Below are positions 1 through 57,609 of a stretch of 57,609 nt of DNA, in pieces. Within the stretch, counting starts at the first letter, position 1, and each line of letters opens with the position of its first letter. The notes below the pieces were generated by a model. It saw only the letters and a program-made list of their open reading frames with translations, was not told where the DNA came from and ran no database searches. The stretch is from contig CAZBPC010000007.1 of assembly GCA_964493715.1 (NCBI GenBank), positions 1 through 57,609 of the forward strand, read 5' to 3'. The translations under genes were made by a program, and so were the position numbers. Origin of the DNA: an uncultured archaeon (GTDB taxonomy: Archaea > Asgardarchaeota > Lokiarchaeia > Sigyniarchaeales > SOKP01).

Positions 1-40
1 TGATTTTTTCCTTCTTTGTTGGTTTAGTATCTTCACTCAT
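1..40 (-). CDS. dnaK: 5' end of a gene running off the window, probably chaperone DnaK (Hsp70)
   Basis: Reverse complement of 40..1 reads MSEDTKPTKKEKI(A..), compatible with the DnaK N-terminal KIIGIDLG motif, and it lies divergent from grpE. Only 13 codons are visible. Confidence 0.5.
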   Translation of the reverse strand, partial: MSEDTKPTKKEKI

Positions 41-307
41 CGTACTTTTCAACTACTTTTTTGTAATGTTTTGTTTATCAATGTTATATTTACATGAATT
101 TTTACTATAAGAATATAATTAAATCCACTTTTTTAATTTTTTGATATATAATGAAGTATTAGTCATAGAAAAATGATTAAAATTTTATTTTATAGTTTTT
201 TATATCACTTACATTGTCTAGTATTATTGAATTATCTTTAATTATTACTGCTTGTGATTTGAAAGTCGAATATAATTAGAATTTATGATTTATAATTGAA
301 CATTATC

Positions 308-1069
308 ATGACGCCAAAAAAGAAAGAAGGAAAGGATCTAGCAGAAGAAAATTCCCAAGAGCCTGAAGAATCAGAACGTGAAGAATCAAAATCTGAGGAA
401 TCAGAGCCTCAAGAAGAAACCAAACTCATTGAAGGAAAAGAACCATTTAAACTGGAATTCTTTTCAAAAGAAGAACTATTAGCAAAAGTAAAATCCTTGG
501 AAACTCAAGTAGAAGCATTAAAAAAATCGAATGACGAAAATTCCAATTGGAAATCTAAATATACGCGCTTACAAGCGGAATTTGAAAACGCTGAGAAACG
601 ATGGAGTAAAAATCGACAAGATCTAAGGATTGAATACACAGCTTCTGCCATAAAAAGTTTCCTCCCTCTTTTTGATTCATTTAGAAAAGCTCTGGAGAAT
701 TCTGATAAAAATCATGAGATCATTAAGGGTTTTTATGACCAATTCATGAATGTTTTAAAATTCCATAAAGCAGTTCCAATGGATGTGAAAATTAATGATG
801 TTTTTGATTATAATTATCACGAAGCTTTAAATTCTATAGAAAGAGATGATGTTCCAAGTAATACGATTATCGAAGTCATCCAGGATGGATGGAAGTTGGA
901 TAAAAATGTTATTAGATATGCTAAAGTTATTGTTTCACGTGAACCTAAACCTCCAGAGCCAGAAAAGGAGGAAGAATCAGCCAAAGAATCAGAAATTCAA
1001 GATGAATCTAACGTGAATGAGAAGAGCGAAAAAAGTGTGGATAATACCCAAAATGAGTATATTTCCTAG
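308..1069 (+). CDS. grpE: Nucleotide exchange factor GrpE with acidic N- and C-terminal tails
   Basis: RLQAEFEN, FLPLFDSFRKAL, FDYNYHEA and IIEVIQDGWKL..VIRYAKVIVS motifs. ATG at 308 preferred over TTG at 296. Confidence 0.93.
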   Translation: MTPKKKEGKDLAEENSQEPEESEREESKSEESEPQEETKLIEGKEPFKLEFFSKEELLAKVKSLETQVEALKKSNDENSNWKSKYTRLQAEFENAEKRWSKNRQDLRIEYTASAIKSFLPLFDSFRKALENSDKNHEIIKGFYDQFMNVLKFHKAVPMDVKINDVFDYNYHEALNSIERDDVPSNTIIEVIQDGWKLDKNVIRYAKVIVSREPKPPEPEKEEESAKESEIQDESNVNEKSEKSVDNTQNEYIS

Positions 1070-1107
1070 TATTTCTTTTATTACTTAATTTTAGGGTTAA
1101 GTAATCC

Positions 1108-1719
1108 TCATATTGATTTTTTTAAGGGAGATAACATACCACAATAACGTGGAGTAAAAGAGCAGTATTCTAAATATTCTTTTCCAAAGATCATTTCAAG
1201 AAATTTCTCCTCATTGAGAATGTAAATATGATTAGTAGATATCCAAATTATAGCTAATAATAATGAATAATAAGATCTCCCACATAAAGCTAAAGAGATC
1301 AACCCGATATTTCGTGCTAAAGACTGAGGGTTCCTACTCGTGTGGAAAATGCCATCTGTTATCAGTATATCTGGAATGAAACCCAAAGCCCTTGAAATTG
1401 ATTCAATTTTAAATAAATACAATCCATAGATTATTATACTTATAAAGCCAGTAGAAGCCCCAAAAGTAAAAAATAATAAATGCATTTCAAAATAAGAACT
1501 TTCATCAAAAAATGGCCAAGTACTGAACCATGCGCTATAAGAAACGATAGCTACAAATCCATTATGATATAATAAACACAAAATTGATGTTATCTTAGAG
1601 CGCTTTTGGTTACACTCATAATTCTTTTTAGTCTTTAAGATAGAATAAATGCCAATTATTATAACTAAAGGTGAAATTAAAATCGCAACACTACGATGTA
1701 GTTGTATATATTCAAACAT
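1108..1719 (-). CDS. Isoprenylcysteine carboxyl methyltransferase / phospholipid methyltransferase-like membrane protein
   Basis: Several TM helices; LITDGIFHTSRNPQ and EEKFL...FGKEYLEYC..TPRY C-terminal signature. Confidence 0.75.
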   Translation of the reverse strand: MFEYIQLHRSVAILISPLVIIIGIYSILKTKKNYECNQKRSKITSILCLLYHNGFVAIVSYSAWFSTWPFFDESSYFEMHLLFFTFGASTGFISIIIYGLYLFKIESISRALGFIPDILITDGIFHTSRNPQSLARNIGLISLALCGRSYYSLLLAIIWISTNHIYILNEEKFLEMIFGKEYLEYCSFTPRYCGMLSPLKKSI

Positions 1720-1967
1720 ATCAATTTGGATTTCTCAGATTGAAAGTACTCTATTTTTTATATTATCCGTGGTTTTATATAAATCCTCTCTAATTTTATG
1801 AGCAGTTAAGTTTTTTTTTCATTAGAACAAAGAATATTAGGGATATTGTATTATCAAAAATATCAAGTAATTAGGTGATTTAATAATGCCCGATTTTCTT
1901 GAACCTATTCTAATAATCAAACTAATTCTTTAAAAAGACTGAATAAGATAAGGAGGCTGTTGTAAAA

Positions 1968-2222
1968 ATGGGTGAGGAACCGGAGCTCCCGATGATTCCG
2001 GATATTGGAGATATTTTAGACCGAAAAGATAAAATGGTTGAAAAAATTACCACAGTACTTAAATGTAGAAGTTGTAACGTTAAATATACACGTTCATATA
2101 AACCAGGAGATTTTACCTTTAAAAAAATTACAGACGAAAAATGCAAAGAATGCAGCAAGGATAACGTGTTAGTAATTGAAGAAATTTATTCAGAATGGAT
2201 CGATCCAAAGAAGAAAAAATAA
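1968..2222 (+). CDS. Small zinc-ribbon protein, conserved-hypothetical type
   Basis: CRSC...CKEC pairs; AGGAGG upstream. Confidence 0.7.
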   Translation: MGEEPELPMIPDIGDILDRKDKMVEKITTVLKCRSCNVKYTRSYKPGDFTFKKITDEKCKECSKDNVLVIEEIYSEWIDPKKKK

Positions 2223-2250
2223 TGCTCAATTAACCTGATTTTATTACATA

Positions 2251-3243
2251 TTACTCTATTCCTAGCAATTGTATGATTAAATTTGCCATTGAATATGGAT
2301 CCATGCTTTTATCCATGACTAATCTAATGTACTCATCAATCTGTGAATTGGAATGAAGTAATTCTTCAACTTTTTTAGTTAATTTATGCTTAAGTATTTG
2401 GAGCGTTTCATTTCTGATCCTTTTAAGGTGATAATTTTCTATCACTCCTGTTTCTTCCAAATAAGATCTATGTTCGTTTATTATTTCAAGTAAATTTCCG
2501 AAATTTTCTCCGGTTTTTGAATTTACTTTTACGATTTTAGGAGTCCATTTACGAACCTTAGCATTTCCTTGATTAATATTTTCATAATCATACTTGAAGT
2601 TTATGGATAATTCCAACATTTGCATGATCTCTGATACTTTTCTATCCGCACCAGGTAGATCCATCTTATTGACAATAAAGATATCTGTAATTTCCATTAT
2701 ACCGGCTTTAATGGCTTGTATGTCATCACCCATTTCTGGAACTAATAAGACAAGAACACTCTGAGCGGATCGAAAAATGTCTACTTCTGATTGACCCACT
2801 CCCACAGTCTCAATTATAACTATATCGCATCCGTAAACGTCTAAAATTTTAATGATATCTTCTGTTGCCCTTGCTAATCCTCCTAATTGACCTCGATTTG
2901 CCATGCTTCTTATGAACACATTATCGGTTGTGAAATGCTTCTTCATGCGAATTCGATCTCCTAATAATGCCCCACCTGTCAATGGGGAAGTTGGATCTAC
3001 ACAAATAATACCAACTTTCTTCCCTTCTTTCACAAAAATAGTAGTTAAAGTTGAGATTAAAGTGGATTTTCCACTTCCAGGTGCTCCAGTAATTCCTAAT
3101 ATATATGCTTTACCAGTGTGTTTGTAAATAGCATTTATGATTTCCTCAGCAGACGCAATATCATTTTCTACTATAGTTATAAGACGAGCTGCAGCTCTCG
3201 TATCTCCCTTCAAAAGGCGATCGATTAATGCTTCGTATCCCAT
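2251..3243 (-). CDS. meaB: MeaB/ArgK mutase-associated GTPase metallochaperone
   Basis: GITGAPGSGKST, VDPTSPLTGGALLGDRIRM, ETVGVGQSE, NKMD; directly follows the mutase genes. Confidence 0.95.
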   Translation of the reverse strand: MGYEALIDRLLKGDTRAAARLITIVENDIASAEEIINAIYKHTGKAYILGITGAPGSGKSTLISTLTTIFVKEGKKVGIICVDPTSPLTGGALLGDRIRMKKHFTTDNVFIRSMANRGQLGGLARATEDIIKILDVYGCDIVIIETVGVGQSEVDIFRSAQSVLVLLVPEMGDDIQAIKAGIMEITDIFIVNKMDLPGADRKVSEIMQMLELSINFKYDYENINQGNAKVRKWTPKIVKVNSKTGENFGNLLEIINEHRSYLEETGVIENYHLKRIRNETLQILKHKLTKKVEELLHSNSQIDEYIRLVMDKSMDPYSMANLIIQLLGIE

Positions 3244-3250
3244 TCTCTTT

Positions 3251-3652
3251 TTATCTCTTAAGATTAGTTTTTACGAATTCAACGATTTCTTTTAATTCAG
3301 TCCCGGGACCATGAAATCCCTTTAAACCATGTGCTTCCAAGTTCGGTTTGTCTTCATCAGGGATGATTCCTCCAACGGCAACCAAAACATCATCGATACC
3401 ATTTTCTTTTAATTTGTCCATTATTATGGGACATAAGGCATTATGAGCCCCACTAAGAATGCTAAGCATCACAGCATCGGGATCTTCTTGGATAATAGTG
3501 TTCACGACATCATCAGGCGTTTGATGAATTCCAGTATAAATGACCTCCATCCCTGCATCTCGAAGAGCCCTCGCTATTACTTTAGCCCCCCTATCATGAC
3601 CGTCAAGGCCAGGTTTGCAAACTAACACTTTGATCTTTCTATTTTCAGGCAT
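3251..3652 (-). CDS. Acyl-CoA mutase small subunit (cobalamin-binding domain)
   Basis: KPGLDGHDRG (DxHxxG B12 motif), SILSGAH, VGGIIP. Confidence 0.95.
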   Translation of the reverse strand: MPENRKIKVLVCKPGLDGHDRGAKVIARALRDAGMEVIYTGIHQTPDDVVNTIIQEDPDAVMLSILSGAHNALCPIIMDKLKENGIDDVLVAVGGIIPDEDKPNLEAHGLKGFHGPGTELKEIVEFVKTNLKR

Positions 3653-3663
3653 TTTATTCCCTC

Positions 3664-5298
3664 TTAAAATATTGAGTCCTCATCATATGTACCAAATACT
3701 TCTTTTAAGGTTGCTATAATCTCTCCTACAGAAGTGTATTCCCTCACAGAATCAATGATATATGGCATTAGATTTTCTGAACCTTGAGCAGCAATTTTAA
3801 GTTTCTCTAATTTTACTTTTACCCTTTCATTATCCCTAATATTCCGAATTTTATTTAAGAGATCGATTTGTTCTTTTGAAACTTGTTCATCGATCTTTAA
3901 GAGTGGAGTAGAACATGGTTCTCGTAATTGGAAATCATTAACTCCAACAATAATCCTTTTGTTTTTTTCAATTTCTTGCTGGTACTTGTATGATGCGTTA
4001 GCAATTTCCTTTTGAAAAAAGTTTGCTTTTATAGCTGGGATTACCCCTCCAAGTTCCTCAATTTGTTCAAAATATGCTTCTGCTTCTTCTTCCATTCTAT
4101 TAGTTAATGATTCAACATAATAGGAACCAGCAAGTGGATCAACCGTATCTGCAACTCCAGATTCAAGGGCAATTATCTGTTGTGTTCTTAATGCAATTTT
4201 TACCGCTTTTTCTGTCGGTAAACATAAAGCCTCATCAAAAGAATTAGTGTGAAGTGATTGTGTCCCCCCTAAAACCGCAGCTAATCCTTGCAAAGTTACT
4301 CTAACAATATTATTTTCTGGCTCCTGAGCTGTTAAAGACACACCAGCTGTTTGAGTGTGAAATCTCAATCGTAAAGACTCTTGTTTTTTAGCATTATATT
4401 TATTTTTCATCCTTTTAGCCCAAATTCTTCTCGCAGCTCTATATTTGCATACTTCTTCAAAGAAATTATTGTGAGCATTAAAGAAAAATGATAAACGTGG
4501 TGCGAAATCATCAACATTCAAACCTCTTTCCATTGCAGCCTCAACATAAGCAAAACCATCTGCTAGCGTGAAAGCTAATTCTTGAATTGCTGTAGAACCT
4601 GCTTCTCTAATATGGTACCCACTTATGGAAATGGTATACCATTGGGGCACGTATTTCGTACAATACTCTATGGTGTCTACAATTAAACGCATGGATTGTT
4701 CGGGAGGAAATATCCAAGACTTCTGGGCAATATATTCTTTCAGTATATCATTTTGTATGGTTCCCCTCAATAAATCAGGAGAATGACCTTGTTTCTCTGC
4801 CGTAACAATATACATTGCAAGTAAAATTGATGCTGGTGCATTAATTGTCATTGATGTTGAAATCTTAGATAAATCTATAGAATTGAATAGAGTCTCCATA
4901 TCTTTTAAAGTATCTATGCTTACACCTTCTTTTCCTACTTCCCCTAAAGCATATTCATTATCTGCTTCATAACCATAAATGGTATGCAAGCTAAATGCAA
5001 CACTCAAACCAGTCTGTCCATGTTCTAATAAAAATTTATAACGCTCGTTTGTTTGAGCTGCGGTACCAAACCCAGCAAATTGACGCATCGTCCATAATCT
5101 TCCGCGATACATATTTCTATATGCTCCACGCGTAAATGGAAATCTCCCAGGTTCTCCTAAATCCATTTCGTAATTCAAATCTTTTATATCTTCAGGAGTG
5201 TATAGCCGTTTAATTTCGATATCTGATAGATTTCTGAACGATTCTTGACGTTCTCCTTTCTTGGGTTTTAAAGTTTTATGCTCATCAATTTCAGTCAT
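3664..5298 (-). CDS. Acyl-CoA mutase large subunit (methylmalonyl-CoA mutase family, isobutyryl-CoA-mutase-like residues)
   Basis: PFTRG, WTMRQFAGFG, GTIQNDILKEYIAQ, ISGYHIREAG, QSLHTNSFDEA. Confidence 0.93.
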   Translation of the reverse strand: MTEIDEHKTLKPKKGERQESFRNLSDIEIKRLYTPEDIKDLNYEMDLGEPGRFPFTRGAYRNMYRGRLWTMRQFAGFGTAAQTNERYKFLLEHGQTGLSVAFSLHTIYGYEADNEYALGEVGKEGVSIDTLKDMETLFNSIDLSKISTSMTINAPASILLAMYIVTAEKQGHSPDLLRGTIQNDILKEYIAQKSWIFPPEQSMRLIVDTIEYCTKYVPQWYTISISGYHIREAGSTAIQELAFTLADGFAYVEAAMERGLNVDDFAPRLSFFFNAHNNFFEEVCKYRAARRIWAKRMKNKYNAKKQESLRLRFHTQTAGVSLTAQEPENNIVRVTLQGLAAVLGGTQSLHTNSFDEALCLPTEKAVKIALRTQQIIALESGVADTVDPLAGSYYVESLTNRMEEEAEAYFEQIEELGGVIPAIKANFFQKEIANASYKYQQEIEKNKRIIVGVNDFQLREPCSTPLLKIDEQVSKEQIDLLNKIRNIRDNERVKVKLEKLKIAAQGSENLMPYIIDSVREYTSVGEIIATLKEVFGTYDEDSIF

Positions 5299-5395
5299 TA
5301 TTTAGACTCATCTCAGTTAAATTTAATATTATATCTCAAAATAATTGAGCTATTCTAGTTTTTGTTAAGGTTGGAAAGTTATTAATCTTTTTCCA

Positions 5396-6802
5396 TTAAT
5401 GAACATAAATATCTGAGGAATCTTGAGGAATGATAATTGGTGCTGATTCACCCGCTTCTATCATCCTTTGTTTTAATAATGATGATAATTCCTTTCTAAC
5501 ATCGATAAATTTTGGCTCAGTTATCAGATTCTGTTTTTCGTATGGATCATTTTCAAGATCATAAAGAAAGGTCTCTTCATATATTCTACTTCTTGAATAG
5601 AGAATACCATCTTTATCAGGAGCTTCTACTGAATATTTCCATTTATGAGTTCGTATAGCTCTTCCAACTTGAGTTTCACTTATTTGGATGAATACATCAT
5701 TGGACCAATTCTTTGAATTATCATTTAATAATTGTTGTAATGATTTTGCCTTCATATATTTGGGAATTGGAATTCCAGCACATTCAAGTAATGTGGGAGG
5801 TAGATTTATTAAGCTTACAAGCACGCTAATCCGTTTTCCTCCTTTAAAATTATCACCATTTATAATCAGTGGTATCCGAATTGATGCATCATGACATGAA
5901 CGCTTGTATTCCCCGTTTCTCGTTCTAAAGTGACAACCATGATCACTTGTAAATACAAATATCGTGCTTTCTTCCATGTTCACTTCTTTAATTTTATTAA
6001 TAATGCGTCCTACATTATGATCTATACTATTGCAACATCCTAAATAATCAGGATATAAATGTTTCCAATCTCCTTTCATTCCTTCCAAATCTCCCGGCAC
6101 TTCATAATTCTTGAATTTTTCATTACTTCCTTTGGGACCGATTATTGCATTCTGATCATTTTGTTGATGAGGTTCCAAAAAAGAGATGAAAAAGAATAAT
6201 GGTTTTGAATAATCTCGTATAGATAAATATTCTAAGGCAAAATCCGTAAGACAATCAACTCGATAACCATTAAAATCAATTCTATTATTTTTGTTATCAA
6301 AAAGATGTCCATTAAATGCGTTAGATGTAAATTCTAAGAGATCACTAGCGAGCCAATAATCTTTATATCCTCCTCTATATTGTTCTGGTATGGAAGTAAT
6401 CATGTTTTTCACTCTTTCAAGCTTAATATCTTTACATCTTCCAATAGTGCTTGCGAGGTGCCATTTGCCTAAATATCCGACCTCATATCCCGCTTGAGAA
6501 AAAGATTTTGCTAAAGTTTGTTCATTGATGGGTAAGGCAATTCCATTTCTATAGCATCCGGTCTCACTAGCATATTTACCAGTCTGAAGTATCGATCTTG
6601 CAGGACCACATACAGGTTGATTCGAAAAACAATAATCAAATTGTATACCTTCTGCTGCTATTTTATCAATATTTGGAGAAACCTTTAATTTTTGACCAAA
6701 ACAACCTAACGAATCAAATCTCTGTTGGTCTGAAAGGATAAAAATGATATTAGGGTTTTTCATTTTAGCGCGCTTGATTTTTTTTTTTGAATCCCATTTC
6801 AT
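5396..6802 (-). CDS. Cys-type sulfatase (arylsulfatase family)
   Basis: PNIIFILSDQQR, CGPAR (CxPxR), GKWHL, FTSDHG, LYDLENDPYE. Alternative ATG at 6763. Confidence 0.92.
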   Translation of the reverse strand: MKWDSKKKIKRAKMKNPNIIFILSDQQRFDSLGCFGQKLKVSPNIDKIAAEGIQFDYCFSNQPVCGPARSILQTGKYASETGCYRNGIALPINEQTLAKSFSQAGYEVGYLGKWHLASTIGRCKDIKLERVKNMITSIPEQYRGGYKDYWLASDLLEFTSNAFNGHLFDNKNNRIDFNGYRVDCLTDFALEYLSIRDYSKPLFFFISFLEPHQQNDQNAIIGPKGSNEKFKNYEVPGDLEGMKGDWKHLYPDYLGCCNSIDHNVGRIINKIKEVNMEESTIFVFTSDHGCHFRTRNGEYKRSCHDASIRIPLIINGDNFKGGKRISVLVSLINLPPTLLECAGIPIPKYMKAKSLQQLLNDNSKNWSNDVFIQISETQVGRAIRTHKWKYSVEAPDKDGILYSRSRIYEETFLYDLENDPYEKQNLITEPKFIDVRKELSSLLKQRMIEAGESAPIIIPQDSSDIYVH

Positions 6803-6808
6803 ATCGGT

Positions 6809-7945
6809 TTATAAGCTTTTATAAGCTTCGGTTATGGCAGAACATCCACCACATTTAACACAACCTGCTTTATGTTCCAAGGGATTTACTCCTGAACGTT
6901 TCATCAATTTAGCAGTTTCTCTATAGATTTTTACTAAGGTAGACACTTCCATTTTAGGAAAATTTGTTTTTCCGGGAATAGTTCTCACTGGAGTGATGAA
7001 AGGGATTACACCAACAGAAATAATTTTTTCAAGATCCTTGATCAATTCATTAGGAGATTCACCCAATCCAGTCAGAATAAAAGATTCTACTTGATTTTTT
7101 CCAAAAATATCTATAGCATGGGTCCAATTTTCTTCGAATAATTGATAAGGAATGTGGGCTTTTCCGGGTGTCATCTTTTTTCTAACTTTTTCATCAAGGA
7201 TTTCGATATGTATCCCGATCGTATCTGCTCCTGCATCTTTTAGCTGATTGATAAAAGTTAAATTGTCTAATGGTTCGATTTGAACATGAAGGGGTAAATC
7301 GGGATTTTCCTTTTTAATTCCTCGTAACATATTACTATATCTATTTACTCCTTTATCGGGTGTGAAATCAGTACCGCTCGTCAATGTCATGTGAGAACAA
7401 CGATTTTCCTTTTTAGCAGTAGCAATAACTTCATTCATTTGTTCAGCATTTTTTTCAAGTATTGTAGAATCAGTTTGTAAACTCAATTCTACTCCGCAGA
7501 ATTTGCAGGCTTCTCCGCAAGCCCAATACACACATTTTTGATAAATAGTGCTTGAAAGACAGTCAATCCCGTGAACTAATGCTATTTTTTTCATGGGGAT
7601 CCCATCCGAAGTTATGCATGAAGGATCATAATAATCGGGATTAGGAACTAATCTTAAATCTGCAAATGCTTCTTTATTTTTATTATTAATAATTTGAAAA
7701 CTCCTACCTTTTTTTTCTCCTAAGACCAACGGAGTCAGTTTACTATTATTCCATAGTGCAACATTGACCAAAGTATTGTCTTCAAATAAGAAATATCTCC
7801 CTCCGCTTGGACCGGCCCCACCCTTCCTTCCAAAATCGATTTCTATTCCTTGTTTGAGATAATGTTCGACTAAGTTCTCATCAAGAAATAATCCATTACA
7901 TAAAAGTTCAGTCTTCTTTTCAAAAATTGAAGTAATTCCAAGCAT
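6809..7945 (-). CDS. Radical SAM protein, MSMEG_0568-like (biotin-synthase-related)
   Basis: CVYWACGEACKFC cluster motif, N-terminal GRKGGAGPSGG, C-terminal AGCVKCGGCS. Confidence 0.8.
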   Translation of the reverse strand: MLGITSIFEKKTELLCNGLFLDENLVEHYLKQGIEIDFGRKGGAGPSGGRYFLFEDNTLVNVALWNNSKLTPLVLGEKKGRSFQIINNKNKEAFADLRLVPNPDYYDPSCITSDGIPMKKIALVHGIDCLSSTIYQKCVYWACGEACKFCGVELSLQTDSTILEKNAEQMNEVIATAKKENRCSHMTLTSGTDFTPDKGVNRYSNMLRGIKKENPDLPLHVQIEPLDNLTFINQLKDAGADTIGIHIEILDEKVRKKMTPGKAHIPYQLFEENWTHAIDIFGKNQVESFILTGLGESPNELIKDLEKIISVGVIPFITPVRTIPGKTNFPKMEVSTLVKIYRETAKLMKRSGVNPLEHKAGCVKCGGCSAITEAYKSL

Positions 7946-8284
7946 GACAATGATTAATTAATAAAATCCTCTTAAAATATTCTAATTTTACAATTGCTAT
8001 AAATGAGTGATTCTCTTATATTTCTACTTTTAATAAAAAGTAAACAAATATGTGAAAATATTTATAATAAAATTCTTCTTAGTATTTTACCCTTCCTAAT
8101 AATGCTAAAATAATTACTATAGAACGAGTATAAATCTAATAAGATTCAAATCAAACATCGATATTATATAACGTCCTTTATGCCTTAGGATAAAGTTTAT
8201 TAAAAATAATATACTTACACATTTAATTAATAACTATATTTTTATAGAAACAATAAAGATTTTAAAATGAATTGGTGAATTTAA

Positions 8285-8911
8285 GTGGCTCATAAAAGAC
8301 CATGGCACTGTTATTCGAAGTGGAACAGGCGCCCTTTTCAACATAAGCGTAGTGCTAACCATCGAAGAGAATACGCGAGAGGAGGTGCAGAATCAAAGAT
8401 TCAACGTTACTGGGGTGGAAATACAGACATTGCTTGGGAAGATTGGGATATCGTGTTGGGTTTAAAGGTTTCTAACCAAATTCAAGTATCCTCAAATGCT
8501 TTAGAAGCAATTAGAATTACAATAAATTCACCCTTAACGAAAATTCTAGGAAGACTCAATTACCGTATGAGAATTCGTTCAAAGCCTTTCCAGAAATACC
8601 GTGAAAATAGAATGTTAGCATTCGCTGGCGCGGATCGTGTTCAAAGTGGTATGCGCAACAGTTTCGGCCGTTCCACGGGCGTGTGCGCTCGAGTCCGGGC
8701 GGGGGCTATAATAGTAGATGTTGCGACTCATTTAAAAAACTTGGATATCGTTCGAGATAGATTAAGAGTAGCTAGCATGAAGATCTCTTGTGGTGGTCAA
8801 GTAGTTGTGCTACAATATAAAACTCCAGAGATCTTAAAGCGATCCGGTCTTCCCTTATATAATGCTGCTAAGAGGAGGGAAATCCCCATTTATGAATTAG
8901 CTACATTATAA
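8285..8911 (+). CDS. rpl10e: 50S ribosomal protein uL16 (L10e)
   Basis: SNALEAIRI, RENRMLAFAGADRVQSGMRNSFG..G.CARV; GGTGA 6 nt before the GTG start. Confidence 0.95.
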   Translation: MAHKRPWHCYSKWNRRPFQHKRSANHRREYARGGAESKIQRYWGGNTDIAWEDWDIVLGLKVSNQIQVSSNALEAIRITINSPLTKILGRLNYRMRIRSKPFQKYRENRMLAFAGADRVQSGMRNSFGRSTGVCARVRAGAIIVDVATHLKNLDIVRDRLRVASMKISCGGQVVVLQYKTPEILKRSGLPLYNAAKRREIPIYELATL

Positions 8912-9115
8912 ATATTAGTAAAAGAAATTGAGTTTAATGTAAGAAATCTTATTGTTGAACTAGCACATAATATTGTTTTTTAATTGAAGTAAAATTCGTT
9001 TTCATTTAAAAGTAAAATTTTCTTTTAAGAGTAAATAAAAATAACCATTATATTTTTTATCTTGCCGATTTCTTATTATCATAAATATTTAAAATAAACA
9101 GTCTGAGAGTTAATA

Positions 9116-10468
9116 TTGAAAAATTTAGATCCTTTCTTTCATCCAAATAGTATTTTAATTATTGGAGTATCGCGAAAGACGGAAACGTTCAGTTATACCC
9201 TCCTTAAAAATCTATTAGAAGTTTTATATAAGGGGAAAATTTTCATACTAAACCCAAATGCTGATGAAATTTTAGGAGTCAAATCATATCATTCACTCGA
9301 GGAATTACCAGAGATCCCTGAACTAGCGGTTATAGTCTTAGGTAAAAACGTTGCTTCTCTTTTTGAAAAATTAGCAAAATTTGGTGTGAAGAATATAGCC
9401 ATTGAGTCAGAATTGCGTGTTGATAAGGAAGATGCAGATCTTATTGAGCAATTAAACAAAATGAGTCTGGAATACGATGTAGCTTATATGGGACCTTCGA
9501 TGATTGGCATCATTAATTTCATAAATAACTTCACAACTTCGATTATACCCGTACGACAATATTTAATGCAGAAACATAGAAAAATTAAAGCAGGTGTTAG
9601 TTTTATTGCTCAATCTGGAGGATTAGCAGGTGCGATGGGATGGTGGGCTCCTTCTCAAGATATACCCATATCTAAAGTGATTCATTTAGGTTATGGGTTC
9701 AATATAGACGATGCGGATGTTTTAGACTATTTCATGCAAGATGATTCAACTCAAATTATCTTACTTTTTCTCAGAGAAATCACGGATAGAATAATAGAAG
9801 CAGTTAAAAATATTTCTCCAATTAAACCCGTGTTATTCTTCTACGTAGGCAAGGACATTTCAAGAGAGGAACAATTAAGTCATGCTGGTGGAATGGTGGT
9901 ATCAAATTACATGGAATTATTTGAATTTGCGAAAATTTTTTTATGGTGTCCTGAACCGAAAGGACCTAATTTAGGAATCATCGGGCCTAGTTCTGGTGCA
10001 ATCTATATTATAATTAAAGAAATGCGTAAACAGGGATTATCAATAGCAAAACTAACTAATAAAAACAAACAGATCATTCTAGATAAAGTTGGTGGCTCCA
10101 CTTGCAATTTAGGAAATCCTGTTGATTATTGGCCACCTGATCGATTCGTTGGTACCAAAATATGTGGTATCTATAATACTTCCTCACATGCGCTCCTACA
10201 AGATGACTCAGTTGATGGATTGATTTTAGCTTTAGAATTTTTTGTCGAGATCGAATTTGATTTTAATATATTTGAAAATATCAAGGAATCTTATCCTAAT
10301 AAACCAATTATAACCGTTTTAATTCAAGCTGAACGTGATGGTTCAAAAAGAGTTATAAAATCTGCTTCAGATCTAAAAATTCCCGTTTTTGAAAATGAAA
10401 TAGAGCGCGCTGTTCGGGGATATAAGCTTTTATTTGATTGGCATTCGAAAATTAAAAGGAAAAAATAA
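9116..10468 (+). CDS. Acyl-CoA synthetase (NDP-forming) alpha-subunit-like CoA-binding protein, phospho-His loop degenerate
   Basis: FFHPNSILIIGVS, LNPNADEILG, FIAQSGG, GNPVD; no SHTG loop. Confidence 0.75.
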   Translation: MKNLDPFFHPNSILIIGVSRKTETFSYTLLKNLLEVLYKGKIFILNPNADEILGVKSYHSLEELPEIPELAVIVLGKNVASLFEKLAKFGVKNIAIESELRVDKEDADLIEQLNKMSLEYDVAYMGPSMIGIINFINNFTTSIIPVRQYLMQKHRKIKAGVSFIAQSGGLAGAMGWWAPSQDIPISKVIHLGYGFNIDDADVLDYFMQDDSTQIILLFLREITDRIIEAVKNISPIKPVLFFYVGKDISREEQLSHAGGMVVSNYMELFEFAKIFLWCPEPKGPNLGIIGPSSGAIYIIIKEMRKQGLSIAKLTNKNKQIILDKVGGSTCNLGNPVDYWPPDRFVGTKICGIYNTSSHALLQDDSVDGLILALEFFVEIEFDFNIFENIKESYPNKPIITVLIQAERDGSKRVIKSASDLKIPVFENEIERAVRGYKLLFDWHSKIKRKK

Positions 10469-10532
10469 TTTCCTAATAAATGAAACCGTAGCTAGTGAAT
10501 TAAAACAAATAAATAAGAAAAAAGAAAAGAAA

Positions 10533-11792
10533 TTAACTCGAAAAAATGTCTCTTAACTCTTCTGGAACATTATCAGTATCATCAGTTACAGATAGAATGT
10601 ACATCTTTTCGCCACAATTACATCGAGCACTTTCAAATAAATAATACTGAAATTCATTTTTCCATGTGCAAATTTGCACGTTGATAATTTCAACAACTTC
10701 TCCACATTCACAATAAATATTAGCGTCCTTTCCGTATGATGGAATGATTTTTGTGAAATCTATTGGTGCACTTGCAAAATCAGATTCGTTTAACATTTTA
10801 TTAATTTGACCCGCGATCTCCTTCCGTAAACGTGGAGCAAATTGTTCGATAACTCCTTCTTTTGCTTTTATTTCAGTTAGAACAATGAAATTTTGTTCAG
10901 CTTTTTCAGGCTTTTGTGTTTTAATCGAAATTGGTTGATCAAGTTGCTTTAAGTTTTCAGGAATTGGTATCGGTTCCATTCCGGGAGGATACGCGAATGT
11001 ATAGTAGTATTGAGTTAGTCCTTTGAAGGCTTTTTGATTGATCAAATCCAAGTTTTCATAGTCTGCACTATGGAGAACAAATTTAATTAACTGAAGAGGC
11101 ACTTTTATATCCAATAGCTTGTCTCTGATGTTGTCAAGAACTTCTTGGACATAGCTTTTTAAAACAGCTATATCGTCTCGATTTATAGTATATATATCAT
11201 TCCGATTCTCTTCTTTAAATCTTGTCCATTTTCTTAATACGGTTCCCTTTAAAAGTTGTGGAAGCATGCAGAAAACGCATAAAATAGGAAACATGAATGT
11301 GTAATCGAGACCAGGAATAAAAGCTAATACAGTAATAACTACTAATAAGGGAATAGTCACCATAAAGCTTAACTTGCGAAGTCTCTTGTCAGCTGATGTG
11401 TTAAAACCATTTTCAGTAGCTGCTGCTTCTGCTCGTGCTTTTACCTGGAGTATTATTTTATCTATTTTTGTTTCCTCAAATTTTATCTTCAAAAGCTTGT
11501 CGTCTTCATTTGTTCCCAAGGTCTCAATTTTCGACGTAAGTTTTTCAAGATATTTATCAACACTTTTATCTTTGAAAATGAAGTCTAATGTTTCTTCAGA
11601 AAAATAGTCTAAAAAACGAGCAATGAATAATTTTTCTTCAATATCAGATATATCTTCCTGTTTCATTCCTAATTTTTCTTGAATTAATTGCGCTTGCGTT
11701 TTTCTAACGGGTCTTCGTGATCGTCTCGAGTTTCTTTCTTCATCTCCGGAAGAATCAGTATTCGTGTTCGGTTTATTTTCTTGTTCAGTCAT
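10533..11792 (-). CDS. Hypothetical membrane protein with two TM helices and a C-terminal Cys cluster
   Basis: 419-aa ORF; hydrophobic hairpin near aa 141-181; YCECG...C...RCNCG. Confidence 0.7.
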   Translation of the reverse strand: MTEQENKPNTNTDSSGDEERNSRRSRRPVRKTQAQLIQEKLGMKQEDISDIEEKLFIARFLDYFSEETLDFIFKDKSVDKYLEKLTSKIETLGTNEDDKLLKIKFEETKIDKIILQVKARAEAAATENGFNTSADKRLRKLSFMVTIPLLVVITVLAFIPGLDYTFMFPILCVFCMLPQLLKGTVLRKWTRFKEENRNDIYTINRDDIAVLKSYVQEVLDNIRDKLLDIKVPLQLIKFVLHSADYENLDLINQKAFKGLTQYYYTFAYPPGMEPIPIPENLKQLDQPISIKTQKPEKAEQNFIVLTEIKAKEGVIEQFAPRLRKEIAGQINKMLNESDFASAPIDFTKIIPSYGKDANIYCECGEVVEIINVQICTWKNEFQYYLFESARCNCGEKMYILSVTDDTDNVPEELRDIFSS

Positions 11793-11978
11793 AATTTTTC
11801 ATTAAATTAATAGAATATGGTGAATAATTATGCAAACATAATTAACTTTATGATCAAATCTAAACAAATTTTAGATAAAACGAAACGAGCTCTATCATTT
11901 GTCTATTACGACTATAATTAGTAAAATTTGAAAAATATATACTGAAAAAAGAATAAATAAAAAATGATAGAGTTATAT

Positions 11979-12209
11979 CTAATAAGGTACGTTAACAACT
12001 TCCGTAACTTCAGGAATAATTTGTTTGAGAGTTCTTTCAACACCGAGTGTTAAAGTCTGCTGAGCATGCATGCATCCTGCACAATGGCCAAGCAGCCGAA
12101 CTTTCACAACTCCATCGTCTGTTACTTCGATTAAGTCGATATCTCCACCATCGGCTTGTAGCTGAGGGCGAATTTTATCAATTACTTGCTTAACTTTTTC
12201 TTTATCCAT
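11979..12209 (-). CDS. NifU/NfuA C-terminal domain Fe-S cluster carrier
   Basis: IRPQLQADGGDI, LLGHCAGC, TLTLGVE. Confidence 0.92.
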   Translation of the reverse strand: MDKEKVKQVIDKIRPQLQADGGDIDLIEVTDDGVVKVRLLGHCAGCMHAQQTLTLGVERTLKQIIPEVTEVVNVPY

Positions 12210-12435
12210 TTTAAATCATGTGAATTAGTAATTTTTTCTTATAATAATAAATAAGAGTTCGTATATAAACCGTTTCTTAATAAAAAATGGAAGAACACTT
12301 TAAAAGCATTATAATTTTTAAAGAAATATAACTCTATTGTTATTAATTATGACCTTGCTTTTCTTGGTGTAGAATAAAAAAGTATTTTTTCAATCAAAAA
12401 CTCATTATCAAAATAATAAGAAAATTACGATACAA

Positions 12436-12813
12436 ATGAAACCTAATGAATTTGCAAATAACTTGAACGATGTTCAAGATTTGATGGCAAAGGAGAAATA
12501 TAAAGAAGCACTTGTACTTCTTGAGCATCTCAAAGAACTTGATAAAACATCAGATTTTGATTATAATTTAACTCACAAATTATATCAACTAGATTCTAAT
12601 ACTCGCTCATTATATAATCAAAAAGTAATCTTAGAAAGATTAAAATCAATTAATAAGGATATTAAACTAATTTCTATTGCAGAGTTTAACGAAATGTTGA
12701 GATTAAAGGATAATCTTTTATTAGAAGAGCCAATTTTAAGAAGAGAATTGGAAATATTAATTTTAAGAGGTATCATTTCCATTGAATTTCAAGGAATAAT
12801 GCTAAAATTATAA
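12436..12813 (+). CDS. Hypothetical protein; helical N-terminus plus possible PCI-like winged helix
   Basis: 125-aa ORF; C-terminal ISIAEF...LEILILRGIISIEF pattern. Confidence 0.55.
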   Translation: MKPNEFANNLNDVQDLMAKEKYKEALVLLEHLKELDKTSDFDYNLTHKLYQLDSNTRSLYNQKVILERLKSINKDIKLISIAEFNEMLRLKDNLLLEEPILRRELEILILRGIISIEFQGIMLKL

Positions 12814-12905
12814 ATTCCACCTGATAAAATACAGCTACTGAAAATCTCGGCTTTTTTAAACTTATTTTTAGAAAAATTAAAAATAAGCTAATAAGTGATA
12901 AAATT

Positions 12906-13508
12906 ATAATAATAGACGCCTTAGAGAAGACAATTCAATTAAAAATTGTGTATTATGGTCCCGCTTTATCTGGTAAGACTACATCAATCAAGACCTTGTT
13001 TGACCATTTTGGAAAAAGAGATGAGCTTTGCAGCATAGAAAGTACCGTAAGGAGGACATTATTTTTTGATTATGGCATAATCTCCTTTCAAAACGAAGAG
13101 TGGTTGCTTAAACTTAATTTATATTCGTGTACTGGGCAAGATTTCTATATTGTTACACGACCAATAACTTTAAGAGGCGTGGATGGGATTATCTTTGTTG
13201 CGGACTCTCAAATCTCAGCTTTTGATAGGAATATAGTCTCTTGGAATGAGTTAAAAACATATTTTGATGATAATTTTAAAAATCTCCCCTTAGTGATCGC
13301 ATTTAACAAGCAAGATTTACCAAAAAAATTTAGTTCAGAGACTTTCCTGAAGAAAATCAATTTCAAGACTTATAGAAATAAGGAGGTTAAGTACACGATT
13401 GCTGTAAATGGAGAAAATATCCTTAGCAGCTTTGAAGACATCTTAAGATTGATTTTCATTAATATAATAAAAAACTCTGAAGTTTTTCCCAAGATTAAAA
13501 CTAAATAG
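12906..13508 (+). CDS. MglA-like small GTPase (start uncertain; ORF track uses GTG 12948)
   Basis: IQLKIVYYGPALSGKTT, RRTLFFD, CTGQ, GVDGIIFVADS, NKQD. Similarity to MglA extends upstream of the first canonical start codon. Confidence 0.85.
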   Translation: MIIDALEKTIQLKIVYYGPALSGKTTSIKTLFDHFGKRDELCSIESTVRRTLFFDYGIISFQNEEWLLKLNLYSCTGQDFYIVTRPITLRGVDGIIFVADSQISAFDRNIVSWNELKTYFDDNFKNLPLVIAFNKQDLPKKFSSETFLKKINFKTYRNKEVKYTIAVNGENILSSFEDILRLIFINIIKNSEVFPKIKTK

Positions 13509-13556
13509 ATTCTTACAGTCTTAGGTAATAGTACTTTTAATGATCTAATGAGGATA

Positions 13557-14783
13557 TTAGAAAAAATCGGAAGATACTGATGTTTGAAGTCTGATATTTT
13601 TCTGCTCGTTATCTTCTAAAATCGTAATAAGAGCAGAGACATTTTGTTTTGTTTCATACATGATCTCTTTCTCTTCTCCAGAGTTCCATTCGCTAAATCC
13701 TTCTAAAGTGGAAATGGTTTCGAATAATCCTTCGAGTAATCCTGAAAGTTTAACCGTTACACCATGGAGTTTATCTTTTGATGCATTCTTGATTTTTACA
13801 ATGTATTTATCCATGTCTGAATCGATAGAAATAATCTTAAACACTTTTTGAAATTTTGACGAGAGTCCTTCAAATAAAGTTGGTGCACTCGAATTTTGAC
13901 CAGCAAAAAGACTAACTCCAATTTTAGCCTCATCAACGGGTTTCGATACAACGGTAATAGGGATATTAAACTTCATCTTATCGCGACCTATCAAGGGTTT
14001 CCCAATTACTTTTAATGACCATTTGGAGTAATCTCCAAATTTGAATCCCCAATCTTCCTTTTCGTGGGCTTCCCACACATAATTATGTGAAGGTTCAGCA
14101 ATTTCTGGAATTTTCAGAAATAAAAACCCTTTTTCAACGTTCGTTGTTTTTGCATCTCCCGCAATAGCAGGAGGAAGTTTTTGTACTTTTCTACAATTTT
14201 GACCATAAGCATCACAATTGCATATTAAATTTGCTTCTTGCAAGAGTCGTATTTCTATTTCTTTAAGATCTTCTCCCGAAAAATTAATTTTGATTGTCTC
14301 TCCAGGTTTAAATATGTCTTTTGACAGATTGATATTTAATCCCGATAAAGAAAAAGATATTGGATTTGATTTTTTTGTTTGTACACCTTGACCTTTCGAT
14401 CTTATCTCTATTTTCTGAGTTCTATTAATGAGTAAATCATCACCTGGATTTATAGGATGAGGTTGTCGCATAATAAGCTTAATGATATATTCTAAATTAC
14501 GGTTTTTTATGGTTGGGACAACATTATTTTTAATGAGCATTGTTCTATTTCGAATGTATTCTCCTGATTCAAAATCCCCCTTGGAAAAAATTTCTGCTTT
14601 AGCAATCTGTAGTTCTTTGGCGCATGGAGGATTAGTTATAAGTTGGATTCCACTCCATAAAATAGATGTATCTTCTTCAAAGATAAATTTAGACCTAACG
14701 TTTAACTTGTCTCCAACATACACGGAGCCGTTATTTAAATCTCCAAGCTCGATTTTCATAGTCTTAACGAAGGTTTCTATCAC
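13557..14783 (-). CDS. Arrestin-fold (arrestin N + C / Vps26-like) protein with an extra C-terminal beta domain
   Basis: VYVGDKLNV, FESGEY......IKNNVVPT...LEYIIK and LNINLSKDIFKPGETIKINF match arrestin-domain patterns. ATG at 14759 is an alternative start. Confidence 0.55.
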   Translation of the reverse strand: MIETFVKTMKIELGDLNNGSVYVGDKLNVRSKFIFEEDTSILWSGIQLITNPPCAKELQIAKAEIFSKGDFESGEYIRNRTMLIKNNVVPTIKNRNLEYIIKLIMRQPHPINPGDDLLINRTQKIEIRSKGQGVQTKKSNPISFSLSGLNINLSKDIFKPGETIKINFSGEDLKEIEIRLLQEANLICNCDAYGQNCRKVQKLPPAIAGDAKTTNVEKGFLFLKIPEIAEPSHNYVWEAHEKEDWGFKFGDYSKWSLKVIGKPLIGRDKMKFNIPITVVSKPVDEAKIGVSLFAGQNSSAPTLFEGLSSKFQKVFKIISIDSDMDKYIVKIKNASKDKLHGVTVKLSGLLEGLFETISTLEGFSEWNSGEEKEIMYETKQNVSALITILEDNEQKNIRLQTSVSSDFF

Positions 14784-14917
14784 AATAAATTAATGGATTT
14801 TAATAACATTTATTATTGATCTTTTAAACTACATAACGTTTCATGACAATTTAGTATTATTAAAATATTCAAGGATTTGTGAGATTTTTTGTCTAAAATG
14901 ATCAATTAATTACTTTT

Positions 14918-15835
14918 CTAATGATTAATAATAACTTCATATGAGTGCTGTTCAAATAATTTTGTTATTTCATGTATATTACTATCAGTTAAATTTCCAA
15001 AATCCTTATGAAAGCTTTCCATTCCCATTTTTTCATATTTTGTCTTTGTTAATTTATTATAGGGCATTAAATGTATTATACCATTATAGTTAACATTATG
15101 TAGAAAGGCTATAATTTGCTGAATTGTATTTATATCTGTATTAACACTTGGTATTAATGGTATTCGGGGTATAATTCTTTCACTCCCTACTTTAGAGAGA
15201 ATTTTAGAGAAGTTTGTGAGAATTTTTTCATTAAATACGTTTGTAAATTTTTTATGTTTGTTCGTATCAACCAATTTAATATCAAATAGAAATAAATCCA
15301 CATATTTGACTAATTCGCTTATTAAATTTTCATTAAAATACCCACACGTTTCTATTGCAGTGTGAATTCCTTGATTTTTTAATGCCTTGAGCAATTCTAG
15401 AAGAAAATCTATTTGCGTAGTAGGTTCTCCTCCAGAAATAGTTACCCCTCCCCCAGAATTATCGTAAAAAGGTTTATCCCTTAATGCTATTTCTACTAAT
15501 TCATCAAGACCTCTTACAACTCCAATTTTTTCCATGACACCATTAGGACAGGCACTAATACAAGTTCCACAAGTAGTACACAAACTAAGGTTTCTTATAA
15601 TTTTTCCATTAATAAGTGATAAAGCATTATTTGGACAAGCAGTCATGCAATTACCACAAGCTTGACACTTTTCTTCGAAATAAGACATTTGCGGAAGTAA
15701 TAGTTGCGATTCAGGATTCTGGCACCACTGACATTTGAGAGGGCATCCTTTTAAAAAAATTATAGTTCTGATACCAGGGCCGTCATATATAGCATAATTT
15801 TGGACATCAAACACAATTCCGTTCATTGGACTCAT
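14918..15835 (-). CDS. Glycyl-radical enzyme activating enzyme (radical SAM with ferredoxin insert)
   Basis: DGPGIRT, GCPLKCQWCQNPE, two CxxCxxCxxxCP motifs, GGVTISGGEP; start overlaps the GRE stop (TAATG). Confidence 0.95.
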   Translation of the reverse strand: MSPMNGIVFDVQNYAIYDGPGIRTIIFLKGCPLKCQWCQNPESQLLLPQMSYFEEKCQACGNCMTACPNNALSLINGKIIRNLSLCTTCGTCISACPNGVMEKIGVVRGLDELVEIALRDKPFYDNSGGGVTISGGEPTTQIDFLLELLKALKNQGIHTAIETCGYFNENLISELVKYVDLFLFDIKLVDTNKHKKFTNVFNEKILTNFSKILSKVGSERIIPRIPLIPSVNTDINTIQQIIAFLHNVNYNGIIHLMPYNKLTKTKYEKMGMESFHKDFGNLTDSNIHEITKLFEQHSYEVIINH

Positions 15836-18435
15836 TAAACCATGGTATGTTCCGTTCTCGAAATTATTTCGTCTTGAATTTCTCTTCCCAAGTCAGTGAA
15901 ATACGCTGAATAACCCCCGACCTTAACTATGATATTTCGATAACTTTCTGGATTAATTTGTGCTGCTTTTAAGACCTCAGTAGATACGACAGTGGGTTGG
16001 AGTTGTTCTCCCCCTAAATGGAAGTACGTTTTTATCAATGAAATCCATTTTTTTTTCGATTCATTAGTTTTTCCGATTCCTGAAGGATGCATCCGAATAT
16101 TGACCGCACATCCCATTACATGTTCATATTCTAAAGCGGATACAGATCGCAATACTCCAGTAGGACCGTGCTTCTCGACATTATAAGGATTACAACTAGC
16201 AGCAAATGGTTTTCCTCCTAATCTTCCATCCGGTGTTGCGATGGAAATTCTTCCATCATAGGTATGGGTTGTCATACTATTGATAAACGGTGCGTAAAAA
16301 CCGTCTTTATAAGTTCTATATTTGTAAGTCTCTTTAAACATGTGAGAAGTCACTTCTCTCGCAAGTTCATCAGATTCGGGATAACCGTTACCCCATTTTC
16401 CATCTAAATCCAATATTAGTTTATGTACATGTTCATAACCATTGCTGAAATTATTATCGATTGCATTAATCAAGTCTTTGAAAGTGAATTTCTTTTGTTC
16501 AAAAATTAGTTTTTTAATAACGTATAATGAATCAACGGTGTTGGCAATACTCGTCATGAAAAGAATACCCTCGCAATCGTAAATAGCGCCCCCTTCCGTT
16601 ATATCCTTTTTATTCTCAAGACAACCTTGCATAAAAGCTGAGATATATGGAGCTGGAAGATATTCGGCAAATAATTTATCGCGAATTGTAGAACCATCAA
16701 CTATTTTCTTGATCATGAAATCAGATTGGATGAAAAAAGCATTCAAAAACTCATCAAAATTTGAGAATTTATCCGGATCACCCGTTTTTAAACCAGCGTT
16801 CTTGACTAAACCCACGAGAGTTTGTGAATCGCCATTTCTCAATGCCAAATCAAGGGTTCGGCACAATAATATTGAAGAAAATCCTTCTCCTCCTGTCTTT
16901 CCTGGGCTGCACATATCAACGCACCCTGTAACAGCGTATCCGTTCGCATCTTCTTTATTAAATCCTCTATTCAATAAACTCTGAATGCAAATCTCGTCGT
17001 TCATTAACGATACACTAGAAAGGCCGTGATAATGTAAATCTGCAATTTTCATTAATAATTTTTCAGGACTATTTTTATGAATGCGTACCGCAAAATTTAA
17101 GGAAGCCTTCGAACGATCGGCTGCTTCTAACATTACATAGGTTAAATCGTTGGTTGCATCCTCTCCTTTAATTGTCAATCCTCCTAATGTGACTGGTTCG
17201 GATCCTTCATACCGTTGACTAAAATCACTTGAAGCGTTAGAATATGGACGCATGTTATGACTCATAATTTTTAAAAATAATTCTTCTAAAAGCTCTCGAG
17301 CATCCTCAGGGGTGATTTGTCCACTAGCAATATCATTTTTATAAAATGGATAGAAAATCTGATCAAGTCGACCTGGTGAATGGACATTAAAAGGCATCGC
17401 TAACTCAACAGCGGTTTTAATAGTCCAATACGACTGAATTGCTTCTCTAAATGTTTCTGCTGGAAGAAGAGGAACTTTCTGGCATATTTTTAACAATTGG
17501 ATTAATACCGCTTTTTTGGAAGGATCTAAAATGCTTTTCAGCTCTTCTTCGAGTTTTTCTACTAACCTTTGCGAATAAATCACCACTCCTTCAAGAGCTA
17601 TGGATATCGATTCAAGAAAATCTTGTTCACGTTTTGAAAATATTTCATTACTAGTGATTAACTCTTGAATTTCATTTATCATGGCTAACAAACCCTTATG
17701 AATTGGTTTTTCATGATCGAGTATTAGATGCCCTTGCCATACTCCCAGAGCTGAACCAACTGAAGTAACCATATCACCTTGACCAGTAGATCGAGGTAAA
17801 TTCTGTATAAAATCTCCGAACTCTCCCGGATATATATTATTCTCAATAAAAGCTTTTCCTAATCTATCAGCTATAGTATTTTCTTTCCAATAAGGAATTA
17901 TTTCTCTAAGAAGTAATTCCTTGTCTTTTTCTTTAATCTGGTATGGATTAATTTTCCGGCTGTCTAATGTATCTATCCCTAATTCTGGCATGGCAACTCC
18001 TATACTTTTGGAGTGATCTAGAGTTTTAAGTAACCCATCAGAACCGTACTTATCAATCATGTATGACATGAAACCTTTATTACTCTCTTTAGCAAATTTT
18101 TTCATTGATTTCTTATCGAGTTCAACCTCAAAAACTCTATTAAATAATCCTCGTTCAATGTCTATAGGAATCCCTAAGAAATTTTCTGTCCAGGTGCCCA
18201 CAATTCTATCATCAGGATCAATGCTAACTCCCATTTTTTCAAAAACTTTTTTCATTGATAATGCAACACGAACATTTAATGAGATGTCACTATTTTCAGT
18301 TTTTTTCCATATTTCCGTGTAATATTTAGCCCGCTCTATTGAAATGAAAGGCATATCATCGAGCAATCTACTGCGAAGCCGTTTAATTCTATCACTCGCG
18401 TTATCAACCATTTCTAATGCTGTAGTTTCAGTCAT
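15835..18435 (-). CDS. Glycyl radical enzyme (PFL-like family, substrate unknown)
   Basis: SPGRLDQ, Cys loop TGCVD, TPDGR, Gly loop IVKVGGYSAYF near the C-terminus. Confidence 0.92.
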   Translation of the reverse strand: MTETTALEMVDNASDRIKRLRSRLLDDMPFISIERAKYYTEIWKKTENSDISLNVRVALSMKKVFEKMGVSIDPDDRIVGTWTENFLGIPIDIERGLFNRVFEVELDKKSMKKFAKESNKGFMSYMIDKYGSDGLLKTLDHSKSIGVAMPELGIDTLDSRKINPYQIKEKDKELLLREIIPYWKENTIADRLGKAFIENNIYPGEFGDFIQNLPRSTGQGDMVTSVGSALGVWQGHLILDHEKPIHKGLLAMINEIQELITSNEIFSKREQDFLESISIALEGVVIYSQRLVEKLEEELKSILDPSKKAVLIQLLKICQKVPLLPAETFREAIQSYWTIKTAVELAMPFNVHSPGRLDQIFYPFYKNDIASGQITPEDARELLEELFLKIMSHNMRPYSNASSDFSQRYEGSEPVTLGGLTIKGEDATNDLTYVMLEAADRSKASLNFAVRIHKNSPEKLLMKIADLHYHGLSSVSLMNDEICIQSLLNRGFNKEDANGYAVTGCVDMCSPGKTGGEGFSSILLCRTLDLALRNGDSQTLVGLVKNAGLKTGDPDKFSNFDEFLNAFFIQSDFMIKKIVDGSTIRDKLFAEYLPAPYISAFMQGCLENKKDITEGGAIYDCEGILFMTSIANTVDSLYVIKKLIFEQKKFTFKDLINAIDNNFSNGYEHVHKLILDLDGKWGNGYPESDELAREVTSHMFKETYKYRTYKDGFYAPFINSMTTHTYDGRISIATPDGRLGGKPFAASCNPYNVEKHGPTGVLRSVSALEYEHVMGCAVNIRMHPSGIGKTNESKKKWISLIKTYFHLGGEQLQPTVVSTEVLKAAQINPESYRNIIVKVGGYSAYFTDLGREIQDEIISRTEHTMV

Positions 18436-18589
18436 AATATTAAGTTTAAATTTATTCTTTTTTAGTATATGTAAATTTCCTAAAAATAGGTTATTAATTT
18501 TTTTCTTATATTAAATCACTAAATATGAATATATGAAAAACATATCTTATACTTTACTCCATAATTTTTGATGAATAAGGAAGAAACTA

Positions 18590-20071
18590 TCACTTCCAAT
18601 ATCCTAATAAATAATCATATAATTTATTAAATTCTAACTGTAATTTTCTATACTCCATTTTTTTGGCTTTATTTGGTTCAATAATGATACTGTCATTAAT
18701 GTCATTTTCCTTGAAACATTTTATAAATCCTAAACCGTAAGCTGCAAGCAGACCGCAACCTCTCAAACTAGCCTCAGGTTCATTCGTTAAAATATGGGGG
18801 ATTTGAGAGATGTCTGCTTTTATTTGATATAATAACTTATTTCGAGTTGCTCCACCAACACAAAACACTTGTTTGATGTCTACTCCTACTTTTTTATAAG
18901 TTTGAATGTCTTTACCTAGTGCTAAACTAACCCCCTCCATTACAGATCTTGCTAAATGACCTGCTGTGTGATTTATGGTTAATCCAAAAAAACATCCTTT
19001 TGCGTGAACATTCTCTTGTCGGCGTTCACCTAACAAGTAAGGGTAAAAAATCAACCCTTCGCTTCCACAAGGTACTTTTTCTGCCATTTCTATCATTTGC
19101 TCATATGTAATTTCCCTTGAATTAACAGAAGCTAAGAAATCCTTATACCATTTCATGCTTAAACCCCCAGTATCCAACATCGTGAATGGAATCCACCCCT
19201 TAATTACATGTTTTAAATTTTGGACAGAGGAATTTATTACAGGTCTATCTTTTTGAACGACAAAGAGGGTACTCGTTCCTGTCATATCAACGGCTGTTCC
19301 TTCCGAAACTAAACCTATCCCTAATAAAGAAACTATGAAATCCCCACCACCGGCAATCACAGGGATATTGATGGGAATTCCTAAATCCTTTGAGATTTCT
19401 GCTCGAACTTTTCCAATAGTAGCATAAGAGTTATTAATGGGTGGAAATTTGTTAAGATCAAGGTCTAAAACTTCAGCTATAATATTTGAATATTTTTCAG
19501 TAGCGAAATCATAAAGATATGTCCCTGAAGCTTCACTTGGATCTGTACTAGCAACCCCTGTGAGTTGAAAATTAATGAAATCTTTTGGAGCGAGAAACCA
19601 TTTAGTTTTATGGTATATCTCAGGTTGATTCTCTTTAATCCATTTAATTTTAAAGCCTTGCCAGCCAGTTGTAATAGGATTTCCAGTGATTTTACTTAGG
19701 TTCGATTCTTCAAAATTTTTTCGTATATCATTACAGATATCCTCACATCGCTTATCCATCCAAATTTGTGTCCAGTCTGTAGTAATCTCCCCCTTATTAT
19801 CAATACCGACTGGACCATGCATCTGCCCACAAGTACATACGCCTTTAATGGTATTTATATCTACTTTTGAGTTCTTTACTACGTCAGAAATTACTTTTTT
19901 TGTTAAATCCCACCAAATATGTGGTTTCTGCTGGGCCCAGCCAGGTATTGGGCTATTCACTTCTTGATGTTGTTGTGAAACTGCTAAAATCGTACCTTCT
20001 ATATTAACAATCCCAGCTCTGATGCTTTGAGTTCCAATATCAATTGCTAAGATGTTGATAATTTTCCTCAC
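18590..20071 (-). CDS. FGGY-family carbohydrate kinase (xylulokinase-like)
   Basis: AIDIGTQS, GQMHG, GGGD, TGTS, PYLLGER, VGGA. Confidence 0.92.
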   Translation of the reverse strand: MRKIINILAIDIGTQSIRAGIVNIEGTILAVSQQHQEVNSPIPGWAQQKPHIWWDLTKKVISDVVKNSKVDINTIKGVCTCGQMHGPVGIDNKGEITTDWTQIWMDKRCEDICNDIRKNFEESNLSKITGNPITTGWQGFKIKWIKENQPEIYHKTKWFLAPKDFINFQLTGVASTDPSEASGTYLYDFATEKYSNIIAEVLDLDLNKFPPINNSYATIGKVRAEISKDLGIPINIPVIAGGGDFIVSLLGIGLVSEGTAVDMTGTSTLFVVQKDRPVINSSVQNLKHVIKGWIPFTMLDTGGLSMKWYKDFLASVNSREITYEQMIEMAEKVPCGSEGLIFYPYLLGERRQENVHAKGCFFGLTINHTAGHLARSVMEGVSLALGKDIQTYKKVGVDIKQVFCVGGATRNKLLYQIKADISQIPHILTNEPEASLRGCGLLAAYGLGFIKCFKENDINDSIIIEPNKAKKMEYRKLQLEFNKLYDYLLGYWK

Positions 20072-20098
20072 CTTAAGTGGATTAATTTCTAAAAAAAA

Positions 20099-20734
20099 TC
20101 ATCCGATTTCTGATTTTATTAGTGAAAGTGCTCTTGTTGTCAAGTTTTTAATCTCTTCAAAATTGCCTGATGATATCAAGTCCTTATTTACGAGCCAACT
20201 TCCCCCACATGCTATAACGTTATCTAATTTTAGATAATCAGTAAGAGTATTTTCATTGATTCCACCCGTTGGCATGAAACGAGCGGTGGGATATGGTCCA
20301 GAGATTAATTTAAGCATTTTTATTCCTCCTGAAAGATCAGCAGGAAAAAATTTGAAAAAATTTAGTCCTCTTTCTAATCCCCATTCTACAAATGAAGGGG
20401 CATTAAGGCCAGGAACTACTATAATTTTGTTTTGAACACAATAATCTACAACAGTAGGATTAAAACCTGGAGTAACTATGAATTCTGAGCCTGCGTCCAT
20501 TGCAGCATTAACTTGGTCAATCGTAAGTACCGTACCAGCTCCTATTAACATTTCTGGATATTTTTTTCTTATTATTGAAATTGATTCTGTTGCTGCTTCA
20601 GTTCTAAATGTAATTTCAACTACTGGTAAACCCGAATCCATAAGAGCTCTTCCTAAAGGGAGAGCGTTTTTAGAATCTTCAATAACGGCAACGGGGATTA
20701 GTTTTAATTTTTCAATTTTTTTAATTACATCCAT
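20099..20734 (-). CDS. eda: KDPG/KHG aldolase
   Basis: VEITFRT, IGAGTV, KFFPA (Schiff-base Lys), FMPTGGI, GGSW. Confidence 0.92.
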   Translation of the reverse strand: MDVIKKIEKLKLIPVAVIEDSKNALPLGRALMDSGLPVVEITFRTEAATESISIIRKKYPEMLIGAGTVLTIDQVNAAMDAGSEFIVTPGFNPTVVDYCVQNKIIVVPGLNAPSFVEWGLERGLNFFKFFPADLSGGIKMLKLISGPYPTARFMPTGGINENTLTDYLKLDNVIACGGSWLVNKDLISSGNFEEIKNLTTRALSLIKSEIG

Positions 20735-20750
20735 ATTTAGACCTCATATA

Positions 20751-21620
20751 TTATTTCTTTTTAATTTTATAAATTACATTAATTTCTGGGATTATTATTT
20801 GGAGTTGAGTGGAACTAGCAGCTCTCAGCTCTTCTAATTCTCCTCTTGTTACTGTATTATAAGCGAACATGCCAAAATGATGAACGATGAGATTTTCTAT
20901 CTTGGCAGTTTTGCATATTTCCATAACTTCTAACACTGAAAAATTCCCAGCAATATTATTTTTTAGCCGATATTCATCTCGGCCATTGATTGGTAATAAA
21001 GCTAAATCTATTTCTAATTCTTTCAATTTTGAGGTTAATCCATCATATGGTATGCAGTCCCCAGAGTGATAAACTCGGATCCCTTCAAATTCAAAAATGT
21101 ATCCTAAAAAATAATGTTCTCCTTTTTCATTCACTTTAAGACTCTCGTGAGAAGCAGCAATTCCAATGATTTTTATAGTGTTTTCTAAATTAAGGAGTTT
21201 TCCGTCATCTGCTTGGATAATTTGATGAGATTTAACACCTCTATTTAATCCTTCTTCCAATTCCGCTGCGGGTAAGATAATTTTTACATCTTGGTTATTA
21301 TCACTTAGAATTGAAAGCGTTTCTGGATCCATATGATCAGAATGTGCATGAGAACATAAAATATAATCAACAGTAGAAATAACTTGGGGTAATATTGGAA
21401 TTTTCATCAATCGAATATGAGGAAATATTTTATCCTTATATTTTTCTGATAAATAATCCGATAGGTATGGATCAATTATTAATATCTTGTTTCTATACTT
21501 AAATATAAATCCTGCTTGGCCAATCCAAGCTAATTGTATTTCATTTTTAGGGCTAGATTTGATTTCAATAAATTTCTCTAAGTTTTTAATGAATTCAGTA
21601 GTTATTTTAATTTTTGACAT
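20751..21620 (-). CDS. Metallo-beta-lactamase-fold hydrolase (UlaG-like lactonase)
   Basis: WIGQAGF, IDPYLS, SHAHSDHMD, YHSGD, LPING. Confidence 0.88.
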   Translation of the reverse strand: MSKIKITTEFIKNLEKFIEIKSSPKNEIQLAWIGQAGFIFKYRNKILIIDPYLSDYLSEKYKDKIFPHIRLMKIPILPQVISTVDYILCSHAHSDHMDPETLSILSDNNQDVKIILPAAELEEGLNRGVKSHQIIQADDGKLLNLENTIKIIGIAASHESLKVNEKGEHYFLGYIFEFEGIRVYHSGDCIPYDGLTSKLKELEIDLALLPINGRDEYRLKNNIAGNFSVLEVMEICKTAKIENLIVHHFGMFAYNTVTRGELEELRAASSTQLQIIIPEINVIYKIKKK

Positions 21621-22539
21621 CTTTACCGACCACCATCAAAATGTTATCAACAGCATCTTCCACTGATCGATTAATACTCTCTTCCGTATATGCACCTATA
21701 TGGGGTGTACATATCGTTCGTGGATGACTAATTAGTACATTAATTTCAGGAGGTTCTTTTATATAAACATCTGTGGCATAAATTTCGATTCTATTTGTAT
21801 CTAAAGCCTTGATTATTTCCAATTCATCTACGACTTCTGCTCGAGCGGTATTGATGATATAAACACCTTGTTTCATCAATGACAAAGCTTTATGGTCTAT
21901 AATCGGTTTTTCTCCCGGAGGAATGTGAAGGCTGATAATATCTGATAATTTGAAAATTTCGTTTAAACTTACATATTGGAAATCACTTGAAGGACAAAAT
22001 GATTGATCGGGATACAGATCATATCCTAAAACTTTCATTCCTAAGCCTAGAGCCATTTTTACCACGCGTTTTCCAATATTACCACATCCTAAAACTCCAA
22101 GTGTCTTCCCTTCTATTTCTATTCCTTTACTTCGATTCCATTTTTCTTCTTTTAAATCTTTATCTTGATTTGAAATATTCCTAACTGCATTTAACATTAG
22201 AGATATTGCGAGTTCTGCAACACTTTGAGCGTTAGACCCTGGAGTAATTTTAATTTCAATACCAAGATTATTTGCAGCCTTTAGATCAATATTATTTTTC
22301 CCAACACCATTTCTACTGATGACTTTTAATTTTTGTGAAGATTTTAATACTTTCTCTGAAATTTCTTCAGTTCCAGCTAAATAAGCAATGCAATCTGGTA
22401 AAATTTTAAGAAGTTCCTCCTCAGTGGGGCGTCTTCCTGCAGGACCAAATATGACCTCTAATCCAGCATTTTCTAGCCTTAGCAACGCGGGATGACCTTT
22501 AAGGGTTAATGTTCTTGACCCGATATAAACTTTATTCAT
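21607..22539 (-). CDS. D-2-hydroxyacid dehydrogenase (phosphoglycerate dehydrogenase-like)
   Basis: SRNGVG, GVLGCGNIG, INTAR, DVYIKEP, TPHIG. Confidence 0.9.
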   Translation of the reverse strand: MNKVYIGSRTLTLKGHPALLRLENAGLEVIFGPAGRRPTEEELLKILPDCIAYLAGTEEISEKVLKSSQKLKVISRNGVGKNNIDLKAANNLGIEIKITPGSNAQSVAELAISLMLNAVRNISNQDKDLKEEKWNRSKGIEIEGKTLGVLGCGNIGKRVVKMALGLGMKVLGYDLYPDQSFCPSSDFQYVSLNEIFKLSDIISLHIPPGEKPIIDHKALSLMKQGVYIINTARAEVVDELEIIKALDTNRIEIYATDVYIKEPPEINVLISHPRTICTPHIGAYTEESINRSVEDAVDNILMVVGKDVKN

Positions 22540-22561
22540 AAATTTTCTTCACTTAATGCGT

Positions 22562-23149
22562 CTATTCCTTCCATTTTGGATTATCGATTATATCTGGTTT
22601 TCCATTTCTTTCAATTACTAATTTTCTAAAACCTTGTGTCTCAATTGTTTTGTAATCGTGTCCTGCATCTGCTCTAAACACGAAAAACATTATTAATGGT
22701 TCTGTATCTGAGATATTTATGCTTCTATGAGCAAAATTAGGTGGAACATATACAGATATACCCGGAGTCATTTCTTGAATTTCTGTTTTGCCTTCAGGAT
22801 CTTCCATGAGTAAATATCCATGTCCTTTAACACAATAATACACTTCTGCAGTCTGAAGTTTTTTATGGAAGTGTCCTTTAGTCATAAAAAATTCGTTACC
22901 CACTTTTCCAGAATATAAAATTGTAGTACCAAAAGCTAGATCACTGGATTTTTCAGGAATACCAAGCTCAAAGAATTCATAAATACATTTATCTCCATTA
23001 CCAAGCATTTCTTCAGATGCTTTATTATCTAAATATATACCTTTCATATCAGAAAGCATCCTCCTTGTGGGAGTTCGATCTGGAGAACGTCCATCTTCCA
23101 AATTAAATTTAATTGAGAATGATTTATTATCTTTCATGTAAATCCTCAT
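22562..23149 (-). CDS. Cupin-type glucose-6-phosphate isomerase family protein
   Basis: FFMTKGHFH, EVYYCVKG, AHRSIN, DAGHDY. ATG at 23137 is a likely start. Confidence 0.88.
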   Translation of the reverse strand: MRIYMKDNKSFSIKFNLEDGRSPDRTPTRRMLSDMKGIYLDNKASEEMLGNGDKCIYEFFELGIPEKSSDLAFGTTILYSGKVGNEFFMTKGHFHKKLQTAEVYYCVKGHGYLLMEDPEGKTEIQEMTPGISVYVPPNFAHRSINISDTEPLIMFFVFRADAGHDYKTIETQGFRKLVIERNGKPDIIDNPKWKE

Positions 23150-23155
23150 TATTTT

Positions 23156-24109
23156 TTATTTCACTTGTAAAGCAATTTTTGATAATTTTTTAAACTTGGG
23201 ACCACTCGTGGGAATGTCCAAGTGAAAAACTTCAGCGATTACTCTCAACCATCCATGCAAAAAGTAAACCCAACCATCTTCCACATGTAACTTCTTGGCT
23301 TTTTCTTGAGCACGAGCTTGTTTTAAGAACATTAAATCTCCTCTAAAATTATAATCCCATGCAAATCCATTCACAGGAAATTCTACAGCATTTGATAGTG
23401 GAGATCCAGGAAAATCTTTTCCAGCTCCCGTTCCATTGATAACTAAGGAATATTGGTTTAAATTACCGACAATTTCATCATTATCTTCCGGAATCGGACA
23501 ATAATGATATTCAAATTTTATCCCTGGATTAATTTGAGAATGTATATTTTTCATAGTTTCAAGTCGGGATTTACTCCTATTAGTTACATGAATCTTCTCT
23601 GGCCATTCGGTCTTACTCATTGTTTCAATCAAGTAAGTTGTAAGCGCTAAAGAAGCACCTCCCGCACCCATTATACAAATTTCGCCTTTTGATTTTTTCC
23701 AATGATCTTTAGGAATAAATGCTTCATAAGATAGACCACTCGTTATTGGATCTTTAGCATGTGCCCAGAGTTCTCTATTTCTTTTAGAAATACAACTTAA
23801 CTCTCCAAGGAGATTAGTATAGGCACCAAAATGATCAAATAGATCTTTAGTAGCCTTAAATAGGTCGATCTTATGAGAGGTTACCAAAGCTCCTAATGAA
23901 TTATTATCATTTCTTATAAATTCTACAATTCTCCTATATACTTTGGGATCATCATGTATTTTGCAATCAATTCCAACAATCTGTGTTCCACCAATTCCTA
24001 AATATTCAGCCCATTTAGGAAAAACCCTCATTATTGATGATTTTGTTGTTGAAACTCCAATGTAATAAAATGTTGGTTTTTTTGCAGGCAATAAATTAAA
24101 ATTAATCAT
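23156..24109 (-). CDS. Shikimate-dehydrogenase-like oxidoreductase (divergent subfamily)
   Basis: GALVTSHK, HAKDP, MGAGGA, VTNRS, VINGTG, DGWVYF. Confidence 0.75.
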   Translation of the reverse strand: MINFNLLPAKKPTFYYIGVSTTKSSIMRVFPKWAEYLGIGGTQIVGIDCKIHDDPKVYRRIVEFIRNDNNSLGALVTSHKIDLFKATKDLFDHFGAYTNLLGELSCISKRNRELWAHAKDPITSGLSYEAFIPKDHWKKSKGEICIMGAGGASLALTTYLIETMSKTEWPEKIHVTNRSKSRLETMKNIHSQINPGIKFEYHYCPIPEDNDEIVGNLNQYSLVINGTGAGKDFPGSPLSNAVEFPVNGFAWDYNFRGDLMFLKQARAQEKAKKLHVEDGWVYFLHGWLRVIAEVFHLDIPTSGPKFKKLSKIALQVK

Positions 24110-24133
24110 GATTACCCCTTTCGATAAGAAATT

Positions 24134-25681
24134 TTATTTTGAAACGCTCTTAAAAGTTTGCGTAGTTACAGATTTATCTTTCAAGAGCATTTTAACTGCA
24201 TTTTCTGCTCCTATCATTCCAGTCACGACACCCCCAAAATTTTCACTCTGAGCGCCTACGAACCAAAGACCCTTTATTGGTGTTTTATGTTGAGGTGGTG
24301 GAATCTTAAGATGTGGAACAGTTCCTCCAAATGCATGATTTTTTAAATGTGCACGATTTTGGAAATCTTCTGGAGTAAGAATTATTTTTGTTTTAGTATG
24401 TTCTCGTAGTCCAGGAATGAACTTTTCTGCTAAAATTAAGAGTTCTTCAGCCCACTCCTCCTTTTTATCTTCCCAGCTACCATTTTTAGGATTATTAGGT
24501 GCAATAGTGTAAATAGTAATAGCGTGATGTCCCGGAGGAGCCATTTCAGGTGAATGTTTTGAAGGAATGTATACTAATAGACCATCGTTTCCTTCGTGGT
24601 AGATTCCTTTTTTACATTCTTTTATGCTTCTATCAATATCATAAGTAAAATAATAGTAACATAATGCTGCGTCATTTTGATAAATAGAAGGATCATAATC
24701 TACACCTAAATGTACCATAAATACAGATTCAGTAGTGTAAAGAGGATCAATAAAAGTATTGATAAATTCTTGTGTAAGGTGTTCACTTCCTATGAGATCC
24801 AAATACAATTCTTTAGCACCCCCACTTGCAAATACGAGATCAACTTCAATTTCTTCTTTATTAGATAGCAGAACGCTTTTAACACGATCCTCCTCTATAT
24901 TAATTTTATTTATTGCAGTGTTTGTAAGAATCTTTCCACCATTATCCAATATATATCCAGCGATTGCTTTCACGAGACTTTCCATGCCATTTTCTACAAA
25001 ACTCCAAGATTGCCTATGTTGATGTCTTCCATAATCAAGAGAAACCCTTTCATCGTATTGTGATTCCGCGTTAATTGTAGGGATGATTAAACCCGGAAAG
25101 ACTTCTGGTGAAATTACATAATCCGCTAAAATAGCAATGAATACTGCTTGGAGTTTCTTGTTTGTAAAGCAATAATCCATTAATTTCTGGGCACTCCATT
25201 CTTTTTTTCTTATGATTGGAAGGAAAGTTAGGAATAGTTTAAGCTTAGAAAAAAAACCTTCCTTGTTAATAATAGCGGTTACATCATGGATTCTCTCATA
25301 GATTTTAAAATATTTATCCAATCCCTTAGTATCCTTTGGGAAAAGCTCTTTTAAATATTTTTCTCTCCAATTGTTACCTTTAAATTCTTTAGGTCTTCTA
25401 ATCCAAAAGTCAGGAAAGTAATTTTCTCTGTAAGATTTGAAAGTTCTCACTTTTTCTGTAATTCCTAATCTCTCAAGGATTTTCCTTCCAGGTTCTCCTT
25501 CACTGAGATCTGGAACTAACATCTGACCCCAATCCCAAAAAAACCCATCCTTCTCAATCGTCGCAGTTACTCCCCCAATTTTCGCGTGTTGTTCATATAC
25601 AGTTACAGAATGACCTTCCTTTATAAGAAGTGCAGCGGACGTAAGTCCGGATAAACCTGAACCTATTACGGCAATTTTCAT
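24134..25681 (-). CDS. FAD-dependent oxidoreductase, phytoene desaturase-like
   Basis: IAVIGSGLSGL, EQHAKIGG, SVFMVHLG, MAPPGH, TPIKGLWFVG. Confidence 0.88.
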   Translation of the reverse strand: MKIAVIGSGLSGLTSAALLIKEGHSVTVYEQHAKIGGVTATIEKDGFFWDWGQMLVPDLSEGEPGRKILERLGITEKVRTFKSYRENYFPDFWIRRPKEFKGNNWREKYLKELFPKDTKGLDKYFKIYERIHDVTAIINKEGFFSKLKLFLTFLPIIRKKEWSAQKLMDYCFTNKKLQAVFIAILADYVISPEVFPGLIIPTINAESQYDERVSLDYGRHQHRQSWSFVENGMESLVKAIAGYILDNGGKILTNTAINKINIEEDRVKSVLLSNKEEIEVDLVFASGGAKELYLDLIGSEHLTQEFINTFIDPLYTTESVFMVHLGVDYDPSIYQNDAALCYYYFTYDIDRSIKECKKGIYHEGNDGLLVYIPSKHSPEMAPPGHHAITIYTIAPNNPKNGSWEDKKEEWAEELLILAEKFIPGLREHTKTKIILTPEDFQNRAHLKNHAFGGTVPHLKIPPPQHKTPIKGLWFVGAQSENFGGVVTGMIGAENAVKMLLKDKSVTTQTFKSVSK

Positions 25682-25749
25682 ATCGATTTTAAAAATATTT
25701 TAATTCCATTAAACTTTTTGAATCTTAAAAAAATTTTATTCTAATAATT

Positions 25750-27273
25750 ATGAAAGTCATTATTATTGGTTCCGGATTAGCAGGACTTACTGCCGCGTCC
25801 TACATGTGTCGAGAAGGTCATATTGTAATAATTTATGAACAATATTCAGAAATTGGAGGTGTAACAGCCACAATTCATGAAGATGGGTTTTCATGGGATA
25901 TTGGTCCCCTCTTGTTGGAAGGATTAGCTCCTCACGAAAAACTTGGAAAAATTTTAACTGAATTAGGAATCTCAGATAAAATAAATATTATTAACGAAGA
26001 TCGTGGGCAAGTTCTTCCTGATTTTACGATATGGCATCCAAAAGAGTATAAAGGGAAGTATTGGCGAAAAGAATACTTTAAAGAACTATTCCCTTCTGAA
26101 AGTGAAGGGTTAGATCGATATTATCATTTTTACGATCAAATAATGACACTTATGGCTATTAGCAATCGGTTAGAATGGACAAAAGGTTTGAATTCTATCT
26201 GGTTAAAATTAAAGCTTTTACCTAAATTTTTAAGGGTTAAGAAGTATATGGATAAAAGTGCTGCTGAACTTATGGATTCTTTTTTTAACGAACCAAAATT
26301 GAAAGCAGTATTTATGGGAATCCTTGCTGACTTTGTTGTAAAACCAAGCGAGTTCCCCGGATTAGGAGTTCCTGTCTCGAATGTTGAGACAGCTTTTGAT
26401 AAACGCATACCACTAAAAATTAAGGGTGGAAAGTTACCTAGTTATCACTACATCCAAAATGGTTGCGAGCAATTGGTAAACGCATTTGCAAGTTACATCA
26501 AAGAAAATGGAGGAAAGATTCAAACTGATTGTTTAGTTGAAAAAATTTTGATAAAGAATGATAATGCAATTGGAGTGAAACTTAAAAGTGGGGAAGAATT
26601 TCATTCGGATATTGTAATTGCAAGTGGAGGAGCTCATAAAACTTTTTTTGAATTAGTAGGAAAGGAATACTTACCTTCAGATTTTGTAGAAAATGTACAA
26701 AATCTGGTTCATATGGAATCTGTATTAATGGTACATTTGGGTATCGATTTGGATCCAACTCCATACCAGCGTGCAGCTTTATGTTATTATTATGGTACAT
26801 ATGATATCGAAGGAGCAGTCAATCGGTGTAGGTCGGGTGATTATCATGAGGGAAAGGAGGGATTTTTATTATATTTGCCTTCATTACACTCCCCTAAAAT
26901 GGCTCCTCCCGGACATCACGCTATTACTATTTACACTATTGCACCATTTGTTCTTAGTAATGGTGATTGGGCTTCACGCAGGGAAGAACTTGCAGAAAAA
27001 CTACTCATAGAGGCTGAAAAAATAATTCCTGATCTTCGAAAACACATTAAAACGAAGGTGATAATGACTCCATTGGATTTTAAATCTCGCATATTCGTCG
27101 AGAAGCACAGTTTTGGAGGATTAGCTCCAATCATGAATCAACAAAATCCTCCCCATCATACACCTATTCAAGATTTATGGTATGTTGGATCACAGAGTGA
27201 ATCTGGTGGTGGCGTGGCAGGAGTAGTAGCAGGGACGCGAAAAGCTATCTTGAAGTTATTGAAGGAAATCTAA
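25750..27273 (+). CDS. FAD-dependent oxidoreductase, phytoene desaturase-like (paralogue of 24134..25681)
   Basis: IIIGSGLAGL, EQYSEIGG, SVLMVHLG, MAPPGH, TPIQDLWYVG. Confidence 0.88.
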   Translation: MKVIIIGSGLAGLTAASYMCREGHIVIIYEQYSEIGGVTATIHEDGFSWDIGPLLLEGLAPHEKLGKILTELGISDKINIINEDRGQVLPDFTIWHPKEYKGKYWRKEYFKELFPSESEGLDRYYHFYDQIMTLMAISNRLEWTKGLNSIWLKLKLLPKFLRVKKYMDKSAAELMDSFFNEPKLKAVFMGILADFVVKPSEFPGLGVPVSNVETAFDKRIPLKIKGGKLPSYHYIQNGCEQLVNAFASYIKENGGKIQTDCLVEKILIKNDNAIGVKLKSGEEFHSDIVIASGGAHKTFFELVGKEYLPSDFVENVQNLVHMESVLMVHLGIDLDPTPYQRAALCYYYGTYDIEGAVNRCRSGDYHEGKEGFLLYLPSLHSPKMAPPGHHAITIYTIAPFVLSNGDWASRREELAEKLLIEAEKIIPDLRKHIKTKVIMTPLDFKSRIFVEKHSFGGLAPIMNQQNPPHHTPIQDLWYVGSQSESGGGVAGVVAGTRKAILKLLKEI

Positions 27274-27327
27274 AATTATATTCTGATTATGAAAATACGT
27301 TATAAAATAATTAAAAGGATAAAATAA

Positions 27328-28029
27328 ATGACTTTAAAAAATATCAAAGCTATTTTGTTTGATCTTGATGGAACGCTTATTGATGTCGATTTAAAAGGAT
27401 TTGTTCCTAACTATATGAAACTTCTTTCAGAAAAATTCAAGGACCTCATTCGTCCAAGTAAATTTGTATCTTTATTACTAGAAGCTTCAAATCAAATTGA
27501 TCAAAATGATGGTAGGATGACAAATGAGGAAATTTTTGAGCATGTTTGTTTTCCCCTTAATGGTCATTCGAGAGAAGAAGTAGATCACCTTTTTGATGAC
27601 TTTTATGATACAGAATTTATCAAATTAAAAATCTATACTAAAATTAAACAAGATGCTCGACCAGTAGTTTCCAAAGCTTTTGAGAACGGATATGATGTGG
27701 TTATTGCTACAACACCAGTGATTCCCTTAACTGCAATCCAGCAAAGGCTTGACTGGGCAGGTGTAGGTGATTTCAATTACAAATTTATAACCACGATTGA
27801 AAACATGCGAGCTAGTAAACCAAATAAGTTATACTTTACCCAGATCTTTAACATGCTTGGTGTTAAACCAAGTGAATGTTTGATGGTAGGAGATGAAAAT
27901 AAAGACATGGTAGCACGTAAATTTGGATGCGAAACATTCTTGGTTCCAAGTAATAATACTAATTTAGAGCCTACTACTCCAACGCCAACATATGAAGGAG
28001 AATTAAAAGATTTATTACCTCTCCTATAA
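27328..28029 (+). CDS. HAD-superfamily hydrolase
   Basis: FDLDGTL, IATT, SKP, LMVGD. Confidence 0.9.
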   Translation: MTLKNIKAILFDLDGTLIDVDLKGFVPNYMKLLSEKFKDLIRPSKFVSLLLEASNQIDQNDGRMTNEEIFEHVCFPLNGHSREEVDHLFDDFYDTEFIKLKIYTKIKQDARPVVSKAFENGYDVVIATTPVIPLTAIQQRLDWAGVGDFNYKFITTIENMRASKPNKLYFTQIFNMLGVKPSECLMVGDENKDMVARKFGCETFLVPSNNTNLEPTTPTPTYEGELKDLLPLL

Positions 28030-28083
28030 ATTTTATATTAATTGAATTCTAAAGTTAAATTATGAAATTAGGGTGATTATTAG

Positions 28084-30771
28084 ATGAAATCTGAATTTGG
28101 AAATGGTTATTTTGGAAAATGGATTAAAGATGAAAATGGATTGCCTGCATATAAATATACGTGCAATCAAGTCAAAGATCCTAAAGCAATTACTCCCATG
28201 AACGATATATGGCGAGACCCTACCGATCATATTTTTCTTGTAGGTAATGACAGGATTGTTGGATTGGCTTCTAATTATGGTTATGTCATGGTAAGACAAG
28301 ATGAGGGGGCTCCAAAGTATTTGAATTACTATGATCCAAGACTTAATCAATACGCAGGTGGATTTGGCTACCTCACTGATGGGAAGAGCACGATTTCTAC
28401 TTATTATAATGGTCAAAACTCGAATTTTGAACGAATATTTGGTATCGGTTATGTTTCCAAGCGAGTTTCTAACCAAAACTATAAAGTAAATCAAACTATC
28501 TTCGCACCATTTGGAGATGATCCCGTTTTAATTTCTCAAATAGAAATTTGCAATAATACACTTCAGACTATAGATTTAAAATGGATTGAATATTGGGGCT
28601 GCTTTAATTTTCAGTTTTCATTCCAAGCAGTTTTAGATGCAATTAAAGAGAAGAAAGTTGACCCACTCAAAAATTACCGGATAAAATTAGAAAAAAGTTA
28701 TAAAAATAAATCTATAGTTTTAGATAACGGTCGTGGATTGGTTAATCTAAAATATGACGAAAAATCATCAAAATTGGAGGAACAATTAAATTTTGAGGAA
28801 AGAATTAAAGGAATACCAGTCCAAAGAAAAAAAGCTTCATTTGAAGACAAAAAACCCCCTCCAATTTTCTTAGTTTCTTTAGACGATAAGACTACAGCTG
28901 TACAAAATGATGGGTCCTTATTTTTTGGACAAGGAGGCACTCAAAATCCAGATGGTCTTAATGTTAACGGATCATTTAATGAAGAAATCAGTGATTTTAA
29001 CTCCTGTCTAATTATAGAACGCAAAGTTAAAATTCCACCTAAAGCTTCAAAAACAATCTATTTTGCATATGGATACATTCCCGAGGGATTTGAATTAAAT
29101 GATTTAATCAAAAAGTATCAAGCTAGCCTGCCAAATCTCTTCAAATTATCTTGCAATAAATGGAAAGAAAACCGTATTAAACTCGATATGAATGAGGACT
29201 TATGGATCGACAGAGAGCTTTTTTGGAATTATTATTATTTGAGAGGAGCGATGACTTACGATGATTACTTTAACGAGCATATACTTTCTCAAGGACACGT
29301 GTATCAATACATCATTGGATTTCAAGGTGCTGCTCGAGATCCATTACAACATGCATTGCCATTTCTCTTCATAGAGCCTCGCATTGTTAAAGAAATTATA
29401 AGGTATACCTTGAAAGAAATTCAAGAAGATGGAAAAATCCCCTATGGGATTACTGGAAGTGGAATGATCATGCCCTCCTTATTGGATCCAAGTGATTTAC
29501 AATTGTGGTTGATTTGGCTAATTAGTGATTATGTCCTACTAACAAGGGATTCCGATTTTATAAATGAAGAAATTTCAATGTATCCCATTTATGGTCGAAA
29601 AGCACAAATGAAAACAATAAAGGATGTATTATTTCTTACTTATGAATATTTTGTTAAAGTGATTGGAAAAGGAAAGCATGGTCTAGTAAGGGTTGCTAGC
29701 TGTGATTGGAATGATTTAGTAATAACTGGTTTTGTTCCAGAGAATAAGCAAGACGAGGTAAAAAAAGTTGGAGAAAGTATATTGAACACCGCAATGGCTA
29801 TATATGTTCTTTCTCAGTTTTCTGAAATGCTATCCTTTATTGGACTCACAGAAAAATCAGACGAAATTAGACAATATATGGTTTCATTAATCAAACCATT
29901 AAAAGATCACTGGAACGGAAAATGGTTCAAACGAGCCTGGCTCTCTGAGGAACTGGGATGGGTTGGTAATGACATGTTATGGTTGGAACCACAACCTTGG
30001 GCACTTATTAGTGAAATATTGGATTTACCTCAAGCAGAAACTTTAATCAAGAACATAAATGAGTTAAATAGAAAACCCTCCCCAATTGGAGCAATAATAC
30101 TTAGTAAGACAATAGACAATCAAGTAGAAACGGCTGGAGTCGCCACTAATGCAGGAATCTGGCCATCAATCAATGGTACTTTAATATGGGCTTTAAGCAA
30201 AACCTCTGGTAATTTAGCTTATGATGAATGGAAGAAAAACACTTTTGCTCATAAATCATCCATTTACCCTGATATATGGTATGGCATTTGGAGTGGACCA
30301 GATACGTGGAATTCGTCATACTCTGAATATCCTGGACATACTTTATTTGATAAATTTTACTTGACTAAAAATCCTAAGGACAAACAAGAAGGATTACTTT
30401 CAATGGGAATTAATTGGACAGATTTCCCCGTTTTGAACCTTCATCCCCATGCTTGGCCACTATATACGTTAATCCATTTGATAGGCTTGCAATTAACAAC
30501 TAAAGGCATTAAATTCGTACCAAAATTTCCTAAAGATGAATATTCATTCCAATCGTCATTAATAAAGTTTCAAAAGCAAAAATCTGGTTATTCTGGATGG
30601 TATTATCCTAAGAATCGAGGGTCATGGGAAATCTCTTTAACTCTCAAAAAGGAGGAATTAGTAAAAGTGAAAACTGTAAAAGTAAATGGTAAAATAACAG
30701 ATTACACTGTCTCTGGCAATGAAATCACGTTTAAAAGTGAAAATTCTATAGACTGGGAAATCATATTTTAA
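28084..30771 (+). CDS. GH94-like glycoside phosphorylase/hydrolase (cellobiose-phosphorylase-related)
   Basis: GAARDPLQH and DWND motifs, LSNxGY-like N-terminal beta domain, NAGIW; GGTGA 7 nt before the ATG. Confidence 0.75.
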   Translation: MKSEFGNGYFGKWIKDENGLPAYKYTCNQVKDPKAITPMNDIWRDPTDHIFLVGNDRIVGLASNYGYVMVRQDEGAPKYLNYYDPRLNQYAGGFGYLTDGKSTISTYYNGQNSNFERIFGIGYVSKRVSNQNYKVNQTIFAPFGDDPVLISQIEICNNTLQTIDLKWIEYWGCFNFQFSFQAVLDAIKEKKVDPLKNYRIKLEKSYKNKSIVLDNGRGLVNLKYDEKSSKLEEQLNFEERIKGIPVQRKKASFEDKKPPPIFLVSLDDKTTAVQNDGSLFFGQGGTQNPDGLNVNGSFNEEISDFNSCLIIERKVKIPPKASKTIYFAYGYIPEGFELNDLIKKYQASLPNLFKLSCNKWKENRIKLDMNEDLWIDRELFWNYYYLRGAMTYDDYFNEHILSQGHVYQYIIGFQGAARDPLQHALPFLFIEPRIVKEIIRYTLKEIQEDGKIPYGITGSGMIMPSLLDPSDLQLWLIWLISDYVLLTRDSDFINEEISMYPIYGRKAQMKTIKDVLFLTYEYFVKVIGKGKHGLVRVASCDWNDLVITGFVPENKQDEVKKVGESILNTAMAIYVLSQFSEMLSFIGLTEKSDEIRQYMVSLIKPLKDHWNGKWFKRAWLSEELGWVGNDMLWLEPQPWALISEILDLPQAETLIKNINELNRKPSPIGAIILSKTIDNQVETAGVATNAGIWPSINGTLIWALSKTSGNLAYDEWKKNTFAHKSSIYPDIWYGIWSGPDTWNSSYSEYPGHTLFDKFYLTKNPKDKQEGLLSMGINWTDFPVLNLHPHAWPLYTLIHLIGLQLTTKGIKFVPKFPKDEYSFQSSLIKFQKQKSGYSGWYYPKNRGSWEISLTLKKEELVKVKTVKVNGKITDYTVSGNEITFKSENSIDWEIIF

Positions 30772-30833
30772 TTTCTTTCTTTAATTTCTTTTTGCTCTTA
30801 ACTATCTTTTTAAACTTTTAAAGAAAAAAATCC

Positions 30834-30923
30834 TTATATAAGTTCAGAACCACAAAATTCACAATAAATTTGCTCTTTCTGTCTTGAGGATGATATGCAA
30901 TTAGGGCAATATTTCATCCCCAT
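30834..30923 (-). CDS. 29-aa zinc-ribbon microprotein (not in ORF track)
   Basis: MGMKYCPNCISSSRQKEQIYCEFCGSELI*; two CxxC knuckles. Confidence 0.5.
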   Translation of the reverse strand: MGMKYCPNCISSSRQKEQIYCEFCGSELI

Positions 30924-30928
30924 ATCTT

Positions 30929-30969
30929 TAATTACATCTCTGATGTATTTATTTTTCGAGATGTAATTA
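30929..30969. repeat. Perfect 12-bp inverted repeat with 17-bp spacer
   Basis: TAATTACATCTC (30929-30940) and GAGATGTAATTA (30958-30969). Confidence 0.7.
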
Positions 30970-31110
30970 TGTGATATTGGGAAACTATTATAAAATAATT
31001 TTTAGCAAATTCTTTTCTAAGATTATAATAAAAAGAAAAAAGAGAAATTTTAAAACATCCTCAAAATAATTGCATTATGAAATATATAAAATTTAGCAAG
31101 GTGAAAAAAT

Positions 31111-31422
31111 ATGGAAGCTAAAGGAATAGAGCTCGTAGCTCCTATTGTGGGAATAATTGGCAGTATATTACTTTTAATTTCTGGGATTCCCTCTTTCTCC
31201 CCATTAGATATATTCGTCACAAATTTTGCTGTAGGATTTTTAGGCTTAATTGGAGCAATTTATGGTCTTATTAAAAATCGAACTTACGGGGCCCTTATTA
31301 TGTTAATCTCGGGACTTATAGCACTTGTTGCGATATTTTCCGCTACTATGAAGACTTTTCTCTTCGTCGAACCAATTCTATTGTTGATTGGTGGAATTTT
31401 GGGTTATATTTTAAAAAATTAA
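31111..31422 (+). CDS. Small four-helix membrane protein
   Basis: Almost entirely hydrophobic, Gly-rich helices; GGTGA 6 nt before the ATG. Confidence 0.75.
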   Translation: MEAKGIELVAPIVGIIGSILLLISGIPSFSPLDIFVTNFAVGFLGLIGAIYGLIKNRTYGALIMLISGLIALVAIFSATMKTFLFVEPILLLIGGILGYILKN

Positions 31423-31504
31423 CCTCCCACTTTTTATATTTAAATCTTAAATTTTTATATAAAATCAGTAAAATAGGAAGAGATAAAAAGAAGTAGAAGA
31501 TACC

Positions 31505-32683
31505 TTACTCATTTATAGGAGGAAGAGGAGGAACAGAATTGTCCCATTTTAGGGGAACGGGATATTCCCACCAAGATTCTGGAATCTTAGAATAATTCCC
31601 ATATTTTTGCAATCCTTTTTGAAAAGCTTTAATATTTTTCCGAGGTGCATTGAGATCTCGAGGAGTAGGATAGAAATAAGCACCAAATCCTCCATTTTTA
31701 GTGCCCAAATTTCTCATCATGTGCCACACTTCACGTTCTACTTCATCTGGAGTTCCTTGTGTATAAATAGATTGAATGTTAACGCAACCCCAGAACATTA
31801 TCTTTCCGCGATATGGTCGTAAATCATTATATCCGCTCATTCGTGGGCTATCTAATTCGATTGCGTCTAATCCCCATTTTATTAATGGCTCTAACAATGG
31901 GTCAATCTTACCACAACAATGAAGATGGACATCCAAATCTAAATTATGAGCTTCATCTATGATTGTTCTATAAGAATCCTCGTATAAATTATTAAAAGTT
32001 CGCGCACTGAAGAATGGACCTTTTTGTTCACCTAAATCATCCACGACCCAAATTCCATCTGCTTTTAAACCATATTTTTTGCTATATCGCATTATATCTA
32101 CGTGATAATCTGCCACTACTTGTAACGCTCTTTTCAATTCTTTTGGGTGCTTTTTATGATCTATAAGATATGTATTAAAACCCCTCATCGCGGCAACAAC
32201 TTGAGACGGTCCATGACTAACCAAGTTAAGTGTAAAATATCTATCATTTTCCACCATATTTCTGAGTTGAAGAGCTGGTTCATATCTGCTTTCTTCACTC
32301 GCATCAGGGGTATATTTTGAGATATAATTTTCAAAATCATCCCAATTGGGAAGAGATGGTCTTCCGGGATGACCCATATCCTGATCATTACCTTTCATGT
32401 TCCAAATACATCCCCATTGATCAATCTCTTCATGTTTTATTTTTCTCCAATTATTTCCTTGGTATTCAGGATTTTCAATAGCCCAATCAGGTCTTTCCCA
32501 ATTATATGCCCCTCTTACATGAGGAAATAATCCTTCTTCACCTTCATTCCATCCTGGTCTCCATTTTTTAGAGTGAACGATTGGAAGAGGCATTAGATCA
32601 CCAGAAACCATGTCAAAAATAGGCACCTTATCTGGTTTAGTAAATTTTAAGGCTGCTTGTATTCGTTCTCTTGAGTTCATCAT
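31505..32683 (-). CDS. Uroporphyrinogen decarboxylase / MtaA-CmuA-like TIM-barrel protein
   Basis: MNSRERI...PDKVP, DQWGCIW, DDLG, HLHCCG, GTPDEV. Confidence 0.85.
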   Translation of the reverse strand: MMNSRERIQAALKFTKPDKVPIFDMVSGDLMPLPIVHSKKWRPGWNEGEEGLFPHVRGAYNWERPDWAIENPEYQGNNWRKIKHEEIDQWGCIWNMKGNDQDMGHPGRPSLPNWDDFENYISKYTPDASEESRYEPALQLRNMVENDRYFTLNLVSHGPSQVVAAMRGFNTYLIDHKKHPKELKRALQVVADYHVDIMRYSKKYGLKADGIWVVDDLGEQKGPFFSARTFNNLYEDSYRTIIDEAHNLDLDVHLHCCGKIDPLLEPLIKWGLDAIELDSPRMSGYNDLRPYRGKIMFWGCVNIQSIYTQGTPDEVEREVWHMMRNLGTKNGGFGAYFYPTPRDLNAPRKNIKAFQKGLQKYGNYSKIPESWWEYPVPLKWDNSVPPLPPINE

Positions 32684-32743
32684 AATCAGAAAATAATCTA
32701 AAATATTAATAATTTTATGATTTCATCAAGATATTAAACTATA

Positions 32744-33571
32744 TCAATTCCATGAGAATTCATTGAACAAAGAACCAGTTTTTAAAAGAATAATTTCTTG
32801 ATCTTGAGAGTTCAATTCGCTTTTCCATCTTTCATCCAGCTGAATTGAAAAAGGGTGATCTCGATAGTAATATTCGTTTCTTTCGGTTAGTAACCAATCA
32901 TCATTGGAATTCTTGGCTTTAATGAGCAGATAATGAGTACCAATATTTCCTCCTATTGAATGCTGATCTTTGTTATAATATTCTTTCATTTCTGGCTCAT
33001 AAGTTATTTCCAAGAAATTACATAAGTCTTCTATATTTTGATCTGGATTCAAAGATAAATCTTCATAGAAGATTTTAATTTTCTTTCCTTGAAATAGATT
33101 ATATAATGTTTTTGTTTTGGTAATTTGGATGATCCAATCATTAATCAAACGGTCAAGAGTCCTATTTGGATATTTTCGAGCCATAGAGTTGATTACAGCC
33201 CTAAGATCACGCTTTAAAAAAATTAATTGTGCTTCTATTTTGGTATTTTTTAGGATTTCTAACTGCCTATTAATCCAATCCACATTTTTTGTAGAATCAA
33301 TAAGAATAGATTTTTTCGTTATATTATGTAATTGTTCATATATGTTATCCTTTTCTGGATCAACTTTACTCCAGATGTTGCATTCTTTACCACATAATCG
33401 ACAATATTTTCTTTCAGCTTCGAAATTTGGATCTGAAAAATAAGAAACCTTGTTTGCTTCTCCCATAAAAAAAGCAGTACTATGACTACCTAGAATTAAT
33501 CCAAGTAAAGTAGAACCAGAATGTGCTGCTCCAGAGATGAAGCAAATCTTTATTCTTTTATCCAACGGCAT
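32744..33571 (-). CDS. Sulfotransferase (PAPS-dependent)
   Basis: 5'-PSB-like ISGAAHSGSTLL, 3'-PB-like LKRDLRAVINS, YEDL..NP....LCNFLEI. Confidence 0.85.
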   Translation of the reverse strand: MPLDKRIKICFISGAAHSGSTLLGLILGSHSTAFFMGEANKVSYFSDPNFEAERKYCRLCGKECNIWSKVDPEKDNIYEQLHNITKKSILIDSTKNVDWINRQLEILKNTKIEAQLIFLKRDLRAVINSMARKYPNRTLDRLINDWIIQITKTKTLYNLFQGKKIKIFYEDLSLNPDQNIEDLCNFLEITYEPEMKEYYNKDQHSIGGNIGTHYLLIKAKNSNDDWLLTERNEYYYRDHPFSIQLDERWKSELNSQDQEIILLKTGSLFNEFSWN

Positions 33572-33591
33572 GTTTAAAGTAATCTCTTTAA

Positions 33592-34977
33592 TTACAAAAG
33601 TTCGGTGAGTTCCTCTTCATCAGTAACATGAGGAAATGCAGAAGTCAGTTCAGGTTTATTAAAAAATGGACACAGTTTTTCCCATCCTTCACCTTTAGTG
33701 ATATCAATAGTTAAAAGATCTTCGGGCCGATCTTTAAAATATTCCAATACATTTTTGTGGTGAAGATCGTATACATTGGATAGCCTTTGTTTGTTGAAAG
33801 TAAATACACCGTACACGCTTGCCCTGAGAAACCGACGGATCTTTAAGTGTGTTTCTGTTTGGTTAGGATCATCATATGGGGGTCTATCTTCCCAATGTCG
33901 TTTAAGCGATTCTAACCATTTTTCCTTTTCTCGGATAGTTAGAATGAATTTACTATTAGGAAACAGTTCATCTAATTCTCGATAATATGGAGCTATGGTA
34001 ATATCTGAGATTCCATCATAATCCTGCAGGATGGTAAAGTTATAATTTCCATGAATCAATTCATAATGAGTCACTTTATCCACGGGATAATGAATTACAT
34101 TAATACCGAGAATATTTAGCGCTTTCGTTAAACTCTTTGTACTCGTTCTGCTTAATCCCAGGCAAAATACTTTTTTCGAATCATCCCCAAATACACCCAA
34201 AATATTTGATGCCGCTTTTAGATCTTGCACTACTTCCATTTTCAAGTACTGTTTTTCCTCAATTCCTAAATCTTGAACGACTGATCGGGCGACATTTGGT
34301 AAATTTTCAATGAATTTTGCTATATCAACTGAAGATTCGCCATGTGGTATCATTTTTCTTGTGTAGTTTATCGCTTCTATAGCAACGACAAAATCTTTAT
34401 CTTTGTATTTCCAATTATCAATAGCGGATTGGAGCTTTGCTTTCGGATAATCTTCTCTGCTTCTCAATTCTCTAATGGCACATTTAATAAAGACGTGTTC
34501 ATAATATTGGTGAAAATCATGCAATATTTTAAAACGCTTATACTTCTTCTTCATTTTCATATTGTTTAATGCTACATTTCGTATGGCAGTCTCTGGTTTT
34601 AGCACGTATAATAAGTTTTCATTTGAGAGAGAGACCTTTTTCATTTCTTCGACTACATCACGTCTAGTGATATGCACTCCCATGTGGACATATCCCCTAA
34701 ATTTATCAAGTACGTAGCAATCAACGTAAGCTAATTCATTTTCTTCAATAAAAGGTCTTAAATCTTCAAAAATCAAGCAATCGGCATCCATAAAAACAAC
34801 GAATTCGGTCTCAGGGTCATATTCAATCTTCATTATTTCTTCCATGGTTCTCGTGAAGGGTTTTATGTCTTTTATTACGTGAATTTTCCATGGCTGAATG
34901 TTAGTTCGAGCAAATTCGAGTGCGATGTCAGAAGTCCTTTCACCGATGGTCCTAAAAACTAATTCTACTTTTTTCAT
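33592..34977 (-). CDS. Fusion of a glycosyltransferase-like (DxD) domain and a sulfotransferase-family domain
   Basis: N-terminal VVFMDADCLI; C-terminal KVFCLGLSRTSTKSL..AL..LG, FPNSKFILTIR, GEGWEKLCPF. ATG at 34977 preferred over TTG at 35013. Confidence 0.75.
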   Translation of the reverse strand: MKKVELVFRTIGERTSDIALEFARTNIQPWKIHVIKDIKPFTRTMEEIMKIEYDPETEFVVFMDADCLIFEDLRPFIEENELAYVDCYVLDKFRGYVHMGVHITRRDVVEEMKKVSLSNENLLYVLKPETAIRNVALNNMKMKKKYKRFKILHDFHQYYEHVFIKCAIRELRSREDYPKAKLQSAIDNWKYKDKDFVVAIEAINYTRKMIPHGESSVDIAKFIENLPNVARSVVQDLGIEEKQYLKMEVVQDLKAASNILGVFGDDSKKVFCLGLSRTSTKSLTKALNILGINVIHYPVDKVTHYELIHGNYNFTILQDYDGISDITIAPYYRELDELFPNSKFILTIREKEKWLESLKRHWEDRPPYDDPNQTETHLKIRRFLRASVYGVFTFNKQRLSNVYDLHHKNVLEYFKDRPEDLLTIDITKGEGWEKLCPFFNKPELTSAFPHVTDEEELTELL

Positions 34978-35587
34978 TATTATTTTTTTATTGATTAATT
35001 TTTCAAATCTCAACTTGTACTTCTTAAATGGATAAAATTTACTATCATTAAAATTTGGATATATTTCCTCTGAATTTTCTGGTATTTAGCATTAGATATT
35101 GATAAGATTTTAGTTTTAGATAAATTAAATGTTAAAGATAAATAAGACTTTTCATTTATAAACTTATTGTAAAATGTGAATATAGAGATATATACGAACA
35201 AGTATTGATTTCGTCTCTTTCAATATGTGAATATTTTGGTTAATCTATGACCTATTCTCATTTTTAAACGGGATATTAATGGATAATCTTGATTATTATA
35301 AAATTCAAAATGTTAAAATTAGGTTCTATCTAAGAATTATAAATTGTTATTTAATTGAAATTTATAAATTATATCAATTGAGGGGGGGTAATTGGAAGTA
35401 AATGTACATATATCCTTCATTTATTAATGTGAGAGAGGTGATTAAAAGTTAAATCAAGCCCTTGCGGGTGAGAGTAATTAGTTATCAGGATAATTATAAT
35501 TTGTATAGTAATCTTATGTGTAAGAGAGAGGTGACTGAAAATAAATTTTTTTCCCGAAATTTTAAAGAAAATTAAATAATATAAGAA

Positions 35588-35731
35588 TTAAGATTTCACA
35601 GAATCCTTATTATTGGGGGTACAACATATTTCAGATTGAGATCTATCTACGTTGTCAATTTGAGACTTTACGCAAGCTTCGCAATATTTAAGCCAAATTT
35701 CTGATTTTTTTTCGGAATCTTGATCATCCAT
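35588..35731 (-). CDS. 47-aa Cys-containing microprotein (not in ORF track)
   Basis: MDDQDSEKKSEIWLKYCEACVKSQIDNVDRSQSEICCTPNNKDSVKS*. Confidence 0.45.
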   Translation of the reverse strand: MDDQDSEKKSEIWLKYCEACVKSQIDNVDRSQSEICCTPNNKDSVKS

Positions 35732-35910
35732 TTTACTATACCGTAAGAAGGAAGTAACTTAAATTGTGTTAATAGCATTAATAATTGATTATAAAGTTTT
35801 TCAAACCGACGAAATTCACGATGATAGATGAGAAAAAGATCGGAAATATAAAACTTTAAATAACTTTTGTTTAGAATCCCTGTTTCTTATTTTTAAGTTA
35901 CAAAATTGAA

Positions 35911-36498
35911 TTAAAATATTTTCCATGATACAAAGTCCTCATCATACTCTTCAAAGCCGAGACCTCGGATAAAATTGTAAGAAACCTTATTGTCTTTATA
36001 TACCTTACAACGAAGTTCTTTTACTCCTTTTTTCTTAAATAAATCCCAGCTCGCCATGGCTAAAATGGTTCCCAATCCTTTTCTTTGTAATTCTGGAATG
36101 ATTCCTAATCCTGCAATAACACCTACAAGATTGTCCTGAGAGGTGAAATAAATCAAAGCAAAACCACTATCTTTACCCTCTACTTTAGCAATGAGAAAAA
36201 TAACGCTCTTGTCATTTAGTATTTCATATAATTTTTCTTTAGTAAGGGGTCTATAAGGCATTGGAGTGGAGTGCCAAGCACGATCATGAAGATCGATTAA
36301 ATGATCAATATCAACTCCTGTTGCTTCACGTATTTCAGCATTAATAAAGGAATGCTTAATTTTATTCTTTAAATTTTTTTCAAAATCCTCAGTAATGTGA
36401 GAAACTGGCAATCTCATTTGAATGAAATCCATATCTTTTTGGTAAAGATTTATGATATCACCGTACATTTTTATAAAAAAAGCTTTGATACGACCCAT
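35911..36498 (-). CDS. GNAT family N-acetyltransferase
   Basis: LGIIPELQRKGLGT (Q/RxxGxG), N..SYNFI..LGF; GGTGA 5 nt before ATG 36498. Confidence 0.88.
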   Translation of the reverse strand: MGRIKAFFIKMYGDIINLYQKDMDFIQMRLPVSHITEDFEKNLKNKIKHSFINAEIREATGVDIDHLIDLHDRAWHSTPMPYRPLTKEKLYEILNDKSVIFLIAKVEGKDSGFALIYFTSQDNLVGVIAGLGIIPELQRKGLGTILAMASWDLFKKKGVKELRCKVYKDNKVSYNFIRGLGFEEYDEDFVSWKIF

Positions 36499-36541
36499 TT
36501 TAATCACCCTCTTATCTTTATTTTACTTACATCTCAATCGA

Positions 36542-37102
36542 TCAATTGATTAATTCAAAACCAAGACTTTTGATGAACCTGTAAGCCTTCTTATTATCTT
36601 GCTCCACTCTACATCGCAATTCTTTAGCCTCGTTTTTTTTAAAATAATCCCAAATCTCTATAACAAGTATTGTTCCTAATCCTTTTCCTTGTAGCTCAGG
36701 AACTACACCAAGAGCTGTAATAATCCCTATTTCTCTATTCTCTCCAGTGAAATACATGATAGCAAAACCACTATCATTTCCGTTTACTTTAGCGATTAAA
36801 AAAACGATGTGTTGGTCATTAATTAGTTCAATTAATAATTCCTTCGAAAATGGTTTGTATCGCATGTTTGTTGATCTCCAAGCTTGTTCATGCAATTTCA
36901 TGAAACTTTCAATATCATCTAATGTTGCAATTCTTATATTGGCTTGCAAAACGCTATATTGAGCCATATTTCTTAAATTATGTTCAAATTCTTCCGTAAT
37001 TTTTTTTACAGGAAGTCTCATTTGAATATAATCAGACTCATCTTTCAAATCATCTAGCGTTTCTGCCAATTTTCTTGTTAAAAGCGATTTAAACCATTCC
37101 AT
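36542..37102 (-). CDS. GNAT family N-acetyltransferase (tandem paralogue)
   Basis: LGVVPELQGKGLGT, N..AYRFI..LGF. Confidence 0.88.
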   Translation of the reverse strand: MEWFKSLLTRKLAETLDDLKDESDYIQMRLPVKKITEEFEHNLRNMAQYSVLQANIRIATLDDIESFMKLHEQAWRSTNMRYKPFSKELLIELINDQHIVFLIAKVNGNDSGFAIMYFTGENREIGIITALGVVPELQGKGLGTILVIEIWDYFKKNEAKELRCRVEQDNKKAYRFIKSLGFELIN

Positions 37103-37248
37103 AATATGTCATAAAAATGAAATTTTTATCAAATAAATCAGTTTCTAATCTTCTTGTTTATCGTTAGCTTACATTTGAAGAAGATGAATACTTTCAAATA
37201 TAGATTTTCAAAAAGAGTTGAATAAAATAATAAAAAAATAATATATGA

Positions 37249-38076
37249 TTAAGAGATTGAAGACCCACAATCTGGACAATAACTTCCACCTTCTAAAATT
37301 TCAGCACCGCAATTAGGACAGAATTTAGGGCGTATACCAACAATTCGATTTATACTTGAAGCAACATTTAGGGAAACTGGTTGTGGTAAACTCGGTGCTT
37401 GGGGAAGTGCTGGTGCTCTAGGAGGAATTGGTGCTTGAGGAACTACTGGTGCTTCTATATATGCAGGAACACTCATATTACTGAATTTCGCTAACTTAAA
37501 GAATCCAATAATTTGTAATATGAATCCAATGATTAACGTGATTCCCAAGAATCCAAGCGCGTACATTAACGCTGCAATTCTTAATTTCTCTGCTCCTTCA
37601 ATAGTTTCCCGTACAACATATTCTGGAAATAATGATCTATTTTCCTCGATATAAAATTTCAAGTTTTCCCAAGCTTTCATTTCAATTGAGAAACCTACTA
37701 TTAAAAGAATTAACCCGATCAGAGCAGGAGAACTACTAAGAATAATATTTACAATCAACGCAGCAATATTATCATTATTAGTCCAAAAATACGCTGAAAA
37801 TACAATTCCAACAATGCCTCCAGCTAAAAGACAAATTGAAATTAACTTATAAATAAAAGAGGATACCATTTTTGAACGAAAATCATAAAGGTATAAGCTT
37901 TTTAATTTGGAATTAATTAAATTAATGTTTCCAAGAGAGATGAAGACAAAAATTATTGCTACAAGTCCGGTAATACCAGTAACTAGGGTTAAAATTGTTA
38001 ATATAGCTACGAGATTCATGTTTCTTCCGAACTCGTTCCATAATCTATAAAATTCATTATCAGACAAAGATTTCAC
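37249..38076 (-). CDS. Membrane protein with Pro-rich linker and C-terminal zinc ribbon
   Basis: Several TM helices, APVVPQAPIPPRAPALPQAP, KFCPNCG...YCPDCG. TTG at 38067 is a likely start. Confidence 0.8.
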   Translation of the reverse strand: MKSLSDNEFYRLWNEFGRNMNLVAILTILTLVTGITGLVAIIFVFISLGNINLINSKLKSLYLYDFRSKMVSSFIYKLISICLLAGGIVGIVFSAYFWTNNDNIAALIVNIILSSSPALIGLILLIVGFSIEMKAWENLKFYIEENRSLFPEYVVRETIEGAEKLRIAALMYALGFLGITLIIGFILQIIGFFKLAKFSNMSVPAYIEAPVVPQAPIPPRAPALPQAPSLPQPVSLNVASSINRIVGIRPKFCPNCGAEILEGGSYCPDCGSSIS

Positions 38077-38378
38077 CTATTTACTTAATAATTTAATATT
38101 TCGTATGAATATAAGTTATGAAATAAGATAAATTGGACACTTTATATTTTTTATATAGTCCAATATTTAATTCGAGAAACATATAAAGTGAGAAATTTAA
38201 AAATAAGATTACTACTGTAGCCTTAAGAACTTGTAAATCGACAATAAAATCCAAAGCAAAATTCTTACTTTTTTTTTTATTTAGCATTATATTAAGATTA
38301 ATAATTTTAAAATTAGAGATTTATGATCAAATGCTTTAATTCTAATGTTTAATATAAAAAGAAATGAAAAATAAAGTT

Positions 38379-39287
38379 TTAATCCGTGTGAGCACTTATA
38401 ATTAAATCCGCAAAAAGATTCATGTCATTCAACAGCACGTTGAGTTTATTTTGCGATTCTACATCGATTTCTCCAGATTTCATCACTAATACTGTAATGA
38501 TATATTTAAAAATGTGTAATTCAATTTCTTTACCTTCCTCGTTGCGTCCTTTAAAATTTGCAGAATCGGACATGAATATGTTTTCTCTAACTGTATTGCA
38601 AGCATTGATGAAGTCTCTTAAATCTCCTCTTAGAGTTAAGCCACTACTAACTCCTTGAACGTTATGAACAATAACATTTCCAGAAACATCTGAAATGATA
38701 ATCTTTGCTTTTATTTCCTCTAATTGTGCCTCCGCTTTTTCCACGTGTTCCTTTAAATTGGAATAGGATGATATCAAGATGTCTCGAAATATTTTTGCTA
38801 ACTCATCTTGTTGGTAAATGCTTGTTAGCATGTAATTGAAATCATATTCCTTAAACATGTCCAAAAAGATTTCTTTTGCTTTATTAACATTTGTATCAAG
38901 TAATTCTTTTTGATATTTCTCCGTGTCGTATTTGTGCAAGAACAAGAAAATTTTAGGTTTTTCATTGTTCTTCCGATAGATATCCAATAGTCCTTTAATA
39001 TATTCCTTAGCTTGTTCAAAGTTCTTAGGATCGTGAAGATCCACAATGGGTATAAGGATATCTGTCCCACGAAATATCTCTGGTTTTTCCATGTATTCCC
39101 TCCTATATTCTTCCTGCCCACCAAAATCAAAGATCCCCACTTGTAATCCTAAAAAGGGATGTCTTCGAGTTTCATAAAGAATCGTAGGGCTTAAGCCTTT
39201 GGTATCTTCGGGGCTTTTCTCAGCAAAAGCCACGGAATAGAGTGAGGTTTTTCCACATCCTCCTAACCCAATCAATGATATTTTAAC
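38379..39287 (-). CDS. Rag/Gtr-like small GTPase with C-terminal roadblock/longin-like domain
   Basis: (V)KISLIGLGGCGKTS, LSPT, FDFGGQ, IFRGTD, FLHKYD (Rag-type HKxD), TSIY; C-terminal IIISDVSGNVI. ORF track start is TTG 39275. Confidence 0.85.
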   Translation of the reverse strand, partial: VKISLIGLGGCGKTSLYSVAFAEKSPEDTKGLSPTILYETRRHPFLGLQVGIFDFGGQEEYRREYMEKPEIFRGTDILIPIVDLHDPKNFEQAKEYIKGLLDIYRKNNEKPKIFLFLHKYDTEKYQKELLDTNVNKAKEIFLDMFKEYDFNYMLTSIYQQDELAKIFRDILISSYSNLKEHVEKAEAQLEEIKAKIIISDVSGNVIVHNVQGVSSGLTLRGDLRDFINACNTVRENIFMSDSANFKGRNEEGKEIELHIFKYIITVLVMKSGEIDVESQNKLNVLLNDMNLFADLIISAHTD

Positions 39288-39313
39288 GTTAATTCACCTA
39301 TTTTGTTGTTATT
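39203..39313. repeat. Direct repeat copy 1 (5' end and RBS of the Rag-like GTPase)
   Basis: Matches 41175-41285 over about 111 bp with 4 mismatches. Confidence 0.95.
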
Positions 39314-39330
39314 TTTTTATTTATTTATAC

Positions 39331-39346
39331 TACTATAAAGTATTTA
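39331..39346 (-). promoter_or_regulatory. Putative BRE/TATA promoter
   Basis: TAAATACTTTATAGTA on the minus strand, about 45 bp upstream of the GTPase start; identical 16-mer at 44841-44856 upstream of pepF. Confidence 0.5.
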
Positions 39347-39830
39347 TATTCTTATTGATGTAATTTTTAATTCAATTTAAATATTAAATGTTAAAAACAA
39401 TGTTAAATAATGATAATATTATATTAATCAATGTTTAAAGGGAAATTTCTTTTTAAGAATTCATAAATTTGATAACCTTCTCTATCACCAACATCATATT
39501 TATTAATAAATTTATAGAGTAGTGTTTTTGTAGAACTATTAGAATTCTTATTTAATTCTTGAATATAATTAATAAGATTAAGGAAATAATTTCTTAAGAT
39601 ACATCTAGTATCAGAATTTTCTAATTTTAATAGCAATTCTGTATGATTAAATTTAAAATACTTTTTATTCAAAAGATTTAAAACTTCGAAGCTATTTAAT
39701 TCAAAATTGGTTTTTATAATTATGATTACTATGTTATTTTGATATTATGGATTCTGATGGCATTGTAGGTTAAAATAATACTAATATTTTTTTTTCCAAA
39801 GTTTTATTACAAATATATCTTAAAATAATC

Positions 39831-40982
39831 TTGAAGGAGCGGATAATTATAAACAATAATTCTAAAAAAACTCACGATTACTATATTGAGATAAAAAATA
39901 ACATTAGTGTCACGAGAAAAGGTATAACCATAAAAATTTGCAGTGGAATTATGTTTACATTTATTGTAACCATTTTCGCTTCAGTCCCGGCATATTCAAA
40001 TATCTTTTTTGCCATTCCAACTCAAGCTAAAATGTTCACTTTACTTGGGTCCACATTTTTATTGATTAATATTGTATTCGATAAAGCAGAAGCTATCTTA
40101 TATTGGAAAGATCCGGAAAAAAGACCGGTGATTTTGAATATAAAGATGAAGCAATCGTTCATTGAGACTATGATTGTATTTTTTGTTAATATTATTATTA
40201 TTATACTTTCCCAAAGTTTAGGATTATTAAATTTTATATATAATCTTAAAGGGATGAAATATTTTATTTCTTATTATCAACCACCTCTCTTTGAAACAGT
40301 ATTAATTACCATAATTACAACTTTATCGGTTTTCGTCATATGGACTTCTATGTATTGGTGTGTAAGTAGATTCCTTCAAATTAAAAATTATTCATACGAT
40401 CTCAAAAAAATTAATATAAAAACATTAGGTTATTTTATTGGTGGAATGATTTTATTAATAATTTTTTGGGGTTTTCTTTCTCTACCGGATGTCTTATATA
40501 GAGAGGTTAAAGTGAATGGGGACTTCGAAGGAGGAATATTATTTTTTAAAGAATTTGCTCAAAGAGATTACCTTTGGATATTGACGGCGGAGGTATTTTT
40601 TCTTATTGGCTTAAATCTATTATTCTATTTTCTAGGTGATAAACATTTGAGTGAAAGAGATAATTTTGTTCTATTGGAGAAGGAAAACAGTGAGATTAAA
40701 AGTAAAAAAGAAAAATACCGAAAAAGAGCGATCGAAAAACGTTTTATAATAGCAATGTTTGAAATTATAATAGTAGAACTAATTTGTATGCCTTTATTTT
40801 TTATATTCGCATTATTGGCCGTAGCAATAGGATCAATTGAATCTATTTTTTCCTTTCCTTATTTTCTTTCTTTAGGAACTCTAATTATCGCATTTATTTT
40901 AATTGGCGCTATACTGACTGGGAGGATTTCGATAATTAAATCAAAAGCGAGACAAAGTATACGCAATAAATCAAAAAATTAG
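39831..40982 (+). CDS. Hypothetical multi-pass membrane protein inside the repeat-flanked insert
   Basis: 383-aa ORF with about 8 hydrophobic segments; very AT-rich; start uncertain. Confidence 0.65.
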   Translation: MKERIIINNNSKKTHDYYIEIKNNISVTRKGITIKICSGIMFTFIVTIFASVPAYSNIFFAIPTQAKMFTLLGSTFLLINIVFDKAEAILYWKDPEKRPVILNIKMKQSFIETMIVFFVNIIIIILSQSLGLLNFIYNLKGMKYFISYYQPPLFETVLITIITTLSVFVIWTSMYWCVSRFLQIKNYSYDLKKINIKTLGYFIGGMILLIIFWGFLSLPDVLYREVKVNGDFEGGILFFKEFAQRDYLWILTAEVFFLIGLNLLFYFLGDKHLSERDNFVLLEKENSEIKSKKEKYRKRAIEKRFIIAMFEIIIVELICMPLFFIFALLAVAIGSIESIFSFPYFLSLGTLIIAFILIGAILTGRISIIKSKARQSIRNKSKN

Positions 40983-41151
40983 AAGTAATCTTTTTTTCCT
41001 AATTCTATAAATCAATAGCAGATTGCTGGGGTGTAGGTGATGAATTTAGGTTAACTTCAAAACCAAATTCTAATTGGTATGGTGGAGTACAACCTGGAAT
41101 TATAATAGAAGTAATCTCCATTGATGAAGTTGCATCAGGTATATTAAAACG

Positions 41152-41259
41152 TCAAAATCTTTTAATATTTGAATTATCTTCGGGGCTCTTCTCAGCAAAA
41201 GCCACGGAATAGAGTGAGGTTTTTCCGCATCCTCCTAACCCAATTAATGATATTTTAAC
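41152..41259 (-). pseudogene. Truncated 5' copy of the Rag-like GTPase gene
   Basis: VKISLIGLGGCGKTSLYSVAFAEKSPED then unrelated NSNIKRF*. Confidence 0.85.
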
Positions 41260-41285
41260 GTTAATTCACCTATTTTGTTATTATT
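41175..41285. repeat. Direct repeat copy 2
   Basis: Offset 1972 bp from copy 1. Confidence 0.95.
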
Positions 41286-41332
41286 GCTTTTTATAATAAT
41301 TTATTTCATTTAATTTTTTAATAAAATTTACT

Positions 41333-42826
41333 TTAATTATTTTTTTCTGGTGGTTCTAATTTAAAAGTTTTTGAAAAAATCTTACCATACTCTTCGGTAG
41401 ATGCTTCCACTAAGACATTTTCGTATTTTATTTCCCCGTCTTCGACTTCCAGAGGATATCCAATTTCGATCGTTTCATATGGAAATAATTCCTTTATTGT
41501 GGTTATCCAAGGTCTCTTCTCAAATAATTCTTCAATACTGACGATCCTTATTTTTATATCTTCCAAAACTTGACCCAAGCTATTAGTGAGTGAAATATTG
41601 AGTACTTTCGTTGCTTCATTTATGGTTTTTGATACACTTAAGGCTTTTCGAGTTCCAAGAGCTGGAGAGACTGGTGTTTGATCTGATTCAGGTCCCGTTT
41701 TGATTCGAGGTTCCTCTTCAGAATCTCTTACTATGAAGACTTTTCTTTTTTGGATGTTATATTGAGAAACCTTCTTTAGTTTTGCCAAGAATAAAACGGC
41801 ATTTAAGTTTATAGCGTTAAAAGGTTCTATGGTGAGATATCCTTTTTTAGCAGCATCCTCGATAATTTCTGTACCAATTCCTGACCGAGCAAATACTGTA
41901 TTCTTCTTTGGACCACTCCCAACTGAACCAACGGAAATGTCTGAATTCTCAGCAGTCAAATCAGTGCAGAAATTACAACTCGACGATTTGAATTTATCAA
42001 GTTCCTTAATGGTGTATGATTTCACGGGTTCAGCTTTCGAATCGTAATATATGTGGAACTTACCTTTACTGATATCCATTTTTTCTACTTTGGATAAGTC
42101 TATGCCCTCTTTTTTAAAAAAGGAATAAATTGCTTCGGGTGCGAACGAATCCATGCAAAAGAGTCCGATTTTTAAGACGTGTGCTCTCATAAAATATTTT
42201 AACATACCAGCAGGGGAACTCATCATTTTATCAACAGCATCGATATTACATGGTGTACCAACAAAAGCGATAGATCTATAATCTTGCCTAATAGCATCCA
42301 TTAATGCCTCTACGGTTTGGGAATGACAATAAATTGAGCCCGATGCTTTTATCGCATCTTCCTTAGTTGTAATGATTTGAGCGATTGGGTGCCAAGGATT
42401 TTTAGGATCTTTCATGGTAACCACGGCAGCATCAATTAGATGCTCATCAAACAAATAACACAAAAGGGACGTGATACTTCCACCATCCTGTCCTCCAATA
42501 ACTTCAGGAATATTAGTGTTTCCGACATAACCCGTCTTAAATTCACCCATGAGTTGAATTGGATCAGTTATAGTTCTGGGACACTGGTTATAGCAGATTC
42601 CACACCCCGTACATTTTCCGATCAATTTCGGTTGCCCAACTATGGGATCCCATTCTAATACTGGACACACGGCAGCGCAAGTTCCACATTCCGTGCATAT
42701 TCCTGCACGAATGATCTCTTTCATTAGCATTCCGAATGAATCTTTCTTGCCTTCAAGCTTTCCTTGAATGTAATCAAATGAATAATCATACTGTTTTTTT
42801 TCTTCGCCAGATTGATTTTCAGTCAT
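41333..42826 (-). CDS. Coenzyme F420 hydrogenase/dehydrogenase beta-subunit (FrhB/FdhB) family protein with N-terminal ferredoxin
   Basis: CTECGTCAAVCP and CTGCGICYNQCP, GQDGG, FVGTPC, IGLFC, CNFCTD...DISVGSVG. Confidence 0.88.
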   Translation of the reverse strand: MTENQSGEEKKQYDYSFDYIQGKLEGKKDSFGMLMKEIIRAGICTECGTCAAVCPVLEWDPIVGQPKLIGKCTGCGICYNQCPRTITDPIQLMGEFKTGYVGNTNIPEVIGGQDGGSITSLLCYLFDEHLIDAAVVTMKDPKNPWHPIAQIITTKEDAIKASGSIYCHSQTVEALMDAIRQDYRSIAFVGTPCNIDAVDKMMSSPAGMLKYFMRAHVLKIGLFCMDSFAPEAIYSFFKKEGIDLSKVEKMDISKGKFHIYYDSKAEPVKSYTIKELDKFKSSSCNFCTDLTAENSDISVGSVGSGPKKNTVFARSGIGTEIIEDAAKKGYLTIEPFNAINLNAVLFLAKLKKVSQYNIQKRKVFIVRDSEEEPRIKTGPESDQTPVSPALGTRKALSVSKTINEATKVLNISLTNSLGQVLEDIKIRIVSIEELFEKRPWITTIKELFPYETIEIGYPLEVEDGEIKYENVLVEASTEEYGKIFSKTFKLEPPEKNN

Positions 42827-42969
42827 GTTTTTTAATTTGATTTAAAGTTATGAGTATTAATGAAAACTTATGTTAATGAAATGGAAAGCCATAAAAAAAA
42901 TTTATTAATTATTTAAAAAAGTTACTAAGAACATTCACTTATTTTTTTAAAAAAGAAAAAGTGCTTTTT

Positions 42970-44760
42970 TTAATTGTATTCAACTAAATTTTCTAATTCC
43001 GATTGCTTTTCTTCCAAATATGCAATTCCTTTCTTCCAGAAAGAAGGGTCTTTCAGATCAATATCCAAGATTCGAAGCATTTCTTCAGGCGAAATAGAAC
43101 TCCCATAAGCAAGCAATTTAACAAACTTTGGAACAAATTTTTCTTTCTGCTCTAAATATAATTGATATAATGAAATCACGAGTAAATTCGACATATTATA
43201 CGCATAGACGTAGAATGGCGTGTGAAGGAAATGGGGGACCACAAAACAATAGGGAGCATATTCTTCACGGAGATTGGTCATCGAATTCCCAAACATTGCT
43301 TCCATCTCATCGGCAAAAATATTCTTAATTTCTTCGGTAGTTGGCAATTTTTTTTCTAATAAATCGTGTACTCTTGTCTCAAAATTATAAAAAGCATTCT
43401 GACGAAAAGATGTGGAAAAATTATTTTCCAGAAAAACAGCTAATAAGGCTACTTTTTCATCTTTGGATAGATCGGTTTCCTTTAAATGGTCGAACATCAA
43501 TATTTCGTTGAAAACTGAAGCGATTTCCGCGATTGCAAGAGATAATCCTACATTGATGAAGTTTTGATCTCTCTGGATGTAATATGCTTGAATCGCATGA
43601 CCTAATTCATGAGCTAAAGTTAACAATGAATCCACATTATTCGTAAAATTAACAAAAACAAATGCATATTTTGTTAATTTTCCAAATTCACAAAATGCAC
43701 CCCGATTTTTACCTTTTCTTGGAGTCACATCAATATGTTGCTGTTCATGAGTTTTTTGAATTATCTCCTTGAATTCGGGGTGAAATAGTTCGTTTACTTT
43801 CTTGATTAGATCCATCGCTTCTTCATAAGTGTATTCTTTGGATATCTCGCCAACGGGACAATATAAATCTGACATGTGTAATTCTTGGAGATTTAATAGT
43901 TTCTTTTTCAGGTTATAATATCGTTCCACAACGCTATAGCTCTCAGAAGTGACTTTTCCCAGTACTTCAACAATATCATCACTCACCTCATTATCTAAAT
44001 TCCTTCTTGAAATTGGCGTTTTAAAATTCTTTTTTTTTGATTCTAAGTCCCAATCTTTTAATATATTTGTAAAAATATGAGTAAAAATCATTTCATTATC
44101 TTTATATTTCTCAACAATAGCTCCTAACGCTTTTTTGCGTATAACCTTATTTTGCCTATATAAATATGAGAATAACTCTGATTCAGTTAGTGTTTTTTTC
44201 TGGCCATCAACTTCAAAATCATAGGTGAAACTGCTTTTAAATTCATTGTAAAGTTTCAAGAAACCACTAGCTCCTGTAATATCTTTCATTAGAATAATTT
44301 GCTCTTCTTTTTCTGAGAGTTGATGTGGTTTTCTTAAGCGATTATTCTTCAAAGCATTTGTGTATTTTTCTAATTCAGGAGAGTTAATTAGGTCATTAAA
44401 CTTCTCATCAGAAATCCCATTCAGCTCTAAATTGAAAAATATCAATTTTTCTTGAATTTTTACAGTAAATTCCTCTACTTTTGAAAAAAATTCTTTCACC
44501 TCATCATTTAAATTATTGGTTGAATAAATTAAACTAGAATAAGTTTGTAAGTAAAACGCTTTTTCAGAAATATTTTCATATTTTTTATACCAATCAAGTA
44601 AAGTTTCAGATTTAAGCATGGGATCTTGAAGATTTCCCTTAACTTCCATTTTGAAAGTATCAGCCAGGGTAGTGATCTCTTGAATATCTATCGTAATTTT
44701 AGGATCATTGACTCCATCGTAAAAATCACTCAAATCCCATTCAATTATATTATCATTCAT
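42970..44760 (-). CDS. pepF: M3B oligoendopeptidase F
   Basis: WDLSDFY, GKNRGAFC, TLAHELGHA (HExxH), AEIASVFNE, PHF..PFYVYAY. ATG at 44760 preferred over TTG at 44778. Confidence 0.9.
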   Translation of the reverse strand: MNDNIIEWDLSDFYDGVNDPKITIDIQEITTLADTFKMEVKGNLQDPMLKSETLLDWYKKYENISEKAFYLQTYSSLIYSTNNLNDEVKEFFSKVEEFTVKIQEKLIFFNLELNGISDEKFNDLINSPELEKYTNALKNNRLRKPHQLSEKEEQIILMKDITGASGFLKLYNEFKSSFTYDFEVDGQKKTLTESELFSYLYRQNKVIRKKALGAIVEKYKDNEMIFTHIFTNILKDWDLESKKKNFKTPISRRNLDNEVSDDIVEVLGKVTSESYSVVERYYNLKKKLLNLQELHMSDLYCPVGEISKEYTYEEAMDLIKKVNELFHPEFKEIIQKTHEQQHIDVTPRKGKNRGAFCEFGKLTKYAFVFVNFTNNVDSLLTLAHELGHAIQAYYIQRDQNFINVGLSLAIAEIASVFNEILMFDHLKETDLSKDEKVALLAVFLENNFSTSFRQNAFYNFETRVHDLLEKKLPTTEEIKNIFADEMEAMFGNSMTNLREEYAPYCFVVPHFLHTPFYVYAYNMSNLLVISLYQLYLEQKEKFVPKFVKLLAYGSSISPEEMLRILDIDLKDPSFWKKGIAYLEEKQSELENLVEYN

Positions 44761-44949
44761 ATTGGTAATAACCCCCAAATTTTATTTGAATTTTACTTTT
44801 AATAATGAAAGAAACGATATAATAAATTTTTAAATATACTTACTATAAAGTATTTAGGATGCCTTTTTTCGTCTAAAAAATTATTATAAAAATCTTTTTA
44901 ACCAAGAAGAATCTTGATATTATAACTCTTAAAAATTAAGTTTATTCTA

Positions 44950-46386
44950 ATGGTAGCATATAAGTGGAAAGTATTAGCAATAACCACTATTGGAGTATTT
45001 ATGTCTTCTTTAGATGGTAGTATTGTAAATATTGCAATTCCCTCAATTTCAAAGGATTTGGGTACATCATTTGAAGTCGTGCAATGGATTCCTATTATTT
45101 ATTTGTTAGTAATGGCTGTGTCTCTAATAGGATTTGGGAGGTTGTCAGATTTAAAAGGAAGGAAATCTTTCTTCCTCCTCGGAATCTTATTCTTTACTTT
45201 ATCAAGCTTTTTAACTACATTTGCAACTTCAGGGATAATAATTGTAATTTTTCGAGCAATTCAAGGAATTGGAAGTTCATTTATTGCTGCAAACGCACCT
45301 TCGATGATAACAGATATTTTTCCTCGTGAAGAAACCGGGAAAGCCTTAGGAATTAATGTGGCAACCATTTATGCCGGATTAGTAATAGGTCCTGTATTAG
45401 GTGGATTTATTGTCCAATTTTCTTCTTGGAGACTCATTTTTTTTATTAATGTTCCAATTGGAATCTTACTTATTATTATCGGTTGGTTTAAATTAAAAAA
45501 AGTTGATCAAGGAATCAAGGGAGAAAGTTTTGATATTCGGGGGACAGTTTTATTCGGATTGTTCTTATCTTCTCTTCTTTTAGCGTTAACTTTTACAAAT
45601 AGAGTGGGATGGCTTTCGTTTGAAGTTCTTTTATTATTTATCATTTCTATATCAAGTATGACTTTTTTTATTTATACTGAAAGCAAAACGAAATATCCTT
45701 TAATTAAACTTAGTCTGTTTAGAGTAAATAGAATCTTTTCTTTTGCTAATTTTGCAGCTTTATTGAACTACATTGCGATTTCGGGGATAAGCTTTTTATT
45801 GTCAATTTATTTTCAATCAATATTAGGAATATCGCCTGCTTTTACGGCTTTATTGTTACTCCCAACAGCCATTACAATGGCAATTGTAGCGCCAATAAGT
45901 GGTAGACTCTCTGATAAATATGGAACGAGGATCTTAACAACATTAGGCATGATTATCATGGGGGTGGGATTTATCCTTTCAATTATAGTTATTGGATTTT
46001 TACCATTAATGCTCATAATTATAACCCAATTTATTGTGGGGTTGGGGGTTGGATTTTTCTCGTCTCCTAATAATTCAGCAATTATGAATGCAGTAGAACC
46101 AAGAGATCATGGAATAGCCGCGGGGACGCTCTCAACCATGCGTGTAGTAGGGCAATCCATAAGTGTAGCGTTATTAAGTGCAATATTGATAAATTTTATC
46201 CCTATTACCCTATTGAATCCAATATTATCAAATCCAGCTGTAATAACCGATCCGTTGGTCAAAATGGAATTTACCATGGGTATGCAAATAGCATTAATTG
46301 TTTCAACAATAATTTGTTTTATTGCGGCTCTTCTTTCATTTTTGAGAGGTAAAAGAATTGCAAATCAAATTATAGTGGAACCGTAA
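44950..46386 (+). CDS. MFS transporter, DHA2 (EmrB/QacA-like)
   Basis: LDGSIVNIAIP, GRLSDLKGRK, RAIQGIG, GPVLGG, WRLIFFINVPIG. Confidence 0.92.
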   Translation: MVAYKWKVLAITTIGVFMSSLDGSIVNIAIPSISKDLGTSFEVVQWIPIIYLLVMAVSLIGFGRLSDLKGRKSFFLLGILFFTLSSFLTTFATSGIIIVIFRAIQGIGSSFIAANAPSMITDIFPREETGKALGINVATIYAGLVIGPVLGGFIVQFSSWRLIFFINVPIGILLIIIGWFKLKKVDQGIKGESFDIRGTVLFGLFLSSLLLALTFTNRVGWLSFEVLLLFIISISSMTFFIYTESKTKYPLIKLSLFRVNRIFSFANFAALLNYIAISGISFLLSIYFQSILGISPAFTALLLLPTAITMAIVAPISGRLSDKYGTRILTTLGMIIMGVGFILSIIVIGFLPLMLIIITQFIVGLGVGFFSSPNNSAIMNAVEPRDHGIAAGTLSTMRVVGQSISVALLSAILINFIPITLLNPILSNPAVITDPLVKMEFTMGMQIALIVSTIICFIAALLSFLRGKRIANQIIVEP

Positions 46387-47872
46387 ATTCCTTTCTAAAT
46401 TTTTTGTGCCTTGCTTCAAGCACTAAAATTTCAAGATTTTTTACCATTTCTTCCAGACTTGGAAAATCTGGAATGTCATGTGCACTTAAAATTTTAGATA
46501 TTCGTTTCACTTCTTTTTCTTCTCCTACTAACCAATAAAAAAAGGGTTTTGGTGCATTTCGAAGCTCCTCAATTATATCATCTAAATCATTGAACCCTCT
46601 ATACAGTTTGGAACAAAAAAGCATGTTAAAAATTGCTTCAACTTCAGGATCAGCAATCAAAGCCTTGTAAACCTTTGCCATGATGACTTTTGGTTCTATA
46701 TTATTCATCATTGCTTTTTCCATTGCCGGCCAAATATCGACAAACCCAAATCGGTTTGGAGGCATCCATTCAGGGAATACGCTTAAAAGCGTTTCATACG
46801 TTTCACTACTTAAAATCGGAAAATATAAGCCATGTTTATTTGTAAGATCTGCTGTGATGGTTCCCGCACCTCCAGATCCTGCTACCATTGTCGCATTTCC
46901 CTTGATTGGAAGGGTTTTATTAGAATTATACATCATGGAAAAAGTCCTTGCGTATTGAAATAGTTCATGAAAACTATTAGCTTGGACTACGTTCGCTTGT
47001 TTTAAGATTGCTTTGATCAACTTGGTGCTTTCAGAGAGGGTTCCAGTATGGCTATGTGATGCTTTTTGTCCTAATGAGGTTGTTCCCCCTTTTACCATTA
47101 TTATTGTCTTATCTTGTTTTGTCATGGCTTTTTTACATAATGTCAAGAATTTCCGAGGATCTTTAAATGATTCAAGATATATCGCTATAACATTTACAGT
47201 TGGATCGTCAATTAAATACTCTAAAAATTCATTCTCTCCAATATCCATCTTATTTCCTATTGAACAAGAATATCTAAATCCAATATTAGGGTATTTTGAG
47301 AAGATGTGCATCAGATAACCTCCATTTAACATTCCAGATTGACTCAATACTGCTATATTTCCACGATTATACTCCGAAAAGACACCAAAACTGGTAAAGA
47401 ACCCTCCTTTATTTTCTGAGGAACTGCTCTCATCAAATCTAGTTAAACCCATGCAATTTGGGCCAACAACTCTGATTCTGGTAAAATTCTCCGTTATCTT
47501 TAAAATTTCATCACGTAGTTCCAATCCAGCATCTCCAACTTCCTCGAATCCTGAAGCTTCAATTAACGCGCCTTTTATTCCCTTTTTTATACAATCTCTA
47601 AGTAAATCTGGTATCACTTGATTTGGTACGTAGAAGATTGCGATATCGATTTCATCCTTTATATCTAAGATGCTATTTTTAAATTCTAACCCGTAGATCT
47701 CTCCTTTAGTATTAGGATTAATCGGAAACACTTTCCCATTAAAATTATTTGAAACTAAGTTTTGTACAATTCTATGTCCCCCTTTTAATGGATTTTTCGA
47801 TGCTCCTATTACTGCTACTGATTTTGGATTTAGAAAAGCATGAATTATGTTATTTTCAGACAAACTTGTCAT
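46370..47872 (-). CDS. Acyl-CoA synthetase (NDP-forming) alpha-subunit-like protein with intact phospho-His loop
   Basis: PKSVAVIGAS, GFEE, VGPNCMG, SQSG, SIGNKMD, ASHSHTG. Confidence 0.88.
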   Translation of the reverse strand: MTSLSENNIIHAFLNPKSVAVIGASKNPLKGGHRIVQNLVSNNFNGKVFPINPNTKGEIYGLEFKNSILDIKDEIDIAIFYVPNQVIPDLLRDCIKKGIKGALIEASGFEEVGDAGLELRDEILKITENFTRIRVVGPNCMGLTRFDESSSSENKGGFFTSFGVFSEYNRGNIAVLSQSGMLNGGYLMHIFSKYPNIGFRYSCSIGNKMDIGENEFLEYLIDDPTVNVIAIYLESFKDPRKFLTLCKKAMTKQDKTIIMVKGGTTSLGQKASHSHTGTLSESTKLIKAILKQANVVQANSFHELFQYARTFSMMYNSNKTLPIKGNATMVAGSGGAGTITADLTNKHGLYFPILSSETYETLLSVFPEWMPPNRFGFVDIWPAMEKAMMNNIEPKVIMAKVYKALIADPEVEAIFNMLFCSKLYRGFNDLDDIIEELRNAPKPFFYWLVGEEKEVKRISKILSAHDIPDFPSLEEMVKNLEILVLEARHKKFRKEFTVPL

Positions 47873-48064
47873 TTAAGAATATATATAAAGTTAAATGAGA
47901 AAATAATGTACGGTAAAAATAGTCTTCTACTTTCCTAAGTTCGATTTATTAGTATGGAAAGTTATAGGAAAAGCATTGTTTTCAATACAAACATTTAAAT
48001 ATAAAAAGTGATAATTGTTTTTATAGTAAAAATAATTTTTACAGTAAAAATATTGTGAATTTTT

Positions 48065-48523
48065 ATGCCTGAAGAAAAAGAAAAAAAAGAAAAAAAAAAG
48101 CCAATGTTTGAAAAGGTGGGTCTAGTGTTTCGAAATCCCACGAGAGTAGAAATACTACGGGAACTTTCCTTTAATTCCCAACGTCCTGTGGATTTAGCAA
48201 ATAAATTGGAAGTTGATCGTCAAAATATTAATTATCACATAGGCGCGTTAAAGAGAGGAGGAATAATTAAAACTCAGAAAATGGAAGTCTCAAAAGAGGA
48301 AGCACCAAAAATGAAAGGGGCCACAATTGATGAAGTGACTGAGAATGGAAAATTAAAAATCTCTTATGGAGTTGAACTTACAAAAAACGGCAAAGATATC
48401 GCGAGCCAATTTATAGACCCGCTTTACGAAGAAACAAATTTGGAAGAAGAGTATGAAAACTCACATATCAATAAAAAAAAGAGGAAAAATAATTATGAAA
48501 AATGTAAGCATTCAAATTGTTGA
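48065..48523 (+). CDS. ArsR-like winged-helix transcriptional regulator
   Basis: NPTRVEILREL, DLANKL...RQNINYHIGALKRGGII, LTKNG. Confidence 0.8.
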   Translation: MPEEKEKKEKKKPMFEKVGLVFRNPTRVEILRELSFNSQRPVDLANKLEVDRQNINYHIGALKRGGIIKTQKMEVSKEEAPKMKGATIDEVTENGKLKISYGVELTKNGKDIASQFIDPLYEETNLEEEYENSHINKKKRKNNYEKCKHSNC

Positions 48524-49523
48524 AATGTTATTTGAAAACCCGTTAGAAATTTTGGAATTTGAAAAACCTCAATCTCATGGTAATATGACAATTATCCCGA
48601 TCATCTATAAGGGTAAATCATTAGATTTTATAAGTGTGAAAAAAGCTGAAGAACTTGGTTTAATAAGCATAAATGAAACTGATACTGTCAGTCAATTGGA
48701 AGTTGTAAACAATAGTGATAAACAAGTCTTAATCCCATTTGGTGTAACCGTTCACGGGGGAAAACAAGATCGAACTATCTGGGAACCCATCCTTTTAGCC
48801 TCTGGAGGAAAGCAGAATATTTCTGGGACCAATAAAGGAGCAATGGATCAAAAGTACACGGTTCCGGCGAAATGCGTAGAACAATCGAGATGGAATTATG
48901 GTAAGGGAAAAGGGTTTAAATCTTCCAATACAAGACTTCATCCCAATGTTGCTTTTGAAGCTATATCTTCTGTTGGTCAAGGGTCTGTTTGGAATGAAAT
49001 ACAGGCTTATAGATCAGAAATGAGTTATAATGCTAATATTGCCCCAACTCAGAGTTACTTAGAAATGACTGAAAATATTGAAAAGGAAACGAAAAAAATT
49101 GTTACCACATTTAAAAATCTAGAAGATCAGTGTGGTATAGCTACTTTTATTAATGGTGAATTTATTGGTATAGAATTTTACGCAAACGCACAAGTGTGGG
49201 AAGAAATGAGCAAAGATATACTCAAAGCTTTTGCCATCGAATCATTGAGATTTAAAAATAAATCCAAAGAAAAATCAGAACTAAGTTATGACCAATTGAT
49301 CACAGCTTTACATAATTTAAATTTAAAATTTACTTCAAGAAATGGCATTGGTTTAGGCGAAGTAGTCGAATTTGAATCTCAAGATAAAAAATGGCGTGGC
49401 AATACTCTTATTCATGAAAACTCATTCGTTCAATTTTATATAGTCTCGAAAAGAGGCGGTAGCACGCAGACAAATATGAGGGAGCCATTTTTTCAAACGA
49501 ATGTTGAACAAAGATATATTTAG
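48495..49523 (+). CDS. ARPP-1 / DUF6569-like protein
   Basis: VSQLEVVN, GGKQDRT, VPAKCVEQSRW and QGSVWNEI resemble the recalled family motifs GAKQNR, CVEQGRW and QxxVW; GAGG before ATG 48495. Confidence 0.7.
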   Translation: MKNVSIQIVEMLFENPLEILEFEKPQSHGNMTIIPIIYKGKSLDFISVKKAEELGLISINETDTVSQLEVVNNSDKQVLIPFGVTVHGGKQDRTIWEPILLASGGKQNISGTNKGAMDQKYTVPAKCVEQSRWNYGKGKGFKSSNTRLHPNVAFEAISSVGQGSVWNEIQAYRSEMSYNANIAPTQSYLEMTENIEKETKKIVTTFKNLEDQCGIATFINGEFIGIEFYANAQVWEEMSKDILKAFAIESLRFKNKSKEKSELSYDQLITALHNLNLKFTSRNGIGLGEVVEFESQDKKWRGNTLIHENSFVQFYIVSKRGGSTQTNMREPFFQTNVEQRYI

Positions 49524-49640
49524 GTTCCTAATAATTATTAATTTTTTTTTATATTTTTTCTATTTTATGTTTTGAAACAAACCTTATGCTTGGCTTGCAA
49601 AATTTGAAAAATAGAGTCGAATAAAAAAAATGAATATTTT

Positions 49641-51092
49641 TTATTTTAAATTATTAATTGCTTCCTTTAAAATAACCTCAAATCTTTCTAATATAAAATC
49701 AGCATCACTTTCGGTTATAATCAAGGGAGGTTTAATTTTTACAACATTTCTTCTTAGAATTTGCCCACGCATGGTAAGAATTGGCATCGATTCTCCCAAA
49801 AATATCCCATGCTCTGGAGCTATCAAAATCATTTCTTCAGATAATTCTGTAAATGGTTCTCGTGTATCTTTATTCTTTACTAATTCTACTCCAATGAATA
49901 ATCCCTCACCTCGAACATCTCCAATCACCTCGTATTCCTCTTGCATCTCTAAGAATCTTTTTGTCATTTTTTGTCCCATTTTTTCGCAGTTTTCTCCTAA
50001 TTTTGATACTTCTGCTACTCTAAGTGCTGCTAATCCCGCTGCAGCTAATACAGGATTGGAACTGAATGTAGTATGTTCTTCAGAAGGCCCGAATCTCTTC
50101 CTAATTTTAGGAGAAGCAATTAAAACACCTAAAGGAAATCCGCCTCCAATTCCCTTTGTATAAGTAATCATATCAGGTGAAACATCGACATTTTGTTCTT
50201 TCTCATATCTCTCTGTTAAGGTGAAATACTTTCCTGTTCTCCAAAAACAAGTCTGGCATTCATCATAAATGAGATTCACTCCTTCTTCCTCACAAGTGTA
50301 TTTAAGTTTCTTTAAAAATTCGACAGGTGCTGGAATTTGACCTCCACCGGCTTGATTGGGCTCAATGATAATTCCTGCAAACTGTTTAGGAGCCATCCCT
50401 TTGATATAACTTTCAACAAGATCAAAGCATTCTAAATTACAACCAGGATCTTTTTTACCTCTAATCCCTTCTTTATACTTCCATAAACATCTGTAACAAT
50501 ATGGATAAGGCATCCGAGTAAAATGATCGTGTCCAAAATATTCAAATCGATTAACTGAATGGATGGGTTGAGAGGCACAACCAGTAATTAATGAATTTCC
50601 ATGATATCCCCCCCAAAAAACACCAAAATTATTAGCACCTCTTGATGTCATCAATGCTAACTTCATTGCTGCTTCATTTGCAAGCCCTCCTCCCTCATTA
50701 TTAATTGATACTCTCCCACCTTTGAGTTTGCCAGGAGCAAGTTCAGCAAGCTTATTTATTAATTTAGCCCTTGAGGGTGTTAAGGTGTTATATCTCACGT
50801 GCGTTAACTTTAACATCTGTTGATATACCGCATAATTTATATCTGGGTGAGCAAAACCTAATGAGAGTACCCAGTTCATTGATGTAACATCTAACAATTC
50901 TTTCATGTTTCCTTCTTTATCTCTCACTCTTACCCATGCAGAACCGGGTTCTTTTGCTTCAATGGGAATTAAAGGTTCTATAAATGAATTTAAACTATGT
51001 TTTTCAAATTCCATCAAATCCTCTTCATTAACCCCCGCAGGAATTCGTTCTAATTCCTCTTTTGTCAATACAATTGGTTCAATATCTTTCAT
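49641..51092 (-). CDS. Class III PLP-dependent aminotransferase
   Basis: LGFAHP, GYHG, IIIEP, YDECQTCFWRTG, DMITYTKGIGGG, DVRGEGL. Confidence 0.92.
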   Translation of the reverse strand: MKDIEPIVLTKEELERIPAGVNEEDLMEFEKHSLNSFIEPLIPIEAKEPGSAWVRVRDKEGNMKELLDVTSMNWVLSLGFAHPDINYAVYQQMLKLTHVRYNTLTPSRAKLINKLAELAPGKLKGGRVSINNEGGGLANEAAMKLALMTSRGANNFGVFWGGYHGNSLITGCASQPIHSVNRFEYFGHDHFTRMPYPYCYRCLWKYKEGIRGKKDPGCNLECFDLVESYIKGMAPKQFAGIIIEPNQAGGGQIPAPVEFLKKLKYTCEEEGVNLIYDECQTCFWRTGKYFTLTERYEKEQNVDVSPDMITYTKGIGGGFPLGVLIASPKIRKRFGPSEEHTTFSSNPVLAAAGLAALRVAEVSKLGENCEKMGQKMTKRFLEMQEEYEVIGDVRGEGLFIGVELVKNKDTREPFTELSEEMILIAPEHGIFLGESMPILTMRGQILRRNVVKIKPPLIITESDADFILERFEVILKEAINNLK

Positions 51093-51225
51093 GATGATTC
51101 ATTTCAAATTAAATATTTATTTTAATATTAATACTTGCTTGAAAATTAAATATACGGAATTATTTATTAACGACACTTCCTCCATTTTAAAGAATAATTC
51201 TAAATGAATGATTACTTGCAAGGAA

Positions 51226-52830
51226 TTATGGGTTGTTTTCTTCTAATTCGAGGCGTTCCTCAATCCGTTTTATTGCATTTGAAGCATGAATCCTAACAGT
51301 TCGATGGAAATCATTAACTCTGGATAATAAGGCATTTATGGCTTTTTCATCTCCAAAAGTTTCTAAAATCTTAATCATGCTTAATTTAACTTTATAATCT
51401 TCATCTTCACCAGACTTCAAATATTCTATCAATTGAGCAAAATCCTGATTTAAATTTCGCCATAATTCATTTTCGGTATCCTTTAGTTTGTACCAATTTT
51501 TTTGAAAGATATTGTAAACGGCATCTGCAGCAACCTTCTTGAGTAACCAATAGGTTGAACCCTTTTTCAAAAGAGAGATCAAGGTATTTAATGAAGAAGT
51601 CTGTCCTATTTTTCCTAAAGCGATGATTGCATTTTTCCGAATATCTACATTTCGTACTTTTAGGATACTAATTAAAGGTTCGGCAAATTCTTCTTTTCCA
51701 AGTTCTCCGAATATGAAGGCAATAATTTCCTTCATTGTATCATTATCTTTATCTAAATATGTGAATAAGTGATCATATGAAGCCTCTTCATTGTGAAGGT
51801 ATATGTTTTTAATAGCATCGATGATTTGAAATTTCATATCAATATCAGTATATTCAAAACTTACATCATCAATATTTAAAATATCTAAAAGTTGTGGCAC
51901 CGCAGAAATATCTCCTATTTGACCCAAAGCTTCAATAGATGCTATGGTGACTTCAGAATATAAACTATCTAAATTATTAAATAAGGAATCTAAAGATTCT
52001 TTAATTCTGAGCTTTCCTGATACGATGATTGCGTTTTTCTTAACAATAAAATCATCATTAAGTAAGAGTTTTATGAGATCATCTTTAATCTCATCTTTTA
52101 ATAAAGTTAAAATAGCAATTACAGAATTCATGAATTCTGAATCCTCTTCTTTTAAAACTTGAGTCACTTCATTCAGTACAACATTTTTATGCTCAATGAG
52201 ATTCGTTATAACTTCAGGATACTTAGTTTGAAGATAACTTACATCTTCAAACGAGATATTAATACTAGATAATTCATAGCCGATTAATTTGAATATTTCA
52301 GATTTATGTTCATTTGAATAATTATCATTTTTTAAAGAATCTAAAAGATATTTTATCAAAACATCGGGTGTTAAATCTAATAGTTGATTCCTGGCATATT
52401 TTTTAATAATTTTGTTTTTTGCCTCAAGATTCTCGATAAAAAGCTTGATTTCCGAATCTTCAAATCTTGTCTTGTTTATTGCTTTTAATGATGCAAGAAT
52501 TATCGCAGGTTCGGTTGATTTTTGATCTATTACCCACTTTAATGGTTTTAGAGCCTTTTCAAGCTTCAGTTCTCCAAGAGCTTTTGCTGCTTCACATTTT
52601 ATTTCTACTCCTTCATCTGATATCAGTAGATTCTCCAATGTATCATAGCATTCTTTACCAATCTGTGGTGTTTCTTCACAAACTAAACCTAAATATTTGA
52701 TTGCTCGTATTCGTTTCGCTTCTTCCTTCGCTGAATCTAATATTTCAGTAAGCATTTTAACGGAATTAACGATCCCTAGTTCTTCTCGTCTTTGAAAAAT
52801 TTCATCTGGATGAAGGTTTGGCTCCCACAT
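51226..52830 (-). CDS. HEAT-repeat (PBS lyase HEAT-like) protein
   Basis: Repeated units: KCEAAKALGEL, KKNAIIVSGKL, SIEALGQIG, RKNAIIALGKIG, RIHASNAI. Confidence 0.85.
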   Translation of the reverse strand: MWEPNLHPDEIFQRREELGIVNSVKMLTEILDSAKEEAKRIRAIKYLGLVCEETPQIGKECYDTLENLLISDEGVEIKCEAAKALGELKLEKALKPLKWVIDQKSTEPAIILASLKAINKTRFEDSEIKLFIENLEAKNKIIKKYARNQLLDLTPDVLIKYLLDSLKNDNYSNEHKSEIFKLIGYELSSINISFEDVSYLQTKYPEVITNLIEHKNVVLNEVTQVLKEEDSEFMNSVIAILTLLKDEIKDDLIKLLLNDDFIVKKNAIIVSGKLRIKESLDSLFNNLDSLYSEVTIASIEALGQIGDISAVPQLLDILNIDDVSFEYTDIDMKFQIIDAIKNIYLHNEEASYDHLFTYLDKDNDTMKEIIAFIFGELGKEEFAEPLISILKVRNVDIRKNAIIALGKIGQTSSLNTLISLLKKGSTYWLLKKVAADAVYNIFQKNWYKLKDTENELWRNLNQDFAQLIEYLKSGEDEDYKVKLSMIKILETFGDEKAINALLSRVNDFHRTVRIHASNAIKRIEERLELEENNP

Positions 52831-53171
52831 ATCTGAAAGCTGGATATTTTATTATATATTACAATTACTTACCATATAGCCCTTCTAATTATAAAAATTT
52901 TTTCAGTAGTTTTCATTAAAAATGTCAAAAAAAAAATTTTATTATAGATGAGACTCAATATCTTCTCACGTTAGATTTCTGAGAAGCCACCAAAAGAACT
53001 AACATTCAATGGTTTCCTCACTTGTTATTTATTTTTATCCGGAATAAATCCTTTATTGTGGTTGTTTAAGCCTTCAGATTACCTTTCTGAAGTAATGTGT
53101 AAAAAAATAAATCCTTAAATATAAGATTGGTACTAAATAGTATTAACAAATTATTATTTTGGCGAGAAACA

Positions 53172-56100
53172 ATGGAAAATAATTTGAAATTTAAATATAA
53201 ATCAGTTTTATTAATAGTTATTTTTGCTTTACCATTTGTTTTTGGAGCATTTGGCTATTTAAATATTGAAAAAAACGGAGATAGTACAAATATATACGCA
53301 GATCAAATAAAAGAGAAAGAGACATATAACAATAATATTGAAACTCCTAATCATTCTGATCCTGAAGTTCAATTACCAGAACCTACTAATGATTATGATT
53401 TTTATAGAAACCAACTTCTTGATCATTTTAATCTTACTTATGGAGATTATTTGAATATGGATGCACATGATAAAGGAATGTTTTATAATTACACTATTGC
53501 ACTGTGGGGAAAAGAAAATGGAACATTAACTGAAGAAGAAGCTCAGCAATTAATAGAACATCACTCACCAACAGCTCTTGGAAAATATCCTAAAAGGGAA
53601 GCAATAATAGAAAATACAGATGGATCATTCATAGTAAAGTTCTCGATTACAGGTAAATGGGCTGAAAGGGTGACAAAAGTTACTGCTTATCTTGATGATG
53701 ATGAAAATATCTTCTCTTGGGGTTCAAATTTTAAACAAATGCAAATTAAAGAAGAAATAACGCTATTTCCCGAAGGTCATATGGAAGACAATTATAAAAG
53801 TTGGGTTGGCAGTATAGTATGGGGGGAAAAAGCATCTTTTGAAATCTGGTGTGCACCAGGATATATTGATGATTGTGTTGAGATATTTATTGTAATAGAA
53901 TGGGATTTTTATGATGTGTTGCATATTCTTGACCCTTGGCAGCACCAGGATACTAAATGGGAACGCTTTTCACACACAGCATACATACCTCCAGTGTCGG
54001 AGTGGCCATTATTTCCAACCACAGACATTGATTCCATAGATGATTTAATAGAGTGGACGCCTATAAACATAGTCGATGATGATACGGTAAAACCTATAGT
54101 TAGTTCTTTCATAGTTGATCATGAAGATCTCAGGTATGATGGGTTTAATATTGATGTTCTTGACCCTCCAACTAGCATTAAAGAAGGGAAGACATACAAA
54201 TACACTAATGATCAAGTATTGTTTATTTTATCTGAAGATGATTCACCACCAGGATCATTACAAATGGAACGTTACTCTGTTATAGATTCTTATGAAAAAT
54301 GTATTGGTACTAATGAAGTTGAATTAATAGAAACGAGTGTATATCTTACTTTGGATTTATTTGGAATACCAATTACCACAGTTTCGAATGCTATTGGCTA
54401 TGGTTTTAGCTTAGTAGACAATACACCCGGCATAAAATATAAATTTGTCGTCCAAGTAAGTGATTCTGATGATGATAGAGGAGAAATCGATAGAGAAACA
54501 TCAAATCCTTTAACATTTTACTTATGCTCAGACGCGAGTTCTACTTCTTCCATAGATTTTGGTTTGATTATGGGGGCAGGAGCAGGAACAGCTCAACTTG
54601 TTCAAAAACTCGATGGTGTCATTCCAGATATAGATTTTTCTCACGTTGATTTCCAAACAAATGATGAATACGAAGTTTTTCCATATAAAAAGGATACAAC
54701 CGCAACAGAGATGAGTTTTGATATACAATATTATAATCCATTCGAGTTTCCAATAAGAATTCAATTAGGATATAACCAATCTGAAAATAGTCCAAGATTA
54801 TCAACAAGTATCGATATTGATCAATTCAGAATTGTTGAGAATGGATTTGAAGGACGTGATAATATCTATAATGGTTTTGGATCCGGAACACCTGAGGAAA
54901 TTGAAAGCAGTGTCTTTAATTCTTATATACCAAGCGAAATCAATTCTGGCGGTACCGGATTAGGTACATTATGGTTTGAGCTTGAACCTAAAGAAACAAA
55001 GATTTTTGAAGATTTTCTTAAAATTAGAGTTGAAGATTTTGAATTGTTAAGTTATTTAGACTTACAAACACTTATGGAGGAAATTTCTATGTATATTGCG
55101 ACAGCTAACTCCTTATCCTCATTAGCTTTTGATTTTATGACGTATGGTATATTTGATGAAGGTTTTCAAAGTAGTTATTCACTTGATAATACATTTAACC
55201 TTTACAACGCTTTATATCTTAATCCGTACTTGCACTCATTAAAAGCTGTATCTAATTTTGGCATTAAAGTTGAAAATGTATACTACCCAAAATTATATCT
55301 TCAAGACGAGAATGTTGCTATCTGGAATAATACTTTTTGTATAACAGATCGAGAAACTCTAAATTTATTTTTAATCGCAGACGAAGAACAAACGCTAGGT
55401 TATACTTTTGACTCTCAAACAGGATATAATCGCTTTAGATTTGCTTTTTATCCTCCCGATGAACAGGTATCCGCATTTGCTACATTTATTCGACAAAATT
55501 TATTACGTGATACTTTGTTATATATATCTTCATTTGGTTCTAGTTTGTCTGACGAAAATCCTTATAAGACATTATTAGAAGTTATTCCTATGATTACCGC
55601 TGTGGGTCTTTCTCCTCTTTTATATCATTTCGTTGAAATTATGAATGGATTCAACTCATTAGATTATAATTTTAATGAGAAACCGAACCCTGGGTTAATT
55701 TCAGTGTTAATTGATCAATTTCCAGAACTTCTGCAAGACAATGAATTAGCCATAAGAACTCTGTCATATTTAGAAAAATCATCTGAAATGGAAAGAGAGT
55801 TACAGGGATATTACGAAAGTATGAATAGATATCATACAGCAGTCATCTATAGTCAATGGTCTTCTTCTTCAAATCAACTATTTTATGCTGCAGAATTTTC
55901 TAAAAATGCAAACCAGTTTATGAATGAGATGACAATTGATTTAGCTTTTATATTAGCCACGATCAGTGATGGTCTATCTAATATAGGAATGGCTCCTTTC
56001 TCGAATGAGAATATAGATATGGTTAAAAATAACTTTGGATATGATACTAGATATCTAACAAATACATATGACCAATCAAGTTTTCGGAGTAACGACGAAA

Positions 56101-57609
56101 ATACTAACTATTTAGCACAAACAACTCACAGATTTATAAATAATAATGCTCCTAGTGAAATTAGCGAGTTAGGTAGAGCTGCCTTAAACTCCATCTCATT
56201 TTACTCAAGTGCGAAAGATACTTTTAAGAACTTAGAAAAAACTTGTATTCATGCAGCAATAGACATTCAAAAAAATACGTTAAATTTTCCAATAATTGAT
56301 GATACAGCTACTCAAGTATTAATAACTCTTAAAAAAAGTGAACTAAATAATGCTTCAATATTATTAGACAGTGGGTTATATCAATTATGTATTGATACAC
56401 TTGAAGTTTTCAATGATTTTGTATTAGATAAATACATAGAAACGCGAAATCCAGAATTTTCTCACTTATACTATGAAGGTTCTAGACTTGGTTGCTTAGC
56501 ACAAAAATGGAATCAAATAGATTTAGGAGTTTTTGATTATGAAGCCAAAGAAGTAGTTAATGGAAAAAGTATAGAATACATTTTTCAAATCCATAATGAT
56601 ATTAACTATGCAATGTATCGCACTAAAAACTTAATTGTACCCATATTCAATGTTACCGGATTACCTCCAGAAATTAATTTTAGGATCACTTACTTGAATT
56701 CAACAGAATTACCTCAAACTCTAGATGGTCACTATTATATTCCAATAGGTCCAGAAGAATCTATATTACTAAAATTTGTCGTTGAAATTCCCTTAAATAG
56801 CCCATTTGAACTAGAAATGTATAATTTTGAGATGTTGGCATTCAGTGAATTTATTGATAAGAGTACAAATTACCGACAAAATTTCACTTTAAGCATTTTA
56901 GAAGATGATTTAACTCCTCCAGAAGTTACACTTTCCTATAATGGAGATGGATACGATTCAGATCCTGGGATCCTTGAGTTTTCAGTAATAGAAGACGGTT
57001 ATGGAAGTGAAGCTACCGGGAATTTAACAATTATAGGACCAGATGACTTCATCTATAAACAACAATTTGCTGAAGGCATGAATATGAAGGATCTAAGTAA
57101 TCTTATTCTTAGTCCAGGAGAATATACTGCAACCTTATTTGTCGAAAACAATGACGAGGATAGAGGAGAAATTGACGAAGAAATCGATCAAATTAGTATC
57201 TCATTCGCTATTTTAGATGATGATACGGATGCTCCGGTGCTTACTCTGATTCATGATGGAGACGGTACGGATGGATCTCCAGGAGTTCTTATATTCTCAA
57301 TAACCGAAGAAGACTCAGGAAGTGAAGCCACAGGATATGTAACAATTGAAGACCCATTTGGGTATATCGTAAGCAGTGAAATTTATGCTGAGGGAACATT
57401 TACTTTAGATTTGAATACATTCGATCCAAAACTTTGTGAACTTGGTTTCTACACCGCAACATTACATGCCAAGAATAACGACGAAGACGGATGGGAAGGA
57501 GATGGAGAATCATCTTCTATAAGCATTGAGTTCGAAATTACTGACGATGATATAGATGCTCCGGTGCTTACTCTGATTCATGATGGAGACGGTACGGATG
57601 GATCTCCAG
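53172..57609 (+). CDS. Very large secreted/surface protein with acidic Ig-like repeats (3' end outside window)
   Basis: ATG at 53172 begins MENNLKFKYKSVLLIVIFALPFVFGAFGYL (signal peptide or TM anchor). The same frame carries the C-terminal DDDxxxP repeats and no stop was seen (>1479 aa), which would explain its absence from the ORF track. Confidence 0.85.
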   Translation, partial: MENNLKFKYKSVLLIVIFALPFVFGAFGYLNIEKNGDSTNIYADQIKEKETYNNNIETPNHSDPEVQLPEPTNDYDFYRNQLLDHFNLTYGDYLNMDAHDKGMFYNYTIALWGKENGTLTEEEAQQLIEHHSPTALGKYPKREAIIENTDGSFIVKFSITGKWAERVTKVTAYLDDDENIFSWGSNFKQMQIKEEITLFPEGHMEDNYKSWVGSIVWGEKASFEIWCAPGYIDDCVEIFIVIEWDFYDVLHILDPWQHQDTKWERFSHTAYIPPVSEWPLFPTTDIDSIDDLIEWTPINIVDDDTVKPIVSSFIVDHEDLRYDGFNIDVLDPPTSIKEGKTYKYTNDQVLFILSEDDSPPGSLQMERYSVIDSYEKCIGTNEVELIETSVYLTLDLFGIPITTVSNAIGYGFSLVDNTPGIKYKFVVQVSDSDDDRGEIDRETSNPLTFYLCSDASSTSSIDFGLIMGAGAGTAQLVQKLDGVIPDIDFSHVDFQTNDEYEVFPYKKDTTATEMSFDIQYYNPFEFPIRIQLGYNQSENSPRLSTSIDIDQFRIVENGFEGRDNIYNGFGSGTPEEIESSVFNSYIPSEINSGGTGLGTLWFELEPKETKIFEDFLKIRVEDFELLSYLDLQTLMEEISMYIATANSLSSLAFDFMTYGIFDEGFQSSYSLDNTFNLYNALYLNPYLHSLKAVSNFGIKVENVYYPKLYLQDENVAIWNNTFCITDRETLNLFLIADEEQTLGYTFDSQTGYNRFRFAFYPPDEQVSAFATFIRQNLLRDTLLYISSFGSSLSDENPYKTLLEVIPMITAVGLSPLLYHFVEIMNGFNSLDYNFNEKPNPGLISVLIDQFPELLQDNELAIRTLSYLEKSSEMERELQGYYESMNRYHTAVIYSQWSSSSNQLFYAAEFSKNANQFMNEMTIDLAFILATISDGLSNIGMAPFSNENIDMVKNNFGYDTRYLTNTYDQSSFRSNDENTNYLAQTTHRFINNNAPSEISELGRAALNSISFYSSAKDTFKNLEKTCIHAAIDIQKNTLNFPIIDDTATQVLITLKKSELNNASILLDSGLYQLCIDTLEVFNDFVLDKYIETRNPEFSHLYYEGSRLGCLAQKWNQIDLGVFDYEAKEVVNGKSIEYIFQIHNDINYAMYRTKNLIVPIFNVTGLPPEINFRITYLNSTELPQTLDGHYYIPIGPEESILLKFVVEIPLNSPFELEMYNFEMLAFSEFIDKSTNYRQNFTLSILEDDLTPPEVTLSYNGDGYDSDPGILEFSVIEDGYGSEATGNLTIIGPDDFIYKQQFAEGMNMKDLSNLILSPGEYTATLFVENNDEDRGEIDEEIDQISISFAILDDDTDAPVLTLIHDGDGTDGSPGVLIFSITEEDSGSEATGYVTIEDPFGYIVSSEIYAEGTFTLDLNTFDPKLCELGFYTATLHAKNNDEDGWEGDGESSSISIEFEITDDDIDAPVLTLIHDGDGTDGSP
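57228..57609 (+). repeat. Intragenic repeat: identical 55-bp blocks, 327-bp period
   Basis: 57228-57282 equals 57555-57609 (encodes DAPVLTLIHDGDGTDGSP). Confidence 0.9.

What the first reader, a model, noticed from the sequence alone, without database searches (positions are those of the whole stretch)
39203..41285. Insert of about 1.9 kb inside the 5' end of a Rag-like GTPase gene, with the gene's 5' end restored
Seen: a ~111-bp direct repeat covering the RBS and first 28 codons of the GTPase flanks a very AT-rich stretch that carries an orphan membrane protein and ORF debris. All three coding differences between the copies are synonymous (TTG/TTA Leu, TGT/TGC Cys, AAA/AAG Lys), as expected if both copies were once functional alleles. 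Established: elements that integrate within protein-coding genes carry a replacement fragment that rebuilds the target gene. Inference: this is the relic of an integrative element or islet that targets a eukaryote-signature GTPase gene. The copy next to the frhB-like gene (41175-41285) would be the displaced original, and the intact GTPase now has a different upstream region and promoter. No integrase is present.
Basis: partly seen in the sequence, partly recalled or inferred. Interest (0 to 1): 0.75.

Follow-up and report, generated by a model that had tools for sequence, protein, structure and literature searches.

The report
Displaced GTPase start beside foreign insert
In an Asgard archaeon, 1.9 kb of patchwork DNA sits between a cut-off copy of a Rag-like GTPase gene's start and the intact gene; this is likely a scar of the host's own recombination with DNA from a related strain, a known kind of event whose layout recurs at about twenty gene ends in this genome, and likely not an integrase-driven element.

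Summary
The 111-bp repeat (4 differences, the 3 coding ones silent) and the 1.86-kb insert are real: public assemblies of other samples span both junctions. 42 of 50 orthologous loci show the empty site, and the copy beside frhB keeps the native upstream DNA.

The insert is not one element but a mosaic: (1) the 3' remnant of a free-standing LAGLIDADG endonuclease gene that precedes the same GTPase in one relative; (2) the last 13 codons of a secreted protein; (3) that protein's itinerant membrane-protein partner; (4) a decayed foreign aminotransferase scrap at a microhomology joint.

No recombinase is present and no relative shows the same break. Twenty of 23 gene-end duplications in this genome have the same gene-preserving layout around unrelated cargo.

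Best reading (0.65): host recombination, homologous on one side and illegitimate on the other, at a variable slot. Rival (0.2): endonuclease homing with a replacement gene start. Targeting of a eukaryote-signature gene is not supported. This scan noted the same kind of scar before at 3' ends, here and in other genomes. New member of a known kind.

The parts
38379..39287 (-). Intact Rag-like small GTPase gene (302 aa), likely starting at GTT 6 nt behind a GGTGA site
   Evidence: Pfam Gtr1_RagA E 1.8e-24; in-frame TGA just upstream and codon alignment with orthologues; the start codon is inferred
39203..39313 (-). Repeat copy A: ribosome-binding site and first 28 codons of the working GTPase
   Evidence: a contig of run X4 (38746-39307, 0 differences) ties its alleles to the gene body
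39314..39426 (-). Spacer (10% G+C) between the LAGLIDADG gene's end and the GTPase; new upstream region of the GTPase
   Evidence: lies in one continuous 71% alignment (422/595) with the DNA upstream of the GTPase in G009; G+C; promoter activity not tested
39427..39723 (-). 3' remnant (96 codons plus end, no internal stop) of a free-standing LAGLIDADG endonuclease-like gene
   Evidence: 63.5% aa identity, E 4e-27, to residues 469-564 of the 567+ aa ORF directly upstream of the GTPase in G009; that ORF has LAGLIDADG_3 E 1.8e-11; 75.7% nt identity
39732..39773 (+). Last 13 codons and stop of a secreted protein that normally precedes the membrane gene
   Evidence: matches the end of the 406-aa ORF in G042 (L050) and of metagenome loci L168, L174, L175, L180
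39831..40982 (+). Intact membrane protein (about 380 aa; true start perhaps ATT 39846 or ATA 39849) of an unnamed Lokiarchaeia family found at many unrelated loci; possibly an orphan immunity gene
   Evidence: 28 homologues, none with a Pfam domain; the immunity role is inference only
40983..41098 (+). Downstream spacer that travels with the membrane gene
   Evidence: 94% match to 41048 in G042, to about 41060 in L171, L174, L179, and to 41098 in a contig of run X13
41118..41174 (-). Decayed scrap from the middle of a class-V aminotransferase gene, not the genome's own copy, joined to copy B at a GAAG microhomology
   Evidence: local scores 49-59 against 4 of 6 relatives' genes (31 and 22 against the other two), 21 against the genome's own gene, maximum 32 in 300 shuffles; two indels
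41175..41285 (-). Repeat copy B: cut-off GTPase start with native upstream DNA; would give a 35-aa peptide ending at 41152
   Evidence: right junction spanned by contigs of runs X1-X3, X5-X7 and X13
41333..42826 (-). FrhB-like gene, the GTPase's normal upstream neighbour
   Evidence: FrhB_FdhB_C E 1.6e-42; adjacency in relatives

Best explanation
The insert is likely a scar of the host's own recombination: a DNA fragment from a closely related strain, carrying the GTPase start plus that strain's accessory DNA upstream of it, likely paired with the chromosome through the GTPase start and was joined at its other end through a few matching bases, which leaves one intact gene and one cut-off start. 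Shown: the repeat, the empty site in relatives, the mosaic make-up, the absence of a recombinase in the insert, and the same layout at many other gene ends. Inferred: (1) the frhB-GTPase gap is a variable slot that in some lineage held the LAGLIDADG gene; (2) the membrane-gene module, with an already decayed aminotransferase scrap, replaced most of that gene in an earlier illegitimate event; (3) the composite entered this chromosome either by one-sided homologous recombination with an illegitimate joint at codon 28, or by circularisation at that joint followed by a single crossover within the 111 bp. Only outcomes that keep the GTPase whole would survive, which explains the 'restored' gene without a dedicated replacement mechanism.
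For: Empty site in 42 of 50 distinct orthologous loci; 7 others hold unrelated genes upstream, 1 is uninformative, and none shows a second 5' copy (genes). The insert is a patchwork of three sources at 76%, 89-91% and 84% nt identity to their nearest relatives, whereas the repeats are 96% alike, so the pieces were likely assembled before the duplication. GAAG microhomology at the right joint. Genome-wide: of 109 nearby direct repeats, 24 have one copy in an ORF and one outside; 20 of the 23 at gene ends have the gene-preserving polarity (binomial p 2.4e-4). None of 64 ORFs listed inside them resembles the genome's integrase, and only this locus matches the endonuclease queries. One other case (contig C63) has an empty site in G006 and G022. 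Nuclease-free membrane-gene loci are bracketed by duplications about as often (2 of 18) as LAGLIDADG loci (3 of 23). In E. coli, circularised DNA entering by a single crossover left partial gene duplications of 109-950 bp, and illegitimate joints carry 3-10 bp microhomology (PMC3240628, passages).
Against: An endonuclease remnant sits directly beside the restored start, at the same place as the intact-looking gene in G009, which a generic mechanism does not predict. Classical homology-facilitated illegitimate recombination usually deletes host DNA instead of duplicating it and is rare (PMC3240628). DNA uptake and this pathway were not tested in these archaea. No control genome was scanned, so the genome-wide count is not shown to be unusual, and some of the 24 cases may be decayed paralogues. 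Three of four other cases checked in relatives gave no clear empty site. The cargo ORFs were not scanned against Pfam for transposases.
Confidence: 0.65

Rival explanations
1. A free-standing LAGLIDADG homing endonuclease cut the GTPase start of an empty allele. Repair from a donor copied in the endonuclease cassette together with a cut-resistant replacement start. The membrane-gene module later overwrote most of the endonuclease gene. This would mirror fungal mitochondrial mobile ORFs, but at the N-terminus.
For: The remnant and spacer are homologous and at the same position as in the distant relative G009, while closer relatives are empty. Both LAGLIDADG motifs of the G009 protein keep an acidic residue (motif knowledge recalled). 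G056 has another LAGLIDADG gene and an LRR gene upstream of this GTPase. The family matches in 50 of 133 genomes (this counts the remnant and partial hits). Loci L106 and L115 show an endonuclease tightly bracketed by a gene tail and its displaced copy. One silent difference lies 13 bp from the break.
Against: Copy A is 96% like copy B but only 64/84 like the G009 gene start, so no foreign start came with the cassette from a G009-like donor. The switch to cassette DNA lies upstream of the ribosome-binding site. Only 3 of 23 family loci are bracketed, all at 3' ends. The DNA joined to copy B is an aminotransferase scrap, not endonuclease DNA. The G009 contig ends inside the gene, so a displaced copy there cannot be seen.
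Confidence: 0.2
2. Relic of an integrase-driven element or islet whose attachment site carries the GTPase start, with the integrase lost or supplied from elsewhere.
For: Long direct repeats flank a low-G+C insert and the gene is intact. The genome has one tyrosine recombinase.
Against: No recombinase or remnant in the insert. The one recombinase lies among housekeeping genes on another contig. No other locus among 50 has the duplication. The 111-bp sequence occurs only here in the genome. No excision joint was listed in 8 runs, though these are contigs only. The Asgard att site I read about is 11 bp with an integrase inside the element (PMC11529989, passages).
Confidence: 0.08
3. Tandem duplication of the GTPase followed by deletion of most of one copy, with foreign DNA arriving independently.
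For: It would give near-identical starts, and two of the three silent changes fall on the working copy.
Against: No relative has a second copy in the DNA fetched (0 of 50). Nothing of the GTPase beyond codon 28 remains upstream. The DNA upstream of copy A matches another lineage's allele of this slot, not the native spacer.
Confidence: 0.04
4. Mis-assembly or strain chimera.
For: Sister strains at about 90-98% identity co-occur in the samples. The public contigs cannot phase a 34-bp stretch shared by both copies. No raw or long reads were available.
Against: One 1941-bp contig (39278-41218) spans both junctions in runs X1, X2 and X3 (X1 may be the source of this DNA), at depths like the flanking contigs (11, 17.4, 17.7). 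A 2023 sediment run of another study spans the right junction with 1 difference. The repeat is shorter than a normal short read.
Confidence: 0.03

Closest known systems
Homology-facilitated illegitimate recombination, and circularisation plus single crossover (Acinetobacter, Streptococcus, Pseudomonas, E. coli; PMC3240628, passages read)
   Same: One homologous anchor, one microhomology joint, no recombinase, insert of 1-2 kb; the single-crossover products in E. coli had 109-950 bp partial gene duplications.
   Different: The classical form usually deletes host DNA. It was not tested in Asgard archaea here. The cargo is itself a multi-step mosaic.
Insertion with long target duplication (restriction-modification genes; PMC2853133, passages read)
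   Same: Insert under 20 kb, direct repeat over 30 bp that is unique in the genome, an empty allele in relatives, no mobility genes.
   Different: No restriction-modification genes. The duplicated target is the start of a protein gene. In the passage read, no archaeal case survived that paper's repeat screen.
C-terminal displacement with orphan immunity genes at Rhs, CDI and T6SS loci (PMC5361080, passages read)
   Same: Displaced gene end left behind, proposed to arise by homology-facilitated illegitimate recombination; the cargo here looks like an orphan partner gene with a scrap of the upstream secreted protein.
   Different: The displaced part is the N-terminal end of a housekeeping-type GTPase. 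Toxin and immunity functions are untested.
Fungal mitochondrial mobile endonuclease ORFs that make hybrid genes (Allomyces atp6; Glomus atp6, atp9, cox2, nad3; PMC3630166, passages read)
   Same: LAGLIDADG gene next to a replacement gene end, with the native end displaced.
   Different: Those replace C-termini with clearly foreign sequence (63.5% identity for Glomus atp6). Here the N-terminus is involved, the copies are 96% alike and only a nuclease-free remnant is left.
Integrase elements that insert in protein genes and carry a replacement fragment (e.g. E. coli e14 in icd, recalled; Asgard Yucahu-i, PMC11529989, passages read)
   Same: Direct repeats and an intact target gene.
   Different: No integrase, no recurrent site, no circle seen, mosaic cargo.

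Membership tests
Integrase-driven integrative element | Tyrosine or serine recombinase gene or remnant within the element | tested here: not met
   large serine recombinases (PF07508) were not searched separately
Integrase-driven integrative element | Same attachment site used in independent genomes | tested here: not met
   0 of 50 orthologous loci show a second 5' copy; three of those with foreign upstream genes are cut by contig ends
Integrase-driven integrative element | Excised circle or empty site in the same population | tested here: inconclusive
   no joint listed in 8 runs, contigs only
Insertion with long target duplication / homology-anchored illegitimate insertion | Unique direct repeat over 30 bp, insert under 20 kb, empty allele in relatives | tested here: met
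Insertion with long target duplication / homology-anchored illegitimate insertion | 3-10 bp microhomology at the non-homologous joint | tested here: inconclusive
   GAAG plus a partial extension, judged against a decayed scrap and proxy donors; four bases in AT-rich DNA can be chance
Insertion with long target duplication / homology-anchored illegitimate insertion | Dependence on the host recombinase (RecA/RadA) and on incoming DNA | not testable with these tools
   needs genetics in a cultured relative
Insertion with long target duplication (restriction-modification type) | Restriction and modification genes in the insert | tested here: not met
   the only intact ORF is a membrane protein
Mobile endonuclease ORF with replacement gene end | Endonuclease gene next to the replacement end | tested here: inconclusive
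   only a 3' remnant without the nuclease domain is here; the domain is present in the G009 homologue at the same site
Mobile endonuclease ORF with replacement gene end | Replacement end of foreign origin that travels with the endonuclease | tested here: not met
   copy A matches G009 at 64/84 and copy B at 63/84, while A and B match at 81/84
Mobile endonuclease ORF with replacement gene end | Cleavage of the empty allele near the break | not testable with these tools
   needs a cleavage assay
Polymorphic toxin-immunity pair (cargo) | Secreted protein with conserved N-terminal processing domain and variable C-terminal domain | tested here: met
   conserved N-terminal half and variable hydrophobic C-terminus; His and Cys motifs in 22 of 22 homologues shown (caspase-like reading recalled; one weak Peptidase_C25 hit, E 0.008, among 29 scanned)
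Polymorphic toxin-immunity pair (cargo) | Downstream partner gene that also occurs as an orphan with scraps of the toxin end | tested here: met
   among 14 metagenome loci the upstream gene is near full length in 3 and a C-terminal scrap in 4; the other 7 gave no protein-level hit, some being cut by contig ends
Polymorphic toxin-immunity pair (cargo) | Toxicity and its neutralisation by the partner | not testable with these tools
   needs expression tests

The most novel reading that the evidence does not exclude
A widespread, apparently undescribed family of free-standing LAGLIDADG endonuclease genes in Lokiarchaeia homes into chromosomal gene ends. Here it invaded the start of the Rag-like GTPase and supplied a cut-resistant replacement N-terminus and promoter, the mirror image of fungal mitochondrial mobile ORFs, uncoupling the GTPase from its redox-enzyme operon. 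The dead cassette then served as a landing pad for an orphan immunity gene of an unnamed archaeal toxin system.
Probability: 0.2. Interest if true: 0.6.

Novelty: new member of a known kind. Interest (0 to 1): 0.3.

Why it matters
Under the best reading this is a well-resolved example of how Lokiarchaeia gain accessory genes without mobile-element enzymes, and it removes the idea of an element aimed at a eukaryote-signature gene. It also shows that the frhB-Rag GTPase linkage can be broken: 7 of 50 orthologous loci have other genes directly upstream. Two leads deserve more attention than the insert itself. One is a large free-standing LAGLIDADG family, sometimes bracketed by displaced gene ends. 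The other is an unnamed secreted-protein and membrane-protein pair that behaves like a toxin and immunity module.

Tried and rejected
tRNA att site: no tRNA in the window. Metagenome scan for relatives of the G009 endonuclease: none confirmed among 590 candidates. Search of five genomes for a displaced GTPase start: in G009 the GTPase contig and the frhB contig are both cut, so it was uninformative. One-step abortive homing with template switching: rejected as the main reading, because the aminotransferase scrap has two indels while copy B has at most four substitutions. Using allele polarity to tell one-sided recombination from circle integration: a crossover between codons 11 and 24 would fit the pattern against G006, but so would plain displacement, so it does not discriminate. 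Structure models: secreted protein pLDDT 37.6, not searched; membrane protein pLDDT 57.8, no PDB match at E 0.001. Atlas search with a homologue gave only scores under 0.9. Complex prediction for the secreted C-terminal domain with the membrane protein gave no answer. A suspected GIY-YIG gene in the G042 island got no such Pfam match. A 29-bp match between the native spacer and a G042 membrane-gene locus was treated as AT-rich chance. Empty-site checks for contigs C100, C101 and C40 were inconclusive. No control genome was scanned for the frequency of gene-end duplications.
Full report
OBSERVATION. The repeat is real: 39203-39313 and 41175-41285, 111 bp, four mismatches, no other copy in the 3.68-Mb genome. 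It covers the GGTGA site and 28 codons of a Rag-like GTPase on the minus strand (Gtr1_RagA E 1.8e-24). An in-frame TGA lies just upstream, so the gene likely starts at GTT 39287. Among 49 orthologous starts that could be parsed, of 50 loci, 25 use ATT, ACG, ATA, ATC, GTT, CTG or TTA at this position. The three coding differences are silent. The insert is 25.0% G+C, lower than 99.5% of equal-sized windows. Homologues of its membrane protein are labelled Lokiarchaeota or Promethearchaeota by their sources.

ASSEMBLY. Eight public runs were laid, all kept as contigs. One 1941-bp contig spans both junctions in X1 (possible source), X2 and X3, at depths like the neighbouring contigs. X4 links copy A's alleles to the gene body. 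X13, a 2023 sediment run, spans the right junction with one difference. The 2019 salt-marsh runs may be one campaign. A 34-bp stretch identical in both copies is not phased by these contigs, sister strains co-occur, and no raw or long reads were available. No joint for a circle or empty site was listed.

EMPTY SITE. I gave 75 fetched loci; 2 lacked the gene start and the rest collapse to 50 distinct starts. In 42 the frhB-like gene ends 73-201 bp upstream. Three have 1.4-4.8 kb of other genes between the two. Four have other genes upstream and no frhB in the stretch. One is too short to tell. None shows a second 5' copy. The DNA upstream of copy B matches the closest relatives (66-69 of 79 columns) and that of copy A does not (48-49 of 83). 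The gap is therefore a variable slot, and copy B keeps the native context.

ANATOMY. Reading from the working gene outward: (a) A spacer and 96 stop-free codons (39314-39723) are homologous to the DNA upstream of the same GTPase in G009 (71% over 595 columns; 63.5% aa). There the ORF is a LAGLIDADG protein of at least 567 aa. Among 133 genomes of the family only G009 matched this remnant at length by DNA. (b) The last 13 codons of a secreted protein. (c) Its usual downstream partner, the membrane gene, matched in 9 of 41 genomes of the genus including this one, mostly as fragments, and at 14 metagenome loci in varied surroundings. (d) That gene's downstream spacer. (e) A 57-bp decayed scrap of a class-V aminotransferase. 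It scores 49-59 against four of six relatives' genes, 21 against the genome's own, and at most 32 in 300 shuffles; it meets copy B at GAAG. In those relatives a remnant of the membrane gene lies behind that aminotransferase. About 19 bp (41099-41117) remain unassigned.

NO RECOMBINASE, NO TARGETING. The genome's one tyrosine recombinase is on contig C33 among housekeeping genes, and no resolvase was found. A self-comparison found 109 nearby direct repeats. In 24, one copy lies in an ORF of 100 aa or more and the other does not; the other 85 were dropped as paralogues, internal repeats or non-coding pairs. Of the 24, fifteen are 3' ends with the extra copy downstream, five are 5' ends with it upstream (this locus included), three have the opposite polarity and one is internal. 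That gives 20 of 23 gene-preserving, p 2.4e-4. Hosts and cargo are miscellaneous. None of 64 listed insert ORFs resembled the integrase, and only this locus matched the endonuclease queries. Of four other cases checked in five relatives, one had a clear empty site and three were inconclusive. The ORF calls are crude and no control genome was scanned.

SILENT CHANGES. A random change here is silent 24% of the time (35% for transitions). Three in a row would be 1-4%. But against G006, G001 and G022 two of the three derived states are on the working copy, so only one needs chance. The pattern fits two alleles but does not prove it. A frhB-linked sister strain in run X6 carries copy A's Leu codon, so that allele exists in nature.

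MECHANISM. Best reading (0.65): host recombination with DNA from a close relative, homologous through the GTPase start and illegitimate at codon 28, or circularised there and integrated by one crossover. In E. coli the latter gave 109-950 bp partial duplications (PMC3240628, passages). The cargo pieces are much more diverged from their relatives than the repeats are from each other, so they were likely assembled earlier. Selection for an intact GTPase explains the polarity. The main rival (0.2) is homing by the LAGLIDADG gene. In its favour: same gene at the same site in a distant relative, another such gene upstream in G056, family matches in 50 of 133 genomes, and tight brackets at L106 and L115. 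Against it: copy A is not G009-like, and bracketing duplications occur at 3 of 23 endonuclease loci with a hit (24 given) versus 2 of 18 membrane-gene loci (20 given), many with short flanks.

CARGO. The secreted protein has a hydrophobic signal-like start, a conserved half with His and Cys motifs, a Pro/Gly linker and a variable hydrophobic end; its profile finds 94 clusters. Calling it caspase-like rests on recalled motifs and one weak Peptidase_C25 hit among 29 homologues. A toxin and orphan-immunity reading would explain why the membrane gene keeps turning up with scraps of its partner's end. It is inference only.

LITERATURE. Passages were read, by term search, in PMC3240628, PMC5361080, PMC3630166, PMC2853133 and PMC11529989. 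PMC3482391 on polymorphic toxins was seen only as a listing. The e14/icd example, RadA, and the LAGLIDADG and caspase motifs are recalled. Three searches listed no paper on free-standing LAGLIDADG genes in Asgard chromosomes; the library lacks most subscription papers and I read no supplements, which could hold such annotations. Earlier notes of this scan describe the same kind of scar at 3' ends in this and other genomes, and the odd start codons. Before seeing them I gave homing 65%; my, together with those notes, moved me to host recombination.

VERDICT. Observation confirmed, interpretation partly supported. New member of a known kind, interest 0.3. The homing reading has probability 0.2 and would deserve 0.6.

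Noticed in passing
window 39285-39287 and orthologues L002-L167: The GTPase likely starts at GTT; across 49 parsed orthologues the start position holds ATT 16, ATG 15, TTG 8, ACG 4, and ATA, GTT, CTG, TTA, GTG, ATC once each. GTT and TTA differ from ATG at two positions.
   Followed up: partly
L050 (G042:C44) 4849-13924: An 8.7-kb island carrying the intact secreted-protein and membrane-gene pair is bracketed by an intact radical SAM gene and a cut-off 166-bp copy of its start (73% alike): the same 5' layout as in the window.
   Followed up: partly
L171 1096-1167 and 2948-3019: The membrane-gene module lies between two 72-bp copies (97%) of a promoter, ribosome-binding site and first codons; the downstream copy heads an intact ORF.
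   Followed up: partly
L115 (G095:C37) 2140-10895: One AAA-ATPase operon shows three such duplications: the ATPase start (98 bp), the ATPase end around a LAGLIDADG gene (49 bp), and the start of the next gene (118 bp).
   Followed up: partly
L100, L101, L102 (G092, G139, G102): Related LAGLIDADG genes sit at the 3' end of the same dehydrogenase-like gene in three genomes, suggesting site preference.
   Followed up: no
L149 (G056:C61) 1-2513 and L118 (G009:C476) 5051-7624: The same LAGLIDADG plus LRR gene pair lies upstream of two different small GTPase genes; L149 also has a 365-bp, 98% duplication at the Rag GTPase's 3' end.
   Followed up: no
L042-L044, L046, L047, L049: 3' remnants of the membrane gene lie between a class-V aminotransferase and a phosphoglycerate dehydrogenase-like gene in six genomes.
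   Followed up: partly
L051 (G042:C75) 6655-10011: A second copy of the membrane-gene module lies directly behind an actin gene.
   Followed up: no
L186 (G000:C63) 3222-6914 in contig coordinates: A 1231-aa ORF with no Pfam match sits in a 23% G+C insert between two copies of a gene end; the site is empty in G006 and G022.
   Followed up: partly
window 52887-52934: A non-coding 48-bp stretch is repeated (85%) 6.5 kb downstream, outside the window, bracketing a 1537-aa ORF.
   Followed up: no
L021, L026, L028: The GTPase is frameshifted or interrupted in G003 and G009; assembly error or decay was not resolved.
   Followed up: no
window 38077-38378: The region downstream of the GTPase is also variable among relatives, with different genes following it.
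   Followed up: no
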